Source: Minisyncoccota bacterium (GTDB lineage: Bacteria > Patescibacteriota > Minisyncoccia > Phycocordibacterales > UBA9973). From it: a stretch of DNA of 64,000 nucleotides. The notes under the pieces were generated by a model. It was not told the DNA's origin. It saw only the letters and a program-made list of their open reading frames with translations, and ran no database searches. Both the position numbers and the translations under genes were made by a program. Shown piece by piece: positions 1-64,000 of this stretch (positions within the stretch are counted from its first letter, which is position 1; the number at the start of each line of letters is the position of its first letter). The DNA lies in the NCBI GenBank assembly GCA_035403785.1, contig DAONFW010000003.1, positions 14,009 to 78,008 on the forward strand, read 5' to 3'.

Positions 1-724
1 GAGTGGATCCCATTTTTACCACTGCGTTTGAAAGATTAATGCTCTTTGTATAGGCATATGATGATTTTGAAAAATCAGAGGCATCTGCTGATCCAACTTT
101 TGTTGAACCCATGTAAATATCTACTGAGTCTACATAGTTAGTTAAACGATATGGACTATCAGGAGCATCCTTATTTTCTAATTTCAACTTAAGATTTGTT
201 ATAGCAATGTCAGAATCAGAAGCTTCTACTTTGAATCCAAGCATTTTTGTTGCTTGACCTTCAATAGCTACATCTTCTACATCTGATGATGTCTGATTAA
301 CATCAATACTTCCAGCTCCACCACTCAATGTTGTTGAAGTTGTAGTAGCTGTACATGGTGCTCCAGTTGTTGAACTGAATAATGCGCCTGCTGTACATCC
401 TGCTGGCAATGTTGTTGTAGTTGTAGTTAATCCTAGAGCTGCTTTTGTAAGAGCTCCTACTTTTCCGTCAGCTAATAATGAATTTGCTGTTTGAAAAGCT
501 TTAACTTTTCCATCTGTAATTGATCCGAAATATCCTGTAACTGGAGTAACACCTAACTTTGTCTGAAGACATGTTACGGCTGTTCCAGTACTTCCTTTCA
601 TCAAAGTTACTGTTCCCAAATCACATTCTGCAGCTTTAACTGTTGAAGAAACAACAGCGAAACCTACGAACATAACTGCGAAAATCATAACTCCTAGAAG
701 GATTTTTGATTTTAATAATTTCAT
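1..724 (-). CDS. Secreted protein, 5'-partial in the window (the start codon is at 724 and the C-terminus runs off the window edge); N-terminal signal peptide followed by a peptidoglycan-binding-like domain and a Thr/Ser-rich region
   Basis: Reverse-strand translation from the ATG at 724 reads MKLLKSKILLGVMIFAVMFVGFAVVSS... (signal peptide), then LMKGSTGTAVTCLQTKLGV...DGKVGALTKAALGL, which fits the PG_binding_1 pattern. Absent from the ORF track because the ORF is truncated by the window edge. Confidence 0.6.
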   Translation of the reverse strand, partial: MKLLKSKILLGVMIFAVMFVGFAVVSSTVKAAECDLGTVTLMKGSTGTAVTCLQTKLGVTPVTGYFGSITDGKVKAFQTANSLLADGKVGALTKAALGLTTTTTTLPAGCTAGALFSSTTGAPCTATTTSTTLSGGAGSIDVNQTSSDVEDVAIEGQATKMLGFKVEASDSDIAITNLKLKLENKDAPDSPYRLTNYVDSVDIYMGSTKVGSADASDFSKSSYAYTKSINLSNAVVKMGST

Positions 725-1292
725 AATAATTATTTTTTTAATCCTCGCGACCCTGCTTCTCACTAGTCTAAATTTTATTTTTAGAAAAAGAAAAAACAGA
801 AACGAGTTTTATATGCCATTAATTAGTTTCGACTTGCTTTAAACTTTTATTGTAAAAAGCAAAACTAAAAGCATATATATTTTTTCTATCATTATTCTTT
901 ATTACCAAATTTAAGTGATAATAAAAAAATAATGAAAAGAGGTAAATTAATGAAAACTAATTTTTCACACGAAAAAAATTTCGTGAGAATTTTTTGTATT
1001 TAGTTTTCAATGATCATTCTCCTTCAAAATTTTTTCGACGAAATTTTGAACGAAAATTTTGTGCACGTAAAACTACTTCATAAACAAATAGTTCACAAGC
1101 ACATTATTATTATAATATTTACCGCAAAGAGCGGCAAAATATTATGTGGATAACTAGAGCTCGAAAGCTCCGTACCCTGCATATATATTCGCATATTTTT
1201 GTCGAAAATGCAAATACGCAGGATCATAGATATAGACGTTCTTGAGTAAAATTTATTACACTCAAAAACTTATAAAAATAGATTTCGGCTTT

Positions 1293-2252
1293 TTACAAGA
1301 AATATCTGCTCCAGCGCTTCTCCCCAGCCTTCTTAAGGACACCATCATTCACCATAGCAATGAGTTCTCTTTGGAGTGTCTTTTCGCCACATTTGGCTAG
1401 TGACCCGTAAGCCGCCTTCTTGATGTCTGTTATTGTAGCTTCTTTCTTGTCTTTTATTATCTTAACAATAATATCTCTTCTTTCTTTCTTTAAGTTATCA
1501 AACCCCGAACGAAAGCTTTTGGCTTCATACGGGGCATGATTTACTCTATTGGACATGCTACTTTTTTCAAAAGTTTTTATATTTTTTATATCTTTGATGT
1601 CTTTTATTGCCTTCATCAAGGTGCTACCTTTTTGGACACCAATTCTCATACTATTAGCATGAGAGGTTGATATGTTTTTTTGAGCTACTTGTTGTCTGTT
1701 AGAAATTTCTTTTTTGTTTTCTGTTGAGAAACTATTTTCTTTACTACTTCCCGCTTGTGAACCGGCAGCTAGTCTAGCTTCTGAATTTAATTCTGTTTCT
1801 TCTGTTTGGTTTGTGTTATATAAATTTTGATTCAAAAAGTCTGCGATCAAAATAGGATTATTATTTTTAACTAAAGAATCTCTTAAATTTATAAATTCTT
1901 TTTTTAGGATAGAATAATTCATTTCGGAAATCATTCGAATGGTTGAAGCTAGCTCCAAAAAGGACACGACTTCTGAAATTCTGCTTATATTTTTACTTAT
2001 TAAATTTGAGTCTGTCCTATATGAGACAACGTGCATGTCTGATAGAATATCTGTCCCAGCAGACCTTAATTTGTTACGTAATGGCTCGTCTTTGTCCATT
2101 ATGTCTGTGACCATATAAAGGGCAGTAATGAGTTTGTTTGTTTTAGAATTTAAGCTGATAAAAATGTTCTCCTTGTCATAAGAAACAATAGAAGAGGAGG
2201 TGTCTTTTATAATGTTTTCCGAACTGTTGTTATCACCTATCATAATGTCCAT
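1293..2252 (-). CDS. Hypothetical protein with a C-terminal winged-helix/HTH-like domain (possible DNA-binding regulator)
   Basis: The ORF-track ORF 1293..2303 begins with TTG inside the GC-hairpin element. The first in-frame ATG is at 2252 (MDIMIG...). The C-terminus ...ITDIKKAAYGSLAKCGEKTLQRELIAMVNDGVLKKAGEKRWSRY resembles a wHTH. No other domain recognised. Confidence 0.5.
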   Translation of the reverse strand: MDIMIGDNNSSENIIKDTSSSIVSYDKENIFISLNSKTNKLITALYMVTDIMDKDEPLRNKLRSAGTDILSDMHVVSYRTDSNLISKNISRISEVVSFLELASTIRMISEMNYSILKKEFINLRDSLVKNNNPILIADFLNQNLYNTNQTEETELNSEARLAAGSQAGSSKENSFSTENKKEISNRQQVAQKNISTSHANSMRIGVQKGSTLMKAIKDIKDIKNIKTFEKSSMSNRVNHAPYEAKSFRSGFDNLKKERRDIIVKIIKDKKEATITDIKKAAYGSLAKCGEKTLQRELIAMVNDGVLKKAGEKRWSRYFL

Positions 2253-2288
2253 TATTATATCTATCGGACGAGAGAAGTCAAATATTTT

Positions 2289-2403
2289 CCCCTCCTTGAT
2301 CAAGGAGGGGCTAGGGGTGGTAATTCTAAAAAATCACCACCTTGCTCCGACAAAAGTCGGAGCACTCCTCCTCAACAAGGAGGAGAAAAAAGAAAATTTT
2401 ATT
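2289..2403 (-). repeat. Four-hairpin GC-rich structured element, copy A (SD/anti-SD-like arms); on the minus strand it lies 36 nt 5' of the gene start at 2252
   Basis: CCCCTCCTTGATCAAGGAGGGG, GGTGGTAATTCTAAAAAATCACCACC, GCTCCGACAAAAGTCGGAGC, CTCCTCCTCAACAAGGAGGAG then an A/T tail. A second copy is at 10046-10149. Confidence 0.6.
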
Positions 2404-2463
2404 TAAAGTTTTTACTAATTTTTGCAAATTTCAAAAAAGGGTAAAAAATGATAAAATTAGCAA

Positions 2464-4689
2464 ATGGCAAAAACCGAAAAAAAATTAGATAAAAAAAATA
2501 CTTCTCAAAAGAAAAACGTTAAACTTAAAACAGAAACTAAACACAAAATTCTCGCAGTTATATTTTTTGTTTTAGCAATTATTTTCTCTATGTCTGCTTT
2601 CTCGGGAGCTGGACCTGCGGGAGAATTTATTTATAAAATTTTTTATTTCTTATTTGGTTTTGGTTACGCTCTTTTGCCAATTTTATTTTTACTTTTGGGA
2701 TCATCTTTTATCAAATCAGAAAGACCAAATATCGGTTGGCCTCGCACGATAAGCGCACTGTTATTTTTGCTTTCAGGACTCGGAATGATCACAATTGCGG
2801 CAGGAGAATCTGGAAAAACTTATGGTGGATTTTTTGGAAAAGTTTTAGCAAATCCATTAGTCGCTTTATTCGATGTTTATGCAAGTATCTTTTTCCTTGG
2901 GGCTCTTTTGATTATCTCTCTTTTGGTAATGTTTGATACAAAACCTGAATTTGCATTCTTGAGTAAAATTTGGAATTGGTTAAAAGGAAAAAAAGTTGCG
3001 AGAGAAAATATTGCAGAAGAAGAGGTTGAAGAAACAGAAGAAGAAATTCCAGAAGAAACGATTGCTGAAGAAGTTATTGAAGAAGAAAAAGAAACAGCTG
3101 GAAGTAAACTCAAAAAAGCTTTGGGTGTTGGCAAGAAAGAAAAAAAAGACGAGCCAGAAGAAGAAATTCAAATAAAAAAGAGAAAATTTGTCTCAAATTC
3201 TGCTTATGTTCCACCACCACTTTCTTTGCTCGAAGAAGATAAAGGCAAACCAAATACGGGAGACGTGAAAGCTAACGCAAATATAATAAAACGCACACTT
3301 GCAAACTTCGGTATTGAAGTAGAAATGGATGAAATAACTGTAGGACCAACTGTTACACGTTACGCTTTGAAACCAGCTGAAGGGGTAAAACTTTCTAGAA
3401 TAGTTGGCTTGCAAAATGACCTGGCTCTAGCGCTAGCCGCTCACCCGATTAGAATAGAAGCTCCAATCCCTGGAAAATCTTTAGTCGGTATCGAAATACC
3501 TAACAAATCTAAATCTATTGTCGGTTTGGCTACATTGCTTTCTGAAGATAAATTCCAGCACTCACAGAAGCCGCTCACCGTGGCGCTCGGAAGAAGTATC
3601 TCTGGCCGAGGATCTTTTGGAAACTTAGCAAAAATGCCACACTGTCTAGTCGCTGGAACTACTGGATCTGGAAAATCTGTAACTATTCACGCTATTATTA
3701 CTTCCCTACTATATAGAAACGGTCCAGAAGATTTAAAATTTATCTTGATAGACCCAAAAAGAGTTGAATTAACGCTTTATAACAAAATTCCACACTTGCT
3801 TACTCCAGTTATTACTGATGCAAAGAAGGCTATTCTTGCTTTGAAATGGGCTGCTAAAGAAATGGATAGACGTTATGACATATTAGAAGCAGAATCTGTT
3901 CGTGATATCGAGTCTTATCACAATAATGTATTGGCTAAAAGTGAAAAGAAAGTGAAAGTAACCGAAAATGGCCAAGAAATCGAAGAACAAGCAGACAAAA
4001 TGCCTTATATTGTAATAATAATCGACGAATTGGCTGATATCATGACTGCTTACCCAAGAGAGCTGGAAGCAGCTATCGTAAGATTAGCCCAAATGTCCCG
4101 TGCCGTTGGAATTCATCTTATTCTTTCTACTCAAAGACCAGAAGTGAACGTTATTACTGGTTTGATTAAGGCAAACGTTCCAGCTCGTGTAGCATTGAAA
4201 GTGTCTTCACAGATAGATTCTAGAACTATTCTTGATGCCGGAGGGGCTGAAAAGCTTTTGGGAGCTGGAGATATGCTTTATTCTTCAGGTGAAGCTCAGC
4301 CAGAACGTTTGCAATCAGCCTTTATTTCAGAACCAGAAGTGAAAAAAGTAGTGAAATATTTAGTTGATAATTACAAAGACGAACTTATGGAAGAAATAAA
4401 CTTAACTTCTGGCTCTATCTCTGCTGATAAAAGTATTTTTGAAAGCACTTTAGACGATAGTGGCGATAATGACGACGAAATGTACGAAGAAGCTAGAGCT
4501 TGCATAATAGAAGCAGGCAAAGCCTCTACTTCTTATTTGCAAAGAAAATTAAAATTGGGCTACGCTCGCGCAGCTAGATTGATGGATATGTTGGAAGAAA
4601 GAGGCGTTATCGGCCCAGCAGATGGAGCAAAACCAAGAGAAGTACTAGAAAAAATTCAACACGACGAAAACGGAAATAATGTGATGTAA
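2464..4689 (+). CDS. ftsK: DNA translocase FtsK/SpoIIIE
   Basis: N-terminal TM helices; Walker A GTTGSGKSV; C-terminal gamma wHTH ...YLQRKLKLGYARAARLMDMLEERGVI. Confidence 0.92.
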   Translation: MAKTEKKLDKKNTSQKKNVKLKTETKHKILAVIFFVLAIIFSMSAFSGAGPAGEFIYKIFYFLFGFGYALLPILFLLLGSSFIKSERPNIGWPRTISALLFLLSGLGMITIAAGESGKTYGGFFGKVLANPLVALFDVYASIFFLGALLIISLLVMFDTKPEFAFLSKIWNWLKGKKVARENIAEEEVEETEEEIPEETIAEEVIEEEKETAGSKLKKALGVGKKEKKDEPEEEIQIKKRKFVSNSAYVPPPLSLLEEDKGKPNTGDVKANANIIKRTLANFGIEVEMDEITVGPTVTRYALKPAEGVKLSRIVGLQNDLALALAAHPIRIEAPIPGKSLVGIEIPNKSKSIVGLATLLSEDKFQHSQKPLTVALGRSISGRGSFGNLAKMPHCLVAGTTGSGKSVTIHAIITSLLYRNGPEDLKFILIDPKRVELTLYNKIPHLLTPVITDAKKAILALKWAAKEMDRRYDILEAESVRDIESYHNNVLAKSEKKVKVTENGQEIEEQADKMPYIVIIIDELADIMTAYPRELEAAIVRLAQMSRAVGIHLILSTQRPEVNVITGLIKANVPARVALKVSSQIDSRTILDAGGAEKLLGAGDMLYSSGEAQPERLQSAFISEPEVKKVVKYLVDNYKDELMEEINLTSGSISADKSIFESTLDDSGDNDDEMYEEARACIIEAGKASTSYLQRKLKLGYARAARLMDMLEERGVIGPADGAKPREVLEKIQHDENGNNVM

Positions 4690-4761
4690 TGTAAGCTAAC
4701 CAAGCAAAACTAAACAAAACATAAATTAATTAAAATTATTAAAGCAAAAGCAGAAAAGCAA

Positions 4762-5172
4762 ATGAGACCAGACGCAAAAAAAATAGTAAAAATATCTTCT
4801 CTAATAGTTTTATTTCTTTTTATTTTAGTTTATGCTTTTATTCGTTCTTGGGGATTAATATTTGGATTAAAAATCAAAAATGTAAGTATTTCTAACGGTG
4901 CAACTTATACGGAAAGTATATTAAACGTAACAGGAAATGCAAAACATGCTGTTTTATTAACCCTTAATGATCGAGAAATATCTATCAATCAAAAAGGAGA
5001 TTTTAATGAGACAATTTCCCTTCTCCCAGGTTATAATACTATCAGTTTGAAAGCCAAAGATAAGTTTGGTAATAGTGATGAAAAAGATTATCAATTAATT
5101 TATAAATTAGAAAATAACATTATTAATAACAATGTAGAAAATACGGTTTCAGCTGAACCTGCAAACCAGTAG
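4762..5172 (+). CDS. Hypothetical membrane-anchored protein
   Basis: 136-aa ORF with an N-terminal TM helix ([14 protein letters not shown]), lying between ftsK and recA. No recognisable domain. Confidence 0.45.
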
Positions 5173-5185
5173 TTTCAAAAAAATT

Positions 5186-6268
5186 ATGGCAAAAAAAGTT
5201 AAAGAAAAAGTGACAAAAACAAAAAGCAGCGAAGAAAAAGCAGAAAACAAAGGAAGTTCAGCTGAGCTTCAAAACACAATCAAGTCTATCCAAACAAAAT
5301 TTGGTGAAGGAGCAATCATGATGCTGGGTGACAAACCAAAAGTTGGCGTGAGTGCTATTTCTACCGGTTCTATCGGATTGGATATGGCGTTGGGTGTGGG
5401 CGGAGTACCAAGAGGCAGAATAATAGAAATATTTGGGCCAGAAGCTTCTGGAAAAACAACTCTTGCATTACACATCGTAGCAGAGGCGCAAAAAGCTGGT
5501 GGTGTCTGCGCATATATCGATGCTGAACATGCAATGGATCCGATTTACGCTAAAAACTTGGGAGTTAAAACAGACGAACTTTTGATTTCTCAACCTGACA
5601 CTGGTGAAGAAGGATTAGAAATCTGTGAATCTTTGGTTCGTTCTGGAAAAATCGATGTAGTAGTCGTAGACTCAGTCGCAGCACTTACTCCAAAAGATGA
5701 AATCGAAGGAGATATGGGACAGGCTCACATTGGAAGACAAGCAAGACTTATGTCTCACGCTTTGAGAAAACTTACAGCAATCGTGGCAAAATCAAAAACT
5801 GTAGTTATTTTTATTAACCAAATCAGAATGCAAATCGGCGTAATGTTTGGTAATCCAGAAACAACTCCAGGAGGAAAAGCTTTGAAATTCTACACTTCTG
5901 TCAGATTTGATATCAGAAGAATTGCACAGATTAAGAAAGGAGATCAAGTAGTTGGCGGTAGAACCAGAGTAAAAATAGTAAAAAACAAAGTCGCAGCACC
6001 ATTCAAACAAACAGAATTTGATATTATCTACGGCGAAGGAATTTCTCACGAAGGAGAACTAATGGCTCTCGGAGAAAAAATCGGAATCATAGAAAAATCT
6101 GGAGCTTCTTATTCATATAAATCAGAAAAAGAAGGCAAAATGCCAATGGGCCGTGGTTATGATGCGACAAGAACTTATCTAAAAGAAAATCCAAAAATAG
6201 CTAAAGAAATCGAGAAAGAAATCAAAAATAGATTCAACGAAATCCAAGTTGCTAGTGCTAGCGAATAG
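5186..6268 (+). CDS. recA: Recombinase RecA
   Basis: [36 protein letters not shown]; full-length RecA core. Confidence 0.95.
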
Positions 6269-6361
6269 CCAAAAATAACCTATAAATAACTAACCGGGTT
6301 GATTTTAATCCTATTTCTGTTAGTATTTTGATATTAAAACTTAATCAAAAAAAATTAAATT

Positions 6362-6946
6362 ATGCTCGCTTATAACGAAATTAGAGAGAAAAAAATAATA
6401 ATCTATGATGATGAACCTTGCGAAGTTGTAGATTCTCACGTTGCTAGAACACAACAGAGAAAGCCACAAAATCAGGTTAAATTAAAAAGTTTAATCTCCG
6501 GCAAGACTATTGCAGCAACTTTCCACGTTTCTGACACAGCCGACGAAGCTGATATAGAAAAAAGAGATGTGATGTTCTTGTACCAGAACAAAGGTGAATT
6601 TTGGTTCTGTGATCCAAAAGATAAAGCCAACAGATTCAAAATTGATGCTTCGATTATAGATTCTATTACTGCAAAGTTCTTAAAACCAAATGAAAACGCT
6701 TCAGCTCTAGTTTGGACAAATGAAGACGAAGAAGAAAAAATAATTGGTGTAAAACTTCCAATCAAAATGGAATTCAAAGTGAAAGAAGCTCCTCCAGCAG
6801 TCCGAGGCGATACTTCTAAAGGCGGAAACAAAATAATTACTTTAGAAAACGGCGCAACAATCACAGCTCCAATGTTTATCTCAGAAGGTGAAATAATCAG
6901 AGTAAACACAGAAACCGGTGAATACGTAGAAAGAGTAAATAATTAA
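6362..6946 (+). CDS. efp: Elongation factor P
   Basis: EF-P N-terminal pattern ...VVDSHVARTQQRKPQNQVKLKSLISGKTIAATF...; about 190 aa. Confidence 0.88.
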   Translation: MLAYNEIREKKIIIYDDEPCEVVDSHVARTQQRKPQNQVKLKSLISGKTIAATFHVSDTADEADIEKRDVMFLYQNKGEFWFCDPKDKANRFKIDASIIDSITAKFLKPNENASALVWTNEDEEEKIIGVKLPIKMEFKVKEAPPAVRGDTSKGGNKIITLENGATITAPMFISEGEIIRVNTETGEYVERVNN

Positions 6947-6960
6947 ATTAATCTTAAACT

Positions 6961-6993
6961 AAAAAATCCGCAGATTTATCTGCGGATTTTTTA
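6961..6993. terminator. Bidirectional rho-independent terminator between efp (+) and rpsR (-)
   Basis: AAAAAATCCGCAGA-TTTA-TCTGCGGATTTTTT: perfect 9-bp stem flanked by A- and T-tracts. Confidence 0.75.
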
Positions 6994-6999
6994 GTTTCT

Positions 7000-7200
7000 T
7001 TATCTAGCTACGAAAGGTAACAAACCTAGAAAACGAGCTCTTTTGATTGCTAGAGCTAATTTTCTTTGATTTTTAGAATTAACTCCTGTTCTCTTGTGCT
7101 TCATTATCTTTCCGTTAGGGTTCAAAAACTTTTTCAAGATTTCTACATCCTTGTAGTCTATGTGTTTTATATTATTTGATGAAAAATAATCTTGCTTCAT
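7000..7200 (-). CDS. rpsR: 30S ribosomal protein S18
   Basis: ...[22 protein letters not shown] matches the S18 signature. Confidence 0.9.
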
Positions 7201-7252
7201 AATTTTAATTAACTTTTATTTTGAATTTAGTTTAATTAGACTTTAGATTAGA

Positions 7253-7705
7253 CTAAAATGGAATATCTTCTGGATTTATATCTTCTTCTGGATATTCTAT
7301 TGTGTCTACTTCTTCTGCGCTCGACTGTGCTGAAGATTGGCTTGCACTAGCTGTTTGATTAAAACCACTTGCGCCACCCTTTGGACCAAACTGTACTCTA
7401 TCTGCAATAATTTCAGTTCTATATTTCTTTTCACCTGTGCTCTTGTCATCCCAACTTCTTGTCTGCATTCTTCCCTCAACTAACATTGAGTTCCCTTTTT
7501 TCATATACTGAGCAACAGTTTCTGCTTGGCGACCAAAAACTACAACATTGTGATAATCAGCAGATTCCTGTCTTGTGCCGTTTTTGTCTTTCCAAACTCT
7601 ATTTGTTGCTAATGAAAAAGAACAAACTTTGATACCAGATGGCAAAGAGCGAAGTTCTGGATCACGAGTTAGATTTCCTATAATAATTGCTTTGTTTAGA
7701 TACAT
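7253..7705 (-). CDS. ssb: Single-stranded DNA-binding protein
   Basis: OB-fold N-terminus; acidic C-terminus ending DIPF; classic rpsF-ssb-rpsR arrangement. Confidence 0.9.
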   Translation of the reverse strand: MYLNKAIIIGNLTRDPELRSLPSGIKVCSFSLATNRVWKDKNGTRQESADYHNVVVFGRQAETVAQYMKKGNSMLVEGRMQTRSWDDKSTGEKKYRTEIIADRVQFGPKGGASGFNQTASASQSSAQSSAEEVDTIEYPEEDINPEDIPF

Positions 7706-7761
7706 ATATTTGATTTATTTTTATTTTAAATTCTCACCACTGGGTGAGACGCTAATAATTT

Positions 7762-8247
7762 TTACTCAGCAACCATAGCGTCGATTTCTTTATCGACTTC
7801 TTCTTTATTTATTTCTGTTGGAACTTCTTCTGAACCGTCTTCTTTTTTAACAGTTACAGGAGCTTTTCTCTTCAAACCTTCTCTACTTGCAAACTTTTTG
7901 CTTGCAATAGTGTTTTCTTTCACAGTTTTTATAATCAAGAATCTGATTATTTTTGGATCGAAATCGAGTTTCTTTTTTAAATCTGTGATTTTATCCGCAT
8001 CCATAAAGAATTTTGTCCAGCCAAAATAAGCTGTATCAAATTTATTCTTTACGTTTTGAATAGTCTTACTCATTGTGTAAGCAAGATTAGTCATTTTTGG
8101 CATTTCATCTGAAATTACTTCTCCGCCCAAAGAAGCAACTAGCTCCTTCATGTCTCCATAGACAGTTGGAACTTCCTCTTCAGACAAAGTAGGAACTAAA
8201 AGAAAGCCTACTTCGTAAACCTTAGAGTCTTTAATATTTTCTTCCAT
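7762..8247 (-). CDS. rpsF: 30S ribosomal protein S6 with a C-terminal charged extension
   Basis: YEVGFLLVPTLSEEE... S6-like N-terminus; operon context with ssb and rpsR. Confidence 0.85.
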   Translation of the reverse strand: MEENIKDSKVYEVGFLLVPTLSEEEVPTVYGDMKELVASLGGEVISDEMPKMTNLAYTMSKTIQNVKNKFDTAYFGWTKFFMDADKITDLKKKLDFDPKIIRFLIIKTVKENTIASKKFASREGLKRKAPVTVKKEDGSEEVPTEINKEEVDKEIDAMVAE

Positions 8248-8282
8248 TATTTGCTATTAAATTTAACTTTTTCTTATAAAAT

Positions 8283-8336
8283 CTCATTATGGACCTTTGT
8301 GAACTGGATTCAGTGCCAGTTCAAATGAGACATAAT
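8283..8336 (-). promoter_or_regulatory. Structured 5' leader of rpsF (nested/alternative hairpins)
   Basis: TCTCATT(8283-8289)/AATGAGA(8324-8330) encloses GAACTGG/CCAGTTC. ATTATG(8287-8292)/CATAAT(8331-8336) gives an alternative pairing. Confidence 0.3.
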
Positions 8337-8386
8337 CAGATTAACAAGAATTCTGCAAAAAGTAAAGTTTAAGCAAATTAGTTATT

Positions 8387-9235
8387 TTAAACCCCAAAAA
8401 GCCTTTTCGCGTTCTCCACAATAGCTTTAGCCACTATTTCTTCCTCAAGATTTTTAATTTCAGCGATTTTTTTCACTATTTCTTTCACATAAACCGGTTC
8501 GTTGCGTTCTCCCCTGTGCGGCACCGGCGCAAGATACGGGCTGTCAGTATCGGTTAGAATTTTATCAAGTGGCGTAGATTTTATGATTTCTTCATAATCT
8601 GGAAATCCAGCTTTCTTTTTGTAAGTAATATTCCCGGCAAAAGAAATATAAATTCCTAAATCTACAAATCTTTTCATATCTTCAAGATTTCCACCGAAAC
8701 AATGCGAAACGCCCTTAATATTTTTATAATTTTTCAAAATTTCAGCTATATCTGCATAAGCATTGTGACTTGTGTCGGTTGGATTGTTGCGAATGTGCAA
8801 CATTAATGGCTTATCAACTTCCAGAGCAAGCTCTATGTGATCTATAAAAACTTTTTTCTGTTTCTCGATAGATTCTTCGCTCATGTGATAATAATCCAAA
8901 CCGCATTCACCAATCGCAATTGTTTTTTTATCTTTTGCCAATTCTAAATATTTTTCTTTATCAAAAATTTCTCCGTGACTTTCAAAAGCAGGACCGGAAA
9001 TTTCTTCCTCATCGTGAAAACCTTCTTCAAGATGAATCGGGTGCAAACCAATACAAGCGTAAACACCAGTTTCATATTTGTTTGCAATTTCAACTGCTCT
9101 TTTCGAAGTACTGTACTGACTACCAACATTTGTTAAAAAAATATCATTATCAAGCGCACGCTGAATAACAACGTCTGCATAATCTTTGAATGATTTGAAA
9201 TTTATGTGCGCGTGTATGTCGAAGTATTTGGGCAT
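8387..9235 (-). CDS. tatD: TatD-family metal-dependent hydrolase (DNase)
   Basis: MPKYFDIHAHINF...; the HxH start and overall TIM-barrel hydrolase pattern of TatD/YcfH. Confidence 0.85.
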   Translation of the reverse strand: MPKYFDIHAHINFKSFKDYADVVIQRALDNDIFLTNVGSQYSTSKRAVEIANKYETGVYACIGLHPIHLEEGFHDEEEISGPAFESHGEIFDKEKYLELAKDKKTIAIGECGLDYYHMSEESIEKQKKVFIDHIELALEVDKPLMLHIRNNPTDTSHNAYADIAEILKNYKNIKGVSHCFGGNLEDMKRFVDLGIYISFAGNITYKKKAGFPDYEEIIKSTPLDKILTDTDSPYLAPVPHRGERNEPVYVKEIVKKIAEIKNLEEEIVAKAIVENAKRLFGV

Positions 9236-9239
9236 AAGA

Positions 9240-9665
9240 TTACTTATTTTTATTTACCATCTTTTCTAGCAACTTAATATCTTCCTGATCTTTTTCTCGA
9301 TTTAAAGCTTTCTTGAATTTTAAAAGTTCTTCTGGGCTCATAAAAGGTGTGCCTTTTATAACAACAGCAGAATTAATCGCTTGTTCAGAAGTTGTTTCAT
9401 ATTTTTCCCAATTTAATCTTGGAATAATAGTAAAAATATCTTTCTGTAAAAAGATCTGATCGTGAAGTTCTTCTTGTTTCCATGTTTGATCTTTTTTCAA
9501 CTCTTCATACAAATCTTTTGAAACAGCAATATCAATGTCACTAGCTGGTCTTATTCCTAAAGCATCGAGCAAACCACTACCAACAATCACATACTTACCA
9601 AAAGGTAAATTTAGCTCTTTGGTTTTTTCAAAAATATTAAATTTTTTATTTTCAAATTTTTCCAT
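9240..9665 (-). CDS. Putative nucleotidyltransferase-fold protein (minimal NTase)
   Basis: G-S-G x10 SDIDIAV fits the Pol-beta-type NTase motif hG[GS]...[DE]h[DE]h; 141 aa. Confidence 0.5.
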   Translation of the reverse strand: MEKFENKKFNIFEKTKELNLPFGKYVIVGSGLLDALGIRPASDIDIAVSKDLYEELKKDQTWKQEELHDQIFLQKDIFTIIPRLNWEKYETTSEQAINSAVVIKGTPFMSPEELLKFKKALNREKDQEDIKLLEKMVNKNK

Positions 9666-9669
9666 AAAT

Positions 9670-10032
9670 TTATTTAATTAAATTCAATTCATTAGTAATC
9701 TTTAACAATACTCCATTCATATTAGAATTTATTTCTGCGTTTGTAAAACGCAGAACTTTTATATCTAAACCCTCAAAATAATTACTTCTGATTTTATCAT
9801 ATTCTACATTTTCTTTTACAAAATGCTGTGATCCATCTATCTCTACCACTAACTTTTTCTCAGGACAATAAAAATCTGTAATGTACCCACCGATACTATG
9901 CTGGCGACGAAATTTACAACCAAGTTTAGATTGTTTTATTTTATTCCAAAGTAAAATTTCTTGAGGGGTACTATTGTTTCTCAATTCTTTTCTTCTGTAA
10001 AATAATTTTTTTATATTATGAACAGTTTTCAT
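9670..10032 (-). CDS. DUF559 / Vsr-like endonuclease-domain protein
   Basis: The first ATG of the tracked ORF is at 10032 (MKTVHNI...). The body ...RRQHSIGGYITDFYCPEKKLVVEIDGSQHF... is typical of the DUF559 (very-short-patch-repair-like) endonuclease fold. Confidence 0.7.
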   Translation of the reverse strand: MKTVHNIKKLFYRRKELRNNSTPQEILLWNKIKQSKLGCKFRRQHSIGGYITDFYCPEKKLVVEIDGSQHFVKENVEYDKIRSNYFEGLDIKVLRFTNAEINSNMNGVLLKITNELNLIK

Positions 10033-10045
10033 TTGTATTTTAGCT

Positions 10046-10149
10046 CCCCTCCTTGATAAGGAGGGGGTTGGGGGGTGGTAATTCATAAATCACCACCTCG
10101 CCCTTCGGGCACTCCTCCTCCACAAGGAGGAGAGAAATTAATTTTATTT
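10046..10149 (-). repeat. Four-hairpin GC-rich structured element, copy B; on the minus strand it lies 13 nt 5' of the DUF559 gene and just 3' of the metG stop
   Basis: CCCCTCCTTGATAAGGAGGGGG, GGTGGTAATTCATAAATCACCACC, CGCCCTTCGGGC, CTCCTCCTCCACAAGGAGGAG then an A/T tail. Same order and spacing as copy A. Confidence 0.6.
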
Positions 10150-11592
10150 CCTCAAAAACAAAGGCGTCTCTGGTTTTTTATTTGATTTAATTAATTCTTG
10201 AATTTTTTTGGAAGTTTCGGGAAGAAGCACTTCTGTCAGCAAAGCTATTTCGTAAAGTTTCAAAATATTTTCTTTTATTAATTCTTTTCCTTTTTCTTCA
10301 TCTATTTTTATAACTTTAAACGGCTCAGTTTCTTGAATTCTTTTATCTAATTCTCCAATCTTATTCCAAACGAATTCTGCCGCTTTTTGAATTTCAAATT
10401 TTTCTAAATGTTCAAAAAATTCTTGAGATATTTTTATATCTTCAAAATTAATTTTTTCTGTCAGATATTTCTCAGACAAAGTTAAAATTCTCGAAGTTAA
10501 ATTTCCCAAACCATTCGCTAATCCAGAGTTATAAGCTTCTTTGAATCTCTCTACTGTGAACGGGCTATCTTCAAAACTTCCAACTTCACGCAATAAGAAA
10601 TATCTCAAAGCATCTGTGCCATATTCTTTCACAATTTCTGTTGGATCAACTACATTGCCCAAAGTCTTGGACATTTTCACGCCACCTTCGGCTGTGATAA
10701 AGCCGTTTATGACTATCTGCTTTGAATTCGGCACACCGGCAGCCATGAGCATCGCTTGCCACATTGCAGATTGAAAACGTAAATTATCTTTTCCACAATA
10801 CTGAACTGTCATGCCATTTTTCCAATATTTTTCAAAATCTCCAGATTCATCTGGCCAGCCAAGCGTAGAAATATAATTCACTAACGCATCGAACCAAACA
10901 TACATGACATGCTTCTCATCTCCCGGCACTGGAATTCCCCACGGCATTTTTTCTTTCAGTCTTGATATAGAAAAATCTTGCAAGCCACGATCAACGAAAG
11001 CTTTGATTTCATTAAATCTAAAATCTGGAATTACAAAACTAGGATTATTTTTATAAAAATCAGAAAGTTTTTTTGTAAATTCAGAATATTTGAAAAAATA
11101 ATTTTCTTCATCTATTATTTCTAACTTTCTGCCTGGATGATCTACGCACTCTCCTTCTTCATTTAATTCATGATCTTGTTTTTCACATTCACAACCAACG
11201 CAATATTTCGTCTGGTAATTTTTTTTGTAAATAAAACCATTCTGATCGCATCTTTTCCAAAATTCCTGCGCTGCTTCAATGTGCTTCTGATCAGTAGTTC
11301 TAGAAAAGTGTAAAATACTTTCATCCATGCCAAAAATTTTTACGGCTTCTTTAAATTTCTCAAAACTTTGATCAACAAATTCCTGTGGCGTTAAGTTTAA
11401 ACTTTTTGCTTTCTCAAAAATTTTCATTCCGTGCTCATCTGTGCCAGTATTAAAATAAACATCAAAACCCAAAAGCTTTTTGTAACGCGCAATTACATCT
11501 GCACGAATAAATTCGAGCGCATGCCCCATGTGAAGTTCTGCATTCACATACGGCAGAGTTGTAGTAATGTAAAAATTTTTATTATTGTTCAT
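10144..11592 (-). CDS. metG: Methionyl-tRNA synthetase (minimal form, no C-terminal tRNA-binding domain)
   Basis: HIGH-region HMGHALEF; KMSKTLGNVVDP; Cys-rich knuckle CVGCECE... Confidence 0.92.
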   Translation of the reverse strand: MNNNKNFYITTTLPYVNAELHMGHALEFIRADVIARYKKLLGFDVYFNTGTDEHGMKIFEKAKSLNLTPQEFVDQSFEKFKEAVKIFGMDESILHFSRTTDQKHIEAAQEFWKRCDQNGFIYKKNYQTKYCVGCECEKQDHELNEEGECVDHPGRKLEIIDEENYFFKYSEFTKKLSDFYKNNPSFVIPDFRFNEIKAFVDRGLQDFSISRLKEKMPWGIPVPGDEKHVMYVWFDALVNYISTLGWPDESGDFEKYWKNGMTVQYCGKDNLRFQSAMWQAMLMAAGVPNSKQIVINGFITAEGGVKMSKTLGNVVDPTEIVKEYGTDALRYFLLREVGSFEDSPFTVERFKEAYNSGLANGLGNLTSRILTLSEKYLTEKINFEDIKISQEFFEHLEKFEIQKAAEFVWNKIGELDKRIQETEPFKVIKIDEEKGKELIKENILKLYEIALLTEVLLPETSKKIQELIKSNKKPETPLFLRK

Positions 11593-12658
11593 TTTTTTCT
11601 TTTAGTGAAATTTTATGTTTTTCGATATCGTTTAATATTTCCATAAATAACATGGCTCCAGGAATTGCTAAGATCAAACCCCAAAAACCACCTAATTTGA
11701 ATCCAACCAAGACGGACAAGATTATAATCAGCGGAGAAAGGTCGGTCACGCGCTTTATAATCAGCGGAGCAAAGAGATAAACATCAAACTGGTGAATTAT
11801 CATATATGCTCCTGTAACCATCAATGCACTCGAAATTCCGCCTGAAAGGTATGAAAATGCCACTGCTGGAATAAGCGCAACAATGATTCCATAAGGAATC
11901 AATTCCATAATTCCCGCAATGATAGAAAGCATAAGCGCGTATTGAATATTTAGCAAAGAAAGCACGAGAAAAGTTAACACAGCAACCAACACACCGAGCA
12001 ACATTTGACCTTTCATCCAAAGCGCAATTTTTCGGCTAACTCTGTTCCAAAGATCAACAACATATTCTTCTTGTTTTGCGGGTAAAATTATTCTCAAGAA
12101 GTTTTCTATGCCGTTTTCTTGAATAGAAAGATAAAAAGAAATAATTATAATTAAGAAAAAGTTGAAGATACTACCGAATGCTACTGACAAAGTTGTAAAA
12201 AATCCACCGGAAAGATTTGTGATAAAAGCTTTTGAAACATCCATCAAAGATGCCACCGAAGCTCCATTTGTTAGACTACCAACAATATCTTTCGCGCCAG
12301 AAAATGCTTCGCTTTGGAAATAATTTAAGAAATCGACACCCGGAGCATATTGAGCAAGGAAAGAAGCAAAATTATATATTTCTGTAATCATCAACGGAGC
12401 AAACAAATAAAATATTCCAGCCAAAACTGATATGCCAAAAACGTAAACAATCAGAACAGCCCAAATTCTACCAATTTTTATCTTTTTGAATCTACGAACA
12501 GCTCCCTCAACAAAAGATGCGATAACAATAGCAGTAAGCAGTACGAGCACTAAATCTCGCAAAAACCAAACCAAAAACAGTGCTAACGCAATCAAAAAGA
12601 CGCGAAAAATTGTCCCTGACGAAATTGAAATTCTAGATACGTTTTTGTTTCCTAACAT
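11582..12658 (-). CDS. AI-2E family transporter (PerM/UPF0118-like permease)
   Basis: 358 aa with multiple TM segments and the AI-2E-like arrangement; overlaps the metG start by 11 nt. Confidence 0.75.
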   Translation of the reverse strand: MLGNKNVSRISISSGTIFRVFLIALALFLVWFLRDLVLVLLTAIVIASFVEGAVRRFKKIKIGRIWAVLIVYVFGISVLAGIFYLFAPLMITEIYNFASFLAQYAPGVDFLNYFQSEAFSGAKDIVGSLTNGASVASLMDVSKAFITNLSGGFFTTLSVAFGSIFNFFLIIIISFYLSIQENGIENFLRIILPAKQEEYVVDLWNRVSRKIALWMKGQMLLGVLVAVLTFLVLSLLNIQYALMLSIIAGIMELIPYGIIVALIPAVAFSYLSGGISSALMVTGAYMIIHQFDVYLFAPLIIKRVTDLSPLIIILSVLVGFKLGGFWGLILAIPGAMLFMEILNDIEKHKISLKEKNEQ

Positions 12659-12664
12659 ATACGT

Positions 12665-12722
12665 ATAATATCACAAAAAAAATAAATAAAAAAAGCTTAG
12701 CCGATAAAATAACGGCTAAGCT
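12665..12722 (-). terminator. Rho-independent terminator downstream of the 12741..13088 gene
   Basis: AGCTTAGCCG-loop-CGGCTAAGCT, followed on the minus strand by TTTTTTTATTTATTTTTTTT. Confidence 0.6.
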
Positions 12723-12740
12723 AATTTCCAAATGACTTCG

Positions 12741-13088
12741 CTAAATAAGCGTCATTTGATTTTCAAAAAAATCTTTCCGGGCGCCCGGAATGCACATAAG
12801 GCCATCAAACCCATCAAAAAGAAAAAATAGTTCCTGAGAATTGGTGCTCTCAAAACAACCAGCTCCAACAACTAAGCCGAGAACTTTTATGCCATCGTTG
12901 TTGTAAATAACGAAAGTTTTTGGTCGGAGCCAAAATTCAGCCAAATCATAATCTGAAGTGACTCTGACGATTTTTTGACCGCTCCTAAAGCGTCCGTCTG
13001 TAGTCTTAACTTCATTTAATTTTTTGCGCAGCTTTGTTTTAAATTCATTCCAAAATGAATTTGCCTGTCTACTATTATTTGATTCCAT
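12741..13088 (-). CDS. Hypothetical protein
   Basis: 115-aa ORF with its own terminator; no confident domain. A weak resemblance to the Uma2/restriction-endonuclease-like ...EFWLRP motif is noted only. Confidence 0.4.
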   Translation of the reverse strand: MESNNSRQANSFWNEFKTKLRKKLNEVKTTDGRFRSGQKIVRVTSDYDLAEFWLRPKTFVIYNNDGIKVLGLVVGAGCFESTNSQELFFLFDGFDGLMCIPGARKDFFENQMTLI

Positions 13089-13195
13089 AAGAAATATTTT
13101 GGTTTTTGATTTTGATTAAACAATTTAAATAACAATTTATAATCAAAAATTAACACTAAATCTTATATTAGTCAAATTGTCCTAAAAAACATTAT

Positions 13196-14464
13196 CTAGA
13201 ATTTTAGAATTTCTAAAAATCTTTCTTCTGATTTAAATGGCCCGATAAGCGCTAAATTTAGTTTTTCATTCTTAAATATTTCTTTTGCAAGATTCTGGAT
13301 CTGGTCCGGTGTAACTTTTCTGATTTCTTTTGCTTTCTGTTCAGAAGATTCTATCTTTTTTCTTAGTAATTCCTGCCCGCCGTAAAAATTAGCAATATCA
13401 TCACTAGACTCAAGACTCAATTTCATATTACCAATCAAACATTCTTTTACTTTTTCCAATTCTTCTTTTGAAACTTTTTCAGTTACTAATTTTTTACATT
13501 CTTCCAACACAGCTTTCAAAACTTCGTCCAATCTCTTATTGTCTACGCCGGCAGAAATTTGAAAAAATCCATGATCAGTATAAGCGTCACCATAAGCACG
13601 CACGTAATAACAAACTCCCATTTCTTCACGCAATTTTTGAAATAATCTTGCGCTCATTCCCCCACCCAAAACTCCTGCGAGCACAGAAAGCACAACATTC
13701 TTTTTGTTAAATAAATCAAAAGTGCGTGTAGCCAAAACAAAATGAGTCTGATCCGTTTCTTTAAATTTTAACAAAACTTTTGGTTTCTCCTGCTTTTCTG
13801 ACACTTTCACTTTCTGTGATTTTTTCTGTTTTTTAATATGCCCAAAAATTTTCTTAGCTTCAGCCATAACTTGCTTTTCAGTAATTTTTCCAGCCACAAC
13901 AAGTGTAGTAGCACTTGGCACGTAATGTTCACCGTGATATTTTACAAAATCATCACGCTTCATATTTAAAATATTTTTCTTTTCTCCAGCAATATTCCAA
14001 CCAGCCGGCTGATCGCCATACAAAAGCCCCATGATCATATCTTGCACATGTCTTGGTGGTAAATCTTCATACATATTTATTTCTTCTATGATCACGCCTT
14101 TTTCTTTCTGCATTTCAACTTCCGGAAAAGTAGAGTTTAAATAAATATCAGAAACTACATCAAAAATCTTCTTAAAATGTTTTGAATCAGATTTCGCATA
14201 ATAACCTGTATATTCCTGTGCCGTGAAAGCATTGTACTGTGAACCAATAGCATCTAACTCTTTTACAATATCAATAGCCTTTGGTCTTTTCGTTGTTCCC
14301 TTGAAACACATATGCTCCAAAAAATGCGAAATACCGTTTATCTTTTTTGTTTCATATTTTGATCCTGCTTCTACCAATACCAAAACAGTAACAGTCGGAT
14401 TGTCTTTCATCGGGACAGTTATTACTTTCAAACCATTATTTAAAACTTTTTTTGTGAATTTCAT
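13196..14464 (-). CDS. M16-family zinc peptidase (insulinase/pitrilysin-like)
   Basis: Inverted zinc motif HFLEH near the N-terminus; about 420 aa; abuts glyQS. Confidence 0.8.
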   Translation of the reverse strand: MKFTKKVLNNGLKVITVPMKDNPTVTVLVLVEAGSKYETKKINGISHFLEHMCFKGTTKRPKAIDIVKELDAIGSQYNAFTAQEYTGYYAKSDSKHFKKIFDVVSDIYLNSTFPEVEMQKEKGVIIEEINMYEDLPPRHVQDMIMGLLYGDQPAGWNIAGEKKNILNMKRDDFVKYHGEHYVPSATTLVVAGKITEKQVMAEAKKIFGHIKKQKKSQKVKVSEKQEKPKVLLKFKETDQTHFVLATRTFDLFNKKNVVLSVLAGVLGGGMSARLFQKLREEMGVCYYVRAYGDAYTDHGFFQISAGVDNKRLDEVLKAVLEECKKLVTEKVSKEELEKVKECLIGNMKLSLESSDDIANFYGGQELLRKKIESSEQKAKEIRKVTPDQIQNLAKEIFKNEKLNLALIGPFKSEERFLEILKF

Positions 14465-15775
14465 TTAAATTCTATCTTTAATATAATTTTTTAAATCTTC
14501 TACTTTCACTCTCTCCTGATTTCCAGTATCTCGATCACGCACAGTTACTGTATTGTTTTCTAAAGTATCAAAATCAACAACAATACACCACGGCGTACCA
14601 ATCTCATCCTGTCTTCTATATCTTTTTCCAATGTTACCATTGTCATCCCAAATAATTCTTCCAAATTCTGCTTTCAGCGGCGCAAAAACTTTCGTATTAG
14701 CATATTCTACTAATTCTGGCTTGTTCTTGAGTAACGGTGAAACAGCACAAATCACCGGCGCAACATTCGGTTTTAACTTCAAATAAGCTCTAATTTCTCC
14801 ATCTTTCTCATCTTCTGTATAAGCAGAAAGCAAAACTGCAAGCAACGCTCTGTCTAAACCAAAAGATGGCTCGATAACATGCGGCACTATTTTTTCTTTA
14901 TTTTCTTCGTCAACATATTCAAGATTATGATTTGTCAAATCAAAATTTGTTCTGTAAGCCAAACCGAAAAGTTCTTTTTGACCAAACGGATATTCAAATT
15001 CAAAATCTGTTGTTCTTTTTGAATAATGCGCTAGGTCTTCTTTTGCAATATCAATATCGTGAACTTTTTTCATATCAATTCCAATTTCTTCAATCCATTC
15101 AGACATTTCATCTTTCCAATATTCAAAATATTTTTCCCAATCTGCTTCACGCACAAAATATTCTATTTCCATTTGTTCAAACTCTCTCTGTCTGAACAGA
15201 AAATCTCTTGGCGTGATTTCATTTCTAAAAGCTTTACCAATCTGCGCAATACCAAAAGGAAGTTTTGGATGAAACGCATCTACTGTATTTTTAAAATTAA
15301 CGAAAATTCCTTGCGCTGTTTCTGGACGAAGATATGAAGTAGCCGCAGAATCATCCGATGCGCCAACTTTTGTTTGGAACATCATGTTGAACTGCTTCGC
15401 TTCACTTAGTTTACCCTTATCACATTCTGCACATTTTTCTTTATCTTCTATTTGATCAGCTCGAAATCTTTTTTTACATTTATCACATTCAACCATCGGA
15501 TCAGCAAAATTTTCAACATGTCCTGCTTTCTGCCAGACTTCTTGTCGCATCAAAATAGCAGCATCTAGTCCGTACATATCACGTCTTGAATCAACAAATT
15601 TTTTCCACCAAGAACTTTTTATATTATTTTTTAGAGCCACTCCAAAATGTCCCCAATCCCATGTTCCAGCCAAACCGCCGTATATTTCAGATCCAGGAAA
15701 AATAAAACCACGTCTTTTACATAAAGACACTATTTTTTCCATTAATAAGTCATTTTTTTCTGCTTTATTTGCCAT
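14465..15775 (-). CDS. glyQS: Glycyl-tRNA synthetase, alpha2 (archaeal/eukaryote-like) type
   Basis: ...FIFPGSEIYGGLAGTWDWGHFG...; LRPETAQG motif-2 region; class II core. Confidence 0.9.
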   Translation of the reverse strand: MANKAEKNDLLMEKIVSLCKRRGFIFPGSEIYGGLAGTWDWGHFGVALKNNIKSSWWKKFVDSRRDMYGLDAAILMRQEVWQKAGHVENFADPMVECDKCKKRFRADQIEDKEKCAECDKGKLSEAKQFNMMFQTKVGASDDSAATSYLRPETAQGIFVNFKNTVDAFHPKLPFGIAQIGKAFRNEITPRDFLFRQREFEQMEIEYFVREADWEKYFEYWKDEMSEWIEEIGIDMKKVHDIDIAKEDLAHYSKRTTDFEFEYPFGQKELFGLAYRTNFDLTNHNLEYVDEENKEKIVPHVIEPSFGLDRALLAVLLSAYTEDEKDGEIRAYLKLKPNVAPVICAVSPLLKNKPELVEYANTKVFAPLKAEFGRIIWDDNGNIGKRYRRQDEIGTPWCIVVDFDTLENNTVTVRDRDTGNQERVKVEDLKNYIKDRI

Positions 15776-15816
15776 ATTTAATATATTAGCAGAAAAAGAA
15801 GAAAAGATTAAATGAG

Positions 15817-17748
15817 CTATTCTGTAACCACTTCTCCGCCCGCTGGGAACGAAGCATCATTTGAAAGTCTTGTGTTCAATGCACCTTTTGTAAGTTTCAA
15901 ATCAATATTTGCAAAATCGTCATGGCCCGTCAAAGTTAAATCATTTACTAAAGCCGGAGTACTACCTACTTGTGAAAGTGAAGGTTTAAACGCGATTTGG
16001 AATGAAACCTCACGTGCTTCTTGAGAGATACCTGAGCCACTTGGCACTGTGCCGACATTCCAAACTAATTCCCTAGTTGCGCTGTTGTAAGTGAGATCTT
16101 CAGACGGCGGAGAAATATTTTCAATAAATCTTACCCAAGATGGTAATGAAGATTTTATTTTCACATTTGAAACGCTGTTAGACGTATTTGAAATTGCCCA
16201 ATTGACTGTATAAGTAGTTTCTTGATCTACTTTTGGTGGAATTGAACCTGTATTTTTGAATGCTCCAGAATAATATAAAACTTTTGCAGCCAATCCAACA
16301 TCTGAAACTATTTTGATAGTTTTAGATTCTGAGTTTACTAACTGCTGACTAGCATTTCCTTCCAACGGTTGCTTGCCACTAATAGAAACATCTACGTTCA
16401 CAACTGGATTTGAAATCATTCCACCGACAGAAGAAAATAGTGGCAGAGTTTCAAGGGAAAATGAAACAGTACCAGAATCTCCCGAATTTATTTCTGAAAA
16501 AGCATACTGAGTATTTTTATTCCAATAAATAGTATCTGAAGATGACTCATAAAAACCAGATTCTGCATTTATGCTTTTTCTGTTTACCACATTTCCGGAA
16601 ATTTTTGCTGTGATTTCTAAATCATTAATTTTTGTATTTAAATTATTTACCCAATGAATTTGTCCATGAATTTCATTTTTTGAATCAACAGCATATTCTC
16701 TTTGGTAAACATTGTTAACAAATAATTTTGCTTCAATAAATGGTTGCTTAATCAAAACTGAATGGCTCAAAGAATTAAATGTAACACCGATCGTAGACTT
16801 ATCTGATTCGTTTTGAGAACCTGTATAAACATGGAAGATTTTTTCTTCGCCATTAAATACGTCTACCATTTTGCCGACTACAGTAATTTCATTCTCTACA
16901 CCAGGTTTCAAGTCTCCCAAACTCCAAACATTTTTACCGAAAGTCGGAGCAGGAGTTGCTGAAGTAAATTCAAAACCAATCGGATAATCTATTTTCATCA
17001 AAATATTTGAAGCCGGCTGATTTGAGTTCAAAGTCGTTTTGATTTTCAAAGCCACGTCTTGATTTGGGCTTGCCTCTGTCGGAGCTTCAATAGAAAGATT
17101 AATCGGCGCTGAACTTACAGTAACTTCGTAAATTTTTTCTTTCACAAAAATAGAATTGGAACCTTCGATTCTGTATTCAAGAGAAATTTTTATTGGACGA
17201 ATACTTCCTTGCTCACCATACACTACTGCTTTTACTCCTTCACTTCTGATACTACCAGCAGCAATCGTGCCGAGAGACTGACGAATTTTTTCTGTATCTC
17301 TTGTTAAATCACCAGAAGAATTTTTTGGATATTCAACCAATAAATCTGCCAACAAAAGCGCTGTGTTATTTTTGTTTGTAATTTCAATTTGCAAAGGCAG
17401 CTCTTCTCCTCCAGCCGCAAAAGCATTTCCAAGTACAGCAATTTCTATATTATTGTTAGAAACAAGATTCCCTTTTATAAAAAGCATGTACCCAGCGTAA
17501 AGAAGCGCTAGCACAAAAAAACAGATAGCGAAAATAAAAAATTTTTTAAAAAATGAGCTCTTGTTCAAAATTTTTTCTACTACAATATTTTTCTTAGAAA
17601 CCGGTTCTTCCCAAGTTTCTGGAACATCTTTTTTCAAATCACTACCCAAGCGATTAAAGTGCTCCATCTGCGGTTTGTAAGTTCTACTAAATAATTTATC
17701 TTTGAGTTTTTCTACTCCACTTATTTTATCTCGATCATCTAAAGCCAT
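15817..17748 (-). CDS. Large membrane-anchored hypothetical protein (cytoplasmic N-terminus, one TM, beta-rich extracytoplasmic repeats)
   Basis: 643 aa; TM FFIFAICFFVLALLYAGYMLF; the repetitive beta-strand-like remainder has no identifiable catalytic motif. Confidence 0.55.
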   Translation of the reverse strand: MALDDRDKISGVEKLKDKLFSRTYKPQMEHFNRLGSDLKKDVPETWEEPVSKKNIVVEKILNKSSFFKKFFIFAICFFVLALLYAGYMLFIKGNLVSNNNIEIAVLGNAFAAGGEELPLQIEITNKNNTALLLADLLVEYPKNSSGDLTRDTEKIRQSLGTIAAGSIRSEGVKAVVYGEQGSIRPIKISLEYRIEGSNSIFVKEKIYEVTVSSAPINLSIEAPTEASPNQDVALKIKTTLNSNQPASNILMKIDYPIGFEFTSATPAPTFGKNVWSLGDLKPGVENEITVVGKMVDVFNGEEKIFHVYTGSQNESDKSTIGVTFNSLSHSVLIKQPFIEAKLFVNNVYQREYAVDSKNEIHGQIHWVNNLNTKINDLEITAKISGNVVNRKSINAESGFYESSSDTIYWNKNTQYAFSEINSGDSGTVSFSLETLPLFSSVGGMISNPVVNVDVSISGKQPLEGNASQQLVNSESKTIKIVSDVGLAAKVLYYSGAFKNTGSIPPKVDQETTYTVNWAISNTSNSVSNVKIKSSLPSWVRFIENISPPSEDLTYNSATRELVWNVGTVPSGSGISQEAREVSFQIAFKPSLSQVGSTPALVNDLTLTGHDDFANIDLKLTKGALNTRLSNDASFPAGGEVVTE

Positions 17749-17778
17749 TCACTAATTATACCCTTTTTATGATTTCTT

Positions 17779-18366
17779 TTACAAATGACTTTCTCTTAGC
17801 GCTCTGTTTATTTCAGACAAAATTTTGGTTCTGTTTTTAGACACTTTAAATACAAGTTCTTGCTCAAACGGCGATTTTATAATCTCATCTGTAATCTTAC
17901 CGCCACCAATGTATCCAAGATTATTTAAAATTCTCAAAACGATCACTGCTTCTATGTTTCTTAAAACTTCATTATTATTTGTTTCACATTTTTCCAAAAT
18001 AAATAAACCGTTTAACAAATCGTCAAACAGGATTTCATTAGCTTCTTCCCCAGCGAGCAACCGTATTAACAACCGTGAAATATTAGCAAAAACTTCCAGC
18101 GTTTCACGCTTTTTAGAAACATTTTCTAACTCATTAGTCTTAGAAGCGCTAGTAATTCTCCAGAAGTCTTTTCCTTTTACAAAATCTATTTTCACATAAC
18201 TAAAATCTTGCAGAACAAATCTGAGCTTAGATTCCATTTTTCTGACACCCTGCGCGCTCGCAAAAATCATTCCCAAATCTCGCGTGAAAATATAATAATA
18301 CTTTCCCGTCTCGCCGTAATTTCTACTTCCCAATATTAATCCTTCTGTATGATATATGTAGTGCAT
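17779..18366 (-). CDS. recO: DNA repair protein RecO (short form)
   Basis: N-terminal OB pattern MHYIYHTEGLILGSRNYGETGKYYYIFTRDLGMIFASAQGVRK. Confidence 0.72.
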   Translation of the reverse strand: MHYIYHTEGLILGSRNYGETGKYYYIFTRDLGMIFASAQGVRKMESKLRFVLQDFSYVKIDFVKGKDFWRITSASKTNELENVSKKRETLEVFANISRLLIRLLAGEEANEILFDDLLNGLFILEKCETNNNEVLRNIEAVIVLRILNNLGYIGGGKITDEIIKSPFEQELVFKVSKNRTKILSEINRALRESHL

Positions 18367-18379
18367 ATTAAAAACAAAA

Positions 18380-18994
18380 TTATTTTAGCACATTCTTAAT
18401 CACTTTTTCTAAATCTCTCGGATCGTCGATAATTGCAACTGGTTTTCCTTTTTCTAAATTTTTTCTCGGGTGAATTCCCCATGTTACACCAACAGACTTC
18501 ACGCCACACTCGTTTGCTTCCAAGATATCACCAAGCGAATCTGTTATAAAAACAACATCATCGAGTTTGAGATCATATTTTTTCAAAAGAGAATTTATTT
18601 TAATAACTTTACTTCTTTCAACATCAGCTCCCAAAATATCTGAAAAACATTCACGAACATTTTCTTTTTTTAAAAAATTATCTATTAAAAAACTATCTGT
18701 AGAAGAAACAACCGTAAGTAAATATTTTTCCGAAAGAATTTTTATTGTCTCATCAAGAATTTCGCTAACAGTAAGCTCTTTTAATTTTTCTCCATAAATA
18801 GCACTCCAATTTTCTGGTATTGTATGTGCACCATCTTCAACTGCCTTACAAAGACCATCGTGCCAATTACCATCACAAAAACTCTGGAATTTTTCAAAAG
18901 TTAAATCAGGATTTGATTTTTTGTGTCCATTAAAACAAAACTCTATTGTATTCACAAGCACCCCGTCAAAATCAAAAATCACTAATTTTTTCAT
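18380..18994 (-). CDS. HAD-superfamily hydrolase
   Basis: Motif I MKKLVIFDFDGVLVNT; HAD-like spacing of later motifs. Confidence 0.75.
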   Translation of the reverse strand: MKKLVIFDFDGVLVNTIEFCFNGHKKSNPDLTFEKFQSFCDGNWHDGLCKAVEDGAHTIPENWSAIYGEKLKELTVSEILDETIKILSEKYLLTVVSSTDSFLIDNFLKKENVRECFSDILGADVERSKVIKINSLLKKYDLKLDDVVFITDSLGDILEANECGVKSVGVTWGIHPRKNLEKGKPVAIIDDPRDLEKVIKNVLK

Positions 18995-19011
18995 AGTCTC
19001 ATTTTACCACA

Positions 19012-19047
19012 AAGAAAAACACCACGCTTTTGCGTGGTGTTTTTTAA
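19012..19047. terminator. Bidirectional rho-independent terminator
   Basis: ACACCACGC-TTTT-GCGTGGTGT flanked by A-tract and T-tract. It ends the ileS + 19055..19642 transcription unit. Confidence 0.7.
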
Positions 19048-19054
19048 CTTTCTG

Positions 19055-19642
19055 CTATTTTAAGAAATCTTCAGGGTTATGCAATACTTTCCTAATTTTT
19101 CCTCGATTCTGTCTAGCAATCTTAGAAATAGTTGCAATTCCATCTGGGTTTTCTTTTGGTTCTTTTGATTTTTGTTTGTTAAGTGTTTTTAGATTATCTT
19201 TTGGAAAACGATTTGTTACTACTCTTTTCGGTACATTTATTTCTTCCGAACCATGAAATCCTTTTCTTCCATCATTCTTTATTTCTACAGGATGTGCGTT
19301 CTCTTCTTTTTCTCTTGTTGTGGTAGGAGCAGAATTAAAATATTTCAAAGGCTTCATCCTTCTACTCTTTGCTTTGAATTTTTTTTCTAAATCAGAATGA
19401 ATTTCTTCTTCCTTCAACTTTCTTTCCGGTTCTTCTATCGCGACTTCTTCCTGCATCATCTTTGGCAAATCTTCACCCACGTGCGCCGCACCGTCATGTC
19501 TATAATATTCAAGCTCCCCTGAACTTTCATTTTCTTTTCTTTCTTTTTTAACAAGAACATGCAAAAATTTCTTTCTTGGCTCAACTGATTTTTTCTCTAT
19601 TTCTTCTTTAGGACGTGGTCCTCTAAATATATTTCCAAACAT
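19055..19642 (-). CDS. Hypothetical highly charged (K/E-rich) protein co-transcribed downstream of ileS
   Basis: 195-aa ORF in an AT-rich genome, followed by a terminator; low complexity; no domain. Confidence 0.45.
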   Translation of the reverse strand: MFGNIFRGPRPKEEIEKKSVEPRKKFLHVLVKKERKENESSGELEYYRHDGAAHVGEDLPKMMQEEVAIEEPERKLKEEEIHSDLEKKFKAKSRRMKPLKYFNSAPTTTREKEENAHPVEIKNDGRKGFHGSEEINVPKRVVTNRFPKDNLKTLNKQKSKEPKENPDGIATISKIARQNRGKIRKVLHNPEDFLK

Positions 19643-19668
19643 ATAAGTTTATTGTATTACATTAATAA

Positions 19669-22600
19669 TTATTTCTGAATAGCAATTTTAAAGCTCAAAT
19701 TATCTATCTTTATTTCTTCCCCAGAATTTTGCGCAAAATTTATCTCTCTTGCATTTACAGTCTTTAGCAGCTCATCTTTAAATTTATTCACAAGATTTTG
19801 CCCAGCCTGATCCGTCTCTATGTTTAGCACAACAACATCACTTGAAACTAATCCTGCTTTCTTTCGCATGTCCTGAATAGCACGAATTAATTCACGCAAA
19901 TTTCCTTCTTCTTTCAACTCAACTGATATTTCAGTATTCAACAAAACTTCTGTTTCAATATTTTTATCTTCTACAACTTCTCGCACATTTACTTCATCTT
20001 TTATCAATTCAGTATATTCAGAATTCAAATCATAATTTTTTACAGAAAGTTTACTCAACGGCTGTCTAACCGGAATTCCTGCTTTCTGTCTTGCCTGCAA
20101 ACCAAGCGTCACAGTTTCTCGCACTTTTTGCATTTCTGAAATTATCTTTTTGTCTTTTTTATTAAATAAACTTAATAACTTACTAAACATATTTCCAACT
20201 TTTGGCCAACTTGCAAGATGCACAGATTCTTCGTCACTTTCTGTCTTTAACTTCTGCCAAACATCCTCCGCAGCAAACGGCGCAAACGGCGCCATCAGTT
20301 TTGCAAGATTTTTTAAAACATAATACAAAGTCTGCTTTGCCTCGGTGTCTCCATCTTTAATTCTTTCTCGTGATCTTCGCAAATACCAAGTAGACAAATC
20401 ATCAATAAATTCTCTTATCGCACGTACTGGCTCAAGTAATTTATAATTATCTAGATTTTCTGTCATACTGCCAGACAACTGATTTAATCTCGCAACAATC
20501 CATTTATCTAGAACATTTTTTGAAGCAACATATTTCTGTTTCTCCAATTCTTTATCTCTGTATAACTCATAGAAAGTCAGCACGTTGTAAAGTAAATTAA
20601 ATACTTTGTTGTGCAACTCCATAACAGTTTTCTCGTCGAAATTTTTAGACTCACCTGGTTGATTCACTGCATACATCCAAAGTCTCAAAGTATCAACGCC
20701 GTATTTATCCATCATTTCCCATGGATCAACAATGTTACCCAAACTCTTAGACATTTTCTTTCCTTTTGCATCTAGCAAATGCCCCAAACAAATTACATTT
20801 TTGTAAGCCTTGCCTCTTCCCATCAAAGTTCCAACTGCGTGCAAAGTATAAAACCAGCCACGAGTTTGATCTATCGCTTCTGAAATAAAATCTGCTGGAT
20901 ATTTTAAATTTTTATTTTCAAACGGATAATGATCTTGCGAAAATGGCATCGTTCCAGAATCCAACCAAACATCCATAACTTCTTTTGTTCTCACCAATTT
21001 TCCGCCACAAGCTTGCCCGCCTTCGGCGTGGTCACAAACAAGTTCTACTTCATCAATATACGGCCTATGCAAATCTAATTCATAATTTTCATTGTGAGGT
21101 AGTGGCACAAAATCTAATTCTCTAATTTCTGCATTTTTTAAATAAGCAAAATTCTTTTCCAGCTCAACAATTTTTGACTTCTCGTATCCGCCTGAAAGTA
21201 AGAACAGGTCCATAATTGGATCACCATGAGACACAATCAAAATATTCTTATCTGAATATTTTGACTCAATGTCATATATAAAATTTCCCATTCGAACAAA
21301 AAGATCTCTTGGGGATTCTCCATTTGGAAACTTTGCTTCAAGATAATCAGCATGTGATCTAATAAAGTTATGAAAATCTTCTGTTGTTTTTCCTTCATAG
21401 TCCCCTGTGTTAAATTCAAGCAAGCGATCGTCAAAAGATATTTTATTTTTATCAAAGCCAACTACTTCACAAATGATTTCCGCTGTCCGCTTTGTTCTAG
21501 GAAGAGACGAACTAAAAACAAAATCGATTTTTTTGTCTTTAATTTTTTCTGCGCTTTCCCTCACCTGATTTTCGCCGATATCTGTAAGTTTATTTTCCGG
21601 ATCAAATTTATAGTTAGAAATACCTTTTATGTTGCTCAATGCTTGACCGTGCCTTGCTACAAAATACCTATTTCCAGATTTTTTTGCTTTCTTTTTCAAA
21701 TCTTCAATACTACCGATAACTTCTATTTTATTGCATTTATCACAATGCCAAACTGGAAGCGGCGAACCCCAATATCTTTCGCGAGAAATTGCCCAATCTT
21801 TTATTTCGCGTAGCCATTCTCCAAACCTTCCTTCTCGAATATGTTCTGGTTCCCAATTTATGCTTTTGTTCTCTTCTATCATTTTGTTTTTAATTTTTGG
21901 ATCAGACATTCTGATATACCAAGAATCTCGCGCGTAATAAATAAGCGCTGTTTTACATCTCCAACAATGCGGATAGCTGTGCTCGTACTTTTCTTTTTTA
22001 AATAATAAATTTCTGTGCGCTAAATCTTTTATCACATCGACAGCAACTTCCTCATCTCGCACAAATCTACCTTCGAGAAATCCCGTGCCAGGCAAAAACT
22101 TTCCGTCTAATCCAACAAGATGATGTTTTGGCAAACCAATTTCTGTTCCCAACATAAAGTCATCTTGTCCGTACATCACAGCTGTGTGCACAACTCCAGT
22201 TCCGTCTTCTGTCGTTACGAAATTTGCAGAATAAACTTTAAACGCTTTTTCTAAATTCTTATCTTTGCCTTCTATTTGCTCTTTCAAAAATGGATAAAGC
22301 GGCTCGTATTCCAAACCAATCAAATCTTTGCCTTTCATTTCTTCTAAAATTTCATACTCACCTTCTATCACAGCCAATCTTGTTTTCGCTAAAATCAAAA
22401 TACTATCTTCTTTTTTTATTTTTACGTAATCAATATTTTCTCCCACTGCAAGCGCTACGTTGCCCGGCAAAGTCCATGGCGTTGTTGTCCACGCAAGAAT
22501 AAAAGTGTTTTCTTGATCTTTAACTTTGAATTTCACATATACAGAAAGATCTTTCACATCTTCATATCCCTGTGCAAGTTCGTGAGAAGAAAGCGCTGTT

Positions 22601-23154
22601 CCACAACGTGGACACCACGGCACAACTTTGTAATCTTTGAACAACAAATTCTGATTGCTGGTTTCTTTTATAACATTCCAAACTGATTCTATGTAATTAT
22701 TGTGGTAAGTAACATAAGGATTTTCTTGATCAACCCAAAAGCCGATTCTTTCTGTAAATTTATTCCAATATTCTAAATATTTCCAAACAGATTTTTTACA
22801 TTCTGTGTTAAATTTCGCAATGCCGTATTCTTCTATATCTTTCTTAGAAGTTAAACCCAACTGTTTCTCTACTTGTAGCTCAACTGGCAAACCATGCGTA
22901 TCCCAACCTCCTTTTCTGCGAACGTGATATCCTCGCATTGTTTTGTATCTTGGAATAGCATCCTTGAAAGCACGCGCTTCCAAATGGTGAATTCCAGGCT
23001 TTCCGTTTGCCGTCGGAGGACCTTCGAAAAATACAAATTCTCCCTTTGGGGATTTTTTGTTTAAACTTTTTTCAAAAATTTTATTTTCTTTCCAAAATTG
23101 TAAAACAGCTTCTTCTCGCAATGCTGATTGTGATTTTTTATTTTGTTCTGACAT
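19669..23154 (-). CDS. ileS: Isoleucyl-tRNA synthetase with an inserted histidine-phosphatase (PGAM-like) domain
   Basis: PPTANGKPGIHHLEA (HIGH), TTPWTLP (CP1 editing), KMSKSLGN. Between PVWHCDKCNKIEVIGS and DLHRPYIDEV lies a roughly 200-aa insert with RHGQ...SHGDPI motifs. Confidence 0.93.
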   Translation of the reverse strand: MSEQNKKSQSALREEAVLQFWKENKIFEKSLNKKSPKGEFVFFEGPPTANGKPGIHHLEARAFKDAIPRYKTMRGYHVRRKGGWDTHGLPVELQVEKQLGLTSKKDIEEYGIAKFNTECKKSVWKYLEYWNKFTERIGFWVDQENPYVTYHNNYIESVWNVIKETSNQNLLFKDYKVVPWCPRCGTALSSHELAQGYEDVKDLSVYVKFKVKDQENTFILAWTTTPWTLPGNVALAVGENIDYVKIKKEDSILILAKTRLAVIEGEYEILEEMKGKDLIGLEYEPLYPFLKEQIEGKDKNLEKAFKVYSANFVTTEDGTGVVHTAVMYGQDDFMLGTEIGLPKHHLVGLDGKFLPGTGFLEGRFVRDEEVAVDVIKDLAHRNLLFKKEKYEHSYPHCWRCKTALIYYARDSWYIRMSDPKIKNKMIEENKSINWEPEHIREGRFGEWLREIKDWAISRERYWGSPLPVWHCDKCNKIEVIGSIEDLKKKAKKSGNRYFVARHGQALSNIKGISNYKFDPENKLTDIGENQVRESAEKIKDKKIDFVFSSSLPRTKRTAEIICEVVGFDKNKISFDDRLLEFNTGDYEGKTTEDFHNFIRSHADYLEAKFPNGESPRDLFVRMGNFIYDIESKYSDKNILIVSHGDPIMDLFLLSGGYEKSKIVELEKNFAYLKNAEIRELDFVPLPHNENYELDLHRPYIDEVELVCDHAEGGQACGGKLVRTKEVMDVWLDSGTMPFSQDHYPFENKNLKYPADFISEAIDQTRGWFYTLHAVGTLMGRGKAYKNVICLGHLLDAKGKKMSKSLGNIVDPWEMMDKYGVDTLRLWMYAVNQPGESKNFDEKTVMELHNKVFNLLYNVLTFYELYRDKELEKQKYVASKNVLDKWIVARLNQLSGSMTENLDNYKLLEPVRAIREFIDDLSTWYLRRSRERIKDGDTEAKQTLYYVLKNLAKLMAPFAPFAAEDVWQKLKTESDEESVHLASWPKVGNMFSKLLSLFNKKDKKIISEMQKVRETVTLGLQARQKAGIPVRQPLSKLSVKNYDLNSEYTELIKDEVNVREVVEDKNIETEVLLNTEISVELKEEGNLRELIRAIQDMRKKAGLVSSDVVVLNIETDQAGQNLVNKFKDELLKTVNAREINFAQNSGEEIKIDNLSFKIAIQK

Positions 23155-23299
23155 GATTTTGTTAATTTATTCAAAACAAAATTTTGAATGGTCTGGTTGA
23201 GCCAAAGGCGACCCGAGGACCTGAAAAATTTTATTTTGAAATTTGTTATTTAAATTAATTTATAAAAACCCCGATACTAAAATTTTAATTTTTAATACT

Positions 23300-23560
23300 A
23301 TTTTTTATAATCAAAAATTTAGTACGGGGTAAATAAAAACTCGTCCACGTATAATAATTTTTCAATTACTATACAAGGACGAGTTTCTCGTGGTACCACC
23401 TTGCTTGCCCGAAAATTACAAATGTTTTAGGGCTTCTTCATTACAGCTTTTTCGGGCTTACCCGTTGGGTTCTACTTGCAAATGCTTTCTTCCCAATACT
23501 CCGAGGTGATTACCTCTTCAACGTATATATCAAGAATACTCACAAAACATTAAAATTGCA
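23300..23560 (-). promoter_or_regulatory. T-box riboswitch leader of ileS
   Basis: Minus-strand AAGGTGGTACCACGAG (T-box motif, 23387-23402), then AAACTCGTCC...GTGGACGAGTTTTTATTT terminator (23325-23385). A candidate AUC specifier lies in GAGGTAATCACCTC upstream. Confidence 0.8.
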
Positions 23561-23619
23561 AGAAAAAAAAATACTAATTTTACTCCCTAAATTTCTTATC
23601 AAAAGAAACTATTTAACAC

Positions 23620-23665
23620 AACTAAAAATAAACAAAATTAGCCCCAACTTTTGCTGAGGCTAATT
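23620..23665 (-). terminator. Rho-independent terminator downstream of the 23698..24462 gene
   Basis: AATTAGCC-14 nt loop-GGCTAATT, then on the minus strand TTTGTTTATTTTTAG. Confidence 0.55.
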
Positions 23666-23697
23666 TTGAATTAAAAAATTAAAACTCAAACAAAAAA

Positions 23698-24462
23698 CTA
23701 TCGAACACAATGAATATATCCATTAGTACCAGATTTACCACCAAGAAAGACACCACCATTATACATAGCAACATTGTAAGCATTACCAGCACCACCTGGG
23801 AGAGCACTATCTGACCAATACTCAGAAGGCTGAAACTCCTCTGGCGTACCACCAATAATATTATTTTCTTGATAATGATTAAATAATTCCTTTACTGTGG
23901 GTAATCTCCATGTTCCTGGAATTTGACCCTCGGCAGTAGAACCAGCACAAGCAGCTTTAGCTGCATACCATGTCGTGTAAATATCTATTGGCGTTCTAAT
24001 CCCTCCAACACAAGCACTTCCTGTCCAAGTACAACTGTTTGCCCCACAAATAGTTTCTAAATCAACTGGTTGAGTTAAATCAGCTGCTAAATATTCACAT
24101 TGATAAGTAGTTTCATCAGCAGAAGCGAAAGTAGGTGCTACTGGAGCTCCTGTTGCCGTCCCCGGCACCCCAAAAATAGTAGTTCCTGTAAGTATTTTAC
24201 TTCCATCAATAGCAGATATTTTATTAGTTAATAAATCATAAATACTTTCAATAGAATTCATAGATGAAGCGATTGTTCCTGGAGTAGTAAAGTTAGTAGA
24301 TGGAATATTATCTCCAGTGTTTACTAATTCATACAAATCAGAAAGTGATTTCATTGTTTTAGCTGGTGCTCCTGGTGGAGTAAGACTTCCTGCATAAGTT
24401 ACAGTCACTCCCACTAACACAGCTATCACTAGATACGGAACGATTTTTAATATTTTTTTCAT
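23698..24462 (-). CDS. Secreted protein with C-terminal DUF1566 (Lcl-like) domain
   Basis: Signal peptide MKKILKIVPYLVIAVLVGVTVTYA; the C-terminus ...TWRLPTVKELFNHY...EYWSDS...GYIHCVR matches the DUF1566 W-x-LPT...CVR signature. Confidence 0.6.
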   Translation of the reverse strand: MKKILKIVPYLVIAVLVGVTVTYAGSLTPPGAPAKTMKSLSDLYELVNTGDNIPSTNFTTPGTIASSMNSIESIYDLLTNKISAIDGSKILTGTTIFGVPGTATGAPVAPTFASADETTYQCEYLAADLTQPVDLETICGANSCTWTGSACVGGIRTPIDIYTTWYAAKAACAGSTAEGQIPGTWRLPTVKELFNHYQENNIIGGTPEEFQPSEYWSDSALPGGAGNAYNVAMYNGGVFLGGKSGTNGYIHCVR

Positions 24463-24499
24463 ATAATTTTTAATGTTAATTTAATAATATTTTAATAAT

Positions 24500-25321
24500 T
24501 TACTTTCCACACGAATTATTAATAGCAGCTTTGGTGTACTGACCTACAATACCGTCTATTACTAGAAGTGGTGTTGGTTTTAGATAGGTATTCAAGGCTG
24601 TTTGTAATCTTTGCACTCCTTGTTTCGTTAAAGGACCAAAGATACCATCTACTGGACCAGCTGCTTGGTTGTAGGAAGAAGCTAGGATTCTGTTGATGTG
24701 TGCCTGAAGTATTTTTACTTGAGTGACTGTTCCTTTGTTGTAAGTACTATATATACCGTTACGGGTTCCTACTTTAAGATTATCTGTTAATGTTTGTTCG
24801 CTGGAACAAGGACCGCTGTTTAGAATGTTTGAGGTTGTGGGAGAGGTTGGTACTTCTGTAGTTACAGAAGGTTTGTATCCTAATGCATATGATCCAGAAG
24901 AAGTGTGATGAGTTCTAGTACTTGCTGGTCTCCAGTCTGTTATGACTTTGTTATCTGTGGTTCCAAAAGTTATCCAACCGATGTTTTCACCATAAGCTCC
25001 TCCGGTGAAGATACCATCTGTTCCAATAGTAACTGGTGAGAAGTCTATCCAACCAATGTTTTCGCCCCAAGCATAACCGGAAAGATTTCCTTCTTTATCA
25101 TTAGTGATAGTAGAAAGATCTATCCAACCAATGTTTTCGCCATATACTGAATTACTTAAAGTGGTATCAGTGACAGTGATTTTAGAAAAGTCTACCCAAC
25201 CTATGTTTTCACCCCAAGCGTAACCAGTTACAGTTCCATTGGTAGTAGAAGCGAGAGTAGGAGTAGAGATTATTAGAAACGAAAACAGAAATATTGTTAG
25301 TAATATTAATTTATTTTTCAT
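24500..25321 (-). CDS. Secreted protein with four tandem Trp-rich repeats (GYAWGENIGWIDFS) and a C-terminal peptidoglycan-binding domain
   Basis: Signal peptide, repeats GYAWGENIGWVDFS / YGENIGWIDLS / GYAWGENIGWIDFS / AYGENIGWITFG, and the C-terminus LQAHINRILASSYNQAAGPVDGIFGPLTKQGVQRLQ (PG_binding_1-like). Confidence 0.65.
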   Translation of the reverse strand: MKNKLILLTIFLFSFLIISTPTLASTTNGTVTGYAWGENIGWVDFSKITVTDTTLSNSVYGENIGWIDLSTITNDKEGNLSGYAWGENIGWIDFSPVTIGTDGIFTGGAYGENIGWITFGTTDNKVITDWRPASTRTHHTSSGSYALGYKPSVTTEVPTSPTTSNILNSGPCSSEQTLTDNLKVGTRNGIYSTYNKGTVTQVKILQAHINRILASSYNQAAGPVDGIFGPLTKQGVQRLQTALNTYLKPTPLLVIDGIVGQYTKAAINNSCGK

Positions 25322-25371
25322 ATTTACATATTAATTTTTATTTTATTTGTAATATGTTTATTATAACACTT

Positions 25372-25421
25372 AAGTTATCCCCCCCCCCCAAGAATTTTGA
25401 GGGGTAGGGTGGGGATAACTT
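25372..25421. repeat. GC hairpin containing a C11/G11 homopolymer tract in the promoter region of the 24500..25321 gene
   Basis: AAGTTATCCCC(C7) ... GGGGTAGGGTGGGGATAACTT. Eleven consecutive C at 25379-25389 in an AT-rich genome. Confidence 0.5.
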
Positions 25422-25443
25422 TTTATAAAATTTTATGCTTTTT

Positions 25444-27180
25444 TTACATTCTTTCCGGAATTTTTATTCCAAGAAGCCACAGACCGTTTTGCATAGTCTG
25501 ATAAAATGCTTTTACTAGATCAAGTTGAAAATCTGCAAATTTATTTTCTGTATCTAAAATATGATTATTGCCATAGAAAGAATTAAAAGCACTTGCAAGT
25601 TCTGTTAAGTAAGTAGTAATCAGATGCGGTGCGAATTCTTGATGTGCTCTTTCTACTACTTCTGGGAACTGATAAATAATCTTTTCTAAATGTGTAATTT
25701 CTTCTGGAATTTCTTTTTCTTTTTCTAAGGTTTCATTTTTAAAATCTTTCGCTTTTTCTAAAATAGAACTTGCACGAACTGCTGTGTATTGCAAATATGG
25801 ACCAGAGTCACCTTCGAAAGAAATAGACTTTTCAAAATCATAAATAATATCTGAACCTAAGGACGGACGCAAAATAGAATATTTCAAAGCAGCGACACCG
25901 ACAGATTTTGCAATTTCTCTTTTTTCTTGATCAGAAAAGTCTCTTTCTCGAACTTTTTCCAAAACAACATCCATAGAATCTTGCAATAAAGACTCGCCAG
26001 TTATTACATTTCCTTTTCGTGAAGACATTTTTCCTGAAGCCAATCGCATCATACCGTGAGTTACATGTTTCATTCTTGATTCTAACTCTGGATTAATTAA
26101 AGAAATCGCTTTCTGCACAACTTTCATATATTCAGCCTGTTCAACTGCAGTTGTCACGATAGATACATCTAATTTTTTGCTAAATATATTTTTTTTAAAT
26201 TTAGTTAAAGTTAAGCCTAACTCTTTAGTTTCATAAGTCGGCAAATCTTTTGAATTAATAAAAACTCTTGTATGTAATTTTGGATCATACTTTTCAGCGT
26301 GAAAAACAACAGCGCCTTCTGATTCTTCAAAAACTTTGCCAATATTATTTTTCACTATTTCTTTCCCAATCGGTGCCACCTCACTTTCAAAATAATATTT
26401 ATCAAATTTTGTTCCCAAAGTTTTATAAATTTCTTCAAAAGCTTCGAGTGTAATTTTTCTTCCCCAATCATAAGTTACGTTTATTTTTTCATCACTTCTG
26501 TCATAAACTTTTCTGTTTATTTCATCTATTTCTTTTTTTGCTTCTTCGTCAGTTTCATAAAGCTCATTTCCTTTCGCATACAGCTCGCCAATATACTGCG
26601 CTTTGGCTGTAATAGATTCATATTCTTCTGGCATGCCGAATTTTAATAAAGCATAAATAGCCTTCGCAACATGTGGCCCAACGTCGCCTTGATAATTCGC
26701 TCGCACAGTTTTTGCTCCAGAAAATTCTACTATTCGCGAAATAGATTCACCAATAGCATTGCTCATAAGATGTCCAATATGAAATGGCTTGAACGGATTC
26801 GGCTGAGTGTATTCAACCATTACTTTCTTGCCTGCTAAATTTCTATTCTTTCCCCAATTTTCTTTTTGTTTCAAAATTTCATCTACTTGCTCAACAAAAA
26901 ATCCTCGAGACAAATAAAAATTTATAAATCCTGGTCCAGCAACTGCAATATCTTCAATAAAAGTTTTTTCTTCTGCCAACAAATCTTCTTTCATTTTTTC
27001 TACAATTCTTTCTGCTAACTCTTTTGGATTCACGCCCATCTTTTTTGCGCAAACCATCGCAACGTTTGTAGAATAATCGCCGTTATCAAAAATTTCAGGA
27101 TGCTCAACATTAAAACTCTCAACTTTGATTTCTAATTTTTCTAAAGTTTCTTTTATTAAATTTTTTATTCTATTTTTCAT
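25444..27180 (-). CDS. argS: Arginyl-tRNA synthetase
   Basis: HIGH-like PFKPFHIGHLMSNAIGES; class I ArgRS architecture; the C-terminus ends ...ERM. Confidence 0.9.
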   Translation of the reverse strand: MKNRIKNLIKETLEKLEIKVESFNVEHPEIFDNGDYSTNVAMVCAKKMGVNPKELAERIVEKMKEDLLAEEKTFIEDIAVAGPGFINFYLSRGFFVEQVDEILKQKENWGKNRNLAGKKVMVEYTQPNPFKPFHIGHLMSNAIGESISRIVEFSGAKTVRANYQGDVGPHVAKAIYALLKFGMPEEYESITAKAQYIGELYAKGNELYETDEEAKKEIDEINRKVYDRSDEKINVTYDWGRKITLEAFEEIYKTLGTKFDKYYFESEVAPIGKEIVKNNIGKVFEESEGAVVFHAEKYDPKLHTRVFINSKDLPTYETKELGLTLTKFKKNIFSKKLDVSIVTTAVEQAEYMKVVQKAISLINPELESRMKHVTHGMMRLASGKMSSRKGNVITGESLLQDSMDVVLEKVRERDFSDQEKREIAKSVGVAALKYSILRPSLGSDIIYDFEKSISFEGDSGPYLQYTAVRASSILEKAKDFKNETLEKEKEIPEEITHLEKIIYQFPEVVERAHQEFAPHLITTYLTELASAFNSFYGNNHILDTENKFADFQLDLVKAFYQTMQNGLWLLGIKIPERM

Positions 27181-27190
27181 ATTTTAAAAG

Positions 27191-27616
27191 TTATTTATGC
27201 CCAGTGCTTCCTTCCCTACCTTCGCCTCGCGCAGTGTCAGAAAGCTCGGTTACTTCTAGAATATCACAATGCTCAAATTTTTGTATCAACATCTGAGCAA
27301 TCTTGTGACCTTTTTCTATCACAACTTCTTCATTGCTCGTATTCAAAAGACTCATAAATATTTCTCCACGGTATCCAGAATCAATTACTCCACCCATCAC
27401 TTTCAAACCTTTATTAAAAGAAAGGCTAGATTTATCCCAAATCAAACCAACATGCGCTTCTGGAATTTCTACTGAAACACCAGTCGGAACACGATTTTGT
27501 TTTCCAGGCTGAAAAACAATTGTTTCAACAGCATAAAAATCTATACCAGCGTCTCCGGGATGACCGTGAGTTGGTAATTTTGCGTCTTCTCTTAATTTTT
27601 TTATCTTTATGTGCAT
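27191..27616 (-). CDS. dut: dUTP diphosphatase
   Basis: ...PTHGHPGDAGIDFYAVE... dUTPase motifs; 141 aa. Confidence 0.9.
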   Translation of the reverse strand: MHIKIKKLREDAKLPTHGHPGDAGIDFYAVETIVFQPGKQNRVPTGVSVEIPEAHVGLIWDKSSLSFNKGLKVMGGVIDSGYRGEIFMSLLNTSNEEVVIEKGHKIAQMLIQKFEHCDILEVTELSDTARGEGREGSTGHK

Positions 27617-27618
27617 AA

Positions 27619-28212
27619 TTAATTATTTAAAATATTTTCTAATATGTCTTTATTTACTTCTTCAATAGTTTGATTAGCATTAACTATCTTCCAACCAAAT
27701 TGTTTAGCTAATTCGAGATGTGCCTGACGTACTTTATTTGTTAACTCATAATTATTTTCATGTATATGATTTTTTTCTTGGGCCTCTAAAAATCTTTCTC
27801 CGTCCATTAATATAGCCAAATCTTCTTTCAATAAATCTTTATTTATTTCAATTAAATAATCTTTGTTAACACCTCTTCCCATTCCCCAAGAAATTCCTGT
27901 GCCAGTATAATCTTCCAAAATAACAAAATCATTTTCCAAAAGTAACTTCTGTAATTTTTCTGTAGAGTCTTTTCTATTATTAGCATAAACGAACTGAATT
28001 TCTTTTGGAGAAAATCCTAACGGATTACCTTGTCTTAAATATGCGTTAATTTGAGGTCCAGTCGGTTCGAGATCATAAATTGGATATTTAACCGTAGCAA
28101 CCTTATTTCCCAACTCTTCAAGTTTTTCTTTCAATAATTTAACTTGCGTTGTTTTACCGATATTATTAATGCCGTAAATAGCAATTAATTTTCCTTTTTT
28201 ATTCTTTGTCAT
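27619..28212 (-). CDS. tmk: Thymidylate (dTMP) kinase-like P-loop kinase
   Basis: P-loop GKLIAIYGINNIGKTT near the N-terminus. Start taken at the ATG at 28212 (the ORF track extends to 28248); overlaps the NUDIX stop. Confidence 0.6.
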   Translation of the reverse strand: MTKNKKGKLIAIYGINNIGKTTQVKLLKEKLEELGNKVATVKYPIYDLEPTGPQINAYLRQGNPLGFSPKEIQFVYANNRKDSTEKLQKLLLENDFVILEDYTGTGISWGMGRGVNKDYLIEINKDLLKEDLAILMDGERFLEAQEKNHIHENNYELTNKVRQAHLELAKQFGWKIVNANQTIEEVNKDILENILNN

Positions 28213-28585
28213 AATAATTTTTTCCTGATTTATAAGCATCGACAACATTTTGAGATGGATAAAATAATGGCTCTGGTAGACTCTCTACATCATACCAATT
28301 CCATTCACCAATCCTTTCTTTATCATCTGTTCTCACTTCTCCACTTTCCCATTCTGCTGTAAAATGAACTGCAATGTCGTGTCTATAAGAAAATCTATCT
28401 ATATTCGCTACATTTAAAAATTTAATATTCTTTATTTTTATTCCCGCTTCCTCCAAAGTTTCTCGCTTTACAGCATTTTCAAAACTTTCCATATACTCCA
28501 ATCTCCCACCAGGCATAGAATATTCTCCGGGTGCATGTTTTCCACAACGTTTACCCAACAAAATCTTTCCGTCTTTAAAAATCAT
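28199..28585 (-). CDS. NUDIX hydrolase
   Basis: Nudix box GGRLEYMESFENAVKRETLEEAGI. Confidence 0.82.
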   Translation of the reverse strand: MIFKDGKILLGKRCGKHAPGEYSMPGGRLEYMESFENAVKRETLEEAGIKIKNIKFLNVANIDRFSYRHDIAVHFTAEWESGEVRTDDKERIGEWNWYDVESLPEPLFYPSQNVVDAYKSGKNYYDKE

Positions 28586-28651
28586 TACTCCAACACAAGC
28601 TTGTGGTATTTTTTCTTTTTTCTTCTTTTTTTTTAAAAAGTTTTTTGAACA

Positions 28652-29824
28652 TTATTTTCTCAAAACCTGATTAATTTTCTGTGCCATTTTAATCATATCT
28701 TTCTCTTTCTTACCTCGTGTAGTCTCAGCACAAGTGCCAAGTCTCATACCTGACGGATCCATTGGCTTTCTTGTATCTCCCGGTATTGTATTCATATTTA
28801 CTATTATTCCCGCTTTTTCTAGTTTTTCACTCGCTTCTTTTCCAGAAATTCCGGAGCCATTCATCCAAGTATCTACTAAAATTAAATGCGAATCCGTGCC
28901 ACCTGAAATTATATGCCAACCGAGATTTTTTAATTCTTCTGCCAGAACTCTCGCATTTTTTACAACTTGCTTTGCATATTTTTTAAAATCTGGACTCATC
29001 GCTTCTTTCAAAGCAACAGCAACTGCGCCAATATTATTCTCATGCGGTCCACCGAATAATCCTGGAATAATAGCTTTATCTATTTTTTTATCAAATTCTC
29101 TCGCATCTTTTTTTACAAAAATTATTGCCTGTCGTGGTCCACGCAAAGATTTGTGCGTAGTCGTCATCACAACATCTGCATATTCGAATGGTGACGGATA
29201 AACTCCACCGGCAACGAGCCCAGCAAAATGTGACATATCTACATGAAGTAGTGCGCCACATGCATCTGCAATTTCTCTAAATTTTTTGAAATCAACAAAT
29301 CTTGGATACGCAGTGAAACCACACACGATAATGTTTGGCTTTTCTTTTTTTGCCAACTCTTTCAAATTTTCATAATCAATCATTTCTGTCTGCGCATCTA
29401 CTTCATACTGTACTGACTGCCAAAATTTTCCCGTCATTGAAGCTGGGTGTCCGTGTGTTAAGTGCCCACCAGAAGATAATTTCATTCCCATGATTTTTCC
29501 TCCCATTGGTACAAGCGCAGTATAGACAGCAAAGTTTGCCGGACTGCCAGACAAAGCTTGCACATTGGCATGCCATTTATTTTTATCTAATTTAAAAAGT
29601 TTCAACGCACGTTCGATACACAAGTTTTCTACTTTATCTATAATTTTATTTCCACCGTAATATCTTCTGCCTGGATATCCTTCTGCATATTTGTTAGTCA
29701 ATTCTGAACCCAAAGCTTGTAAAACATCTTTTGATACATAGTTTTCAGAAGCAATTAAATTAATCACACTTTTTTGTCTTTTTGCCTCTTCTTTGATAAG
29801 TTTCTCTATTTGTTTATCTTGCAT
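28652..29824 (-). CDS. glyA: Serine hydroxymethyltransferase
   Basis: LIASENYVSKDVLQALGSELTNKYAEGYPGRRYYGG...; PLP-lysine region TTTHKSLRGPR. Confidence 0.9.
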   Translation of the reverse strand: MQDKQIEKLIKEEAKRQKSVINLIASENYVSKDVLQALGSELTNKYAEGYPGRRYYGGNKIIDKVENLCIERALKLFKLDKNKWHANVQALSGSPANFAVYTALVPMGGKIMGMKLSSGGHLTHGHPASMTGKFWQSVQYEVDAQTEMIDYENLKELAKKEKPNIIVCGFTAYPRFVDFKKFREIADACGALLHVDMSHFAGLVAGGVYPSPFEYADVVMTTTHKSLRGPRQAIIFVKKDAREFDKKIDKAIIPGLFGGPHENNIGAVAVALKEAMSPDFKKYAKQVVKNARVLAEELKNLGWHIISGGTDSHLILVDTWMNGSGISGKEASEKLEKAGIIVNMNTIPGDTRKPMDPSGMRLGTCAETTRGKKEKDMIKMAQKINQVLRK

Positions 29825-30735
29825 GGGTTAATTTTATCACATTTTATTTCTATTTGCCCAAGCTCGTCTGTTCTAAAAATCTGCACTTTAAAATTAGCCA
29901 AAAGATCCAGAATTTCCTGCTTTGGATGGCCAAATTTGTTTTTTAAACCAACTGAAATGACAGCATATTCTGGCTTAACGGCATTCAGAAAATCAACAGA
30001 CGTAGAAGTTTTCGAGCCATGATGGCCAACTTTCAAAATATCACTCTGCAGGCTTTCAGCTGTATTTTCAGATAAAATTATTTCTTCTGTTTTAACAGGC
30101 GCATCACCGGTAAACATAATAGAATTTTCTCCATAAACTATCCGCATCACAATAGAAGCCTCATTTGTTTCAAAATTAGAAACATCTCTGTCTGGAAATA
30201 AAATTTCGATATAAGCACCATCGCCGATATCTACCCGCGTGCCTCTTTTTGCCAAAAGATCTTTTATATTTTTTTCTTTAATTAAATTTTTAAAACTCTG
30301 AAAAGTCTGCGAATCTACTGAAACGCCAGATTCAAAAATCAATCCAACAGAATAATTTTCCAAAACATCTAAAATTCCACCGATATGATCTTGATCTGGG
30401 TGTGAAATAAAAACAAGATCAATACTTCTATCAGTTGGTGGCACGACACTAGCAAGCTGGCTAAGAATTTTATTCGGCGGACCAGTATCTACGAGCGCCT
30501 GAATTCCTGTCGGCGACTCAATGAGAAAAGCATCGCCCTGACCAACGTCTAGTACATAGACTATGAGATTTTTTTCTTCATTTTCCTTTTCATTTTTATC
30601 TAAATTTTTTTCTGCTACCGGATTTTTTATTTGCGCCGTAGGTCTATTGTTTTCTACCCAAAATAAAATAGCGACAAAAAACAAAAGTAAAATAAAAAAA
30701 GTAAAAAGCTTATTCTTTTTTGGTCTTTTTGCCAT
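29806..30735 (-). CDS. ComEC/Rec2-type metallo-beta-lactamase-fold nuclease domain protein (membrane-anchored), encoded separately from the ComEC channel
   Basis: N-terminal TM; VLDVGQGDAFLI, ISHPDQDHIGG, KVGHHGSKTS MBL motifs, typical of the ComEC C-terminal domain. Confidence 0.8.
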   Translation of the reverse strand: MAKRPKKNKLFTFFILLLFFVAILFWVENNRPTAQIKNPVAEKNLDKNEKENEEKNLIVYVLDVGQGDAFLIESPTGIQALVDTGPPNKILSQLASVVPPTDRSIDLVFISHPDQDHIGGILDVLENYSVGLIFESGVSVDSQTFQSFKNLIKEKNIKDLLAKRGTRVDIGDGAYIEILFPDRDVSNFETNEASIVMRIVYGENSIMFTGDAPVKTEEIILSENTAESLQSDILKVGHHGSKTSTSVDFLNAVKPEYAVISVGLKNKFGHPKQEILDLLANFKVQIFRTDELGQIEIKCDKINPCKINK

Positions 30736-30743
30736 GTTATAAT
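30735..30743 (+). promoter_or_regulatory. Extended -10 promoter (TGtTATAAT) placing sodA as a leaderless mRNA
   Basis: TGTTATAAT ends 6 nt before the sodA ATG at 30750; no SD. Confidence 0.4.
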
Positions 30744-30749
30744 GTTAAC

Positions 30750-31337
30750 ATGCAAACATTTACACCAAAAACTTTCAATTTACCAACAGAACTAAAAGGC
30801 ATATCAGCAAAAAACGTATCAGAACATTTGAAACTTTATGCTGGTTATGTGAATAATTCTAATTTAATTTTTGATAAACTTTCTGAATTAAAATCAGACC
30901 CAGAAAAAAATGGTTATATTCTTGCAGAATTACAACGCAGATTTGGTTTTGAATTCGACGGCATGCGCAATCATGAATATTATTTCGAATCTTTGTCAGA
31001 CGGCGCAAAAGAAATAAACAAAGCAAGTGAATTATATAAAAAAATAGAAAAAGATTGGGGAAATTTTGAAAATTTTCTAGCGCATTTCAAATTCGTCGCA
31101 ACAACGCGAGGCATAGGCTGGACTATTTTATATTTTGATAAAATTACAGATAAATTAATCATCACTTGGGTAGACGAGCATCATTTGGGACAACTTACCG
31201 GACTAACACCAATTCTGTGTCTTGATATGTGGGAACATGCTTATTATCTAGATTACACACCAGCAGAAAAGAAAAAATATATTGAAGCTTTTTTTGAAAA
31301 TTTAAATTGGGAGAAAGTAGAGAAAAATTTTAAATAA
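30750..31337 (+). CDS. sodA: Fe/Mn superoxide dismutase
   Basis: ...DMWEHAYYLDY... SOD signature. Start at ATG 30750 (the track ORF begins at an upstream TTG). Confidence 0.9.
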   Translation: MQTFTPKTFNLPTELKGISAKNVSEHLKLYAGYVNNSNLIFDKLSELKSDPEKNGYILAELQRRFGFEFDGMRNHEYYFESLSDGAKEINKASELYKKIEKDWGNFENFLAHFKFVATTRGIGWTILYFDKITDKLIITWVDEHHLGQLTGLTPILCLDMWEHAYYLDYTPAEKKKYIEAFFENLNWEKVEKNFK

Positions 31338-31378
31338 AAAAAGCCCCTGACAATGAAATGTCAGGGGACGAGCTATTT
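31333..31378. terminator. Terminator hairpin between sodA (+) and the 31389..32051 gene (-)
   Basis: AAAAAAGCCCCTGACA-ATGAAA-TGTCAGGGG. Confidence 0.6.
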
Positions 31379-31388
31379 TAGCTCAAAA

Positions 31389-32051
31389 TTATTTCTTACC
31401 TTTTCTACGTGGATCCGGCTTCTTCTTCGGCAATGGTTCAACCACGGATTCATTAGAGTGGATATGTAAATTTTCTACATTTCCGATGTAATAAATCGAG
31501 CCACTGCCTGCCGGAGGCACGGGCGGAACAGGAGGAACCGGTTCGGTCAGTGCGGGATCCGCAGTTGGTGCAGCTCCAGGAGTTGCCGGAGCAGAAGGTT
31601 TTGCGGCAGGTTTCGAATTTTTCTGGAAAATCATTTTGGCCAATTTTATCAATCCCCATATAGCAAGGGCTACCAGAAAGAGTCCCAGGAAAAAAAGTAG
31701 CAAGCCGAGAAAAAATTCCATAACCGGCCAAAGCCAATCCAGCCCACTGCTAGTCTTATGACTGGTGGCAGTAGAGGCACTTCCTGCTTTTTGACGAGTC
31801 GAATCTCCAGAGATCACCGTGTCTTTTTTAAGAACGAGAGGAACAACAACGTCTTTCATCCCGATCAGTTTGGGCTGAGAAAGAAGCTTTCCATCACACG
31901 AATACCTGGGAGCAGTAATCGGCTCCTGATAAATAATGGACGTATCCATCTGAACAGTGATTTTTATGTCCTTTGATTTATGCTCAACCTGATGGGAGCA
32001 ACTGGCAAACAAAATAGCCAGTACAGAAAAAATAAACAGAACTTTCTTCAT
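31389..32051 (-). CDS. Putative lipoprotein / membrane protein, Pro-rich, compositionally GC-rich relative to its neighbours
   Basis: Lipobox-like LFASCS after the signal peptide; central TM; PVPPVPPVPP tract; basic C-terminus. GC visibly elevated (runs of GGCGG/CCGG). Confidence 0.5.
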   Translation of the reverse strand: MKKVLFIFSVLAILFASCSHQVEHKSKDIKITVQMDTSIIYQEPITAPRYSCDGKLLSQPKLIGMKDVVVPLVLKKDTVISGDSTRQKAGSASTATSHKTSSGLDWLWPVMEFFLGLLLFFLGLFLVALAIWGLIKLAKMIFQKNSKPAAKPSAPATPGAAPTADPALTEPVPPVPPVPPAGSGSIYYIGNVENLHIHSNESVVEPLPKKKPDPRRKGKK

Positions 32052-32112
32052 TTTCTTAAATTTTAAGGTTTTCTGATATAAAGAATATCACACTTTATTG
32101 AAAAAGTCAAGC

Positions 32113-33609
32113 TTAAATCCCCTTAAAAAACAGCTTAATATCACGCCAAAATATCAAATAAATAAAATATAAATATATTAAAACTGTAATAATCAACGGA
32201 AAATTTTTGATAGTAAAAGCAGCAAACGGCAAACTGCCAAAAAATTTTATTATAAATAATTCATAATGCAGTAAGAAATAAGCAACATAACCAAACGGCG
32301 CTGCAAGCAAATACCAAATGAAACTAAAAATTCCAGAAAGAAAGCCGAGCAGCATAGTGAACGGAATAAAAGGCAAAACTAAAATATTAGTCGGCAAAGC
32401 TACGACTGATAAATTCCCCATTTTGTACAAAATAAATGGCAAGACGAAAATATACGCCGCTGTTGTGACTGTTACGATATCACGCAAACCAAAATTTTCT
32501 GTAATCCAATAAAAATATTTTTCTATTTTTGGCGTGAAATAAATCACAGCAACTGTCGCAATGAAAGAAAGCTGAAAAGAAATATCGTAATACAAGATCA
32601 TGGGATTTAAGAAAGTCATGACAACAGCAGCGAGAACCAAAGCGCGAGCGACGTCATAATTTCTACCAGTAGCGCGCGCAAAAAGCATAAGCACCGCCAT
32701 AATCCCCGCCCGCACGGCCGTCGCGCCAGCCCCAGACATCATAACGAACAAAATAATAGCTACAATTCCAAACCAAATTCCAATACCGTATGGCAGAAAT
32801 TTGAAAAGCTGCATGATCCACTCTGCAATAATAGTCACGTTGTAACCAGAAAGCGCAACGATGTGTATCGTGCCAGTGTTCACAAAACTATTTCGCAAAT
32901 TCTGATCAAAAGAAGATTTTTCACCCAGAATCAGTCCATTCATTAATAAATTTTCAGGATTTGGAATTAAAGCATTTATTTTTTTAACAAAACTGCTTTT
33001 TATTTTAAACAAATTAGCTTTTATAAAGCCAGCTTGATTATTTTCTAAAATCTTAATTTTTGGGTAATTAATTAGATATAAAATATTATCTTTTTTTAAA
33101 TAATTTATATAATCAAATATTTTTTCCTGATCTGTGGCAAAATTTTCTGCTTTTTCTAAAATTCCATAAAATTTTATTTCATCGCCATAATTAAAAGTCT
33201 GCTCAAAATCAGTAGTCAGTAAGATTTTTAAATCCTGCTTTTTATTTTCTGGATTTTGCACTGTTACCAATAATTTCTGATTATAATCTCGCATATCTAC
33301 GTCATCAGAAACAATACCAGTCAGTTCTATTTTCTGTTCTACTTTATTTTCCAAGAAAGTAGGAATATTTTTGCTATAAAAATAAAATCTAAATAAACCC
33401 AAAGAAATACACAAAATAAAAACAGAAAAAATTATTCCCCACTTATTCTGTCTAGATATAAAAATAAAATACAAAAATAAACAAAAAGCTAGAAATAATA
33501 AAAAATAAATTAAATTATAATTTGCAAAGAAAAAATCTTGCGCAGTAGAAATCAAAAATACTCCGATTATAAAACCGAAGCATATTGCATAAAAAATTCT
33601 GTCACGCAT
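32113..33609 (-). CDS. comEC: ComEC/Rec2 DNA-uptake channel protein (DUF4131 + competence domains only)
   Basis: 498-aa polytopic membrane protein with the ComEC N-terminal and competence-domain pattern; lacks the MBL domain, which is encoded at 29806..30735. Confidence 0.78.
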   Translation of the reverse strand: MRDRIFYAICFGFIIGVFLISTAQDFFFANYNLIYFLLFLAFCLFLYFIFISRQNKWGIIFSVFILCISLGLFRFYFYSKNIPTFLENKVEQKIELTGIVSDDVDMRDYNQKLLVTVQNPENKKQDLKILLTTDFEQTFNYGDEIKFYGILEKAENFATDQEKIFDYINYLKKDNILYLINYPKIKILENNQAGFIKANLFKIKSSFVKKINALIPNPENLLMNGLILGEKSSFDQNLRNSFVNTGTIHIVALSGYNVTIIAEWIMQLFKFLPYGIGIWFGIVAIILFVMMSGAGATAVRAGIMAVLMLFARATGRNYDVARALVLAAVVMTFLNPMILYYDISFQLSFIATVAVIYFTPKIEKYFYWITENFGLRDIVTVTTAAYIFVLPFILYKMGNLSVVALPTNILVLPFIPFTMLLGFLSGIFSFIWYLLAAPFGYVAYFLLHYELFIIKFFGSLPFAAFTIKNFPLIITVLIYLYFIYLIFWRDIKLFFKGI

Positions 33610-33640
33610 ATTTTTTTATAAAAATTTTTGTTTTTGATAC

Positions 33641-34153
33641 TTAGAAAAACTTTTTGTAATCTTTTAAACTACCAGCAAAAAGCAAAACTCTGTTACCTGC
33701 TGCGAAACCTGTTGCAATCTGATCGCATCTCTCGTTCAATTCAACACCGTCATGACCTTTCACTTTCGTCCATTTTATTTCATATTTGTGTTTTAGATCC
33801 AAAGTAAGCTTAACTAATTCTTCCCATAAATCTTTATTCAAAACAGGATCCTTACTAGCTGTGCGCCAGTTATTTTTCATCCAAGAAAAAACCCAACTCG
33901 TTATACCATTTAACAAATATCCAGAATCTGTATGAATATTTATTTTTCCACCAGAAATTTTTCTATCTTGCACTTCCCGCAAAGCCTGAATCGCAGCCGT
34001 CATTTCCATTCTGTTATTAGTAGAATTCTTTTCATTGCCACCAAGCTCTATTACTTTCTCATCTGGCGCAATAATTACACTTCCCCAACCACCAGGACCG
34101 GGATTTCCTAACGAGCTACCGTCTGTGTAAATTATAATTTCATCTTTTTTCAT
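33641..34153 (-). CDS. rnhA: Ribonuclease HI
   Basis: IIYTDGSSLGNPGPGGWG; DEDD catalytic pattern. Confidence 0.9.
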   Translation of the reverse strand: MKKDEIIIYTDGSSLGNPGPGGWGSVIIAPDEKVIELGGNEKNSTNNRMEMTAAIQALREVQDRKISGGKINIHTDSGYLLNGITSWVFSWMKNNWRTASKDPVLNKDLWEELVKLTLDLKHKYEIKWTKVKGHDGVELNERCDQIATGFAAGNRVLLFAGSLKDYKKFF

Positions 34154-34187
34154 AAATTAAATTATACAAGATATTTTATCACACAAA

Positions 34188-35852
34188 TTAAAATATTTCA
34201 GAAATTTTTAATCTTAATTCTTCTTTCCCACCAAACCTAGAAAACTCTACAGTAGCAAGCAAATTTACTTTCAAGTTTTCTTCTATTTTTGTTTTAAAAG
34301 ATTCTAAATTAGAAAAAAAAGCAATAGCTTTTACTTTTTTGTTATTAGAATCAGAAAAAGTTATCTCGAGATGCTCGCCCGAATTATTTTTTCCAAATTT
34401 TTTGATTTTATTTATTAATATATTTTTAAATAAAAAAACTGGTTTTTCATTACCTAAACCAAACGGGCTTAATTTTTCCAAATCTTTCCAAGTTTTCATA
34501 TTTATTAAACTAAAATCATTTTCTAGTTCTATATCAAAATTTTCTGATTCTACTTTTTGTTCTAGTTTTTTCAAATTACTTAAAGACTTTATTAAAGCAT
34601 CTTCAAGAAAATGTATTTTGTCGTTATGCACGGTGAAACCTCCAGCTTGTTCGTGTCCACCCATTTCAGAAAAATAATCTTTACTATAAACCATCAAATC
34701 AACCACAGAAACAGCGCCGTTCGATCTGCAAGAACCTTTTATCAAATCATTCTCATCTTTTCCCCAAACAAAAACTGTTTTGTTGTATTCGTCTACTATC
34801 TTCCCAGCAACAAGACCCAAAACGCCAACTTTCCACTTCGGATTGCCAATTACTATTATTTCATTAAGCTCGTCACGTTTTTCAAATTTTTTATTCACTT
34901 CCCGCATAATACTAGCAACTATTAATTTTCTATCATCATTTATTTTAGTTAAATGTTTAGCAAGTTCTCCTGCTTGTGCCTCATCTTGAGTAGAAAGTAA
35001 TTCAAAAGCTCTAAGTGGATCATCCATTCGTGAAGCTGCATTCAGCCTGGGTGTGATCATGAAAGTCACATCATCTTCAACAAGATGTCTCTGATCTATA
35101 TACATTTTTGCTAAAAGTTTTTGCAAGCCAGGTCTTTTTGTTTTTCTCAAAACTTTCATTCCAAAAACTGCAAGCACTCTGTTTTCTCCCAAGAGTGGCA
35201 CTCTATCTGACAAAGTAGCTAAACCAACCATATCCAAAAGCCACTTTTCCCAACCTTTATGAATTTTGTAATATTCGCTATACTTCTCTACAAAAGCCTG
35301 CACAAATTTGAAAGCAACACCAGAACCGCATAACATTTTTTCTGGATATTCATCTGTTTTTGGATTCAAAATAGCATAAGCTCTTGGTAAAATTTCAAGT
35401 GGAATATGATGATCTGTAATTATTACATCTATTCCATCAACTTCTGCTTGGGCAACTTCCTGCACGGCAGTAATTCCTAAATCAACAGTGATCAAAAGTT
35501 TCACTTTTTTGTCTGCAAATTCTTTAATAGCGCTCATGTTTAAGCCGTAACCTTCTGAGTTTCTCATTGGAATATAAACTTCATAATTTTTGTATCCAAT
35601 TTTTTTCAACAAATCATCTAGAATAACAGCCCCCGGTATTCCATCAGCATCATAATCAGAATAAATCATTATCTTTTCTTGCGCTTCTACTGCTTCAAAA
35701 AGTCGTACACACGCCTTTCCCATGTCGCGCATTAAAAAAGGATCATGCAAATCAGTTTCAAAATTTGGATTTAAAAATTTCTCTATTTGCTCGTCTGTTT
35801 TTATCCCTCTTTTTTTAAGAAGAATTTGAATAATTTCAGAATATTTTTGCAT
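34188..35852 (-). CDS. recJ: Single-stranded-DNA-specific exonuclease RecJ
   Basis: DHH motifs (IMIYSDYDADGI, ITDHH) and DHHA1 region. Confidence 0.9.
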   Translation of the reverse strand: MQKYSEIIQILLKKRGIKTDEQIEKFLNPNFETDLHDPFLMRDMGKACVRLFEAVEAQEKIMIYSDYDADGIPGAVILDDLLKKIGYKNYEVYIPMRNSEGYGLNMSAIKEFADKKVKLLITVDLGITAVQEVAQAEVDGIDVIITDHHIPLEILPRAYAILNPKTDEYPEKMLCGSGVAFKFVQAFVEKYSEYYKIHKGWEKWLLDMVGLATLSDRVPLLGENRVLAVFGMKVLRKTKRPGLQKLLAKMYIDQRHLVEDDVTFMITPRLNAASRMDDPLRAFELLSTQDEAQAGELAKHLTKINDDRKLIVASIMREVNKKFEKRDELNEIIVIGNPKWKVGVLGLVAGKIVDEYNKTVFVWGKDENDLIKGSCRSNGAVSVVDLMVYSKDYFSEMGGHEQAGGFTVHNDKIHFLEDALIKSLSNLKKLEQKVESENFDIELENDFSLINMKTWKDLEKLSPFGLGNEKPVFLFKNILINKIKKFGKNNSGEHLEITFSDSNNKKVKAIAFFSNLESFKTKIEENLKVNLLATVEFSRFGGKEELRLKISEIF

Positions 35853-35980
35853 TTTGTTAGTATATCACAATAATTTTCATACTTTATATTTGACATAATA
35901 CTTTTTTCGTGTAAAATAGACAGCTGAAGAGATATATTTGTTCTTCGTAATTAAATTACAAACCCTTTAAAAATTTAAGC

Positions 35981-36376
35981 ATGACAGAAATGACAGTAGC
36001 AGAAAACAATGCGCAAAAAAACAGAACCAGACAGAAAAAAACTACACTGCCTTCAGCGGTTGAAAAAATCTTATCCATCTTTAATGGTGCAGAAGATTGG
36101 AATCCCAAAGATCCAAATTTCCGTCCAGTTCTTAACAAAACTTACAAGGTAAAAAGGCCCATGTTCGTAGAAAGTTATCCGGTAAGAGTAAAAGACCAAG
36201 AAAACTACCGCCGTAATGGTAAAACAGACAAAAAGAAACGACATTTTTTAAAATTTCGTCTCGTTTCATTTGTAGGAGAAAATAACGTCCTAATAGCTGG
36301 AAGAAAATTCAGACCAAACGGAACTTTGTCAGAAAGAAGATACTGCGCAGAAATTCCCTTAAAGGGAGTGGCATAG
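35981..36376 (+). CDS. Hypothetical small basic protein (131 aa); coding status uncertain
   Basis: ORF in a compositionally distinct (A/C-rich) stretch with no SD, ending 20 nt before a strong terminator. No domain recognised. Confidence 0.35.
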   Translation: MTEMTVAENNAQKNRTRQKKTTLPSAVEKILSIFNGAEDWNPKDPNFRPVLNKTYKVKRPMFVESYPVRVKDQENYRRNGKTDKKKRHFLKFRLVSFVGENNVLIAGRKFRPNGTLSERRYCAEIPLKGVA

Positions 36377-36397
36377 TTGCCAATGCTTCGACAATTC

Positions 36398-36431
36398 AAC
36401 GCTGTGGAATTTATTCCACGGCGTTTTTTTA
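36398..36431 (+). terminator. Strong rho-independent terminator
   Basis: AACGCTGTGGAAT-TT-ATTCCACGGCGTTTTTTT. Confidence 0.8.
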
Positions 36432-36458
36432 TTTCCTAAAATCTGTTATTATGAAAAT

Positions 36459-36860
36459 ATGCACCAAGAAGAAAATTGCATTTTTTGCAAAATAATTAAA
36501 AAAGAAATTCCTTGCGATTTAATTTATGAAAACAATAAATTTTTTGTTTTTTTAGATATAAATCCAGTATCACATGGGCACATTTTGATTATTCCCAAAA
36601 AACATATAGTCTGGATGCAAGAAGCAGATGATAAAACGATATCTGACATTTTCAAACTGACAAAAAAAATAATGCTCGCCATGAAAAAAGGAATGATGTG
36701 TGATTATGTACAGATCAGCGTGAACGGTGAAGAGGTTCCACATTTTCATATTCATGTAATTCCAAGATATTTTGATGATAATCTACCACAATTTCCAAGA
36801 AAGAAATACCAAGAAGGTGAACCTTCTGAATTAGTTAAAAGACTCACTCAAGCATTGTAA
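36459..36860 (+). CDS. HIT-family (histidine triad) protein
   Basis: HFHIHVIP histidine triad; preceded by a TGTTATTAT -10 five nt upstream of the ATG (leaderless). Confidence 0.85.
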   Translation: MHQEENCIFCKIIKKEIPCDLIYENNKFFVFLDINPVSHGHILIIPKKHIVWMQEADDKTISDIFKLTKKIMLAMKKGMMCDYVQISVNGEEVPHFHIHVIPRYFDDNLPQFPRKKYQEGEPSELVKRLTQAL

Positions 36861-36874
36861 AGACAAACAAAATA

Positions 36875-36908
36875 AAAACTGTCAGATTTTCTGACAGTTT
36901 TTATTTTT
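36875..36908. terminator. Bidirectional terminator between HIT (+) and pgk (-)
   Basis: AAAACTGTCAGA-TTT-TCTGACAGTTTTTATTTTT. Confidence 0.7.
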
Positions 36909-36921
36909 GAAAAATTTGTTT

Positions 36922-37977
36922 TTATTTTAGCACTTTAATTCCCGGCAGCGTGCCATTTGCGAGAAAATCCAAAGTTGCACCACCGCCAGTAGAGACAAAA
37001 GAAAGTTTCTTTTCTATCTTCATTCTTGAGACAACAGAAACGATATCTCCCCCGCCGATTATACTTTCTGCTTTTGAACAAGCTACAAATTTTAGTAATT
37101 TTTTAGTTGCAAGATCTCCAGATTTTTCTTCATATTTTCCCAACGGTCCATTCCAGAGAATTAGTTTAGATTTTTTAATATAATTTTCTGCTAACTTTAT
37201 AGACTCTTTACCAACATCTATGATTATTTCATTCTTCTTCACATCTGAAATCTTTTTATTTATTATTTTATTTCCAGACAAGATAGCAACATCAACCGGC
37301 AAAATTATCTTTTTATTATTTAAAATATTTGCTGGAATTTTAGTATTATCAGTCAAGGATTTGCCTATCTCATATTTTTTGGCTTTCAAAAAATCATTCA
37401 ACAACGCGCCACCGATAAAAATATAGTCAGCTGTTTTCAAATATTTCTTGATAAGCGGCATTTTAGTAGAAAATTTTGCGCCACCTAAAATAAATAAAAA
37501 CGGATGTTTTGGATTCTTTATGACTTTAGATAAATTTTTTATTTCTTCTTCCAACTGCAAACCTGCGTAACTTGGCAAATATTTTGGTACACCGACAACA
37601 GAAGCATGCTTCCTGTGTGAAACAGAAAAAGCATCGTTTACATAAATATCAGCAATACCTGCAACTTTTTTTGCAAAGCTCAGATCATTTTTTTCTTCTT
37701 CTGGATATTGCCTAATATTTTCTAGTAAAATTATATCTTTCTTCACATATTTTTTTAATCTTTCAGCAACAGGAGCCAAACTTTCTGTGCCATCTTTTCC
37801 TAAATGAGAAATCAAAATAACTTCTGCACCCTTTTTCTGTAAAAATTCTATTGTCGGTATTGATTTTTTTATTCTAAAATCATCTATTATTTTGCCATTT
37901 TTTATAGGCACATTAAAATCAACACGAACTAAAACTTTTTTACCTTTTATGTTTTTTAAATTTTTAACAGATTTCAT
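36922..37977 (-). CDS. pgk: Phosphoglycerate kinase (short form)
   Basis: ...KVLVRVDFNVP... N-terminal PGK signature. Confidence 0.9.
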   Translation of the reverse strand: MKSVKNLKNIKGKKVLVRVDFNVPIKNGKIIDDFRIKKSIPTIEFLQKKGAEVILISHLGKDGTESLAPVAERLKKYVKKDIILLENIRQYPEEEKNDLSFAKKVAGIADIYVNDAFSVSHRKHASVVGVPKYLPSYAGLQLEEEIKNLSKVIKNPKHPFLFILGGAKFSTKMPLIKKYLKTADYIFIGGALLNDFLKAKKYEIGKSLTDNTKIPANILNNKKIILPVDVAILSGNKIINKKISDVKKNEIIIDVGKESIKLAENYIKKSKLILWNGPLGKYEEKSGDLATKKLLKFVACSKAESIIGGGDIVSVVSRMKIEKKLSFVSTGGGATLDFLANGTLPGIKVLK

Positions 37978-37994
37978 CTTTTTGTTTTTTATTT

Positions 37995-38774
37995 TTATTT
38001 TTCAGAAATATTTTCAGTCAAATTAATAATTTCACCAAATTTAATTGGATCCAAACTAGCTCTGCCAACCAAAAATCCATCGGCTTGGCCCACTTTGATA
38101 AAAGCTTCAATGTTTTTAGGATTCACAGAACCACCATAAATTATTTTAACTTTGCTTGCTTCTTGTGCACCGAATTTATCGCTCAAAACTTTTTTTATAA
38201 AAATACTAATTTCCAAAAATTCTTCAGCCGTAGCTTCTCGTACTGCATTTTTACCGATAGCCCACACTGGCTCATAGGCGACAATAATTTTCCCAATAGA
38301 AGTTTTCAATATATTTTTAAAACCAAGTTCTATCTGTTCTTTTACAAAATTTAGATATTCGTTATTTTCAGATCTTTCTTTTTCACCAATACAAACAATT
38401 GGCGTTAGTCCTACTGACAAACCAGCTTTTATTTTTTTGTTCACATCTTCATTTGTTTCTCCAAAAATAGTTCTTCTCTCTGAGTGCCCCAAAATCACAT
38501 ATTTTGCTCCGGTATCATAAAGCATTTCCGCTGAAATTTCTCCAGTATAGGCGCCTGATTCTTCATAAAAAATATTTTCTCCGCCTAATTTTATCTTTTT
38601 TGCTAAATTTTTTAACTTGGCCAGATAAACACATGGAGAACAAATCACAACTTCAGTCTTTTTTAAACCAAAAAAAGTTTTATTTATGTTTTTAAATAAT
38701 TTTTCAGCTTCTTTAAAAGAAACGGGATTCATTTTCCAGTTCGCTATAACGATTTTTTTAGACATTTTAGACAT
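37995..38774 (-). CDS. tpiA: Triosephosphate isomerase
   Basis: IANWKMN, GHSERR, IAYEPVWAIG motifs. Confidence 0.92.
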   Translation of the reverse strand: MSKMSKKIVIANWKMNPVSFKEAEKLFKNINKTFFGLKKTEVVICSPCVYLAKLKNLAKKIKLGGENIFYEESGAYTGEISAEMLYDTGAKYVILGHSERRTIFGETNEDVNKKIKAGLSVGLTPIVCIGEKERSENNEYLNFVKEQIELGFKNILKTSIGKIIVAYEPVWAIGKNAVREATAEEFLEISIFIKKVLSDKFGAQEASKVKIIYGGSVNPKNIEAFIKVGQADGFLVGRASLDPIKFGEIINLTENISEK

Positions 38775-38878
38775 AAAGATATTATATCATAATGAAAAAA
38801 TTCAAAATAAAATATACTGATAATTTATTACCAGTATATTTTATTATTTATATATTATTTTTTAAATAAACTAGCTAT

Positions 38879-40672
38879 TTACTCAACTTCTTTCCAATTT
38901 TGAACACTCCAGGAACCAGACGGACCACTAGTAAAATTCATATTTGCCAATCCAGATTCATATCTAACAATAGTCGCTCCGGAAAGTTTTATTTTGTACG
39001 CTGTCGCTTCTTTTGCGCTAGCACTTCCAGAAAAAGATATCGTGCCGTTTTGCGCATTTAAAACAACTGAACCAGCGGCCCCCGAAATATCAATTGCGTT
39101 ATGTGCGCAATAAGAACTATCACAGTTACTTGTTGTTACAAACAAAATGTAGCTACCAGTTTGGCCATTTCCATTGAGCTGACCACTGCCCTGCAAATCC
39201 AACCAGCCATCTGAAACAATAATTCCACTGGTATTTCCATAAGAAGAATGGAGAACAATCTTTGCAGAACCAGAAACTGTAATATTTCCTTGCACATAAA
39301 GCGTGCCAGTTACATAGAGAGTGTTACTTCCCGTCACGTTCAAATCTCCTGTGATCTTTTTAGGACCCAAAGTCGTCGTTCCATAACTTTGCGTAGAATA
39401 AGTTCCAGAATAAGTTCCTCCGGCTTCTGCGTCAGACTTCCATTGCGCTATATTTGCTTCAGAAACAGGCATCGCTTGATAAACTGGATCAGCCTGTGAC
39501 AAACACGCTTTATTATTCCCCGTTCCAGATTGACAATAAATATCTCCAGTTGCTGACGTATAATTAACCGTATGCGCCTGGGCGCTACCACTTCCATCTG
39601 TGCCAACTTTAAACTGATTCCACTGACTTCCAGAACTGCCCGCGATTAAACCAGTAAATCCGCCTAGATAAACTTTGAAAAAATAATCTAAACCAGCTGG
39701 CGAAGTACTACTCCATGTTCCACCCTGCTGTCCAATTTTTCCAGAACCATTACTGTAGCCACCGCTAGATGCACCAACAGTATAATACTTTGAGCTTGAG
39801 CTACTTGCATCAACAACTAGCCAATAAGTAGTTCCGATATTAAGCATAGGATTTGTGCTAAAAGCAACATCAACCCAACCATAAGAAGTCGTGACAGAAG
39901 AAGCATTCAAAGTGCCACTTGCATAAACAGTCGTGCCAGGATTTCCGTTAGAATTATTTACTATTTTCACTGTCGCATTACTTGGAGAACCAACTTTTTT
40001 TATATAAACTTGAATTTTATTTAACGGCGTTGCTTCTGATGTTTGAAAACTTTGTGCAATGTCTTGCGTGGCATTTGCGTTCGCAAAAACAACATTATAG
40101 TTTGGAATTCCAGTTCCGTTTGACTGATCTGCGTCGATAGCTGGACTATTTCCAGAAATTGCAGTTCCAGTTATATAGCAAGAACTTCCACCAGTGATAG
40201 GTCCGTTGGCATAAACGTTACCAACTATTCCAGAACTTCCTTGTAGATCCATTCCTCCTTGGCCAACTTGCACACCATAATTAAAAGAAACTCCTGTGCT
40301 AGTTGTAAGTAACAAATTTAATTTTCTTTCGAAACTAGAAACGTCACCAAGTGATTCAACTCTTCTTTGATTGCTGTTTACAGTCGTAATCGTAGTAGAA
40401 ACTGAATTAGAGTCCAAACCAAGTGTCTCGTTATCGGAAATTGGAAGACCAGCCAAAATTCTATAAACCGCATCTTCCATTCCGGATTCTGCTAAGTAAT
40501 AAGAATTTTTTGATTTTAAATCTGCATTCGCGATTCTGTATCCCCTAACGGACGGCGCAACCAAGCCAGCAATAATTGCGAGAGAAATAAAAAGAAAGAA
40601 AATCACAGAAACAAGCATCGCTGCTCCTTTGTTTCTTGGTATTTTTTTATATTCTTCAAAAAATTTTCTCAT
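38879..40672 (-). CDS. PilX-N-like type IV pilus-associated protein (large Gly/Ser/Thr-rich extracellular region)
   Basis: N-terminus KGAAMLVSVIFFLFISLAIIAGL resembles the PilX_N hydrophobic segment; lies last in the pilin gene row. Confidence 0.5.
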   Translation of the reverse strand: MRKFFEEYKKIPRNKGAAMLVSVIFFLFISLAIIAGLVAPSVRGYRIANADLKSKNSYYLAESGMEDAVYRILAGLPISDNETLGLDSNSVSTTITTVNSNQRRVESLGDVSSFERKLNLLLTTSTGVSFNYGVQVGQGGMDLQGSSGIVGNVYANGPITGGSSCYITGTAISGNSPAIDADQSNGTGIPNYNVVFANANATQDIAQSFQTSEATPLNKIQVYIKKVGSPSNATVKIVNNSNGNPGTTVYASGTLNASSVTTSYGWVDVAFSTNPMLNIGTTYWLVVDASSSSSKYYTVGASSGGYSNGSGKIGQQGGTWSSTSPAGLDYFFKVYLGGFTGLIAGSSGSQWNQFKVGTDGSGSAQAHTVNYTSATGDIYCQSGTGNNKACLSQADPVYQAMPVSEANIAQWKSDAEAGGTYSGTYSTQSYGTTTLGPKKITGDLNVTGSNTLYVTGTLYVQGNITVSGSAKIVLHSSYGNTSGIIVSDGWLDLQGSGQLNGNGQTGSYILFVTTSNCDSSYCAHNAIDISGAAGSVVLNAQNGTISFSGSASAKEATAYKIKLSGATIVRYESGLANMNFTSGPSGSWSVQNWKEVE

Positions 40673-40705
40673 GATTTATAAAATAAAATTTAATTAAATA
40701 AAAAT

Positions 40706-41215
40706 TTAGTAATCTCCACGCAAAACAACAGTATTATAAAAATCTTTGGTTCTATTAAAAGCATCGTCATTAGACTGCACATTTAAAACAACTTTCACTG
40801 CGCTTCCTTTTACTGTCGTTATTTGATTAAAAACTAAACTATTAATTTGCAAATTGCTTGAATTAAGATTTCCAGACAAAATGTCATTTTCATAAAACTG
40901 CACATTATTGTTAGACAAAACAAAACGCACTGTTTTATCTACTCCAGCACTGTCTGATGTATTTAATTTCAAATCACCAACACCCAAAGTATTAATGCTT
41001 TTTGCTTGTCTTATTTCTCTGGAAATCTTTTCTAAAACCTGTGAACCTTGCACCAACTGCGACTGAATTCTTGTTTCTTTAAAAGATTTAACCATCGTAA
41101 CCATCGCATTTATCACAAGCACTGAAAAAATAGCAAAAATAGCAATGTAAAAAAGCGTTTCTAAAATCGCAAAACCACTTTTCTTATTTTTTTTATTTTT
41201 TAATTTTAAGACCAT
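40706..41215 (-). CDS. Prepilin-type N-terminal cleavage/methylation domain protein (minor pilin-like)
   Basis: ...KKSG/FAILETLFYIAIFAIFSVLV class III signal with E at +5. Confidence 0.6.
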   Translation of the reverse strand: MVLKLKNKKNKKSGFAILETLFYIAIFAIFSVLVINAMVTMVKSFKETRIQSQLVQGSQVLEKISREIRQAKSINTLGVGDLKLNTSDSAGVDKTVRFVLSNNNVQFYENDILSGNLNSSNLQINSLVFNQITTVKGSAVKVVLNVQSNDDAFNRTKDFYNTVVLRGDY

Positions 41216-41697
41216 GAGAAAATATCTGTTATGTATAATGATAAAGTTTTAGAAACTGTATTTGTTCCTTCGTTCCATGACACAGTAATAGTTACAAGTT
41301 TTGTCCCAGCGTCTAGATTACCAGATTCAGAAATATTTCCAGAAACAGCATCTCTGTAAACATCTGCGATATTGATTTTTCTCGTAAATTCATCAATCTG
41401 CGCTGAACTTGTTGTCAAAACCCAAGTTGCACCTGTAAATTCTAAATAATAATCTGTCCCAGTATTCAAACTAGAAATATTTGCCCAGGAGTCATCTCTC
41501 AAGATTCTAATAGCTTCTGCTCCTTCTTCTAGTAAAAAGCTAGCCTGCGCCGTATTAACTGAACGGTAAGAAAGAACAATAGATTTCTGCGCAACCGCCA
41601 TCGCGGCCAAAGTAGAAGCTGTAATAATAGAAATAGCTACTAAAACTTCAATTAGCATGAAACCTAATTTTTTATTTTTTCTTGAATTTTTTTTCAT
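41206..41697 (-). CDS. Prepilin-type pilin-like protein
   Basis: From ATG 41697: MKKNSRKNKKLG/FMLIEVLVAISII. The ORF-track start at 41718 is a TTG. Confidence 0.65.
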   Translation of the reverse strand: MKKNSRKNKKLGFMLIEVLVAISIITASTLAAMAVAQKSIVLSYRSVNTAQASFLLEEGAEAIRILRDDSWANISSLNTGTDYYLEFTGATWVLTTSSAQIDEFTRKINIADVYRDAVSGNISESGNLDAGTKLVTITVSWNEGTNTVSKTLSLYITDIFSWS

Positions 41698-41719
41698 TCT
41701 AAAAAATTTAATTCTCAAT

Positions 41720-42202
41720 TTAATTCAAACTCACTATTCCTGTACTAGAAACAGTAATTGTTTTTGTTTTTTCTCCTACTGAAATTGTAGCAGTTCCTGA
41801 AGCACTTGGCGAACCAGTTAATCTAGAAAAATAAATATTAGTTGCGCTACCTGTAAAATTAATATTCGAAATTGTTGCAGGAGAAATCATATTTACATCT
41901 TCGTTATTTGAACTACTACTAGAATAACTGGTGCCTTTAAATAAAACTATCTTATCTGACTGAAAATGCACTCCGTATTCAGAAGAATCCAGTGAAGCTA
42001 ATGTCTGCGAACGCGCTTTGTTTAAAGTAGAAACAACATCTTGGGCAGCGCTATTTAAAACTTGAGCATTTTTCACTCCAGAAAATTGCGGTAAAACGAC
42101 AGCTAAAAGAATCCCGATAACTGCCACTACTACAAGCATTTCAATCACTGATATGCCTTTTGATTTTATCTTTTTATTTATGTTTATAAAAAAATTTTTC
42201 AT
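41720..42202 (-). CDS. Type IV pilin (candidate major pilin)
   Basis: ...SKG/ISVIEMLVVVAVIGILLAVVLP; the first pilin gene after pilC. Confidence 0.7.
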   Translation of the reverse strand: MKNFFININKKIKSKGISVIEMLVVVAVIGILLAVVLPQFSGVKNAQVLNSAAQDVVSTLNKARSQTLASLDSSEYGVHFQSDKIVLFKGTSYSSSSSNNEDVNMISPATISNINFTGSATNIYFSRLTGSPSASGTATISVGEKTKTITVSSTGIVSLN

Positions 42203-42266
42203 TTATTTTTAAATTTTAAGTTAATTAATTTAATCTTTTTATTTTGAAAATTTAATTAAAAAAATA

Positions 42267-43484
42267 TTAAGATATGCTATTCATCACAGTGTACATTGGA
42301 GAAACCATTGAAATAGCAAAGAAACCTACAGCTCCACCGATAATCAACATCAAAAATGGCTCAATGATAGTAGAAAGATTTTTTGTTTTGTTTTCAATTT
42401 CTCCTTCATAAAAAATCGCAATCTCGTGCAACATGTCTGCTAGTTTACCAGTTTCTTCTCCGACTTGGATCATTTCTGCCATCATTATCGGATAAAGTTG
42501 TGGATTTTTTTCAAAAGAATCTGAAAATGGCAAACCTTTTTCTATGCCATCTTTTGCTTCTTCCAAAATTTTTCTGTAATAAATATTCTGCACAACTTCT
42601 TCCGTTATTTCTATAGATCTAGTAATCGTAACCCCAGATAAAAGCAAAGAAGACATGGTTCTTGCCGTACGAGCTGTGTTTAACTCTTTTACCATAGTTC
42701 CTACCATTGGAATTTTTACAACAATATAGTCTATATATTTCTGCATAAAAGATGCTTTTATCAAAAAGTACAAACCACCGAATATTCCAAAAATGCACAA
42801 CAAAGACAAAATTAAATGTTCTGAAAAGAAATTTCCCAAGAAAATTATAAATTTTGTTGACGCAGGCAATTCTGAACCGAGTTCAGTGAAAGTCTTTGAT
42901 AGAGTTGGCACAACATATGCAAACATCAAAACTCCAATTAAAATCATCGCAGAAAGAATAATCGTCGGATAAGTCAAAGCGCCTTTTATTTTTTTTGTTA
43001 ACGCATGAGATTTTTCTAAGTTTGATCCAACTTCGTTCAAAGAGCCAACTAAATTTCCTGATTCTTCCCCAGCTCTCATCATAGAAACAAAAAGTTTAGA
43101 AAAAACTTTAGGATATTTTTCCATTCCAGAAGAAAGCGTACCTCCAGAATTTATTTCATTTATTAAATTTCCTAAAATTTCATTAAAAACTTTCTTCTTT
43201 GTTTGTTTTTGTAAAACAGAAAGCGCACGAGACAAAGAAAGCCCGGCCTTTAGCATTCCACTTAAATTTTTTGTAAAAAGAATCAAATCAGCAATTTTAA
43301 CTCTAGAAAAGAATTTATCTACAAAATCCAAAGAGGCTAAAGGGTTAGATTTTTTTTCACTAATAGAAATAGGAGTTAAATTTTTTGAACGTAATTCTCT
43401 AGAAGCAACAAAACGATCCGCTGCTTCTATCGTATCTTCAATAATTTCCCCACTTTTTAATTTTGCTTTGTAAGAAAAAATCAT
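42267..43484 (-). CDS. pilC: Type IV pilus assembly platform protein PilC (GspF family)
   Basis: Two T2SSF repeats; polytopic; adjacent to pilB. Confidence 0.85.
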   Translation of the reverse strand: MIFSYKAKLKSGEIIEDTIEAADRFVASRELRSKNLTPISISEKKSNPLASLDFVDKFFSRVKIADLILFTKNLSGMLKAGLSLSRALSVLQKQTKKKVFNEILGNLINEINSGGTLSSGMEKYPKVFSKLFVSMMRAGEESGNLVGSLNEVGSNLEKSHALTKKIKGALTYPTIILSAMILIGVLMFAYVVPTLSKTFTELGSELPASTKFIIFLGNFFSEHLILSLLCIFGIFGGLYFLIKASFMQKYIDYIVVKIPMVGTMVKELNTARTARTMSSLLLSGVTITRSIEITEEVVQNIYYRKILEEAKDGIEKGLPFSDSFEKNPQLYPIMMAEMIQVGEETGKLADMLHEIAIFYEGEIENKTKNLSTIIEPFLMLIIGGAVGFFAISMVSPMYTVMNSIS

Positions 43485-43543
43485 AAAAATTCTGAACTAA
43501 CTAAACAAAAACTTAATTACTTATTTGCTTGTTTATTTGTTAT

Positions 43544-45292
43544 TTATTCTGAAACAACACGCAAAACTTCTTCCAAAGAAGTCATGCCCAAAACCGCCTG
43601 ATAAATTCCGTCTTCAATCATTGTCATCATACCTTCTTTTTTTGCCTGGGCTTCTATCTCGTCTTGTGAACCACCTTTGATAATCAAATCGCGAATAGTT
43701 GATGTCATTTTCAAAACTTCATGAATTCCAACACGGCCAGCATATCCATCTTCTGATTCTTCGCTTTTTTTTGCTTTGTAAAACGGAATTTTATCCCAAG
43801 TAGCATCTTTCGGAACAATATTTTCTTCTTTCAATAAGTTCAACATTCTGTCTAAATCTACTATTTTAGCAATATCTTTTATTTCATCTGCTGATAGAAA
43901 ATATTTTTCTTTATTAGCAACAAGTCTTCGCACAAGTCTTTGTCCGATTATTGTTTTCAAAGTTGAAACAATCAAAAACGGTTCTGCTCCCATATCAATC
44001 AATCTTGGAATTGCACCCGCAGCAGAATTGGTGTGCACGGTAGAAAGAACCAAGTGCCCAGTCAAAGCCGCATTGATAGCCAAATCTGCCGTTTCATTGT
44101 CACGAATCTCTCCGACCATCAGAATGTCTGGATCCTGACGAAGCAAAGAACGCAAGCCGTTCGCAAAAGTTAATCCGATTTCTGGTTTTACCTGTGTCTG
44201 ATTTATTCTTGGCATTTGATACTCGATTGGATCTTCGACTGTAGAAATATTCACGTCTGGTTTATTCAAAAGATCAAGCATTGTATAAAGAGTTGTGGTT
44301 TTTCCAGAACCAGTTGGCCCTGTTGCCAAAATCATTCCCACTTTTTGTTTTAATGCTTCGTGTACTCTTTCTAAACCTTCTCCGTGAAAGCCCAAAGACT
44401 CAACAGTATAACCATGAGAAGTTTCTTTTAGAATTCTGATAACAGTTTTTTCGCCGTAAAAAATTGGCAAAGTAGAAACACGAAAAGAAATTTTTTCGCC
44501 GTTTTGTTCTATCTTAAAACGTCCATCCTGCGGCAATCTTTTTTCGTCTAGTTTTAAATTAGACAAAACTTTGATACGCGCAATAATTCCCGGCGCTAAA
44601 TTTTTACTCAAAGTCATTGCGTCATGCAAAATTCCATCAATACGATATCTTACAACTAGGTCAGTCTCTCCTGGTTCAATATGAATATCAGAAGCATTTT
44701 GCAAAATAGCGTGAGAAATAAGAGAATCAACTATTTTTACAACAGGCAAATCTTCCGCCATTTCTTTCAATTCTTTTTCTGTTTTTTCCCCTTCTTGCTC
44801 AGGTAACGCTTTGATCGTAGCTGCTTCTTTTTGAATAATTTCATCAAATTCAGCTTGTAAAGTTTTGCCATATTGCATCAAAGCTGATTTGATAGACGGC
44901 GTATCTGTAATTCTTGGTAAGATTTTTAAACCTGAATGTTTTTTTACGAAATCAATCACTGGCAAATCATCTACATCCAACATTGCAACTTCCAAACTGC
45001 TTTCACTTTTTTTGTAAGCAATAATATTATGATTTCTAGCAATCGGCTCAGGGATCAAAGACAAGATAGCAAAATCAATTTTTTCTTTCACCAAAGAAAC
45101 AAACGGAATGCCTAAAACAAAAGCTTCCATCTTTTTTAAATCTGATTCAGAAATTTTTCCGTCAGACAAAAGAACATTGCCCAATTTTTGTTTTTTTTCT
45201 TCAGCTTTTTTTATTTCTAAATCCAATTCGTCTCGAGTAATAAGCCCAGAATCTAAAATAAATTTTTTCAACTGTTCTTGATTTATTTGCAT
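43544..45292 (-). CDS. pilB: Type IV pilus assembly ATPase PilB (GspE family)
   Basis: N-terminal GSPII_E_N-like region; Walker A GPTGSGKTTTLY; tetracysteine-less CPR-type length of 582 aa. Confidence 0.9.
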   Translation of the reverse strand: MQINQEQLKKFILDSGLITRDELDLEIKKAEEKKQKLGNVLLSDGKISESDLKKMEAFVLGIPFVSLVKEKIDFAILSLIPEPIARNHNIIAYKKSESSLEVAMLDVDDLPVIDFVKKHSGLKILPRITDTPSIKSALMQYGKTLQAEFDEIIQKEAATIKALPEQEGEKTEKELKEMAEDLPVVKIVDSLISHAILQNASDIHIEPGETDLVVRYRIDGILHDAMTLSKNLAPGIIARIKVLSNLKLDEKRLPQDGRFKIEQNGEKISFRVSTLPIFYGEKTVIRILKETSHGYTVESLGFHGEGLERVHEALKQKVGMILATGPTGSGKTTTLYTMLDLLNKPDVNISTVEDPIEYQMPRINQTQVKPEIGLTFANGLRSLLRQDPDILMVGEIRDNETADLAINAALTGHLVLSTVHTNSAAGAIPRLIDMGAEPFLIVSTLKTIIGQRLVRRLVANKEKYFLSADEIKDIAKIVDLDRMLNLLKEENIVPKDATWDKIPFYKAKKSEESEDGYAGRVGIHEVLKMTSTIRDLIIKGGSQDEIEAQAKKEGMMTMIEDGIYQAVLGMTSLEEVLRVVSE

Positions 45293-45307
45293 TGCTCTTA
45301 TTATAAC

Positions 45308-45340
45308 AAAAAAATCTCCCGTATGGGAGATTTTTTTAAA
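45308..45340. terminator. Bidirectional terminator upstream of pilB and downstream of the 45359..46516 gene
   Basis: AAAAAAATCTCCC-GTAT-GGGAGATTTTTTT. Confidence 0.65.
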
Positions 45341-45358
45341 ATTATTTTTTAATTAAAC

Positions 45359-46516
45359 TTAATTCGTACACATATAAACTTCTTCCCTTTGGAGACCAGA
45401 AGGAGCAATAAGCAAACCTCCATTCGGATTATGATTTGTAAAATCATCTGGAGTTACTAGACCATTAGGTGTAAATAATTTATATTCCGAACCTCCATTA
45501 TATCCTCCAGGCTGATGACTAAGTGTACTAAAATTATAGTATGAAGCTATTAAAGAGTGCGTTCCTACCGAACAACCACAAAAATTGGAAATAGGATTTA
45601 CTCGTAAACAATTTGAACTACCATTATTTTGAGGAATACTGGAACCTCCTTTGACAGTAAAAATACCCCAAAATCTATTACTAGTAGTTTGAGCTACACA
45701 GTTTGTACCATCTTGTAGACAAACATTTTTACCACCAGAAGTTATCGCCCCAGCTACATCCAATCCTCCTTCTACTTTAGTATAACCATTCAAGTCCGAT
45801 CTACCATTAACTGTAAATTTATACGTCTCAAATGGTATTGATGGTATCTGGCCAATTGGTGTGATTGGTTCACCAACACCACCCGTGCCCCCTGTAGTTA
45901 CTACATTATTTGCACCACAAACCATGTCATCTGCGTGAGAACCAGAGTCACTGCCATAACAGCCCCAAGCCCAATAACCAGCAGTTCCAACTGAAATACT
46001 TGGATCAAAATTTCCAACTATTCCAGAAGAACACAATGCATTAGCTGATTGGGTTGTTCTAGGATTTGTTGAAAAAGATTGCCCAGCAGCAGAACCACAT
46101 TGACCATATGAAATTATGGGTACTGGAACCGTTCCACCTAATCCAGTTCCTATATCTTTTGCGGCTATAGCTGTTTCTGTTTTCAAACCAAAAAACTTAG
46201 CTAATTTCGAAAAAATTCCTTCTTTTTGATTTGAACTTGTATTAACACCCAAAGTTCCATCGCCAGTTTGAGCTGAACCATCTGAATATCCAACAACAAC
46301 GATATCGTCAAACAAACCTGGTCCAGCAGATCTGAATCCTCCGTTCGTTAATCTTAAACTGCCAACTTTTGTTTGATATGAAGAACCACTATTCAACGGC
46401 CCTGCAACGTTATTTGCTGGTGCTGTTTGTGCATCTACTACAACGACTCCAACAAACAAACTTAAAACTAAACATAAACCTAAAATTTTTATCGACTTCA
46501 TTATATTTTTTTTCAT
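45359..46516 (-). CDS. Secreted Gly/Ser/Thr-rich hypothetical protein
   Basis: Signal peptide MKKNIMKSIKILGLCLVLSLFVGVVVVDA; no catalytic motifs. Confidence 0.5.
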   Translation of the reverse strand: MKKNIMKSIKILGLCLVLSLFVGVVVVDAQTAPANNVAGPLNSGSSYQTKVGSLRLTNGGFRSAGPGLFDDIVVVGYSDGSAQTGDGTLGVNTSSNQKEGIFSKLAKFFGLKTETAIAAKDIGTGLGGTVPVPIISYGQCGSAAGQSFSTNPRTTQSANALCSSGIVGNFDPSISVGTAGYWAWGCYGSDSGSHADDMVCGANNVVTTGGTGGVGEPITPIGQIPSIPFETYKFTVNGRSDLNGYTKVEGGLDVAGAITSGGKNVCLQDGTNCVAQTTSNRFWGIFTVKGGSSIPQNNGSSNCLRVNPISNFCGCSVGTHSLIASYYNFSTLSHQPGGYNGGSEYKLFTPNGLVTPDDFTNHNPNGGLLIAPSGLQREEVYMCTN

Positions 46517-46576
46517 AATTTTAATAATTAACTTATAAATTTTTAAATAATTAAATTTGAACGACCAATTTTAACT

Positions 46577-47656
46577 TTAATTTTCTTGATAATGTGGTGC
46601 TTTCTTACAACTAGATGGATTATTCAAGCAGAAAGTTACACAATCTGGATTTGTTGATGTTGGATGAGCTGAACAGTAACAAGGCCAACTAACTGGGGTA
46701 CTAATTTGAGTTGTTAGATCTGTTGTATAGTCATTTAATTGAGAATCCGTACAAGTATTTGGTGGTGGTGGCGGAGTACCACAATTTCCAGTCGGTAATA
46801 ATACTTGTCCAGCAGGGCACTCCTCACAAGCGGGACAGTTTACAATACCGCAATTTGTACCAGCTATTTGAGGAACTAAGTTGCCTCCATTACAATTAGG
46901 ATAAACTTCTACATTAACCTTTGCAGAACATGAAGTACTTGTTGTCATATCTGTTCCCAAACATGTTAATTTATATATTGTAGTTGATGAAGGTGAGACA
47001 TTTGAGTTTCCTGAAATTGGTTTATTTCCAGACCATCCATCAGAAGCAACACAAGAAGCAACATTAGATCCAGACCAATAGAGGTTAACTGAATCTCCGT
47101 GAAGAATAGAAGAAACAGCTGGAGTTATAGAACAACTAGGCGTACCAGTTGGGGGAACTAGAACATAAGAAAAGTCTATCCACCCTAAGACATTTCCTCC
47201 CCAGGCATAACCAGAACCCTGGCCACTTGTTGGATCAAAATTTACACTATAAGTCATATTTCCGGTACTTCCCCCGTTTGTTCCACTTAAGCTTATATGA
47301 CCATTTGCCCATTCAGTAGCCTCTCCATCGTTTTGGAAAGAAGGCACAGAAGCTGCATTGCCAGTAAAATTAATCCATCCGTATATTGGAGACCAGCCAT
47401 AGCCTGTCAATCCAGTACTTGTATTATATTGCACAGCATATGAGATATTTCCGGTACTTCCTCCATTATTCCCAGTAAAAAAGATAGCCGGACTAGCAGT
47501 TTCACCTTGTTCTAGGTTCAAAAAATTTGCATAACCAGTCACACTAGTCGGAACAATTGTTTGCGCTTTTGTTTTCGAAGCTGAATTTAAGAAATAACCT
47601 AAGAAAACCAAGGCTAGAATCAGTATGAAAAATAAAATTAGTTTAACTTTTTTCAT
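46577..47656 (-). CDS. Secreted protein with Trp-rich repeats (GYAWGGNVLGWIDFS-type) and a Cys/Pro-rich C-terminal region
   Basis: Signal peptide; GYGWSPIYGWINFTG and GYAWGGNVLGWIDFSYV repeats homologous to those in 24500..25321; C-terminal CxxC-rich segment with PPPPP. Confidence 0.55.
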   Translation of the reverse strand: MKKVKLILFFILILALVFLGYFLNSASKTKAQTIVPTSVTGYANFLNLEQGETASPAIFFTGNNGGSTGNISYAVQYNTSTGLTGYGWSPIYGWINFTGNAASVPSFQNDGEATEWANGHISLSGTNGGSTGNMTYSVNFDPTSGQGSGYAWGGNVLGWIDFSYVLVPPTGTPSCSITPAVSSILHGDSVNLYWSGSNVASCVASDGWSGNKPISGNSNVSPSSTTIYKLTCLGTDMTTSTSCSAKVNVEVYPNCNGGNLVPQIAGTNCGIVNCPACEECPAGQVLLPTGNCGTPPPPPNTCTDSQLNDYTTDLTTQISTPVSWPCYCSAHPTSTNPDCVTFCLNNPSSCKKAPHYQEN

Positions 47657-47661
47657 AAAAA

Positions 47662-47946
47662 TTAATTACCACTTAACTCATTTATAATATTTGTTCTTTC
47701 TTGGTCTGTTATTGGCTCAGCTGTTTTTTTAGAAGTTAAATCATTTATTATTTCTTTTCTATCTTCATCAGTAATCGGAGCAAATTTTTCTGCACTTAGT
47801 TCGTTTATTATTTCGGCTCTCCTTTTTTCTCCTACACCAAAGTCATTAGAATTTTTTCTAAAGAAGAAAAAATAAACAAGACCAACAATAATTAGAACAG
47901 CAAGAACAATAATAGTTATTATTAGAACTTTTTTGTTTTTCGTCAT
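47662..47946 (-). CDS. Small membrane-anchored protein with three tandem ITDxxRxxIINxLS repeats
   Basis: From ATG 47946: MTKNKKVLIITIIVLAVLIIVGLVYFFFF..., then EIINELSAEKFAPITDEDRKEIINDLTSKKTAEPITDQERTNIINELS. Confidence 0.45.
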   Translation of the reverse strand: MTKNKKVLIITIIVLAVLIIVGLVYFFFFRKNSNDFGVGEKRRAEIINELSAEKFAPITDEDRKEIINDLTSKKTAEPITDQERTNIINELSGN

Positions 47947-48136
47947 GTTTAGATTATACAATTAATTATTTAATTAACAAAGCAATATTTTGTTGATTTT
48001 GTTTAAATGTTAAAAGTCTTGCTTTCAATAAAAAAAATGCTAGACTAATATATGTATAAGTCCTGCAGAACGGGGCTTTTATTTTTACCAACTTAGTCAG
48101 TTGATATTAACAATTTAATATTAGAAAACTAAATAT

Positions 48137-49402
48137 ATGCTAGATATAAAAACATTTAAATCTGCATTGGAACAGCTCGAGCAAGAGAGAAAAATTCCAA
48201 AAGAAAAGATTATTGATGCAATCGAGCAAGCCATGGCCGCCGCCTACAAAAAAGATTACGGCAAAAAAGGCCAAATTATTAGAGCTAAATTTGATTTGGA
48301 AACAGGACAGACTGATTTCTTCCAAATAAAAATAGTTGTAGATGAAACTACTGCTATTATTCCTGAAGAAGGAGCAGAAGAAGAAGCTGAAACAGAATTT
48401 GTCCGAGAAGAAGGAGACGAAAGAGTTCGTTTTAACTCTGAACATCATATTCTTCTAGAAGACGCAAAGAAAATTAAAAAAGACGTGCAATTAAACGATG
48501 AAATCGTTTTTCCGTTAGAACAAAAAGACGAATACGGCAGAATTGCAGCCCAAACAGCCAAACAAGTTATTATCCAAAGAATTCGTGAAGCTGAAAGAGC
48601 ATCTGTCATAGATGAATACGGCACAAAAGAAGGAGAAATTATTTCAGGAATAGTGCAAAAAGTTGAAAGAGGTAATGTTTATGTAGATTTCAATAGAGCA
48701 ACAGGAGTATTGCCAGTAGAAGAACAAATCCCTGGCGAATATTTCCAAAGAGGTCAAAGAATTCGCGCTTACTTGTATTCAGTAGAAGACACAGTAAGAG
48801 GAATCAACTTAAGACTTTCAAGAACTCATCCTAAGTTTATTGAAAAATTATTTGAAGCAGAAGCACCAGAAATACAATCAGGCACAGTAGAAATCAAATC
48901 TATCGCCCGAGAAGCAGGCGCTCGCTCAAAAATCGCGGTTTACTCAAGTGACGAACACATTGATCCAGTAGGCTCATGCGTTGGACAAAAAGGAACTCGC
49001 GTAAACACAATTACTCAAGAATTATCGGGAGAAAAAATTGATATTATTCCTTGGTCAGAAAATCCAAAAGAATATATTTCAAATTCTTTGTCTCCAGCAA
49101 AAGTTCTTTCAATAGAAGTAGACGAGAAAGAACACAAAGCAGAAGTAGAGGTAGCAGAAGATCAACTTTCTCTAGCCATAGGTAAAGGCGGACAGAACGT
49201 TAGATTAGCTGCAAAATTAACCGGTTGGAGAATAGATATCAAAGGCAACGGTGAAGAAATGGCATCTGCTGAAGCTGACGGAGAAAACGTTGAAATAGAA
49301 GAAGAATTGGGAGACGAAGAAGCTGGACCAGAAAAAAATTTAGAAGTTGAAACACCAGAAGACACAGAAGAAATTGAAGCTGAAGCAACAAAAGAAGAAT
49401 AA
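48137..49402 (+). CDS. nusA: Transcription termination/antitermination factor NusA
   Basis: N-terminal NusA domain, S1 and two KH regions (GQNVRLAAKLTGWRIDIK), acidic C-terminal tail. Confidence 0.9.
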   Translation: MLDIKTFKSALEQLEQERKIPKEKIIDAIEQAMAAAYKKDYGKKGQIIRAKFDLETGQTDFFQIKIVVDETTAIIPEEGAEEEAETEFVREEGDERVRFNSEHHILLEDAKKIKKDVQLNDEIVFPLEQKDEYGRIAAQTAKQVIIQRIREAERASVIDEYGTKEGEIISGIVQKVERGNVYVDFNRATGVLPVEEQIPGEYFQRGQRIRAYLYSVEDTVRGINLRLSRTHPKFIEKLFEAEAPEIQSGTVEIKSIAREAGARSKIAVYSSDEHIDPVGSCVGQKGTRVNTITQELSGEKIDIIPWSENPKEYISNSLSPAKVLSIEVDEKEHKAEVEVAEDQLSLAIGKGGQNVRLAAKLTGWRIDIKGNGEEMASAEADGENVEIEEELGDEEAGPEKNLEVETPEDTEEIEAEATKEE

Positions 49403-49447
49403 AATAAAAAATAATTATTATTAATCAAATTAAAAAAATATAAATAT

Positions 49448-51445
49448 ATGAGTCAATTTATATGGTTTGCAATAATTAGTTCACTAGTAGCTATAATCTA
49501 TGGCTTACTATTGGCTAGAACTATTATCAAAAAAAGCAGTGGCGATGAAAAAATGAAATCTATTTCTGCTGCTATCGCTGAAGGAGCAAAAGCTTACTTA
49601 AACAAGCAATACAAGACTATCAGTGTTATCGCTGTGATCTTGTTCGCAGTACTTTGGTTGGGATTGGGATTCAATTCTGCTCTAGGCTTTATTGTTGGTG
49701 CTGTACTTTCAGCTTTGGCTGGATATGTTGGAATGAATGTTTCTGTTAGAGCAAACGTTAGAACAACAGAAGCCGCAAAGTCTGGTTTGAAAAAAGCTTT
49801 GAGCGTAGCTTTCAAAGGAGGCACAGTCACGGGTTTGCTAGTCGTAGGATTAGCTTTGCTTGGAGTTGCTGGACTTTATTTAATTACTGGCGACGTGAAA
49901 GCTCTAGTTGGATTGGGATTCGGAGCAAGTTTGATTTCAGTTTTTGCTAGACTTGGAGGAGGAATATTTACAAAAGCAGCAGACGTAGGCGCAGACTTAG
50001 TTGGAAAAGTAGAAGCTGGCATTCCAGAAGATGATCCAAGAAACCCAGCAGTTATCGCAGACAACGTTGGAGACAACGTTGGAGACTGCGCAGGAATGGC
50101 AGCAGACTTGTTTGAAACTTATGCTGTTACTTCTGTTGCTACTATGCTATTAGGCTCGCTATTATTTACAGGATTCGGAGGCGCTATTGCTTATCCACTT
50201 GCAATCGGCGGAATTGCTATCATTTGTTCTATCATTGGAACTTGGTTTGTAAAACTTGGAAAGAAAAATAATATCATGGGCGCTTTGTACAAAGGTTTGA
50301 TCGCTGCTGGAGTTCTAGCTACTGCAGCTTTCTACCCAGTTACAAAATTACTTATGTCAGGCAACGGTGTTTACTCTGTTTCTGATTTATTTATCTGCGC
50401 TATCACTGGTCTATTTGTTACTGGCGCTTTGGTTATAATCACAGAATATTTCACTTCTACAAAATACGCACCTGTTAAATCTATTGCAAAAGCTTCTGTT
50501 TCTGGACACGGCACAAACGTAATTCAAGGTTTAGCTATCTCAATGAAAGCAACCGCCCTTCCACTACTTACTATCGTTGCTGGAATTTTAGTTACTTATA
50601 ATTTCGGTGGACTTTATGGAATCGCAGTTGCTGCAATGAGTATGCTTTCAATGACCGGAATCATAGTTGCAATTGATGCATACGGACCAATCACAGACAA
50701 CGCTGGAGGAATTGCAGAAATGTCTGGTCTTCCAGAATCAGTTCGTGATGTTACAGATCCATTAGACGCAGTTGGAAACACAACAAAAGCTGTTACAAAA
50801 GGTTATGCTATTGGTTCAGCTGGACTTGCAGCATTAGTTTTGTTCGCAGCATATACAGAAGAAATCAGAGCTGCAGTTGGACAAGTTATGCCTTTTGACT
50901 TAAGCAATCCAAAAGTTATAGTAGGCTTGTTTATTGGAGGACTTTTGCCTTATTTCTTCGGCGCATTATGTATGGAAGCTGTAGGAAAAGCAGCTGGAAA
51001 AGTTGTTGAAGAAGTTCGAAGACAGTTCAGAGAAATCAAAGGCATCATGACCGGCGAAGGCAAACCAGAATATGGCACATGTGTAAAAATAGTTACCGGA
51101 AGTGCTATCAAACAAATGATCGTGCCAGCTTTGATTCCAGTATTAGTACCAATCATAGTTGGATTCACGTTGGGTCCAGTTGCGCTTGGTGGACTTCTTG
51201 TTGGTTCTATCGTTACTGGTTTGTTCGTTGCTATCTCAATGACTTCAGGTGGCGGCGCATGGGACAATGCTAAGAAATATATAGAATTAGGCAATTTTGG
51301 AGGCAAAGGTGGCGATGCTCACAAAGCAGCAGTTACTGGAGACACAGTTGGTGATCCTTACAAAGACACAGCTGGTCCTGCTATCAATCCAATGATTAAA
51401 ATTCTAAACATTGTTGCATTGTTGATAGTTGCATTCTTGATTTAA
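49448..51445 (+). CDS. hppA: Membrane-bound proton/sodium-translocating pyrophosphatase
   Basis: [24 protein letters not shown] and [13 protein letters not shown] signatures; about 15 TM helices. Confidence 0.9.
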
Positions 51446-51464
51446 TTAAAATATTAAACACCAT

Positions 51465-51495
51465 TAAAAAACCCACATATTCTGTGGGTTTTTTA
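51465..51495. terminator. Terminator after hppA
   Basis: AAAAAACCCACA-TATTC-TGTGGGTTTTTT. Confidence 0.7.
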
Positions 51496-51527
51496 AGTTT
51501 GTTTCTGTAAGGGAACTTAATTAAGTC

Positions 51528-51881
51528 TTACTTTGTTTTATCTCCAAAATTTCTAATCCTCTTAATAAAGTCAGTAATCTCTTTTGGAATATTATCTATA
51601 TATTCAGGTTGTATTACGCCGTATAATTCCGCTATACTTTTGGGCACGTCCTCCATTAAATAATGACCAACCCATCTTGATCCAGCAATTGGATCATGAG
51701 AATTAAATATATTTGGGTCTGCTTCAAGCTTTTCCAAAAGCGACATATTATGTCTTACAATATTTAATGCTTCTTCGTTAATTTTTTTAGCAAGTTCTGG
51801 ATTACTTACTAAAGAATTTGTATATCTATTTGCTTCTCCTAATTTTGGGTTATATTCATTTTTATTTAATCCCTCATTCAT
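51528..51881 (-). CDS. Hypothetical protein
   Basis: 117-aa ORF, no recognisable domain. Confidence 0.4.
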   Translation of the reverse strand: MNEGLNKNEYNPKLGEANRYTNSLVSNPELAKKINEEALNIVRHNMSLLEKLEADPNIFNSHDPIAGSRWVGHYLMEDVPKSIAELYGVIQPEYIDNIPKEITDFIKRIRNFGDKTK

Positions 51882-52093
51882 AAAATTTAACTTCTTAAAT
51901 TAATAAAAACTTTCGACGTCTATATTTAATATATTAAACTCTTAAAAAACTTTGTCAAAAAGCTAACTTCTGTAATTTTCCACATATTACAAACGTCTTT
52001 ATAGTAAAAGAGGTATAATAAAAAGTAATCACACATTGTAAAAGAAAAAGGTCAAATTATTAGTTTAATTATTATTAATAAAAATAAAAAATT

Positions 52094-52783
52094 ATGAAAA
52101 AATATTTAACTTTGTTTGCCGTAGGATTATTTGTTTTTTCAGCATCATCTATTGCAACAGCAGAAGAAATGAATTTGTCTGCTTTTGCTCAAAAGAGAGC
52201 TGAGATAAGACAAGAAATCCAACAAATTAAAACTAGCGCTCTACAGAGTAGAGAAGAAATAAAAGCTAAAATCCAAGCTTTAAGAACAGAAACTAAACAA
52301 AAAAGAGAAGAACTAAAAGTACAAATTCAAGCACAAAAAGATGCTGCTCAAGTAAAAATTCAAGAGAACAGAATGATCGGAAGAGAAGTTGCTCTTGAAA
52401 GATTTGATACAGCTTTTGCAAGAATGGATACTTTAACCCAAAAAGTAAATGCATTAATTGCAAAAGTTGAAGCTAAAGGAATAAATACAACAGAAGCAAA
52501 AACTTTTGTTAATACTTCAGACACTAAATTAACTGAAGCCAAAGCAAAAATAGCTGAGGCATCAAGTCTACTTTCATCTTCTACAAATCAACTTACTCCA
52601 GAAAACAAAGCAGAATTTAAAACTCTCGTAACAGATGCTCAAACTCTTATCAAAGAAGCTCATCAAGCTTTAAAAGATGCAATGAGGTCATTAAAAACTT
52701 CTCTTGTTGCTGAAAGAACTGCAAACAATCAACAACAACCAGATGATACTACTGACAACAACACTGAACCAGAAAACGATTAA
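52094..52783 (+). CDS. Secreted coiled-coil protein (hypothetical)
   Basis: Signal peptide MKKYLTLFAVGLFVFSASSIATA; long heptad-like K/E/Q-rich helices; acidic Thr/Asp tail. Confidence 0.5.
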   Translation: MKKYLTLFAVGLFVFSASSIATAEEMNLSAFAQKRAEIRQEIQQIKTSALQSREEIKAKIQALRTETKQKREELKVQIQAQKDAAQVKIQENRMIGREVALERFDTAFARMDTLTQKVNALIAKVEAKGINTTEAKTFVNTSDTKLTEAKAKIAEASSLLSSSTNQLTPENKAEFKTLVTDAQTLIKEAHQALKDAMRSLKTSLVAERTANNQQQPDDTTDNNTEPEND

Positions 52784-52814
52784 AAACTAAAATAAAAAAT
52801 AATCAATTTAAATT

Positions 52815-53036
52815 ATGGAACCAGAAAAAAAATCACACGGTGCTCTTATAGGATCAATAATTATAGTTCTAATTCTGATAATCGGCGGAATCTATGTTTG
52901 GCAACAAAAGAAAAATAATGTTGAACTTAACCAAATAAAAGAAGAGCAACAAACTGTTAAAGAAGTTAACAGTCTAGAAGACGAAATAAACGAAACAGAC
53001 ACTGACGTTAACGTAGATTTGAGCGGGATTGAATAA
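52815..53036 (+). CDS. Small single-TM protein (hypothetical)
   Basis: 73 aa, TM ALIGSIIIVLILIIGGIYVW. Confidence 0.4.
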   Translation: MEPEKKSHGALIGSIIIVLILIIGGIYVWQQKKNNVELNQIKEEQQTVKEVNSLEDEINETDTDVNVDLSGIE

Positions 53037-53145
53037 ACTAAATAAAAAATCCTATCAAAAAAATGCAAAATTACTGCGGTTTTTTGATTTGGTCTAAATA
53101 TGTTAAAAATTTGAAATAAAAATACTTTTAATATAGTATGTAAAC

Positions 53146-54261
53146 ATGCTTAAAACAAACGTAAAAAAATTACCAAAAAGCGAAGTTGAAATTGAAGGAG
53201 AATTAGCAGCAGAAGCTTTTGAGCTTTATTTTGAAAAGGCTTTGAACAAAATAGGCGCTGAAGTAGAAGTAGATGGATTCCGAAAAGGTAAAGTGCCTCA
53301 GAATATTTTATTATCAAAAGTTCCTGAAATCAGAGTTCTAGAAGAAATGGCGGCAATGGCAATCGAAGAACACTATCCAAAAATTCTAGAATCAGAAAAA
53401 TTAGATGTGATTTCAAGACCAGAAATTTCTATTACAAAACTAGCAAGAAATAATCCTCTAGAATTCAAAGTTAAAACAGCTCTAATGCCTGAAACAAAAC
53501 TTGCTGATTATAAAAAAATTGCTAAAAAAATAACTTCTGAGATTACAGAAAAAGATAAAAATATAGAAGTCACAGAAAAAGAAATCGAAGACACTATCTT
53601 AGACATCAGAAAATCCAGAGCAAAAAAACAACACATCACAGAAGCAGTAGAAGAACACGAGAAACATAAATGTGATGATGAAAAATGTGAACACAATCAT
53701 GCAGAAGAAAGTAAGGAAATAAAAGAACCAGAAGAAAAAGATTTACCAGAATTTAATGACGAGTTTGTGCAAGCACTTGGTCCGTTCAAAGACGTTGCAG
53801 ATTTCAGACTAAAACTAAAAGATAATATAAAATTAGAAAAAGAAAATCAGCTAAAAGAAAAAACAAGATTAAAAATAGTTGAAGAAATAATAGAAAAAAC
53901 AGACATTGATCTTCCAGAAATTTTAATCGATGTAGAATTAAATAAAATTCTATACAGAATGGAATCCGATATCGCGCAGATGGGCCTAAAATTTGAAGAT
54001 TATCTAAAGCATTTAAACAAAACTGTAGATGATTTGAAAAAAGAATTTCACAAAGACGCAGAAAAGAAAGCAAAACTTGGCTTGATCTTGAATGAAATTT
54101 CAAAAATAGAAAATATCAAAGCAGATCCAAAACAAGTAGAACAAGAAGTTGCAATGATTTTGGAATACTACAAAGACGCTGACCCTGAAAGAGCAAAAAT
54201 TCATGCTGAAAACGTGCTAACAAACGAAGCTGTGTTTCAGTTTTTGGAAAAGCAGCAATAG
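53146..54261 (+). CDS. tig: Trigger factor lacking the central PPIase (FKBP) domain
   Basis: N-terminal ribosome-binding signature GFRKGKVP. Only 371 aa: the middle is a charged linker with HEKHKCDDEKCEHNH. tig-clpP synteny. Confidence 0.8.
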   Translation: MLKTNVKKLPKSEVEIEGELAAEAFELYFEKALNKIGAEVEVDGFRKGKVPQNILLSKVPEIRVLEEMAAMAIEEHYPKILESEKLDVISRPEISITKLARNNPLEFKVKTALMPETKLADYKKIAKKITSEITEKDKNIEVTEKEIEDTILDIRKSRAKKQHITEAVEEHEKHKCDDEKCEHNHAEESKEIKEPEEKDLPEFNDEFVQALGPFKDVADFRLKLKDNIKLEKENQLKEKTRLKIVEEIIEKTDIDLPEILIDVELNKILYRMESDIAQMGLKFEDYLKHLNKTVDDLKKEFHKDAEKKAKLGLILNEISKIENIKADPKQVEQEVAMILEYYKDADPERAKIHAENVLTNEAVFQFLEKQQ

Positions 54262-54263
54262 AG

Positions 54264-54296
54264 AAATAAAAAAATCCCCTTAGTCGGGGATTTTTT
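54264..54296 (+). terminator. Rho-independent terminator after tig
   Basis: AAAAAAATCCCC-TTAGTC-GGGGATTTTTT. Confidence 0.7.
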
Positions 54297-54302
54297 GATA
54301 CT

Positions 54303-54545
54303 TTACTTTAGTTTAAAAAACTTATCATCTTTTTTCCTCGGACCTTGGATATTTTCATCTAGGACAAAATCATACCCTACTTTTATCTCTTTTCTATTCA
54401 ATAATTCACCTTCAACACGAGAAATACCTTCAGGATTATTTTGTGATTTAAAACTTTTAAGGGCAGATTTCAATTCTTCTGTACTAAATTTAGAAATGTC
54501 TCCATATAAATAAAGATTGTTTCTACTTTCATTTAATTCTTTCAT
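54303..54545 (-). CDS. Hypothetical small protein
   Basis: 80-aa ORF between the tig terminator and the clpP promoter; no domain. Confidence 0.35.
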   Translation of the reverse strand: MKELNESRNNLYLYGDISKFSTEELKSALKSFKSQNNPEGISRVEGELLNRKEIKVGYDFVLDENIQGPRKKDDKFFKLK

Positions 54546-54617
54546 ATATTTTTAAGTGTTAATCTAGTAATAATTCAATATTAATCTTAATCTGATCCTT
54601 TTGTCAATAAATAGTAT

Positions 54618-54646
54618 TTGCTTTAACAATTTTACCAGTTTATAAT
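54618..54646 (+). promoter_or_regulatory. Sigma-70-type promoter of clpP (-35 TTGCTT, 17-bp spacer, -10 TATAAT), giving a leaderless transcript
   Basis: TATAAT at 54641-54646 is 6 nt upstream of the ATG at 54653; no SD. Confidence 0.5.
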
Positions 54647-54652
54647 AGTTTT

Positions 54653-55243
54653 ATGTTAATCCCAACAGTTATTGAAAAATCACAATTCGGTGAAAGAGCT
54701 TATGATATTTATTCTAGATTATTAAAAGAAAGAATAATCTTCCTAGCTGGACCAATCGATGACAATGTAGCGAATATTGTAATCGCGCAACTTTTATTCT
54801 TAGAATCGGAAGATTCAAAAAAAGATATTTCTTTTTATATTAATTCCCCTGGAGGTTCTGTTACTAGTACAATGGCGATAGTCGACACGATGAATCATAT
54901 TCGTCCTGACGTTTCTACTTTCTGTGTTGGACTTGCCGCTTCTGGCGCAGCGATTATTCTTTCATCCGGTAAAAAAAATAAAAGATTTATCTTACCAAAT
55001 GCTGAAGTAATGATTCACCAGCCACTCGGCGGAGTAGAAGGACAAGCAACAGATATTGCTATCACTGCAAAGCATATTTTGAAAACAAAAGATAATCTAA
55101 ATAAACTTCTAGCAAAAAACACAGGTAAACCACTAGCTCAAGTAGAAAAAGATGTAGAACGTGATTTCTTTATGGATGCAGATGAAGCAAAAAAATACGG
55201 AATCATAGATGAAATAATCACAAAATCTAAAAGCGGAAAATAA
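54653..55243 (+). CDS. clpP: ATP-dependent Clp protease proteolytic subunit
   Basis: ...[20 protein letters not shown]... Ser-His-Asp ClpP signature. Confidence 0.95.
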
Positions 55244-55262
55244 AATTAAAGCTGTTTTTCAC

Positions 55263-55295
55263 AAAACCCTGTACACAAACAGGGTTTTGTTTTCG
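55263..55295 (+). terminator. Terminator after clpP
   Basis: AAAACCCTGT-ACACAA-ACAGGGTTTTGTTTT. Confidence 0.7.
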
Positions 55296-55521
55296 TCAAA
55301 TTTTGTCTCTTTACATATATATAAATTTAGAGTATTATAAAAATATCGAATTTTAAAAATTATTTTGAAATCGGTTTATAGAAATATTCCATATTATGTT
55401 GATGTTAAATAGAAATTCAAATATCTTTTACTTTAGAAAAAAGGCTTGCCAGATAAGGGAAAATAAGGGAATTTAACCATAAAATATAATGGGTGTGTTT
55501 TTATAGGCCGAAAAAAGGTTT

Positions 55522-57054
55522 ATGAGCACAACATTAATGATAATCCTAATCGGGGTTGTTACTCTCCTTTTGGGAGGGTTAGTTGGATACTACCTCAGAG
55601 TTATCGTCGCTCTAGGAAAAAGACGATCCATTGAAATCGACATCAAACAAATGATGGTCGGTGCAAAAGAAGAAGCGCAAAAAATAGTAGACGAAGCTAA
55701 AAGTAAATCAGAAACTACTTTGGCTGAGTTGAAAGAAGAAGAAAAGAAGAAAGAGCAAGAGTTCAAAGAGACAGAAAAAAGACTCATTAAGAAAGATGAG
55801 CTTTTGGATGCACGCCAACTTGAATTAAACAAGGAAGCAGAAAATTTGAAGCTTAAAATTGAAGAAATTAAAAAGATTCAAGAAAAAGTCCAGGGAATGG
55901 AAAATGAAAAAGTTGCTGAAATCGAAAGAGTGGCAAAATTGACTCAAGAAGAGGCAAAAGAAGAATTATTGCGAGACGTAGAAAAGAAATACGAAGAAGA
56001 TCTTCTTGTAAGAATTCAGAAATTGGAAAATAACAATGAAGAGAAAATAGAAAGGAGGGCGAAAGATATTCTTGCGACTTCTATTCAAAGACTTTCTTCA
56101 AGTACAGCCGCTGAATTAATGACTACAAGTGTCACAATTCCAAACAACGAAATCAAAGGAAAAATCATTGGTAAAGAAGGAAGGAATATCAGAGCCTTCG
56201 AAAGAGTAGCCGGAGTTGAATTGATCGTTGATGATACTCCAGGAACTATTATTATTTCTTCTTTTGATCCAGTTAGAAGACAAGTTGCTCGCGTTGCTCT
56301 TGAAAACTTGATTCTAGATGGAAGAATCCAGCCAGCAAAAATAGAAGAACTAGTTGAAAAAGCACGAGAAGATATAAATAAAATTATTAAAGAAAAAGGA
56401 GAACAAGCTGTTTACGAATGTGGCATATTTAATTTTGATCCACGTATTGTTGTAATTCTCGGAAGGCTTTATTTCAGAACAAGTTACGGACAGAATGTTT
56501 TGCAACACTCTGTTGAAATGGCACACATTGCTGGAATGCTAGCAGAAGAATTGGGTGCAGACGTGCAGATAACAAAAGCTGGAGCATTGGTTCATGACAT
56601 TGGAAAAGCTTTAGATCACGAAGCACAAGGAACTCACGTTGAAATTGGAATAAGAATTCTACAAAAATTCGGCGCTGATGAAAGAGTTATCACCGCAATG
56701 AAGTCTCACCATGAAGACCACCCTTATGAAACAATAGAATCTATCATCGTGCAAACAGCCGACTCTATCTCCGGAGGTCGCCCAGGAGCCAGAAGAGACT
56801 CAGTTGAAAACTACCTAAAACGTCTGCAAGAACTAGAAGCATTGGTAAACGGCTTTGATGGTGTTGAAAAATCATATGCTTTGCAGGCTGGACGTGAAAT
56901 TAGAATTTTTGTTACCCCAGAAAAAGTCTCTGACGTAGAAGCCAAGATAATGGCCCGCGATATTGCTGCAAAAATAGAGCAAGAACTTAAATATCCAGGC
57001 GAAATTAAGGTAACAATGATCCGCGAAACTAGAATTATAGAATACGCTAGATAA
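55522..57054 (+). CDS. rny: Ribonuclease Y
   Basis: N-terminal TM, coiled coil, KH domain (GKIIGKEGRNIRAFE), HD domain (HSVEMAHIAG...VHDIGKA). Confidence 0.9.
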   Translation: MSTTLMIILIGVVTLLLGGLVGYYLRVIVALGKRRSIEIDIKQMMVGAKEEAQKIVDEAKSKSETTLAELKEEEKKKEQEFKETEKRLIKKDELLDARQLELNKEAENLKLKIEEIKKIQEKVQGMENEKVAEIERVAKLTQEEAKEELLRDVEKKYEEDLLVRIQKLENNNEEKIERRAKDILATSIQRLSSSTAAELMTTSVTIPNNEIKGKIIGKEGRNIRAFERVAGVELIVDDTPGTIIISSFDPVRRQVARVALENLILDGRIQPAKIEELVEKAREDINKIIKEKGEQAVYECGIFNFDPRIVVILGRLYFRTSYGQNVLQHSVEMAHIAGMLAEELGADVQITKAGALVHDIGKALDHEAQGTHVEIGIRILQKFGADERVITAMKSHHEDHPYETIESIIVQTADSISGGRPGARRDSVENYLKRLQELEALVNGFDGVEKSYALQAGREIRIFVTPEKVSDVEAKIMARDIAAKIEQELKYPGEIKVTMIRETRIIEYAR

Positions 57055-57066
57055 AGTATTTTTTAC

Positions 57067-57101
57067 TTGCCCTAAAAAAACCCTTGTTATATAATGGTTA
57101 T
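57067..57101 (+). promoter_or_regulatory. Candidate promoter of hup (-35 TTGCCC, 17 bp, -10 TATAAT)
   Basis: ACTTGCCCTAAAAAAACCCTTGTTATATAATGG upstream of HU with about 60 nt of leader. Confidence 0.4.
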
Positions 57102-57165
57102 GTATTAGTTTATAAGAAAAGGGTCGAAAAGTATTATCAAAAAATAACTTTTAAAACCTAAAAAT

Positions 57166-57438
57166 ATGAATAAACAAGCAATCGTTGAATTGGTACATGG
57201 AAAGCTTGGTGGTACAAAAGTACAGGCTGAAGAAGTAGTAGACAGTATCTTTGATTCTATCACTGCAACTTTGAAAAAAGGAGGTGAAGTTTCAGTAGCT
57301 GGTTTCGGAATCTTCTCAGTAAAAGCAAGAGCTGCAAGAATGGCTCGCAATCCAAAGACTGGAGAGCAAGTTAAAGTTGCTGCAACCAAAGTTCCAAAAT
57401 TCAGAGCTGCAAAAGCTTTGAAGGACGCTGTAAAATAA
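57166..57438 (+). CDS. hup: DNA-binding protein HU
   Basis: ...GFGIFSVKARAARMARNPKTGEQVKV... HU/IHF arm signature; 90 aa. Confidence 0.92.
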   Translation: MNKQAIVELVHGKLGGTKVQAEEVVDSIFDSITATLKKGGEVSVAGFGIFSVKARAARMARNPKTGEQVKVAATKVPKFRAAKALKDAVK

Positions 57439-57460
57439 TATTTCTCTCGAGAGAAAAACA

Positions 57461-57496
57461 AAAAGCACTCTATTCATTAGAGCGCTTTTTGTTTTT
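57461..57496. terminator. Terminator after hup
   Basis: GCACTCTA-TTCAT-TAGAGCGC (one mismatch) then TTTTTGTTTTT. Confidence 0.6.
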
Positions 57497-57514
57497 AAAT
57501 TTCATTTTATTTTT

Positions 57515-59041
57515 TTATAAATTCACTTTCGGCCTATACTGTATCGCTTCTAATATATGATTAGCTGTAATATCTTCAGAATCTTCTAGATCAGCAATTG
57601 TTCTAGCTAGTTTGATTACTCTATGATAAGCGCGAGCAGAAAGTGCAAGCTGTTCTGCGCTAGTATCTAAAAGATTTCTCACTTCGTCAGAAAGATGTAC
57701 TAAATCAGATAAATCTTTTACATTCATTTCGCTGTTTGTTTTTATATCTCTATTATTTTTTCCAAATCTTTCTTTCTGAATTTTTCTCGCTTTAATTATT
57801 CTGTCTTTTATATTTTCACTTTTTTCTCCCGTAGCATCGTCACCTAATTTTTTATAATCAATATCACTTACAGAAACCCATAAATCTATTCTGTCCATAA
57901 TTGGTCCCGAAAGTTTTCTTTTATATCTATCAAGATCAGACGGTTTGCAAATACAGCTTTTTTTCTTTGCACCAGCATTGCCACATGGGCATGGATTCAT
58001 CGCAGCAACCAAAATAAAATTTGTAGGAAATACAGCTGAACCTTTTGCTCTGGAAATGCAAACTATGTTGTCTTCAAGCGGCTGACGTAAAGATTCTATT
58101 ACTCTTTTATCAAATTCTGGAAACTCATCTAGAAACAAAACGCCTCTATGCGCCAAAGTCACTTCGCCTGGTTTTGGAAAAGTTCCACCACCAATCAGTG
58201 AAACGTATGAAGAAGTATGATGCGGTGCGCGAAACGGAGAAACAGAAACTAACTCTCCCTGCGTTACACCAGCTACAGAATGAATTCCTGTTATTTCTAG
58301 TACTTCTTCCGGAGACAAATCTGGCAACAAACCAGCAAAAGCTCTAGCTAGCATTGTTTTTCCAGTCCCGGGTGGTCCGTACATCGCAATATTGTGCCCA
58401 CCAGCCGCCGCAATTTCCAAACCACGTTTTGCGCCTTCTTGTCCTCTAATATCAGAAAAATCTGCGCTTTTCATTTCTCTTTCATAATTAATTTCTGTTT
58501 TTAGTTGTACAGAAATCTGTGAAACACCAGAAAGATGTTTTACAACTTCTGTTAAACTCCCAACGGGAAAGATTTTTATGCCATCTATCAGCGCCGCTTC
58601 TATTGCGTTATCTTTTGGTAAATAAACTTCTTCAAACCCCTGAGCTTTTGCCTCTTGCACGAGCGGCAACGCGCCTCTGATACTTCTTAATGTTCCATCA
58701 AGCCCCAATTCACCTAAAAATATTTTCTTTTCTGGATCAAATTTCAAATCACCGGAAGCAAGCATATAAGCAAGCGCTATACCCAAATCAAAAAATGGCC
58801 CCTCTTTTTTTAAATCAGCTGGTGAAAGTGAAACAACTATTTTTTGATTTTTTGCTTTAGGAGAAACAAAACCAGAATTTTTGATAGCCGAACTAACTCT
58901 ATCTTTTGATTCATCCACTGCTTTGTCGGGCAAGCCAACAACATTAAAAGCGTGCAAACCACGCGACAAATCAACTTCGATTGTAACAATCTGCCCTTTA
59001 AGCAGATTTACTTGTGCTGAGTAAACTCTAGCGAAACTCAT
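57515..59041 (-). CDS. comM: YifB/ComM-family Mg-chelatase-like AAA+ ATPase (competence protein ComM)
   Basis: N-terminal Lon-like/ChlI domain; Walker A GPPGTGKTM; C-terminal Mg_chelatase_C. Confidence 0.9.
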   Translation of the reverse strand: MSFARVYSAQVNLLKGQIVTIEVDLSRGLHAFNVVGLPDKAVDESKDRVSSAIKNSGFVSPKAKNQKIVVSLSPADLKKEGPFFDLGIALAYMLASGDLKFDPEKKIFLGELGLDGTLRSIRGALPLVQEAKAQGFEEVYLPKDNAIEAALIDGIKIFPVGSLTEVVKHLSGVSQISVQLKTEINYEREMKSADFSDIRGQEGAKRGLEIAAAGGHNIAMYGPPGTGKTMLARAFAGLLPDLSPEEVLEITGIHSVAGVTQGELVSVSPFRAPHHTSSYVSLIGGGTFPKPGEVTLAHRGVLFLDEFPEFDKRVIESLRQPLEDNIVCISRAKGSAVFPTNFILVAAMNPCPCGNAGAKKKSCICKPSDLDRYKRKLSGPIMDRIDLWVSVSDIDYKKLGDDATGEKSENIKDRIIKARKIQKERFGKNNRDIKTNSEMNVKDLSDLVHLSDEVRNLLDTSAEQLALSARAYHRVIKLARTIADLEDSEDITANHILEAIQYRPKVNL

Positions 59042-59122
59042 ATTTTAGTTTTTAGATTTTAGATTTTAATTAAAATTAAATTAACCAGAAAAATTATTCT
59101 TTTATTCTCGATTCCTTATTCT

Positions 59123-59479
59123 TTATTCTTCCAAATGCTTTTTGCAAGTCTGAGCGGAAGGATTCACTTCTAGTCTAGATTTCTCTATATCTTTTTTACA
59201 AACTTTACACTTACCAAAACTAACTTTATTCAAATTCTTCAAAGTTTCCAAAATAGCTTTCAACCTTTGCTCCAAAACATCTATCATTGAACTTTTTGCT
59301 TCAAAATCTTCAAACCTGTCAGCCATATCATTTGGATCTGATTCAGGTGTAGTGATTTCTTCAGGAACAGCTTCCCAATCTCCTGTTTCTGGGTTTAGCT
59401 TTCCCATATCTCTCATTTGTTCTAATAAAGTATCACGTTCTTTTTCTAATTTTTCTTTAATTTTTTTCTTGTCTAACAT
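59123..59479 (-). CDS. DksA/TraR-family C4-type zinc-finger protein
   Basis: Coiled-coil N-terminus; C-terminal CKVCKKDI...AQTCKKH four-Cys finger. Confidence 0.7.
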   Translation of the reverse strand: MLDKKKIKEKLEKERDTLLEQMRDMGKLNPETGDWEAVPEEITTPESDPNDMADRFEDFEAKSSMIDVLEQRLKAILETLKNLNKVSFGKCKVCKKDIEKSRLEVNPSAQTCKKHLEE

Positions 59480-59546
59480 GGCTAAATTATAGCTTATTTA
59501 AATTAAGTAAAGCAAAAAAGTTATCCCCAGAATCTCTATTTGTTTT

Positions 59547-60500
59547 TTACTTCTTAACCTGGCTAGCAGCAAGACGGAGCATTACTTCTTTTGTCGTATT
59601 TTCTGAATTAGTTATTAAGACAGAAGTATTGTTTGCATAAACATACATTAAGACTATTTTCCCGTCATTATCTCGCAAAATTCTAGCATTTTTGTTTTGA
59701 ACTATTCCGTCTTCAAAGTCTTTTGTCAGTAAATAATTAGTATCCGCATTTATCGGCACACCAAAAAATCCATGCAAATCAAAAAACATTTTGTATTCCC
59801 AAGCTTTCATCGCTTGAAAAATGTCACTCATTGAGCGATTTTGTAACAAAATAAACAAATTCTTTTCACTGCCGTCTGGTGAAACATTATTTAATACATT
59901 AGAAACCCCAATCAAATAATTATCACTTAAAAAAGTAGCTTTTTCTAGTGGCAAATTTCCACTGATTAAATTTATCAATTCTCTAAAACCAATAATTTTA
60001 TTATCTTGAGTTAAGTAAATTCCTTCTATTCCGCCAACTTTTACATCTGTAGCTTTAGTTCTAACGTAGACAGACTGAGCTATTTTGTCTTTGGTTAAAC
60101 CAGCAACATTAATATAACTTGTCTTGTCTAAAAAAATCATTGGTGTAAATTTTGGTTGGACTGGAGCCGTCAAAGTGTTCTTTCTATAAGCATTAATCCA
60201 AAAGAAGACACCAATAGCCGAGAAAAATAACAAAATACTTACAATAACAAAAACTTTATTTTTGTTGCTCGTCAAAGATTTATTTTTTTCTTCAGCTTCT
60301 TTCTGCTCTTGTTCTTCTATCAATCTATGAATTACACCACCTTGTCCAGTTTCCAAAACCTTTGCCATATCATCGGCAAAAGTCTGCGCTTTCACTTTTG
60401 GGACAAAATTTGCCGAATTTACTGTTTGTGTGTTTTCTTTATTTTCTTGATTTATTGGATTTTCTATTTTTACTTCTGAGTTTGAATTATTTTCAGACAT
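59547..60500 (-). CDS. Hypothetical single-pass membrane protein
   Basis: Start at ATG 60500, directly after a TATAAT (leaderless pattern); TM VFVIVSILLFFSAIGVFFWI. Confidence 0.5.
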   Translation of the reverse strand: MSENNSNSEVKIENPINQENKENTQTVNSANFVPKVKAQTFADDMAKVLETGQGGVIHRLIEEQEQKEAEEKNKSLTSNKNKVFVIVSILLFFSAIGVFFWINAYRKNTLTAPVQPKFTPMIFLDKTSYINVAGLTKDKIAQSVYVRTKATDVKVGGIEGIYLTQDNKIIGFRELINLISGNLPLEKATFLSDNYLIGVSNVLNNVSPDGSEKNLFILLQNRSMSDIFQAMKAWEYKMFFDLHGFFGVPINADTNYLLTKDFEDGIVQNKNARILRDNDGKIVLMYVYANNTSVLITNSENTTKEVMLRLAASQVKK

Positions 60501-60578
60501 GTTTATATTATAGCAGAAAATTAAATTGCCACCTCGCTCGAAAGACAAGATGGCAATTTAATTTTTATTTTAATTTTA

Positions 60579-62714
60579 TTAATTTGAAATTTTATTAAGT
60601 GGATTTTTGAAAAAATCTTTATCTGCTTCTTTAATAGAAAGTCCCAGTTTACCATTTTCAGGATCTACTTTAATAACTTTCACAGGCACTATCATACCTT
60701 CTTTTATTAAGTCTTTGACTTTTTCTACTCGAAACGGAGCAAGTTCTGAAATATGCACCATACCATCAGTGGATGGATTCAATCTAACAAAAGCACCGAA
60801 GTCTGCTATTCTGACAACTTCACCTTTCAACATTTCACCAACTTTGAACTCATGAGTCATCTCTTCTATGATTTGTTTTGCTTTTTCTGCTGACCCATTC
60901 TTTCCAGTTAAGTAAACTTTTCCGTCATCTTCAATAGTAATTTCTGCTCCGGTTTTTTCTTTTATATCTTTAATAGTTTTACCGCCAGCACCGATAACTA
61001 GACCAATTTGATCTTGTTTAATTCTGATGATCAAAATCTTTGGAGCATTTTCAGAAATCTCTGCGCGTGGAGCTGCGATTTCTTTTGTAATTCTTTCTAG
61101 AATTTTTAATCTTGCTTCTTTAGACTGTCGCATAGCTTCGCCAAGAATTTTTACTGGCACACCTTCTACTTTCACATCAAGTTGAATTGCAGTCACGCCA
61201 TCTTTTGTTCCAGCAACTTTGAAATCCATATCACCATGATGGTCTTCTGGTCCCTGAATGTCAGTCAAAACTTTATATTTATTTTCTGACTCATACATGA
61301 GTCCCATTGCAATTCCGGCAACTGGCGCTTTTATCGGTACACCACCATCCATGAGCGCAAGTGTACTACCACAAATAGAAGCTTGTGAAGTAGAACCGTT
61401 AGATGCCATTGATTCAGAAACAATTCTGATCGTGTATGGAAATTCTTCGACAGAAGGCAAAACCATCGCGATCGCTTTTTCAGCTAATGCACCATGTCCA
61501 ACTTCTCTTCTGTTTGTGCTTCCCATTCTGCCAACTTCACCAGCTGAATACGGTGGAAAGTTATAATGATGCATAAATCTTTTTTCCATCTGAACTTGCA
61601 AACCATCAACAGTGTATCTTTCTTCTGGTCCGCCCAAAGTCAAAACTGAAAGCACGTGTGTGCCACCTCGGTAAAAAATTCCAGAACCGTGCAAAACAGA
61701 AGAAACTCCCCCAGCTTGCGCATACAAATCTCGAAATTCATCCATTTTTCTTCCGTCTGGTCTTCTGTCTTCGTGCACAGCTTTTTCGTGAATCAAACTG
61801 TTTTCTGTTTCATCAAATAAGTCATCTTCTAAAGTAAAATCTTTTCTATCAGTGCCAGCAAAAGTTTCTTTTACTAATTTATTCCATTCATTATGAAGCG
61901 CGTCTATTTCTTTTTTACCTGGTCCTGAAAAAATAGCAGCTTCCATTTTTGGCAAAATTTTCTCGTTAAATAATTTAACAGATTCTTCAGAAATATTTTC
62001 TTTTTCTATTACTCTTTTTTCTTTACCAATTTCTTTTACTATTTCTTTCTGCCAATTTTCTAATTTTGTAATTTCCAAACTTGCTTGATTTAGAGCATCT
62101 TCAAGTTCTTGTTCTTCAGTCTGATGCGCAGATGCTTCGATCATATTTACATTTCCTGCCTTTCCACAAACTGTTAAATCAAACTTATACATGTCGTCTT
62201 TTTCTCTCAACTTATATGAAGGATTTACAGTCAAAGCATCACTATCATATTTTCCAATTCTCACTGCGCCGACTGGTCCAGCCCATGGGATATCAGAAAC
62301 TGCAAGCGCCAAAGAAGCCGCGTTCACTGCAAGAATAGTCGGGTCATTATCATCAACAGAAAGTACAGTTACAATAACTTGCACTGCGTGTCTGATAGAT
62401 TGATCAAAAAGCGGACGTAAAGTTCTGTCTACAACTCTACAAGCCAAGACAGCTTCTTCTGATGGTTTTCCTTCTCTTCTTGTGAAACGTGATCCGAGAA
62501 TTTTTCCTGCTGCGTAAAACTTTTCTACATAATCTACTGTTAAATTAAAAAAACCTAAACCTTCTTGTTTGTCTTTCGACATACAAGCGGTTGCAAGCAC
62601 GATAGTTTCACCGTATTTGAGTAACACGGCTCCATGTGCTTGATCTGCTAAATCTGAGAAAATAGCAGTCATTTTTTTGCCGCCAATTTCTAATGTGTAT
62701 TCTTTTTGTTTCAT
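60579..62714 (-). CDS. pnp: Polynucleotide phosphorylase
   Basis: Two RNase PH domains, KH (GKTIKDIKEKTGAEI) and S1 (GEVVRIADFGAFV) domains; 711 aa. Confidence 0.95.
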   Translation of the reverse strand: MKQKEYTLEIGGKKMTAIFSDLADQAHGAVLLKYGETIVLATACMSKDKQEGLGFFNLTVDYVEKFYAAGKILGSRFTRREGKPSEEAVLACRVVDRTLRPLFDQSIRHAVQVIVTVLSVDDNDPTILAVNAASLALAVSDIPWAGPVGAVRIGKYDSDALTVNPSYKLREKDDMYKFDLTVCGKAGNVNMIEASAHQTEEQELEDALNQASLEITKLENWQKEIVKEIGKEKRVIEKENISEESVKLFNEKILPKMEAAIFSGPGKKEIDALHNEWNKLVKETFAGTDRKDFTLEDDLFDETENSLIHEKAVHEDRRPDGRKMDEFRDLYAQAGGVSSVLHGSGIFYRGGTHVLSVLTLGGPEERYTVDGLQVQMEKRFMHHYNFPPYSAGEVGRMGSTNRREVGHGALAEKAIAMVLPSVEEFPYTIRIVSESMASNGSTSQASICGSTLALMDGGVPIKAPVAGIAMGLMYESENKYKVLTDIQGPEDHHGDMDFKVAGTKDGVTAIQLDVKVEGVPVKILGEAMRQSKEARLKILERITKEIAAPRAEISENAPKILIIRIKQDQIGLVIGAGGKTIKDIKEKTGAEITIEDDGKVYLTGKNGSAEKAKQIIEEMTHEFKVGEMLKGEVVRIADFGAFVRLNPSTDGMVHISELAPFRVEKVKDLIKEGMIVPVKVIKVDPENGKLGLSIKEADKDFFKNPLNKISN

Positions 62715-62870
62715 CCCGTTAGAGATAGAGAATCTTTAGATTCTCGTACCTTAATTTATAATTTATCGACTAAATAAATTTTTCTATTAATTTAATTCAC
62801 ATAATCCCATTAAACCATCTAATCTCTAACGGGATTCATACTTTTTTCTTCTGTTTCACAGAACAGAAGG
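62715..62870 (-). promoter_or_regulatory. Structured pnp 5' leader: a 12-nt sequence abutting the start codon pairs with an upstream complement; internal hairpins
   Basis: CCCGTTAGAGAT(62715-62726) and exact reverse complement ATCTCTAACGGG(62822-62833); GAGAATCT-TTA-GATTCTC(62735-62752); CTTCTGTT-TCACAG-AACAGAAG(62848-62869). Confidence 0.4.
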
Positions 62871-63043
62871 TTTAGTTCGTATCCAGACTTTAGTATTGAA
62901 ACATTTTTTGTTTCACTACTTTGTGTCCGAACGCGAACTGATTAACTTATAATTTCTAAGCTTATATTAGCATTTATAAAGCAAAAAGCAAAAGCCTCAT
63001 GACGTGTGTCAAAGAGACTTTTGTTGTTGTTTTTATTAAATTT

Positions 63044-63550
63044 TTATTTAACTCCCATCAAATACTTTTTTGGATTCTCAGACATGTCCACAAAATCATC
63101 TGCTGTTTCACGAAGTTTTGCAGAAGTAGATTTTCCAAAAGACATTACTTCTACCTGCGTCATTGTTTGCAAATATTGCACCAACGGCACGAAGTCTCCG
63201 TCACCGGAAACTATTACAATAGTGTCGAGTCTTGGCGCTGTCTTGATAGCATCAACTGCTAGTCCAACATCCCAATCTCCTTTCTTTGTCCCTGTATGAA
63301 AAATCTGCAAATCTTTTGTTTTAGTTTCAATTCCTAATTTTGTTAATGCTTCAAAAAAATGTTTTTCTTCACCCGTTTCTGTTGTGATAACATATGCAAC
63401 TGCATGCACTAATTTTCTACCGGCAACAGCTTCTTTCAAAACCGCACCAAAATTCACTCTCGCTTTATACAAATTTCTTGCGCTGTGATACAAATTTTGT
63501 GTATCTATAAAAACTCCAACGCGTTGTTCTTTATGTTTAATTACTGTCAT
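63044..63550 (-). CDS. NYN-domain (LabA-like) protein, predicted RNase-fold
   Basis: From ATG 63550: MTVIKHKEQRVGVFIDTQNLYHSA...IVSGDGDFVPLVQYL matches the LabA/NYN PF01936 pattern. Located between rpsO and pnp. Confidence 0.72.
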   Translation of the reverse strand: MTVIKHKEQRVGVFIDTQNLYHSARNLYKARVNFGAVLKEAVAGRKLVHAVAYVITTETGEEKHFFEALTKLGIETKTKDLQIFHTGTKKGDWDVGLAVDAIKTAPRLDTIVIVSGDGDFVPLVQYLQTMTQVEVMSFGKSTSAKLRETADDFVDMSENPKKYLMGVK

Positions 63551-63619
63551 ATTATTTTGTTTATTTAAATTCAAATATTATTTTTTAAATCTCGACCTTT
63601 TTTTATTATATCATCTACA

Positions 63620-63658
63620 ATGAAAATAAAAATTGCTCTAACTTAGTAGAGCAATTTT
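63620..63658 (-). terminator. Rho-independent terminator after rpsO
   Basis: ATTGCTCTA-ACTTAG-TAGAGCAAT followed on the minus strand by TTTTTATTTTCA. Confidence 0.6.
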
Positions 63659-63669
63659 TGTAAAACAAA

Positions 63670-63933
63670 TTATTTTAGATCCATCTTCTTCACTAGAGCT
63701 TCGTATCGTGCTTTATCTTTTCTTTGCAAATACTTCAAGTGAGCTCTTCGATCTGCAACCATTTTGATAAGACCTCTGCGTGAATGATTATCTTTTTTGT
63801 GTTTCTTTAAGTGCTTTGCCAATTCATCAATTCTTGCAGATAAAACAGCGACCTGCACTTCAGATGAGCCAGTGTCTTTGTCATGAACTTGGTGTTTCTT
63901 AATAACTGTTTGTTTTTTCTTTGTAGCTAACAT
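63670..63933 (-). CDS. rpsO: 30S ribosomal protein S15
   Basis: ...GSSEVQVAVLSARIDELAKHLKKHKKDNHSRRGLIKMVADRRAHLKYL... S15 signature. Confidence 0.92.
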   Translation of the reverse strand: MLATKKKQTVIKKHQVHDKDTGSSEVQVAVLSARIDELAKHLKKHKKDNHSRRGLIKMVADRRAHLKYLQRKDKARYEALVKKMDLK

Positions 63934-64000
63934 GTTCTACATACTAACATAAAGTTATAATTTTCGCAAGTATCAACAAAACTAGCCAACTTTTATAAAA

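Follow-up and report, generated by a model that had tools for sequence, protein, structure and literature searches.

What are the four GC-rich hairpins that stand side by side upstream of ftsK in this bacterium? They lie within positions 2284–2391 (plus strand), adjacent to one another at 2289–2385, in the window—the whole 64,000-nt stretch of Minisyncoccota DNA that was analysed—and their setting is AT-rich, the surrounding window having a GC content of 31–37%. An earlier note on this DNA had described them as one element spanning 2289–2403 between two divergent genes, homologous to a second copy further along, and had wondered whether it forms part of a regulatory circuit or travels with selfish genes. 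All four hairpins are indeed present between the divergent pair, the first being a perfect palindrome, and their coordinates stand. The element's end, however, had been placed too far: the conserved unit stops near 2391 and excludes an A-rich tail. The two copies, and the features next to copy B, are as follows.

2284..2391, plus strand: copy A, a complete solo (ORF-less) four-hairpin element in the canonical H1-to-H4 orientation (covariance model R1, 89.1 bits, E = 3e-18; fold z = -7.2)
2289..2310, plus strand: H1, CCCCTCCTTGATCAAGGAGGGG, that is CCCCTCCTT-GATC-AAGGAGGGG, a perfect 22-nt palindrome with a 9-bp stem
2316..2341, plus strand: H2, GGTGGTAATT / AATCACCACC, 10 bp with one A.C mismatch and a 6-nt loop
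2344..2363, plus strand: H3, GCTCCGAC-AAAA-GTCGGAGC, the long variant of a variable hairpin
2365..2385, plus strand: H4, CTCCTCCT-CAACA-AGGAGGAG, the inverted counterpart of H1
10040..10138, plus strand: copy B, a complete solo element (R1, 105.8 bits) with its hairpins at 10046–10132
9670..10032, minus strand: gene for a DUF559 (Vsr-like PD-(D/E)xK) nuclease (PF04480, E = 2e-30), starting 13 nt from copy B
10843..10851, minus strand: empty site in the window's metG, at the codons D-E-S of GWPDES/GDF

Homology of the two copies is borne out by R1, which was built from 47 copies of the family and recognises both of them (copy A at 2284–2391, copy B at 10040–10138). They share H1, H2 and H4, and copy B has a shorter H3. 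Within the window, the H1 and H4 patterns are found in copies A and B only (chance expectation 0.00–0.02), and these two copies account for five of the seven perfect GC-rich hairpins of at least 7 bp present in the 64 kb. As RNA, the region 2280–2410 is predicted to fold at -56 kcal/mol on the plus strand, against -28.4 +/- 3.8 in shuffled sequences (z = -7.2), and the minus strand departs from its shuffles still further (z = -9.2). Since H4 repeats H1 in inverted form, an alternative fold that pairs both ends is available as well. An end module of copy A comprises H1, a CTAG spacer and the 5′ arm of H2; the outer ends of the element form terminal inverted repeats (tTTnCTCCCCTCCTT ... AAGGAGGAGAGnAAa), and the inner GGTGGTrATT arms are likewise inverted. 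We considered copy A as coding sequence and rejected it: both the minus-strand ORF opening at a TTG and ORF 2200..2406 on the plus strand owe their existence solely to stems in which no stop codon can be encoded.

Copy B fills the spacer that separates the stop of metG from the start of DUF559, and is antisense to both genes. An orthologous copy B occurs in one other sequence (L005) and the same arrangement in a second (L069), and the DUF559 gene at 9670..10032 is a candidate for the partner nuclease of the element. The metG gene itself offers a further comparison, for the site that is empty in the window holds a full in-frame element in L013 and a degenerate remnant in L005.

Copies of this kind are neither confined to the window nor to intergenic DNA. 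Scanning reference genomes (one genome per species) for the H2 pattern gave 56 loci, ~42 of them genuine elements, carried by metagenome-assembled genomes (MAGs) labelled Candidatus Nomurabacteria, Paceibacterota, Minisyncoccia or Patescibacteria. The window, too, belongs to a Candidatus Paceibacterota MAG, by a 100% match to protein P0001. A fuzzy search combined with R1 raised this to ~48 full copies of ~95–100 nt each in ~30 MAGs, all data coming from MAGs and metagenome contigs; weaker R1 matches represent sister families and truncated half-elements broken at the H2 loop. The density is low (~1 per 30 kb). Scanning viral contigs for the H4 pattern returned unrelated coding matches in GC-rich phages only, and our literature searches on CPR, Patescibacteria, Parcubacteria and DUF559 found no description of this hairpin-element family nor any report of such elements in these bacteria.

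Most copies sit inside genes. Thirty-eight of the 48 (79%) fall within long ORFs, at ~16 sites in ~12 genes, and every one of these 38 lies on the sense strand, runs from H1 to H4, is free of stop codons and is followed by the restored frame of its host. The hosts include the housekeeping genes mnmA, metG, uvrB, ligA, RNase R and ftsK, as well as homologs of p320, the gene divergent from ftsK in the window; mnmA is occupied at two different sites, a single uvrB gene (L030) contains two copies, and the acidic linker of FtsK carries an in-frame element in six other genomes. That all in-gene copies are frame-open argues for translation rather than splicing, and they appear to be translated as Gly/Pro/Lys-rich peptides within protein linkers, as judged from their reading frames. 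The encoded peptides differ between sites (...GGGNSKNHHLALKGTPPQKGGE, ...KKSPPRPSGTPPQQGGE, ...LITTSPFGHSSSTRRR), and indels in the loops shift the sub-frame, giving KNHHLALKG, KKSPPRPSG or LITTSPFGH from three sub-frames while nucleotides and hairpins are kept. In MnmA, the junction between host and insert would read ...HYARISPLLDKEGVGGGNSK... in the predicted protein.

Which gene, if any, belongs to the element? The large, Vsr-related DUF559 family has, to our knowledge, no assigned role, and DUF559 is not a transposase known to us. Within the PD-(D/E)xK nucleases, Vsr itself belongs to the VSR/DUF559/DUF2726 clade, as does a homing endonuclease of a group I intron (PMC3424549). No paper connecting DUF559 with palindromic repeats came up in a full-text literature search. 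In 412 kb of Paceibacteria sequence, all three DUF559 genes—the only three seen in Paceibacteria loci proper—abut an element. We extended the comparison to 80 metagenome DUF559 loci, which have no assigned taxonomy and comprise several different hairpin families. Here, R1 matches concentrate where the gene begins and ends, the density of GC hairpins in the first 100 nt to either side of DUF559 is 6.4 per kb as compared to ~0.2 per kb beyond 400 nt (~30-fold), and 62 of the 80 loci have a perfect GC-rich hairpin no more than 200 nt away. A G-rich arm is found at -30..-11 from the DUF559 ATG (p = 4e-6); past the stop, at 0..+20, there is a C-rich arm (p = 6e-4), and the stop codon itself often lies in the spacer ahead of the next palindrome. 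A test for the longest exact complement between the two flanks was confounded by the palindromes and was replaced by G/C profiles, alignments and polarity counts. The flanks align better as inverted than as direct repeats in 40 loci, against 20 with the opposite preference (p = 0.011); the predicted polarity is seen for both arms in 16 of 65 loci and the opposite one in 4, as compared to 0 of 36 among displaced controls; and one locus (L087) has a terminal inverted repeat of 87–97 nt.

Four loci (L071, L124, L114 and L016) make the relationship explicit, in that they read H4′-H3′-[GGTGGT arm]-DUF559-[ACCACC arm]-H1′, with the ORF placed in the H2 loop. Deleting the ORF in silico rebuilds a four-hairpin element that is 88% (L071) or 80% (L124) identical to the antisense solo consensus. 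Copy A bears further resemblances to such cassettes: its junction GGAGGGG-CTA-GGGGTGGT is of the type found at cassette ends (L100, L078), and an H3 variant identical to its own is present beside a DUF559 gene in L017. Of the two options raised previously, travelling with selfish genes thus points the right way, the DUF559 genes being bracketed by hairpin modules with the ORF in the H2 loop (L071, L124). On sequence grounds, the best reading is that the solo four-hairpin element represents the ORF-less form of a DUF559 cassette. The solo form may have originated by loss of the ORF from the cassette or, alternatively, the cassette by a nuclease gene invading the hairpin loop. No target-site duplication was seen in flank logos of 47 copies or in the outer flanks of 18 DUF559 cassettes, where very short or AT-only ones could escape.

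Together, this makes it probable that copy A is a solo, ORF-less, MITE-like member of a ~95-nt palindromic family of Paceibacteria (CPR) whose full-length relatives carry DUF559 in the H2 loop. The element consists of two inverted end modules, each a GC-rich palindrome plus a GGTGGTrATT arm, joined via the H2 loop, with H3 as an extra small hairpin on one side, and its full-length form holds the gene for a 120-aa DUF559 (Vsr-like PD-(D/E)xK) nuclease inside that loop. The relation of solo element to DUF559 cassette would be that of a MITE to the element from which it derives, or that of an intron lacking an ORF to one with a homing-endonuclease gene. Mobility of the family, and a part of the nuclease in it, are what we infer. 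The nuclease might recognise the palindromic ends or their cruciform, and repair of the resulting breaks from element-bearing templates could then drive spread or maintenance through break-induced, homing-like gene conversion; alternatively, the cassette may move by some other transposition route. Copies would persist only where harmless, that is, in spacers outside transcripts—such as copy A, between divergent promoter-proximal blocks—or at in-frame, sense-oriented positions in protein linkers.

Two otherwise 100% identical sequences from groundwater samples (L066 and L067) differ in a mosaic tract of ~350 nt that ends ~10 nt beyond the element, and the L067 allele resembles a copy decayed through C->T and G->A changes. 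The window also contains ORFs that look ComEC-like, judged from their sequence. Both observations are consistent with a homing-like mechanism.

How old are these insertions, and what preserves them? At sites shared between species, the element is 87% identical as compared to 68% for the flanking coding sequence, in which third codon positions are down to 50% and four-fold-type synonymous positions to 41%. With synonymous positions saturated, neutral retention of the element stretch is not credible, and the 87% identity therefore implies that some force keeps many copies intact. Recent horizontal co-conversion at the shared sites was considered and is unsupported, as flank identity is flat at ~0.70 from 0 to 210 nt, without a gradient with distance. 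Pairs at the same site share 84% and pairs at different sites 78% identity, and belonging to one genome confers no extra similarity (79%, against 78% between genomes). All identity figures for the copies, the 87% included, come from a sample chosen for an exact 20-nt H2 match, which inflates them. Neither a recent burst nor homogenisation is apparent among the copies, and on the within-genome comparison we rejected a burst as well as concerted evolution. Moreover, derived traits specific to a site are common across species—a flipped H2 at mnmA site 1, one particular sub-frame at the ftsK site—which indicates old, vertically inherited insertions.

The stems, too, are conserved with compensatory changes. 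When the 47 copies are aligned under guidance of the model, pairing holds in 95.4% of cells and 12 of 31 pairs show double-sided changes, a level reached by 0 of 500 shuffles, with slid controls attaining 2–4 pairs. The H1 helix is paired to 98.3% and shows double-sided changes at six of its nine pairs, all four modelled pairs of H3 covary, and H4 switches between CTCC..GGAG and CCCC..GGGG in 9 of the 47 copies.

Conservation of this kind at orthologous sites fits a function at the level of the host, or of structure, at least as well as it fits pure selfishness. An alternative explanation therefore deserves to be taken seriously, namely that the family is a host-functional structural module under purifying selection, acting as DNA (cruciform, protein-binding site, supercoil sink) or as RNA, with DUF559 being secondary and either parasitising or targeting the module. 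A useful role of this kind has been proposed for REP/BIME elements. The high identity at shared sites relative to the synonymous positions around them, the flat flanks, the compensatory changes, the lack of homogenisation within genomes and the derived features shared among species all agree with such a module, and the position of copy A between divergent promoters would be apt, inasmuch as negative supercoiling should favour cruciform extrusion. Its distribution, however, speaks against this: presence is patchy, the site of copy A being empty in relatives at 76% and 56% identity and the element being found in only 4 of the 120 best-scoring p320 homologs (a motif-based count), and density is low. 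Decayed and truncated copies exist (truncated halves, the metG remnant in L005, the L067 allele), and the orientation of intergenic copies relative to their neighbours is inconsistent. As for an RNA, the wobble asymmetry is weak (G.T to A.C pairs, 17:8 outside H2, which the search pattern itself had fixed) and singles out no clear RNA strand. On balance, we regard a host module as unlikely, and as the foremost competitor of the view that copy A is a DUF559-less member of a mobile family.

A more local question is whether copy A controls its neighbours. These, and the promoter-like sites predicted for them by consensus scan, are arranged as follows.

1293..2252, minus strand: p320, a conserved Paceibacteria protein, starting at ATG 2252 or 2243 (316/319 aa)
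2254..2281, minus strand: p320 promoter-like site, TTGACT-16-TATAAT (11 of 12 matches), between element and gene
2430..2457, plus strand: ftsK promoter-like site, TTCAAA-16-TG-TAAAAT with an extended -10, the -10 box ending 6 nt before ATG 2464
2464..4689, plus strand: ftsK, in the window without an element inside

The earlier note had the element occupying most of the divergent promoter region, 36 nt from ATG 2252 and about 60 nt from ftsK. The former distance is correct and the latter too short (~73–78 nt to ATG 2464), and rather than covering the promoters, copy A is located between the -35 boxes of the two predicted sites (2281..2254 on the minus and 2430..2457 on the plus strand), 7 nt upstream of that of p320. 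The position of the predicted promoter implies a near-leaderless p320 mRNA.

Comparison of the ftsK/p320 spacer with five relatives (L061–L065; 94–56% amino acid identity) is informative in this respect. A metagenome scan with the p320 protein had confirmed no relatives, and these were obtained by protein search and contig look-ups. Across all five, with or without an element, the block TTGACT-N16-TATAAT is conserved and leads directly into ATGGACATTATG, the p320 start; likewise conserved is the block TGATAAAAT, 6 nt ahead of the ftsK ATG. What lies between these blocks varies. L061 (94% identity) and L064 have a different, nested-hairpin element with the same unusual CACCCCTAGCCCCTC junction, and L062, L063 and L065 have AT-rich DNA only, so that the site is polymorphic for the four-hairpin element, another hairpin element or none. 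With both promoter blocks conserved and the intervening segment variable in close relatives, copy A probably lies outside both neighbouring, near-leaderless predicted transcripts, and is not evidently in the 5′ UTR of either gene. A position outside every transcript had been named beforehand as the outcome that would speak against the proposed regulatory role, and this is where promoter prediction puts it. Since relatives lacking the element have an unchanged promoter and still start at ATGGACATTATG, the TTG at 2303, which lies inside H1 and had been annotated as the beginning of the ORF, is, judging by these relatives, a spurious start of p320; the doubt previously voiced about it was justified, and the database protein begins at 2243. 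Elements occur in this region in other genomes too: L029 has an orthologous copy upstream of ftsK, and in L024 ftsK as well as p320 contains a copy, with a weak hairpin cluster lying between the two genes. The ftsK/p320 region, in other words, is a permissive locus for elements.

A locus-specific cis-regulator, serving as operator or leader of ftsK and/or the winged-helix gene and, at copy B, of DUF559, would be in keeping with the immediate vicinity of the p320 -35 box between divergent genes, with the orthologous copy ahead of ftsK in L029, and with the G-rich arm that adjoins the ribosome-binding region in DUF559 cassettes; in addition, a weak plus-strand promoter-like site at 2230–2258 could transcribe copy A toward ftsK and so place it in a long leader. 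We nevertheless consider this improbable. The same element occurs in frame within at least ten unrelated housekeeping genes, the orthologous spacer has its content replaced or missing in close relatives with promoter-like blocks and start codons unchanged, and the conserved promoter-proximal starts of both genes exclude the element from the predicted transcripts. The regulatory circuit once suggested for the genes next to copies A and B is therefore unlikely, and we infer that copy A has no dedicated regulatory role: it is a genuine element, but an ordinary one within its family. That copy A might instead be an independent small structured RNA gene, or a member of a known RNA family, is very hard to maintain despite strong predicted folds on both strands and stem covariation, given that Rfam 15 has no match in the window at gathering scores (best sub-threshold hit 25.7 bits against a gathering score of 80) and nothing at permissive E-values, that scans revealed neither a promoter nor a terminator belonging to it (zero intrinsic terminator sites in 2150–2520, with an A-run rather than a T-run after H4 on the plus strand), that most copies are apparently translated parts of ORFs, and that full-length versions enclose a protein-coding gene.

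The protein on the other side of copy A is itself a recurrent host. Homologs of p320 number more than 1,200 in Paceibacteria, and Pfam has no match to p320, be it as a whole or in halves. In an AF2 model of an element-bearing homolog (P0028), an N-terminal four-helix bundle resembling Avd/Xcc0516 is followed by ~100 residues of coil modelled at low confidence, a linker within which the element-encoded stretch falls, and residues 238–316 form helices and a beta-hairpin with weak matches to the winged-helix folds of Fur, BlaI and ArsR. The C-terminal winged helix that had been proposed for this 320-aa protein is thus plausible on the basis of the model. In other genomes, p320 homologs carry the element in frame within this linker, which is hypervariable throughout and in many homologs a patchwork of translated hairpin-element remnants; insert counts for p320 are accordingly motif-based only.

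To which known system does the family compare? Its behaviour matches that of Rickettsia palindromic elements (RPEs), dispersed palindromic repeats of ~100–150 bp in a reduced, AT-rich genome, which are found in spacers and in frame in housekeeping genes, are retained in orthologs as old insertions (e.g., RPE-7 in pheT) and count as selfish DNA from which proteins also gain peptide segments (PMC10969869, PMC1779305). Here as there, a dispersed palindromic repeat (~95–100 nt) is present in many copies and in frame in conserved genes, copy A itself being intergenic. The hosts, however, are Patescibacteria, an unrelated phylum, and the likeness drawn here is one of behaviour. RPE families are each described as coding for one conserved peptide, whereas the CPR copies use three sub-frames and conserve only their nucleotides and hairpins. 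Finally, a DUF559 nuclease gene is linked to the CPR family, and we know of no gene linked to RPEs.

In its anatomy, the CPR element resembles a MITE: it is short and non-coding with inverted ends, the same ends delimit a longer, ORF-bearing element (L071, L124, L016), and solo copies outnumber ORF-bearing ones. It departs from MITEs in that no target-site duplication is seen around its copies and the ends themselves are palindromes, and the sole ORF of the longer version encodes a 120-aa PD-(D/E)xK DUF559 protein, not a DDE, HUH or serine transposase. Palindromic repeats flanking a nuclease gene in inverted orientation, with many solo repeats elsewhere, also recall REP/BIME-RAYT systems. REPs are 20–40 nt long and extragenic by definition, and RAYT is a Y1 HUH transposase. 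In REPtrons, the RAYT gene is flanked by inverted REPs, with many solo REPs elsewhere (Nunvar 2010; Bertels & Rainey 2011; Ton-Hoang 2012). By contrast, 79% of the sampled CPR copies are intragenic and the flanked gene is a Vsr-like DUF559 (PF04480); in an unsystematic look, no IS200/IS605-like gene was noticed beside element copies. A third parallel is with group I introns and their homing endonucleases, among them the Vsr-like I-Bth0305I: the nuclease ORF is lodged in a loop of a structured host element, versions with and without the ORF coexist, and a mosaic tract ends at the element (L066/L067). Yet the CPR element matches no intron or ribozyme family in Rfam, and its in-gene copies keep the frame open, being presumably translated rather than spliced. 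What makes the family unusual is that it combines RPE-like behaviour and MITE-like anatomy with a tie to a Vsr-like nuclease gene that recalls REP/RAYT, or the homing-endonuclease genes lodged in intron loops.

A broader, tentative proposal, which to us seems possible rather than probable, is that DUF559 proteins are the nucleases of widespread, unrecognised selfish elements with palindromic ends, whose nuclease gene is placed in the loop of a long stem between GC-rich palindromes. Their ORF-less miniatures would colonise essential genes of CPR bacteria in frame and would be kept against AT-biased decay by nuclease-driven gene conversion, i.e. homing via natural transformation, unlike DDE or HUH transposition or the REP/RAYT system.

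If confirmed, the family described here would add, from outside Rickettsiales, a second clear instance of palindromic repeats residing in frame in essential genes. CPR proteins are noted for unexplained insertions. As the CPR family, unlike RPEs, comes with a candidate partner gene, the movement and persistence of such repeats would become testable, and the DUF559/Vsr-like family would gain a biological setting. For annotation, the consequences include false N-terminal extensions and false ORFs (such as the TTG at 2303 and 2200..2406) and apparent 'novel domains' in CPR proteins. And there is a puzzle in it for protein evolution, in that an insert which appears to be translated is conserved as nucleotides and hairpins (87%) rather than as a peptide, and more strongly so than the essential genes that surround it (68%).

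How does the four-hairpin element vary from site to site? At mnmA site 1, the arms of its second hairpin (H2) are swapped (GGTGGTGAT...AATTACCACC) in three species, each represented by one of the compared contigs:

L038, 231-318: arm-swapped H2 copy
L046, 534-621: arm-swapped H2 copy
L057, 4352-4439: arm-swapped H2 copy

Template switching inside a palindrome would be expected to give a hairpin inversion of this kind. Two metagenome contigs, L066 (1-1400) and L067 (1175-2560), share 100% identity outside one mosaic tract of ~350 nt, within which SNP density climbs toward the element and which stops ~10 nt past it; the allele of this pair that is devoid of the element has the appearance of an eroded copy, with C->T and G->A changes.

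The metG-tatD region differs between the window and contig L005. While in L005 (6150-7040) tatD comes directly after the metG-element spacer, in the window (9240-10032) the element is separated from tatD by the DUF559 gene and a 141-aa ORF, the latter with faint, nucleotidyltransferase-like Pfam matches. The sequence immediately ahead of the first ATG, AAAATACAAAT, is identical in both, as if a two-gene cassette (DUF559 plus the 141-aa ORF) had been gained or lost precisely ahead of that ATG. In metG of L005 (~7230-7300), the GWPD site, which a full element occupies in L013, has a ~20-aa insert (KGKTPSASGISPLAGGENSESN); this insert is probably a decayed element copy with an internal deletion.

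Sister multi-hairpin families have modules in common with the four-hairpin element, such as CCCCTCTCC..GGAGAGGGG, TCCCCCTGACAAGGGGGA, and GACCTCACCCC/GGGGTGAGGTC. Their members include:

L009, 5976-6065 and 7074-7163: sister-family elements
L039, 243-339: sister-family element
L061, 2890-2950: sister-family element
L064, 400-480: sister-family element

Weak matches to the covariance model of the element number at least six per 8 kb in L009, and likewise in L021. Outside copies A and B, the only perfect GC-rich hairpins in the window are the first two of the following features:

12694-12722: hairpin, AGCTTAGCCG..CGGCTAAGCT
31344-31367: hairpin, CCCCTGACA..TGTCAGGGG
29806-30735: putative ComEC-like part, metallo-beta-lactamase-like
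32113-33609: putative ComEC-like part, membrane

The hairpin at 31344-31367 is similar to the TGACA-loop hairpins of sister families. The ComEC-like ORFs (within 29806-33609), and between them a superoxide-dismutase-like ORF and a 220-aa membrane protein, are putative assignments made by eye from translations. The Pro/Ala-rich C-terminal region of the 220-aa protein (31497-31596) is very GC-rich (67%).

Translated remnants of several hairpin-element families make up the disordered linker of p320 (corresponding to window ~1600-1800) in many homologs (P0005, P0011, P0029, P0041, P0042, P0057, P0059, P0080, P0084, P0088, P0108, P0112, and P0117), with SPHPNPLLVKERG, YPHPTSPLLKGRS, and LFITTPPFRHPSGIRRG as examples. 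The linker acts as a graveyard or source of hairpin-element inserts. The N-terminal domain is predicted to be a four-helix bundle (model me1d2a521ea0c of homolog P0028), whose modelled fold resembles Xcc0516, the 'S23 ribosomal protein family', and the DGR accessory protein Avd (target-normalised TM-score ~0.8).

The promoter-like sites of p320 (2254-2281, minus strand) and of the divergent ftsK (2430-2457, plus strand) both have conserved -10 boxes that end just 2-6 nt upstream of the respective ATG, a sign that mRNAs of this Paceibacteria lineage may be leaderless or nearly so.

Follow-up and report, generated by a model that had tools for sequence, protein, structure and literature searches.

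Genes and repeat copies in the window

The window, which is the whole 64-kb stretch of DNA analyzed here, carries metG (10144..11592) and tatD (8387..9235) on the minus strand, and these genes form the left and right borders, respectively, of a variable spacer. On the same strand, the spacer contains a gene for a 120-aa DUF559 endonuclease (PF04480; 9670..10032), the coding part of the cassette described below, and a 141-aa ORF with no family match (9240..9665). The latter was also found after DUF559 in locus L157 and was regarded as a lineage-specific passenger. A four-hairpin element, copy B (10044..10135), lies between metG and the DUF559 gene; its hairpins run from H1 to H4 on the plus strand, so that it is antisense to both genes and forms the upstream flank of the DUF559 cassette. 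A solo copy of the same element, copy A (2287..2387, plus strand), was located in the divergent spacer between a winged-helix gene (minus strand) and ftsK (plus strand).

An earlier sequence-only reading had described two four-hairpin copies, and inspection of the sequence bore this out. Both copies are ~95 nt long. In copy B, H1 spans 10046-10066, H2 ~10072-10099, H3 10100-10110 and H4 10112-10132, while in copy A H1 spans 2289-2310, H3 2343-2364 and H4 2365-2385. The H1 and H4 patterns each matched just these two sites in the window, with none expected from 100 shuffles. On either strand, the fold of each copy was much more stable than that of shuffled sequence (z from -5.6 to -9.5, including -5.6 and -6.2 for copy B; 0/200 shuffles as good), and the hairpin folding energy was about -52 to -65 kcal/mol. 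The covariance model of the family matched copy B at 10039-10134 (102.2 bits, E 1.4e-17) and copy A at 2282-2387 (83.9 bits).

Shine-Dalgarno (SD) and anti-SD arms had been ascribed to every stem. This proved correct for H1 and H4 (GGAGG/CCTCC) and incorrect for H2, which is a GGTGGT/ACCACC stem with a conserved A.C mismatch, and for H3, a variable hairpin unrelated to the GGAGG/CCTCC stems. Folding indicated that the whole element is one pseudo-palindrome, in which the minus-strand arms of H1 and H4 are able to pair together. The element consists of two inverted half-sites joined at the H2 arms, each half-site being a CCTCC...GGAGG hairpin, a spacer (or the variable H3) and one H2 arm. Its outer ends, CTCCCCTCCTT and AAGGAGGAGAG, are terminal inverted repeats.

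Copy B directly follows the metG stop codon (10144-10146, 10 nt from the element) and lies 13 nt 5′ of the DUF559 gene on the minus strand (ATG at 10032-10030), as had been noted. A 13-nt spacer of GCTAAAATACAA type (10033..10045, minus strand) separates the last hairpin from this ATG. A AAAATACA-type motif directly before an ATG was also present in L075 (before both DUF559 and tatD), L008 and L150, and other cassettes carried the spacer variants AAAAATGCA (L143) and TAAAATCT (L145). On the minus strand, the 3′ arm of the last hairpin contains AAGGAGG, 11-15 nt before the DUF559 ATG. The remark that genes here lack SD sequences also held, with an SD core 4-mer at -20 to -4 in 1 of 54 ORFs compared to a 6% background. 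In many window genes, a TATAAT box precedes the ATG by 5-8 nt, suggesting leaderless mRNAs. One promoter-like site (TTGACT-16-TATAAT, 11/12; 2254..2281, minus strand) lies between copy A and the winged-helix ATG at 2252. Since this gene has a promoter-like site of its own on the near side of the element, copy A does not appear to be its 5′ leader, contrary to the first interpretation; the promoter scan placed copy A upstream of the promoter-like sites of both its neighbors.

A terminator scan of both copies on both strands yielded no terminator-like site and no U-tract, and a tRNA/tmRNA search yielded none. Rfam gave 0 matches at gathering thresholds, and even with permissive filters the best sub-threshold matches scored 24-26 bits against thresholds of 70-80, in agreement with the view that the element lies outside the named RNA families.

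A repeat family in Nomurabacteria and Paceibacterota

The GTDB genome set was scanned with the exact H2 pattern, yielding 51 loci. The full four-hairpin element was present at 41 of them, each from a Nomurabacteria, Paceibacterota or Patescibacteria MAG; the other 10 came from unrelated bacteria and were matches by chance. A covariance model based on 43 copies recovered further copies without the exact H2 pattern, and the pattern scan, the model and protein-guided look-ups together gave 53 strong copies from ~40 Nomurabacteria/Paceibacterota genomes and metagenome contigs, a sample that exact-H2-pattern sampling biases toward well-kept, junction-type copies. The window has 2 copies in its 64 kb, and as many as 4 were counted among the loci of a single genome. 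Permuted forms without a gene (H2b-H3-H4, 0-17 nt, H1-H2a) occur as well, and two of them are in-frame in the FtsK ATPase domain. The H2 pattern and DUF559 yielded 0 matches and 0 relatives, respectively, in viral contigs, and PLSDB plasmids gave no match; the element is therefore not evidently phage- or plasmid-borne. Four matches to the H4 pattern only were unrelated to the element. The family is, in the sequences searched, apparently confined to a Nomurabacteria/Paceibacterota lineage of the Candidate Phyla Radiation (CPR). The searchable literature, whose coverage is incomplete, contained no description of the element and no link between DUF559 and such a repeat.

The scan thus produced both the additional copies and the covariation that had been anticipated. 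In the covariance alignment, paired columns paired in 98.3% of cells, and double changes were found in 9 pairs and 30 cells, compared to 4.9 +/- 1.8 in shuffles. A compensatory change between the two window copies had been taken as a sign of selection on structure rather than sequence. The double changes are real and indicate that palindromic symmetry is maintained, but they are not specific to RNA structure: an RNA fold, a DNA hairpin or cruciform, a symmetric protein-binding site and self-templated palindrome correction would suit the kept symmetry equally.

Linkage to DUF559 and cassette geometry

More than 1000 close homologues of the window DUF559 protein were found by protein search. Among the 120 closest DUF559 cluster representatives, 36 carried an N- or C-terminal extension that is an element-encoded peptide. 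Five homologues were then chosen regardless of any such extension, and DNA was retrievable for four of them (P0003, P0010, P0008 and P0092, but not P0048). At all four loci (L143, L144, L157 and L160), a full element ended at or within ~10 nt of the DUF559 ATG, demonstrating that the adjacency first seen in the window is recurrent. The element was antisense to DUF559 in L143, L144 and L157, as in the window, whereas the two strands of L160 scored 67.8 and 57.8 bits, leaving its orientation ambiguous. Counting the window, the element end lay at or within ~10 nt of the DUF559 ATG in six loci (the window, L075, L143, L144, L147 and L157). Gene callers ran DUF559 ORFs into the repeat, giving 138-aa and 150-aa models, and assembly of contigs L004 and L007 broke at the element.

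Parts of the element bracketed the gene in several arrangements. Locus L075 has the order metG, element, DUF559, element, tatD, in which two identical ~115-nt copies flank DUF559; L008 has the order metG, element, tatD, the outcome expected of recombination between flanking repeats like those of L075. In L145 and L152, DUF559 is enclosed by 12-bp perfect inverted ends (TTAATCACCACC and GGTGGTGATTAA) that are the H2 arms; H1 lies inward of one end and H4-H3 inward of the opposite one. In L148 and L149, inverted repeats of ~40 bp surround DUF559, and each is composed of an H2 arm, a spacer and H1. L147 has a full element upstream of DUF559 and a permuted element downstream. An arrangement with DUF559 inside the H2 loop was considered and rejected, the gene of L145 and L152 lying between H1 and H4 with the H2 arms outermost.

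Cassettes were found at five spacers: metG-tatD, proS-M16 peptidase, rmuC-RNase T, LDcluster4-rplT and gyrA-methyltransferase. The antisense order H4′, H3′, H2′, H1′, DUF559 was kept, opened at different points, in the window, L075, L143, L144, L145, L147, L152 and L157; the exception was L148/L149, whose downstream end is a sense H1-H2a. From this shared order we propose an end-joined, tandem or circular stage. Two other DUF559 subfamilies were flanked by other GC-rich hairpin families (L150 and L019; PPLDKGRVREGS-type extensions), which points to a specific partnership and argues against chance adjacency. The best reading of the window is that copy B and DUF559 (9670-10135) constitute a mobile cassette in the variable metG-tatD spacer and that copy A is a solo remnant.

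The DUF559 nuclease

Identification of the gene as DUF559 endonuclease-like was confirmed, with PF04480 scoring 105.1 bits (cut-off 20.6; E 2.3e-30) and PDB 3hrl matching by sequence (E 3.9e-17). The structure model had a pLDDT of 84, and Foldseek retrieved first 3hrl (E 7e-6), then the catalytic domain of I-Bth0305I (3r3p; E 2.6e-4, probability 1.0) and then Vsr. Residues D53, E64, D66 and H70 were invariant in 67 homologues. The protein is predicted to be a Vsr-like PD-(D/E)XK nuclease, and its closest characterized structural relative, judged from the model, is the homing endonuclease I-Bth0305I. Vsr, DUF559 and I-Bth0305I share a clade in the published classification (PMC3424549; PMC3239194), and for DUF559 proteins of other organisms a role as nucleases of mismatch repair has been suggested (PMC12907096).

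In three of four genome pairs, DUF559 was more conserved (81-84% identity) than MetG (63-71%) and TatD (46-68%). In the fourth pair, which involved L150 and another DUF559 subfamily, the values were 70%, 67% and 63%, respectively. Strong constraint on DUF559 would fit its higher conservation, and so would horizontal spread at a more recent date. None of the known transposase folds was found, and we know of no DUF559 protein that is a transposase.

Insertions inside housekeeping genes

In a census of 48 copies, 38 lay inside long ORFs, and all 38 read from H1 to H4 in the sense direction. Given the stop-free frames available per strand, the probability that 36 copies in a row would be in sense is ~1e-6. 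The host frame was kept on both sides in 37 of the 38 coding copies; the sole exception, in ftsK of L035, has a 1-nt deletion in the H4 loop. Internal frames differed among copies (NSKNHHLALKG..., NSKKSPPRPSG..., NSFITTSPFGHSSSIRRRG), and compensating indels in the H2 loop, H3 or the H1 loop brought copies back to the host frame. Pfam domains ran through the insert in MetRS, MnmA (two sites), TsaD, RNase R, LigA, UvrA, UvrB (three sites), UvrC, FtsK (two sites) and a PaaX-like regulator. Seven of the 14 distinct canonical coding sites were in uvrA, uvrB (3 sites), uvrC, ligA and ftsK.

Because the reading frame is conserved, we infer that the coding inserts are translated; they were seen in relatives only, both window copies being intergenic. 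Removal of the coding copies by splicing, or their bypass during translation, was judged unlikely in view of the kept frame and stop-free reading in 37/38 and the compensating indels. The AlphaFold model of MetRS with the insert had a mean pLDDT of 84.3 and a pTM of 0.85, and the insert itself (residues 252-280) had a pLDDT below 50 and no secondary structure; the model places it as a disordered loop. At this MetRS site, other lineages carried either an intact insert (P0143 and P0192) or a decayed one (P0224, P0141 and L008). The metG coding insertion was absent from the window and from 10 metG relatives compared at that site, and the covariance model had no match inside metG in any of 80 metG loci. 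The 32-aa element peptide was too short as a query for a large protein database; a 64-aa peptide concatenate matched one UvrB fragment, in a search that low complexity and the word index probably limit.

Occupied and empty sites and the age of insertions

The element followed metG in 1 of 80 metagenomic metG relatives (L075), and the other 79 loci had no match to the window DUF559 or the element. The metG-tatD spacer was filled in the window, L075, L143, L157 and L150; in L063 it held an unrelated kinase gene instead. L145 and L152 carry a cassette in the proS-M16 spacer, which is empty in the window, in L075 and L097 and in most relatives, where TAA is directly followed by ATG. Comparison of the L145 junctions with empty ones revealed a possible ATAAA duplication, the nearest empty alleles being only ~73% identical. 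The flanks of solo copies were ambiguous, as in L030 (GAATTTC / GAAATTTC). No decisive target-site duplication was found at solo flanks, the metG coding insertion or the proS-M16 cassette, given that the nearest empty alleles are just ~73% identical.

Copies were 80% identical at orthologous sites, 76% within the same genome and 72% in unrelated pairs, so that concerted evolution within genomes was not found (76% within vs 80% between orthologous sites). As orthologous copies resemble each other more than copies of the same genome do, most of the sampled insertions are probably old and vertically inherited rather than recently transposed. With the H2 arms excluded, orthologous copies were 82-87% identical compared to 63-77% for the flanking coding sequence, a figure inflated by exact-pattern sampling.

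Discussion

The functions first considered for the element included a riboregulator, a terminator or insulator, a small structured RNA and a miniature mobile or REP-like element. The last fits best: the element is multi-copy, polymorphic at orthologous sites and present in many unrelated genes. On balance, we consider it probable, if by a modest measure, that the window carries members of a mobile palindromic repeat family that is linked to DUF559 cassettes and has gene-less derivatives in essential genes. That the DUF559 nuclease mobilizes the repeat is our preferred mechanism, which we infer from the linkage and hold about evenly balanced between right and wrong. The nuclease would nick or cut palindromic half-sites or empty target sites, and repair or recombination would copy the cassette into the site. 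Recombination between flanking elements would then remove DUF559 and leave solo elements behind, and solo and gene-less derivatives may spread in the manner of MITEs. Within genes, only sense copies that keep the frame would survive, and these would be translated as a disordered, Gly/Pro-rich loop of ~30 residues, as in Rickettsia palindromic elements (RPEs). A wider proposal falls short of even likelihood and is put forward tentatively: small DUF559 proteins may be the mobilizing nucleases of an unrecognized class of mobile element, in which GC-rich hairpin half-sites bound the gene for a 120-aa Vsr-like endonuclease. Such an element would move between conserved spacers, possibly via a circular or end-joined form, and would shed gene-less palindromic derivatives that colonize essential CPR genes as translated inserts.

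The strongest competing explanation, unlikely in our judgment yet deserving weight, is a selfish RPE- or MITE-like repeat moved by some other host or transposon function, with DUF559 as a passenger or as an independent selfish gene that settles by hairpin clusters. About 40 of the 53 copies have no DUF559 within their 8-kb loci, the insertions appear to be old and passed on vertically, none of the known transposase folds was found, and to our knowledge no mobilizing enzyme is known for RPEs either. However, the geometry is too regular for chance. The element stands directly before the ATG in 4/4 unbiased cases and the arrangement recurs at five loci, the gene is bracketed by parts of the element as terminal repeats, inverted or direct, and other DUF559 subfamilies are paired with other hairpin families.

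The position of copy B also invites an explanation as mainly a cis-regulatory leader of DUF559, in which, on the minus strand, AAGGAGG would act as a masked ribosome-binding site that keeps the nuclease low. Genes for transposases and homing endonucleases are commonly masked at the level of translation, the position next to the ATG is conserved in the six loci listed above, and AAGGAGG lies at 11-15 nt from the start in a window otherwise almost without SD sequences. We nevertheless regard this as improbable. The element occurs in the opposite orientation in 38 ORFs, solo copies have no gene to regulate, and the host is apparently leaderless and SD-free, hence an SD may go unread. Copy A lies upstream of both neighboring promoters, so a riboregulator as the general function is not supported; such a role would be secondary and local at most.

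A DNA uptake or recombination signal, or a host-protein binding site kept for genome maintenance, would account for the repair-gene bias (7/14 coding sites), which resembles that of Neisseria and Haemophilus uptake sequences, and for the excess identity of orthologous copies over flanking coding sequence, and the palindromic symmetry would suit a dimeric binding protein. Uptake sequences are, however, 9-12 nt long and occur about once per kb, whereas the element is ~95 nt long with a low copy number (2 in 64 kb). Its conservation estimate is inflated by the sampling of copies, decayed copies exist, and repair-gene bias is also typical of inteins and homing elements; we hold this explanation very doubtful. 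A multi-hairpin terminator or insulator, or a free-standing small structured RNA, can practically be dismissed as the general function, for despite the very stable hairpins and the place of copy B directly after the metG stop codon there is no U-tract or terminator-like site on either strand and no Rfam match, and 38/48 copies lie in ORFs that need transcription and read-through.

The mobile, DUF559-linked repeat that we favor resembles several known systems. RPEs are described in a review as hairpin repeats of ~100-150 nt that are intergenic and also in-frame in unrelated housekeeping genes, in a passage that names no RPE-mobilizing enzyme (PMC10969869). Both families are palindromic repeats of about this length that occur several times in a small AT-rich genome, with intergenic as well as in-frame coding copies and with a host protein that gains a short peptide. 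The element differs in that its host belongs to the CPR rather than to Rickettsia and in that it is strongly GC-rich, has four hairpins and is linked to a nuclease gene; no sequence relation is expected and membership in the RPE family is not claimed. Like MITEs, the element is small and multi-copy with terminal inverted repeats, gene-carrying units share ends (L145, L148 and L152), and gene-less forms resemble internal deletions (L046, L035 and L023). Unlike in MITEs, the partner is a 120-aa Vsr-like nuclease, the sole gene of the units and no known transposase, and the commonest solo form has its ends back to back (junction type) rather than left end to right end.

The DUF559 gene itself recalls homing endonucleases. 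Its model matches the catalytic domain of I-Bth0305I (Foldseek, as above), and, like a free-standing homing endonuclease gene, it occupies conserved spacers in some genomes and is missing from the same spacers in other, diverged ones, and it is more conserved than its neighbors in 3/4 genome pairs. I-Bth0305I is located within a group I intron and carries additional regions that bind DNA (PMC3239194). DUF559, in contrast, has no intron or intein and is bounded by palindromic repeats, and its nuclease character is predicted from its fold.

In REP/RAYT systems, a nuclease gene is flanked by scattered short palindromic repeats whose hairpin structure outweighs their sequence; RAYTs are Y1 (HUH) enzymes, and REPs are 20-40 nt long and extragenic. 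Copies of our element likewise flank a nuclease gene, as in a REPtron, but the element is ~95 nt long and mostly intragenic in the sample, and the flanked gene is DUF559; a non-exhaustive look at the loci revealed no Y1 (HUH) RAYT gene. Yeast mitochondrial GC clusters are mobile, GC-rich and palindromic in a very AT-rich genome, and examples occur within coding sequence (var1) and in association with free-standing endonuclease ORFs. The present element is likewise GC-rich and palindromic in an AT-rich genome, whereas the yeast clusters are organellar, eukaryotic and shorter and have other nucleases. Coding palindromic repeats, MITEs and free-standing homing nuclease genes are kinds already known. 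The novelty here lies in the host lineage, in an architecture of four hairpins that form a pseudo-palindrome and, most of all, in the recurrent linkage to DUF559.

For practical work, gene callers extend DUF559 ORFs into the repeat and assemblies break at the element, and alignments of CPR housekeeping proteins contain inserts of ~30 residues that belong to the repeat rather than to the protein family. Coding palindromic repeats have been a Rickettsia oddity without a known engine, and a comparable family is now seen in ultra-small CPR bacteria. Two questions become testable, namely what DUF559 proteins do and how coding repeats move. If the proposed explanation is true, it would give a function to the widespread domain DUF559 and a candidate enzyme for RPE-type coding repeats.

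Element copies in the metG-tatD spacer

The spacer between metG and tatD, which holds copy B of the four-hairpin element (10044-10135, hairpins H1 to H4) and the DUF559 gene in the window (8387-10146), is a hotspot of variable cargo, and the related loci L063, L075, L143, L150 and L157 share this character. In L063 the spacer carried a P-loop kinase. An ORF of 141 aa occupied it in both the window and L157, L143 had one of 101 aa there, and the contig of the DUF559 homologue P0048 encoded a HAD hydrolase at this place. Two independent metagenome contigs of one strain (L004, ending at 4728, and L007, ending at 1822) both terminated inside the element, approximately 50 nt past the metG stop codon, an assembly breakage of the kind that repeats cause.

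Some public gene calls give DUF559 138 aa, spanning 9670-10086 of the window. This call begins at an ATG within the element, and its N-terminus reads MNYHPPTPSLSRRGAKIQ...; the extra N-terminal part is an antisense reading of the element. The conserved start of DUF559 lies at 10032 and gives 120 aa.

A mismatch in H2 was conserved, being A.C on the sense strand (read H1 to H4) and G.T on the antisense strand (10074-10097 in copy B; 2317-2342 in copy A), a conservation that was partly imposed by the search pattern. In some copies, the H2 core was flipped relative to the remaining element. The loci listed for the mismatch or the inverted core were L038, L045, L055, and L031:5089-5182. A hairpin G.T mismatch beside a gene for a Vsr-like nuclease may be of note.

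Element copies in coding sequences

Of the distinct sites at which the element is inserted in coding sequence, half, as a raw count with respect to gene length and sampling, lay in uvrA, uvrB (3 sites), uvrC, ligA, and ftsK; these repair and segregation gene insertions were found in loci L009, L018, L029, L031, L043, L046, and L049 and in the ftsK loci. Inteins, homing introns, and uptake sequences have a known bias towards DNA repair or segregation genes, which the share observed for the element resembles on this raw count. In the metagenome-assembled genome LCGB01, ftsK contained an element copy (L035:2185-2280) whose H4 loop had lost 1 nt, and this deletion shifted the frame and led to a stop 53 codons downstream; an error of assembly, a pseudogene or a genuine frameshift may account for the break. 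In the window, the FtsK linker contained a degenerate acidic repeat of the GAAGAAG type with a 15-nt period (3002-3181), reading EEEVEETEEEIPEE, and the same linker houses the four-hairpin element in several relatives.

Other hairpins and translation signals

Related genomes also contained GC-rich nested hairpin repeats that belong to different families, in L012 (5980-6066 and 7073-7159), and in L019 (3580-3620 and 4010-4090) and L150 (1420-1500 and 1850-1950), where they flank more distant DUF559 subfamilies. Three further short, perfect GC-rich hairpins in the window (6967-6986, which separates the convergent genes efp and rpsR, 19020-19039, and 31344-31367) are unrelated to the element family and are probably terminators.

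Across the whole window, a Shine-Dalgarno motif preceded only one of 54 genes, and in many genes a TATAAT box or an extended -10 box preceded the ATG by 5-8 nt; examples of this arrangement lacking a Shine-Dalgarno motif lie at 11593-11617, 33640-34180, and 59546-60525. The position of these many boxes suggests that leaderless mRNAs are widespread in the source organism.

What the first reader, a model, noticed from the sequence alone, without database searches (positions are those of the whole stretch)
21087..21690. Histidine-phosphatase (phosphoglycerate-mutase-like) domain inserted inside isoleucyl-tRNA synthetase
The 1161-aa IleRS has all class I landmarks: HIGH, the CP1 editing motif TTPWTLP, and KMSKS. 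In type-2 IleRS the segment between the conserved ...WAISRERYWGSPLPVWHC... and ...DLHRPYIDEV...DVWLDSG blocks is about 35 aa. Here it is about 200 aa (about aa 490-690). That segment carries the catalytic signatures of the histidine phosphatase superfamily: RHG near its N-terminus (FVARHGQALSN) and a downstream SHG (ILIVSHGDPI).

It is not intein-like; I see no Cys/Ser...His-Asn splice motifs. An aaRS carrying an in-frame PGAM-like catalytic domain is unusual. It could couple aminoacylation or editing to a phosphatase activity, or it could be a degenerate decoration.
Basis: partly seen in the sequence, partly recalled or inferred. Interest (0 to 1): 0.7.

Follow-up and report, generated by a model that had tools for sequence, protein, structure and literature searches.

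The report
Active phosphatase domain nested inside IleRS
The isoleucyl-tRNA synthetase of this tiny-genome (Paceibacteria/CPR) bacterium really does carry a complete, apparently active histidine-phosphatase enzyme spliced into the middle of its catalytic body, a design conserved in hundreds of species, echoed independently in valyl-tRNA synthetases of other CPR lineages, and not found in the papers I could search.

Summary
Observation confirmed. Window 19669-23154 (-) is one uninterrupted 1161-aa ORF, a type-2 IleRS (TIGR00392, 867 bits). Residues 492-689 (window 21088-21681) replace 3 residues of P. megaterium IleRS2. They form a His_Phos_1 domain (PF00300, E 2.6e-31) that models as an autonomous domain (pLDDT 91.6).

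It is not an artefact, an intein or a decayed decoration:
- All 120 closest homologues carry the insert, as do at least 523 GTDB species (Nomura-, Kaiser-, Adler-, Zambryski-, Vogel-, Campbellbacteria).
- R501, H502, N508, R553, E580, R621 and H643 are invariant, although the rest of the domain drifts.

The domain resembles the small phosphatases PspA, CobC and PhoE, not true phosphoglycerate mutases.

ValRS of Gracilibacteria/Peregrinibacteria carries 1-4 such domains in the homologous loop. Another IleRS lineage carries them at two other sites. A few TsaC proteins have one fused.

Best reading: a second, autonomous phosphomonoesterase active site tethered to class Ia synthetases, acting in trans. 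The substrate is unknown; a nucleotide- or tRNA-linked one is inferred.

I found no paper describing this. Verdict: new variant of a known kind; interest about 0.65.

The parts
19669..23154 (-). ileS: 1161-aa type-2 isoleucyl-tRNA synthetase with a nested phosphatase domain (end coordinate includes the stop codon)
   Evidence: ORF. TIGR00392 scores 867 bits against a cut-off of 621. Pfam finds tRNA-synt_1, Anticodon_1, DUF5915 and His_Phos_1. The best solved relative is P. megaterium IleRS2 8c8w, E 3.5e-246.
22984..22995 (-). G54-I-H-H57: non-canonical GXHH form of the class I HIGH signature
   Evidence: Translation. In the family, H56 is 120/120 and H57 is 117/120. Motif counts: GIHH in 112 of 120. 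The GXHH meaning comes from PMC10485003.
22465..22485 (-). TTPWTLP, the CP1 editing-domain motif
   Evidence: T223-L229 are invariant in 60 homologues.
21733..21744 (-). C471-x2-C474, first half of the Zn-knuckle hairpin that hosts the insert
   Evidence: C471 and C474 are 120/120. Many other Paceibacteria have lost these Cys residues but keep the insert.
21670..21684 (-). N-side junction KKSGN (aa 491-495), a strongly conserved anchor
   Evidence: S5, G6, N7, Y9 and F10 are invariant in alignment A2. N495 is 78/78 in GTDB species.
21088..21681 (-). Inserted segment aa 492-689, a complete His_Phos_1 domain. The Pfam core is aa 498-651 (window 21202-21663).
   Evidence: Pfam E 2.6e-31. Boundaries from the alignment to 8c8w. 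AF2 model of the insert has pLDDT 91.6 and pTM 0.90. Within the full-length model the insert scores pLDDT about 82-96 per 10-residue block, mostly above 90. Foldseek top hits are PspA, HFP, CobC, TIGAR, GpgP and PhoE, TM 0.70-0.76.
21646..21654 (-). R501-H502-G503: the RHG motif, with the predicted phosphohistidine nucleophile H502
   Evidence: 120/120; 78/78 GTDB species.
21496..21498 (-). R553, second phosphate-binding arginine (S..R...T motif)
   Evidence: 120/120; 78/78.
21415..21417 (-). E580, predicted general acid/base (L.E...G..EG motif)
   Evidence: Invariant in 60 sequences; 78/78.
21226..21228 (-). H643, second catalytic histidine (the SHG motif)
   Evidence: 120/120; 78/78.
21079..21105 (-). 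C-side junction PLPHNENYE (aa 684-692), which rejoins the native IleRS loop just before DLHRPY
   Evidence: H687 is 78/78 and P686 is 75/78.
21007..21036 (-). C707-x8-C716, second half of the Zn knuckle. This gene has an 8-residue spacer where most relatives have C-x-C.
20953..20973 (-). DVWLDSG, the start of the second half of the catalytic (HUP/Rossmann) core
   Evidence: Core ranges for PmIleRS2 (second half from residue 513) are quoted.
20743..20757 (-). KMSKS signature
   Evidence: invariant.

Best explanation
The gene encodes the housekeeping type-2 IleRS of a Paceibacteria (CPR) bacterium. A complete histidine-phosphatase domain of about 190 aa (His_Phos_1, PspA/CobC/PhoE-like) is nested at the tip of the Zn-knuckle hairpin of the connective-peptide region, about 35 residues before the DVWLDSG element that opens the second half of the catalytic core.

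SHOWN:
- The domain's identity, boundaries and autonomous fold.
- An intact IleRS around it: GXHH, KMSKS, the CP1 editing motif and the anticodon-binding domains.
- Strict invariance of the whole catalytic set in several hundred sequences.
- One ancient insertion shared by Paceibacteria orders, in both HYGH-type and GXHH-type IleRS2.
- The same kind of domain nested separately in ValRS (1-4 copies) and at other positions in another IleRS lineage.

INFERRED:
- The module is an active phosphomonoesterase using the canonical mechanism of its superfamily. H502 attacks the phosphate to form a phosphohistidine. R501, R553 and H643 hold the phosphoryl group. E580 acts as acid/base. Water then releases phosphate.
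- It works as a second, autonomous active site that travels with the synthetase. It is not a channel to the synthetic site, because insertion position and copy number differ between lineages while the host class recurs (class Ia aaRS, and occasionally the adenylate-forming TsaC).
- I therefore commit to this: it acts in trans on a phosphomonoester met at adenylate-forming tRNA enzymes. That would be a nucleotide-type substrate (a nucleoside 5'- or 3'-monophosphate-like compound, as for CobC) or a phosphorylated tRNA end. It is not a glycolytic intermediate.

Rough probabilities: real nested domain 0.98; catalytically active 0.8; functionally tied to the host's tRNA/nucleotide chemistry about 0.4.
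For: Identity and boundaries.

Autonomous fold: the insert model has pLDDT 91.6 and pTM 0.90. The insert stays at pLDDT about 82-96 per 10-residue block (mostly above 90) inside the full-length model. Its fold neighbours are small phosphatases.

Selection on catalysis:
- R501, H502, G503, N508, R553, R621 and H643 are 120/120, and E613 is 119/120.
- E580 is invariant in 60 sequences.
- All of these are 78/78 in GTDB species that are only 39-50% identical in the insert.
- Mean column conservation of the insert is 0.55, against 0.84 for the N-terminal IleRS part.

The linkers are the same in HYGH-type and GXHH-type IleRS2, and in members that have lost the Zn cysteines.

Recurrence:
- 71 of 120 ValRS near P0121 (Gracilibacteria/Peregrinibacteria) carry 1-4 copies between WCISRQ.WWG and DTWFSS, the homologous loop. 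Some carry a copy at a second site upstream.
- Copies within one ValRS are 28-37% identical to each other, but most are 36-84% (one 28%) identical to their nearest copy in another protein. They are therefore old, separately maintained paralogues.
- IleRS P0230/P0274, on a 1.06-Mb contig, has copies at two other sites and none at this site.
- ValRS copies are nearest to other ValRS copies. IleRS copies are nearer to short His_Phos proteins (about 43%) than to ValRS copies (about 31%), which points to separate captures.
- TsaC-His_Phos fusions occur in 4 clusters.

Phosphatase rather than mutase: in the profile search against the PDB, PspA scores 81 bits, CobC 73 and PhoE 73, against 47 bits over the N-terminal half only for true dPGMs. 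The NCBIfam dPGM models are far below their cut-offs.
Against: - No substrate evidence of any kind. Every NCBIfam equivalog (CobC, PspA, dPGM_arch, RNase H/acid phosphatase) is below its cut-off.
- Host specificity may be partly an ascertainment effect. Only the best 150 of 1230 representative hits (E<1e-10) were seen, and the search started from the IleRS insert.
- In the best-studied analogue (mycobacterial RnhC/MSMEG_4305, RNase HI + CobC-like phosphatase), the two domains are reported to be functionally dissociated in vivo.
- Patescibacterial TsaC is fused to many unrelated enzymes (MGMT, TruB, 2H phosphoesterase, NUDIX, GNAT), so fusion itself is common in this group.
- Some ValRS copies have lost H643 (8 of 73) or E580.
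Confidence: 0.45

Rival explanations
1. Piggy-back housekeeping phosphatase. The domain is an ordinary small-molecule phosphatase (housecleaning or biosynthetic, PhoE/PspA/CobC-like) with no functional link to aminoacylation. It sits in a permissive surface hairpin of an essential, constitutively expressed gene and is kept only because its own activity is needed.
For: - Its closest characterised relatives are small-molecule phosphatases.
- Variable sites and copy numbers show that no fixed geometry relative to the synthetic site is needed.
- Precedent: the domains of MSMEG_4305 are functionally dissociated.
- Fusions are rife in Patescibacteria. TsaC is joined to MGMT, TruB, NUDIX, 2H phosphoesterase and GNAT.
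Against: - Among the best 150 representatives, the recognisable multi-domain proteins (many are truncated fragments) were IleRS (about 90) apart from one ValRS, one TsaC fusion and one AlkB-like fusion.
- Insertion into class Ia synthetases happened repeatedly, at five or more sites in at least three lineages.
- The junction peptides are nearly invariant, whereas the linker of MSMEG_4305 is described as highly variable.
Confidence: 0.3
2. Hidden glycolytic enzyme. The nested domain is the cell's phosphoglycerate mutase, which would explain why PGM is reported missing in some Parcubacteria.
For: - Jaffe et al. [quoted passage not shown]
- The window encodes TIM and PGK, so central glycolysis is present.
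- The domain belongs to the PGAM superfamily. It has weak matches to the archaeal dPGM model and to S. pombe PGM.
Against: - Profile ranking puts phosphatases well above true mutases, which align only over the N-terminal half.
- dPGM_arch scores 72 bits against a cut-off of 225.
- The sequence after E580 follows the phosphatase pattern (L.E...G..EG), not the mutase ERHYG...K pattern. This is read from the sequence and from my own knowledge of the family.
- A complete Gracilibacteria genome is reported to lack glycolysis altogether, yet Gracilibacteria-type ValRS carries up to 4 copies.
Confidence: 0.07
3. Non-catalytic module. The domain serves as an oligomerisation, scaffold or ligand-sensing element (for a phosphorylated metabolite or the tRNA 5'-phosphate) without turnover.
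For: - Many His_Phos proteins are dimers (own knowledge).
- Multiple copies could build assemblies.
- A few ValRS copies lack H643 or E580.
Against: In the IleRS family, the nucleophile, both arginines, the acid/base Glu and the second His are all invariant across hundreds of divergent sequences, while the surface residues drift. This is the signature of retained catalysis.
Confidence: 0.08
4. Artefact or mobile element. The segment is a frameshift or assembly chimera, or an intein-like selfish insert that is removed from the mature protein.
For: The C-side junction contains H687-N688, which superficially resembles the His-Asn at an intein's C-terminus.
Against: - One open frame.
- The identical protein is on 5 contigs, and the architecture is in at least 523 species.
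- No Hint/intein family was among the Pfam matches listed for the full protein or the insert at E<=0.01.
- The residue after HN is Glu, not Cys/Ser/Thr, and the segment starts with Lys/Ser-Gly-Asn, not a splice nucleophile in an intein context.
- The fold is His_Phos.
- There are no flanking repeats and no composition shift.
Confidence: 0.01

Closest known systems
Bacterial type-2 IleRS (IleRS2), e.g. Priestia megaterium IleRS2 (PDB 8c8u/8c8w) and T. thermophilus IleRS (1ile)
   Same: It aligns end to end, apart from the insert (E 3.5e-246). It has the KMSKS motif, the CP1 editing motif and the type-2 C-terminal domains. The GXHH variant of the HIGH motif is exactly the form engineered in 8c8w.
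   Different: About 198 residues stand where PmIleRS2 has 3. No solved or described IleRS that I found carries a catalytic domain at this position.
Small His_Phos_1 phosphatases: H. thermophilus phosphoserine phosphatase PspA (4ij5), CobC alpha-ribazole phosphatase (6nru, 6e4b), B. stearothermophilus PhoE (1h2e), HFP (9mmh), GpgP (4pz9), TIGAR
   Same: The same compact fold of about 200 aa (TM 0.70-0.76), the same catalytic residues, and the best profile scores at 63-81 bits.
   Different: Those are free-standing enzymes with known substrates. This domain is only 20-25% identical to them, falls below every NCBIfam equivalog cut-off, and is nested inside another enzyme.
Mycobacterial RnhC / Rv2228c / MSMEG_4305 (bifunctional RNase HI + CobC-like acid phosphatase, NCBIfam NF005567)
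   Same: A His_Phos phosphatase joined to a nucleic-acid enzyme. It is the second-best NCBIfam match of the insert, at 77 bits over model positions 176-356.
   Different: That is an end-to-end fusion with a variable linker, and its domains are reported to be functionally independent. Here the domain is nested inside the catalytic body with near-invariant junctions. The score is far below the cut-off (326).
IleRS with an embedded N-acetyltransferase domain (NCBIfam NF040702, ileS_w_GNAT)
   Same: A curated precedent for an IleRS that carries an unrelated enzyme domain.
   Different: A different domain (GNAT). This protein scores 326 bits against a cut-off of 1999. I did not examine where the GNAT sits.
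ValRS of Gracilibacteria/Peregrinibacteria with 1-4 nested His_Phos domains (found here, not described in papers I could search)
   Same: The same domain family, in the homologous loop of the sister class Ia enzyme, with catalytic residues mostly kept.
   Different: A separate clade of copies, about 31% identical to the IleRS copies. It has tandem arrays and a second site upstream, and occurs in a different CPR lineage.

Membership tests
Isoleucyl-tRNA synthetase, type 2 (IleRS2) | Score above the curated equivalog cut-off for ileS | tested here: met
   TIGR00392 scores 867.1 bits against a cut-off of 621.4, matched in two stretches around the insert.
Isoleucyl-tRNA synthetase, type 2 (IleRS2) | Class I signatures: HIGH-type motif and KMSKS | tested here: met
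   KMSKS at aa 800-804. The HIGH motif is present as the documented IleRS2-only variant G/AXHH (GIHH, aa 54-57).
Isoleucyl-tRNA synthetase, type 2 (IleRS2) | CP1 editing domain and type-2 C-terminal anticodon-recognition domains | tested here: met
   TTPWTLP and GTGVVH motifs are present. Pfam finds Anticodon_1 (aa 883-1034) and DUF5915 (aa 1039-1161). The protein aligns to PmIleRS2 up to residue 1020.
Isoleucyl-tRNA synthetase, type 2 (IleRS2) | Charges tRNA-Ile with isoleucine | not testable with these tools
   Needs an enzyme assay. Strong conservation of the synthetase parts (0.84 mean column conservation) suggests it is the working enzyme.
Histidine phosphatase superfamily, branch 1 (Pfam PF00300) | Profile score above the gathering threshold | tested here: met
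   109.2 bits against a threshold of 21.7, E 2.6e-31, covering profile positions 2-156 of 194.
Histidine phosphatase superfamily, branch 1 (Pfam PF00300) | Catalytic core: RHG histidine nucleophile, two arginines, acid/base glutamate, second histidine | tested here: met
   R501, H502, R553, E580 and H643 are all present. They are invariant in alignments of 60 and 78 sequences, and all except E580, which was not tabulated there, are 120/120 in the full homologue set.
Histidine phosphatase superfamily, branch 1 (Pfam PF00300) | The alpha/beta fold of the superfamily | tested here: met
   The AF2 model has pLDDT 91.6. Foldseek probability is 1.00 and TM is 0.70-0.76 to PspA, HFP, CobC and PhoE.
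Histidine phosphatase superfamily, branch 1 (Pfam PF00300) | Phosphoryl-transfer activity via phosphohistidine | not testable with these tools
   Needs biochemistry.
Cofactor-dependent phosphoglycerate mutase (dPGM) | Equivalog-level score and full-length match to mutase models or structures | tested here: not met
   dPGM_arch scores 72-73 bits against a cut-off of 225, and the other gpmA models score 20-43 bits against cut-offs of 305-378. In the profile search against the PDB, true dPGMs score 47 bits or less, over the N-terminal half only.
Alpha-ribazole phosphatase CobC / phosphoserine phosphatase PspA | Equivalog cut-off | tested here: not met
   TIGR03162 scores 78.7 against a cut-off of 162.9. 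NF045917 scores 68.3 against a cut-off of 350. These are the nearest relatives, but membership is not shown.
Intein | Hint fold and splice-junction residues (Cys/Ser at the start, His-Asn followed by Cys/Ser/Thr) | tested here: not met
   No Hint/intein family was among the listed Pfam matches. The fold is His_Phos. H687-N688 is followed by Glu.

The most novel reading that the evidence does not exclude
Active histidine phosphatases have been recruited repeatedly and independently into the catalytic body of class Ia synthetases: IleRS in Paceibacteria, ValRS in Gracilibacteria/Peregrinibacteria, and other sites in another IleRS lineage. This could reveal a so far unrecognised phosphatase-dependent step of tRNA charging or quality control in CPR bacteria. 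Examples would be removing a blocking phosphate or pyrophosphate from the tRNA 3' end, reversing an inhibitory phosphorylation of the synthetase, or destroying a nucleotide by-product or inhibitor at the synthetic site.
Probability: 0.25. Interest if true: 0.85.

Novelty: new variant of a known kind. Interest (0 to 1): 0.65.

Why it matters
- **New design.** Aminoacyl-tRNA synthetases are among the most conserved enzymes known. New catalytic domains inside their core are rare and have usually pointed to new biology, such as editing domains or appended signalling domains in eukaryotes. Here an intact second enzyme has been carried inside IleRS by a whole bacterial class for a very long time, and the sister enzyme ValRS arrived at the same design separately.
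- **Testable prediction.** Something phosphorylated matters at, or alongside, these synthetases in CPR bacteria. These organisms cannot yet be grown alone, and their biochemistry is largely inferred from annotation.
- **Annotation.** NCBI names these proteins only 'class I tRNA ligase family protein'. Domain-blind metabolic reconstructions will not count the PGAM-superfamily enzyme hidden inside them.
- **Antibiotic target.** The GXHH motif suggests these IleRS enzymes are intrinsically insensitive to mupirocin-like inhibitors.

Tried and rejected
1. **Assembly join, frameshift or recent mobile insertion: rejected.** The frame is open, composition is uniform, the only repeats are chance AT-rich ones, and the architecture is present in hundreds of species.
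2. **Intein: rejected**.
3. **Link between the insert and the GXHH motif: rejected.** 26 of 78 GTDB members with the same insert have the canonical HYGH motif.
4. **Dependence on the Zn knuckle: rejected.** Many members have lost the cysteines but keep the insert and its junctions.
5. **Anti-phage defence link:** no PADLOC match for the insert or its neighbours.
6. **Other copies in the window:** none. MetRS, ArgRS and a class II synthetase in the same window have no insert.
7. **Local pyrophosphate removal:** considered, because IleRS, ValRS and TsaC all release PPi. I ranked it low. PPi is not a typical substrate of this family (own knowledge), only one or two of the synthetases carry the domain, and the window encodes a membrane H+-pyrophosphatase that uses PPi.
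8. **'Free-standing' close relatives:** several turned out to be gene fragments on tiny contigs (P0140). One true free-standing relative (P0163) sat on a 1.5-kb contig with no informative neighbours.
9. **Inter-domain geometry from the full-length AF2 model:** not usable. pTM is 0.57, the Rossmann core is low-confidence with this shallow alignment, and no coordinates are returned.
10. **Fold search against AFDB to survey other hosts:** the library was not available.
11. **Literature:** five searches for aaRS plus histidine phosphatase / PGAM / CPR insertion found nothing relevant. Two recent IleRS evolution papers do not mention it.
Full report
**1. What is in the sequence**

Window 19669-23154 (minus strand) is one uninterrupted ORF of 1161 aa.
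- Pfam finds the class I synthetase catalytic family split in two. His_Phos_1 (PF00300) lies between the halves at aa 498-651, followed by Anticodon_1 and DUF5915.
- The flagged segment alone (21087-21690) scores 109 bits, E 2.6e-31, against a gathering score of 21.7.
- NCBIfam calls the protein ileS (TIGR00392, 867 bits, cut-off 621).
- Against solved structures the best match is Priestia megaterium IleRS2 (8c8w, E 3.5e-246). Query 1-491 pairs with Pm 1-479, and query 690-1135 with Pm 483-924. About 198 residues (aa 492-689, window 21088-21681) therefore replace three.
- All motif coordinates were checked by translation.
- GC content is uniform across the insert. There are no meaningful flanking repeats.

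**2.

- The HIGH signature is not canonical. It reads G54-I-H-H57.
- This first/third-position swap (G/AXHH) is described only in IleRS2. It confers mupirocin hyper-resistance with little loss of activity (PMC10485003).
- GIHH is present in 112 of the 120 closest homologues.

**3. Where the insert sits**

- It lies between the two halves of a four-cysteine knuckle: C471-x2-C474 ... [insert] ... C707-x8-C716. This is after the WAISRERYWG.PLPVW block and about 35 residues before DVWLDSG.
- By the domain ranges given for PmIleRS2, the second half of the HUP core starts at residue 513. The insertion point is Pm 479-483. That places the insert in the connective-peptide region just ahead of the second half of the catalytic core.
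- The junction peptides are nearly invariant: KKSGN.YF on the N side and PLPHNENYE on the C side.

**4. It is a real, autonomous, conserved enzyme domain**

- The insert alone models with pLDDT 91.6 and pTM 0.90.
- Inside the full-length model it keeps pLDDT about 82-96 per 10-residue block, mostly above 90. The synthetase core is poorly modelled with my shallow alignment (pTM 0.57).
- Foldseek places it among compact phosphatases of about 200 aa: PspA, HFP, CobC, TIGAR, Rv3214, GpgP and PhoE (TM 0.70-0.76).
- A profile of the family ranks PspA (81 bits), CobC (73) and PhoE (73) well above true phosphoglycerate mutases (47 bits or less, N-terminal half only).
- Every NCBIfam equivalog is below its cut-off, including CobC, PspA, archaeal dPGM and RNase H/acid phosphatase.
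- The catalytic set is invariant:
  - In the 120 closest homologues, R501, H502, G503, N508, R553, R621 and H643 are 120/120, and E613 is 119/120.
  - E580 is invariant in a 60-sequence alignment.
  - All are 78/78 in GTDB species whose inserts are only 39-50% identical to this one.
- Yet the domain as a whole is much less conserved than the synthetase: 0.55 against 0.84 mean column conservation.

This is the pattern of retained catalysis, not of a decaying decoration.

**5. Distribution**

- All 120 best homologues (65-100% identity) carry PF00300. Their source names are Paceibacterota, Nomurabacteria, Minisyncoccia and Pacebacteria.
These include Kaiser-, Adler-, Zambryski-, Vogel- and Nomurabacteria. 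Campbellbacteria appear.
- Many records are labelled 'uncultured Candidatus Saccharibacteria'. These come from bulk submissions, and I do not rely on the label.
- The same insert with the same junctions occurs in HYGH-type and GXHH-type IleRS2, and in members that have lost the knuckle cysteines.

I read this as one ancient insertion in the class.

**6. The wider pattern**

A whole-library search with the insert gave 1230 representatives at E<1e-10. About 90 of the best 150 are IleRS with the insert at this site. Three kinds of exception are informative.

- **(a) ValRS.**
  - P0121 is a ValRS with four His_Phos domains.
  - Of the 120 ValRS nearest to it (names: Gracilibacteria, Peregrinibacteria), 71 carry 1-3 full-length copies between WCISRQ.WWG and DTWFSS. 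This is the loop homologous to the IleRS site. Some also carry a copy about 40 residues upstream.
  - ValRS of a Nomurabacterium has none (P0380).
  - Copies within one ValRS are 28-37% identical to each other, but most are 36-84% (one 28%) identical to their nearest copy in another protein. The arrays are therefore old and maintained.
- **(b) Another IleRS lineage.**
  - P0230/P0274 is a 1419-aa IleRS2 on a 1.06-Mb contig.
  - It has no insert at this site. It has one after the DSG..PY loop and one before the anticodon-binding domain.
  - P0197 combines three sites.
- **(c) TsaC.**
  - Four clusters of patescibacterial TsaC (Sua5/YrdC) carry a C-terminal His_Phos.
  - TsaC in this group is fused to many different enzymes.

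Copy-against-copy comparison shows that ValRS copies are nearest to other ValRS copies. IleRS copies are nearer to short His_Phos proteins (about 43%) than to ValRS copies (about 31%). This points to separate captures. Some of those short proteins are gene fragments.

**7. How it most likely works**

*Shown:* two complete catalytic units in one polypeptide.

*Inferred from the superfamily's established mechanism:* H502 forms a phosphohistidine. R501, R553 and H643 bind the phosphoryl group. E580 is the acid/base.

Position and copy number vary between lineages, while the host class recurs. I therefore infer an autonomous site acting in trans, not a channel to the synthetic pocket. I also infer a substrate connected with adenylate-forming tRNA enzymes, either nucleotide-type or a phosphorylated tRNA end. 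My confidence in this last step is only about 0.4.

The main rival is a phosphatase with an unrelated housekeeping role that merely rides in a permissive hairpin (0.3).
- For it: the mycobacterial RNase HI/CobC-like protein, whose domains are functionally dissociated, and the frequency of fusions in Patescibacteria.
- Against it: the repeated choice of class Ia synthetases and the invariant junctions.

A hidden phosphoglycerate mutase is attractive because PGM is reported missing in some Parcubacteria, and TIM and PGK are in this window. However, the domain is phosphatase-like. In addition, a complete Gracilibacteria genome is reported to lack glycolysis altogether, yet Gracilibacteria-type ValRS has up to four copies.

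Local PPi removal is unlikely. Only IleRS among the four synthetases in this window has the domain, and the window encodes an H+-pyrophosphatase.

**8. Novelty**

- The proteins are in public databases under generic names.
- I found no paper on a histidine phosphatase inside any aaRS. Two recent IleRS evolution papers do not mention it. The searchable library is incomplete, so this is absence of evidence only.
- NCBIfam does curate an IleRS with a GNAT domain, so the general kind (IleRS plus a foreign enzyme domain) is known.

I rate it a new variant of a known kind. It is of real interest to synthetase and CPR specialists because of its age, its breadth, the strict catalytic conservation and the convergent ValRS case.

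**9. Limits**

- No coordinates were available to measure inter-site geometry.
- There is no genome-level presence/absence test.
- Only the top of each hit list could be inspected.
- There is no biochemistry.

Noticed in passing
window 22984-22995 (-): The class I HIGH signature of this IleRS is GIHH. This is the non-canonical G/AXHH form reported to give IleRS2 mupirocin hyper-resistance. It is present in 112 of the 120 closest homologues, but 26 of 78 more distant Paceibacteria IleRS with the same insert keep the canonical HYGH.
   Followed up: yes
window 21007-21036 (-): The second half of the Zn knuckle is C-x8-C (CDHAEGGQAC) here, where most relatives have C-x-C. Many Paceibacteria have lost all four cysteines while keeping the insert.
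   Followed up: partly
window 10144-11592 (-), 14465-15775 (-), 25444-27180 (-): Three more synthetase genes lie near ileS: a short 482-aa MetRS, a class II enzyme (tRNA-synt_2b + HGTP_anticodon) and ArgRS. None of them contains a His_Phos domain.
   Followed up: partly
window 49448-51445 (+): A membrane H+-translocating pyrophosphatase (H_PPase, 897 bits). The organism can use PPi for ion pumping, which bears on any idea that the IleRS insert removes PPi.
   Followed up: partly
window 36922-38774 (-) and 36459-36860 (+): Adjacent TIM and PGK genes, so central glycolysis is present, plus a HIT-family nucleotide hydrolase gene next to them. No phosphoglycerate mutase was seen in the 64 kb.
   Followed up: partly
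window 18380-18994 (-) and 19055-19642 (-): Directly downstream of ileS is a Lys/Glu-rich 195-aa ORF with no family match. It is followed by a HAD-superfamily hydrolase, which is another phosphatase-type enzyme.
   Followed up: no
window 24500-25321 (-) and 23698-24462 (-): Two probable secreted or surface proteins upstream of ileS. One has several 'GENIGW(I/V)(D/T)F' repeats plus a peptidoglycan-binding domain. The other has an Lcl C-terminal domain.
   Followed up: no
proteins P0121, P0276-P0393 (ValRS of Gracilibacteria/Peregrinibacteria-type CPR): 71 of 120 ValRS carry 1-4 His_Phos domains in the loop homologous to the IleRS site, and some carry one at a second site upstream. Other oddities: P0299 also has a DUF559/REase-like insert, P0308 has an HU-like DNA-binding domain at its C-terminus, and P0322 and P0367 have about 200 extra residues of unknown nature.
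   Followed up: partly
L001 10001-14260 (P0274) and P0197: An IleRS2 with canonical HYGH, on a 1.06-Mb contig. It has two His_Phos domains at different sites: after the DSG..PY loop and before the anticodon-binding domain. It has none at the Paceibacteria site. Its neighbours include POR, adenylosuccinate synthase, DAHP synthase and an SLH protein. The lineage was not identified.
   Followed up: partly
L084 977-2140 (P0156) and proteins P0395-P0511: In Patescibacteria, TsaC (threonylcarbamoyl-AMP synthase) is a promiscuous fusion partner. Most often it is fused to an MGMT-type DNA-binding domain. Other partners are TruB, 2H phosphoesterase, NUDIX, GNAT and methylpurine glycosylase. In four clusters the partner is His_Phos.
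   Followed up: partly
L085 6001-7251 (P0216): A His_Phos domain fused to a weak AlkB-like 2OG-Fe(II) oxygenase match. The contig's neighbours (LRR, mitochondrial-carrier-like) suggest a eukaryotic or giant-virus origin.
   Followed up: no
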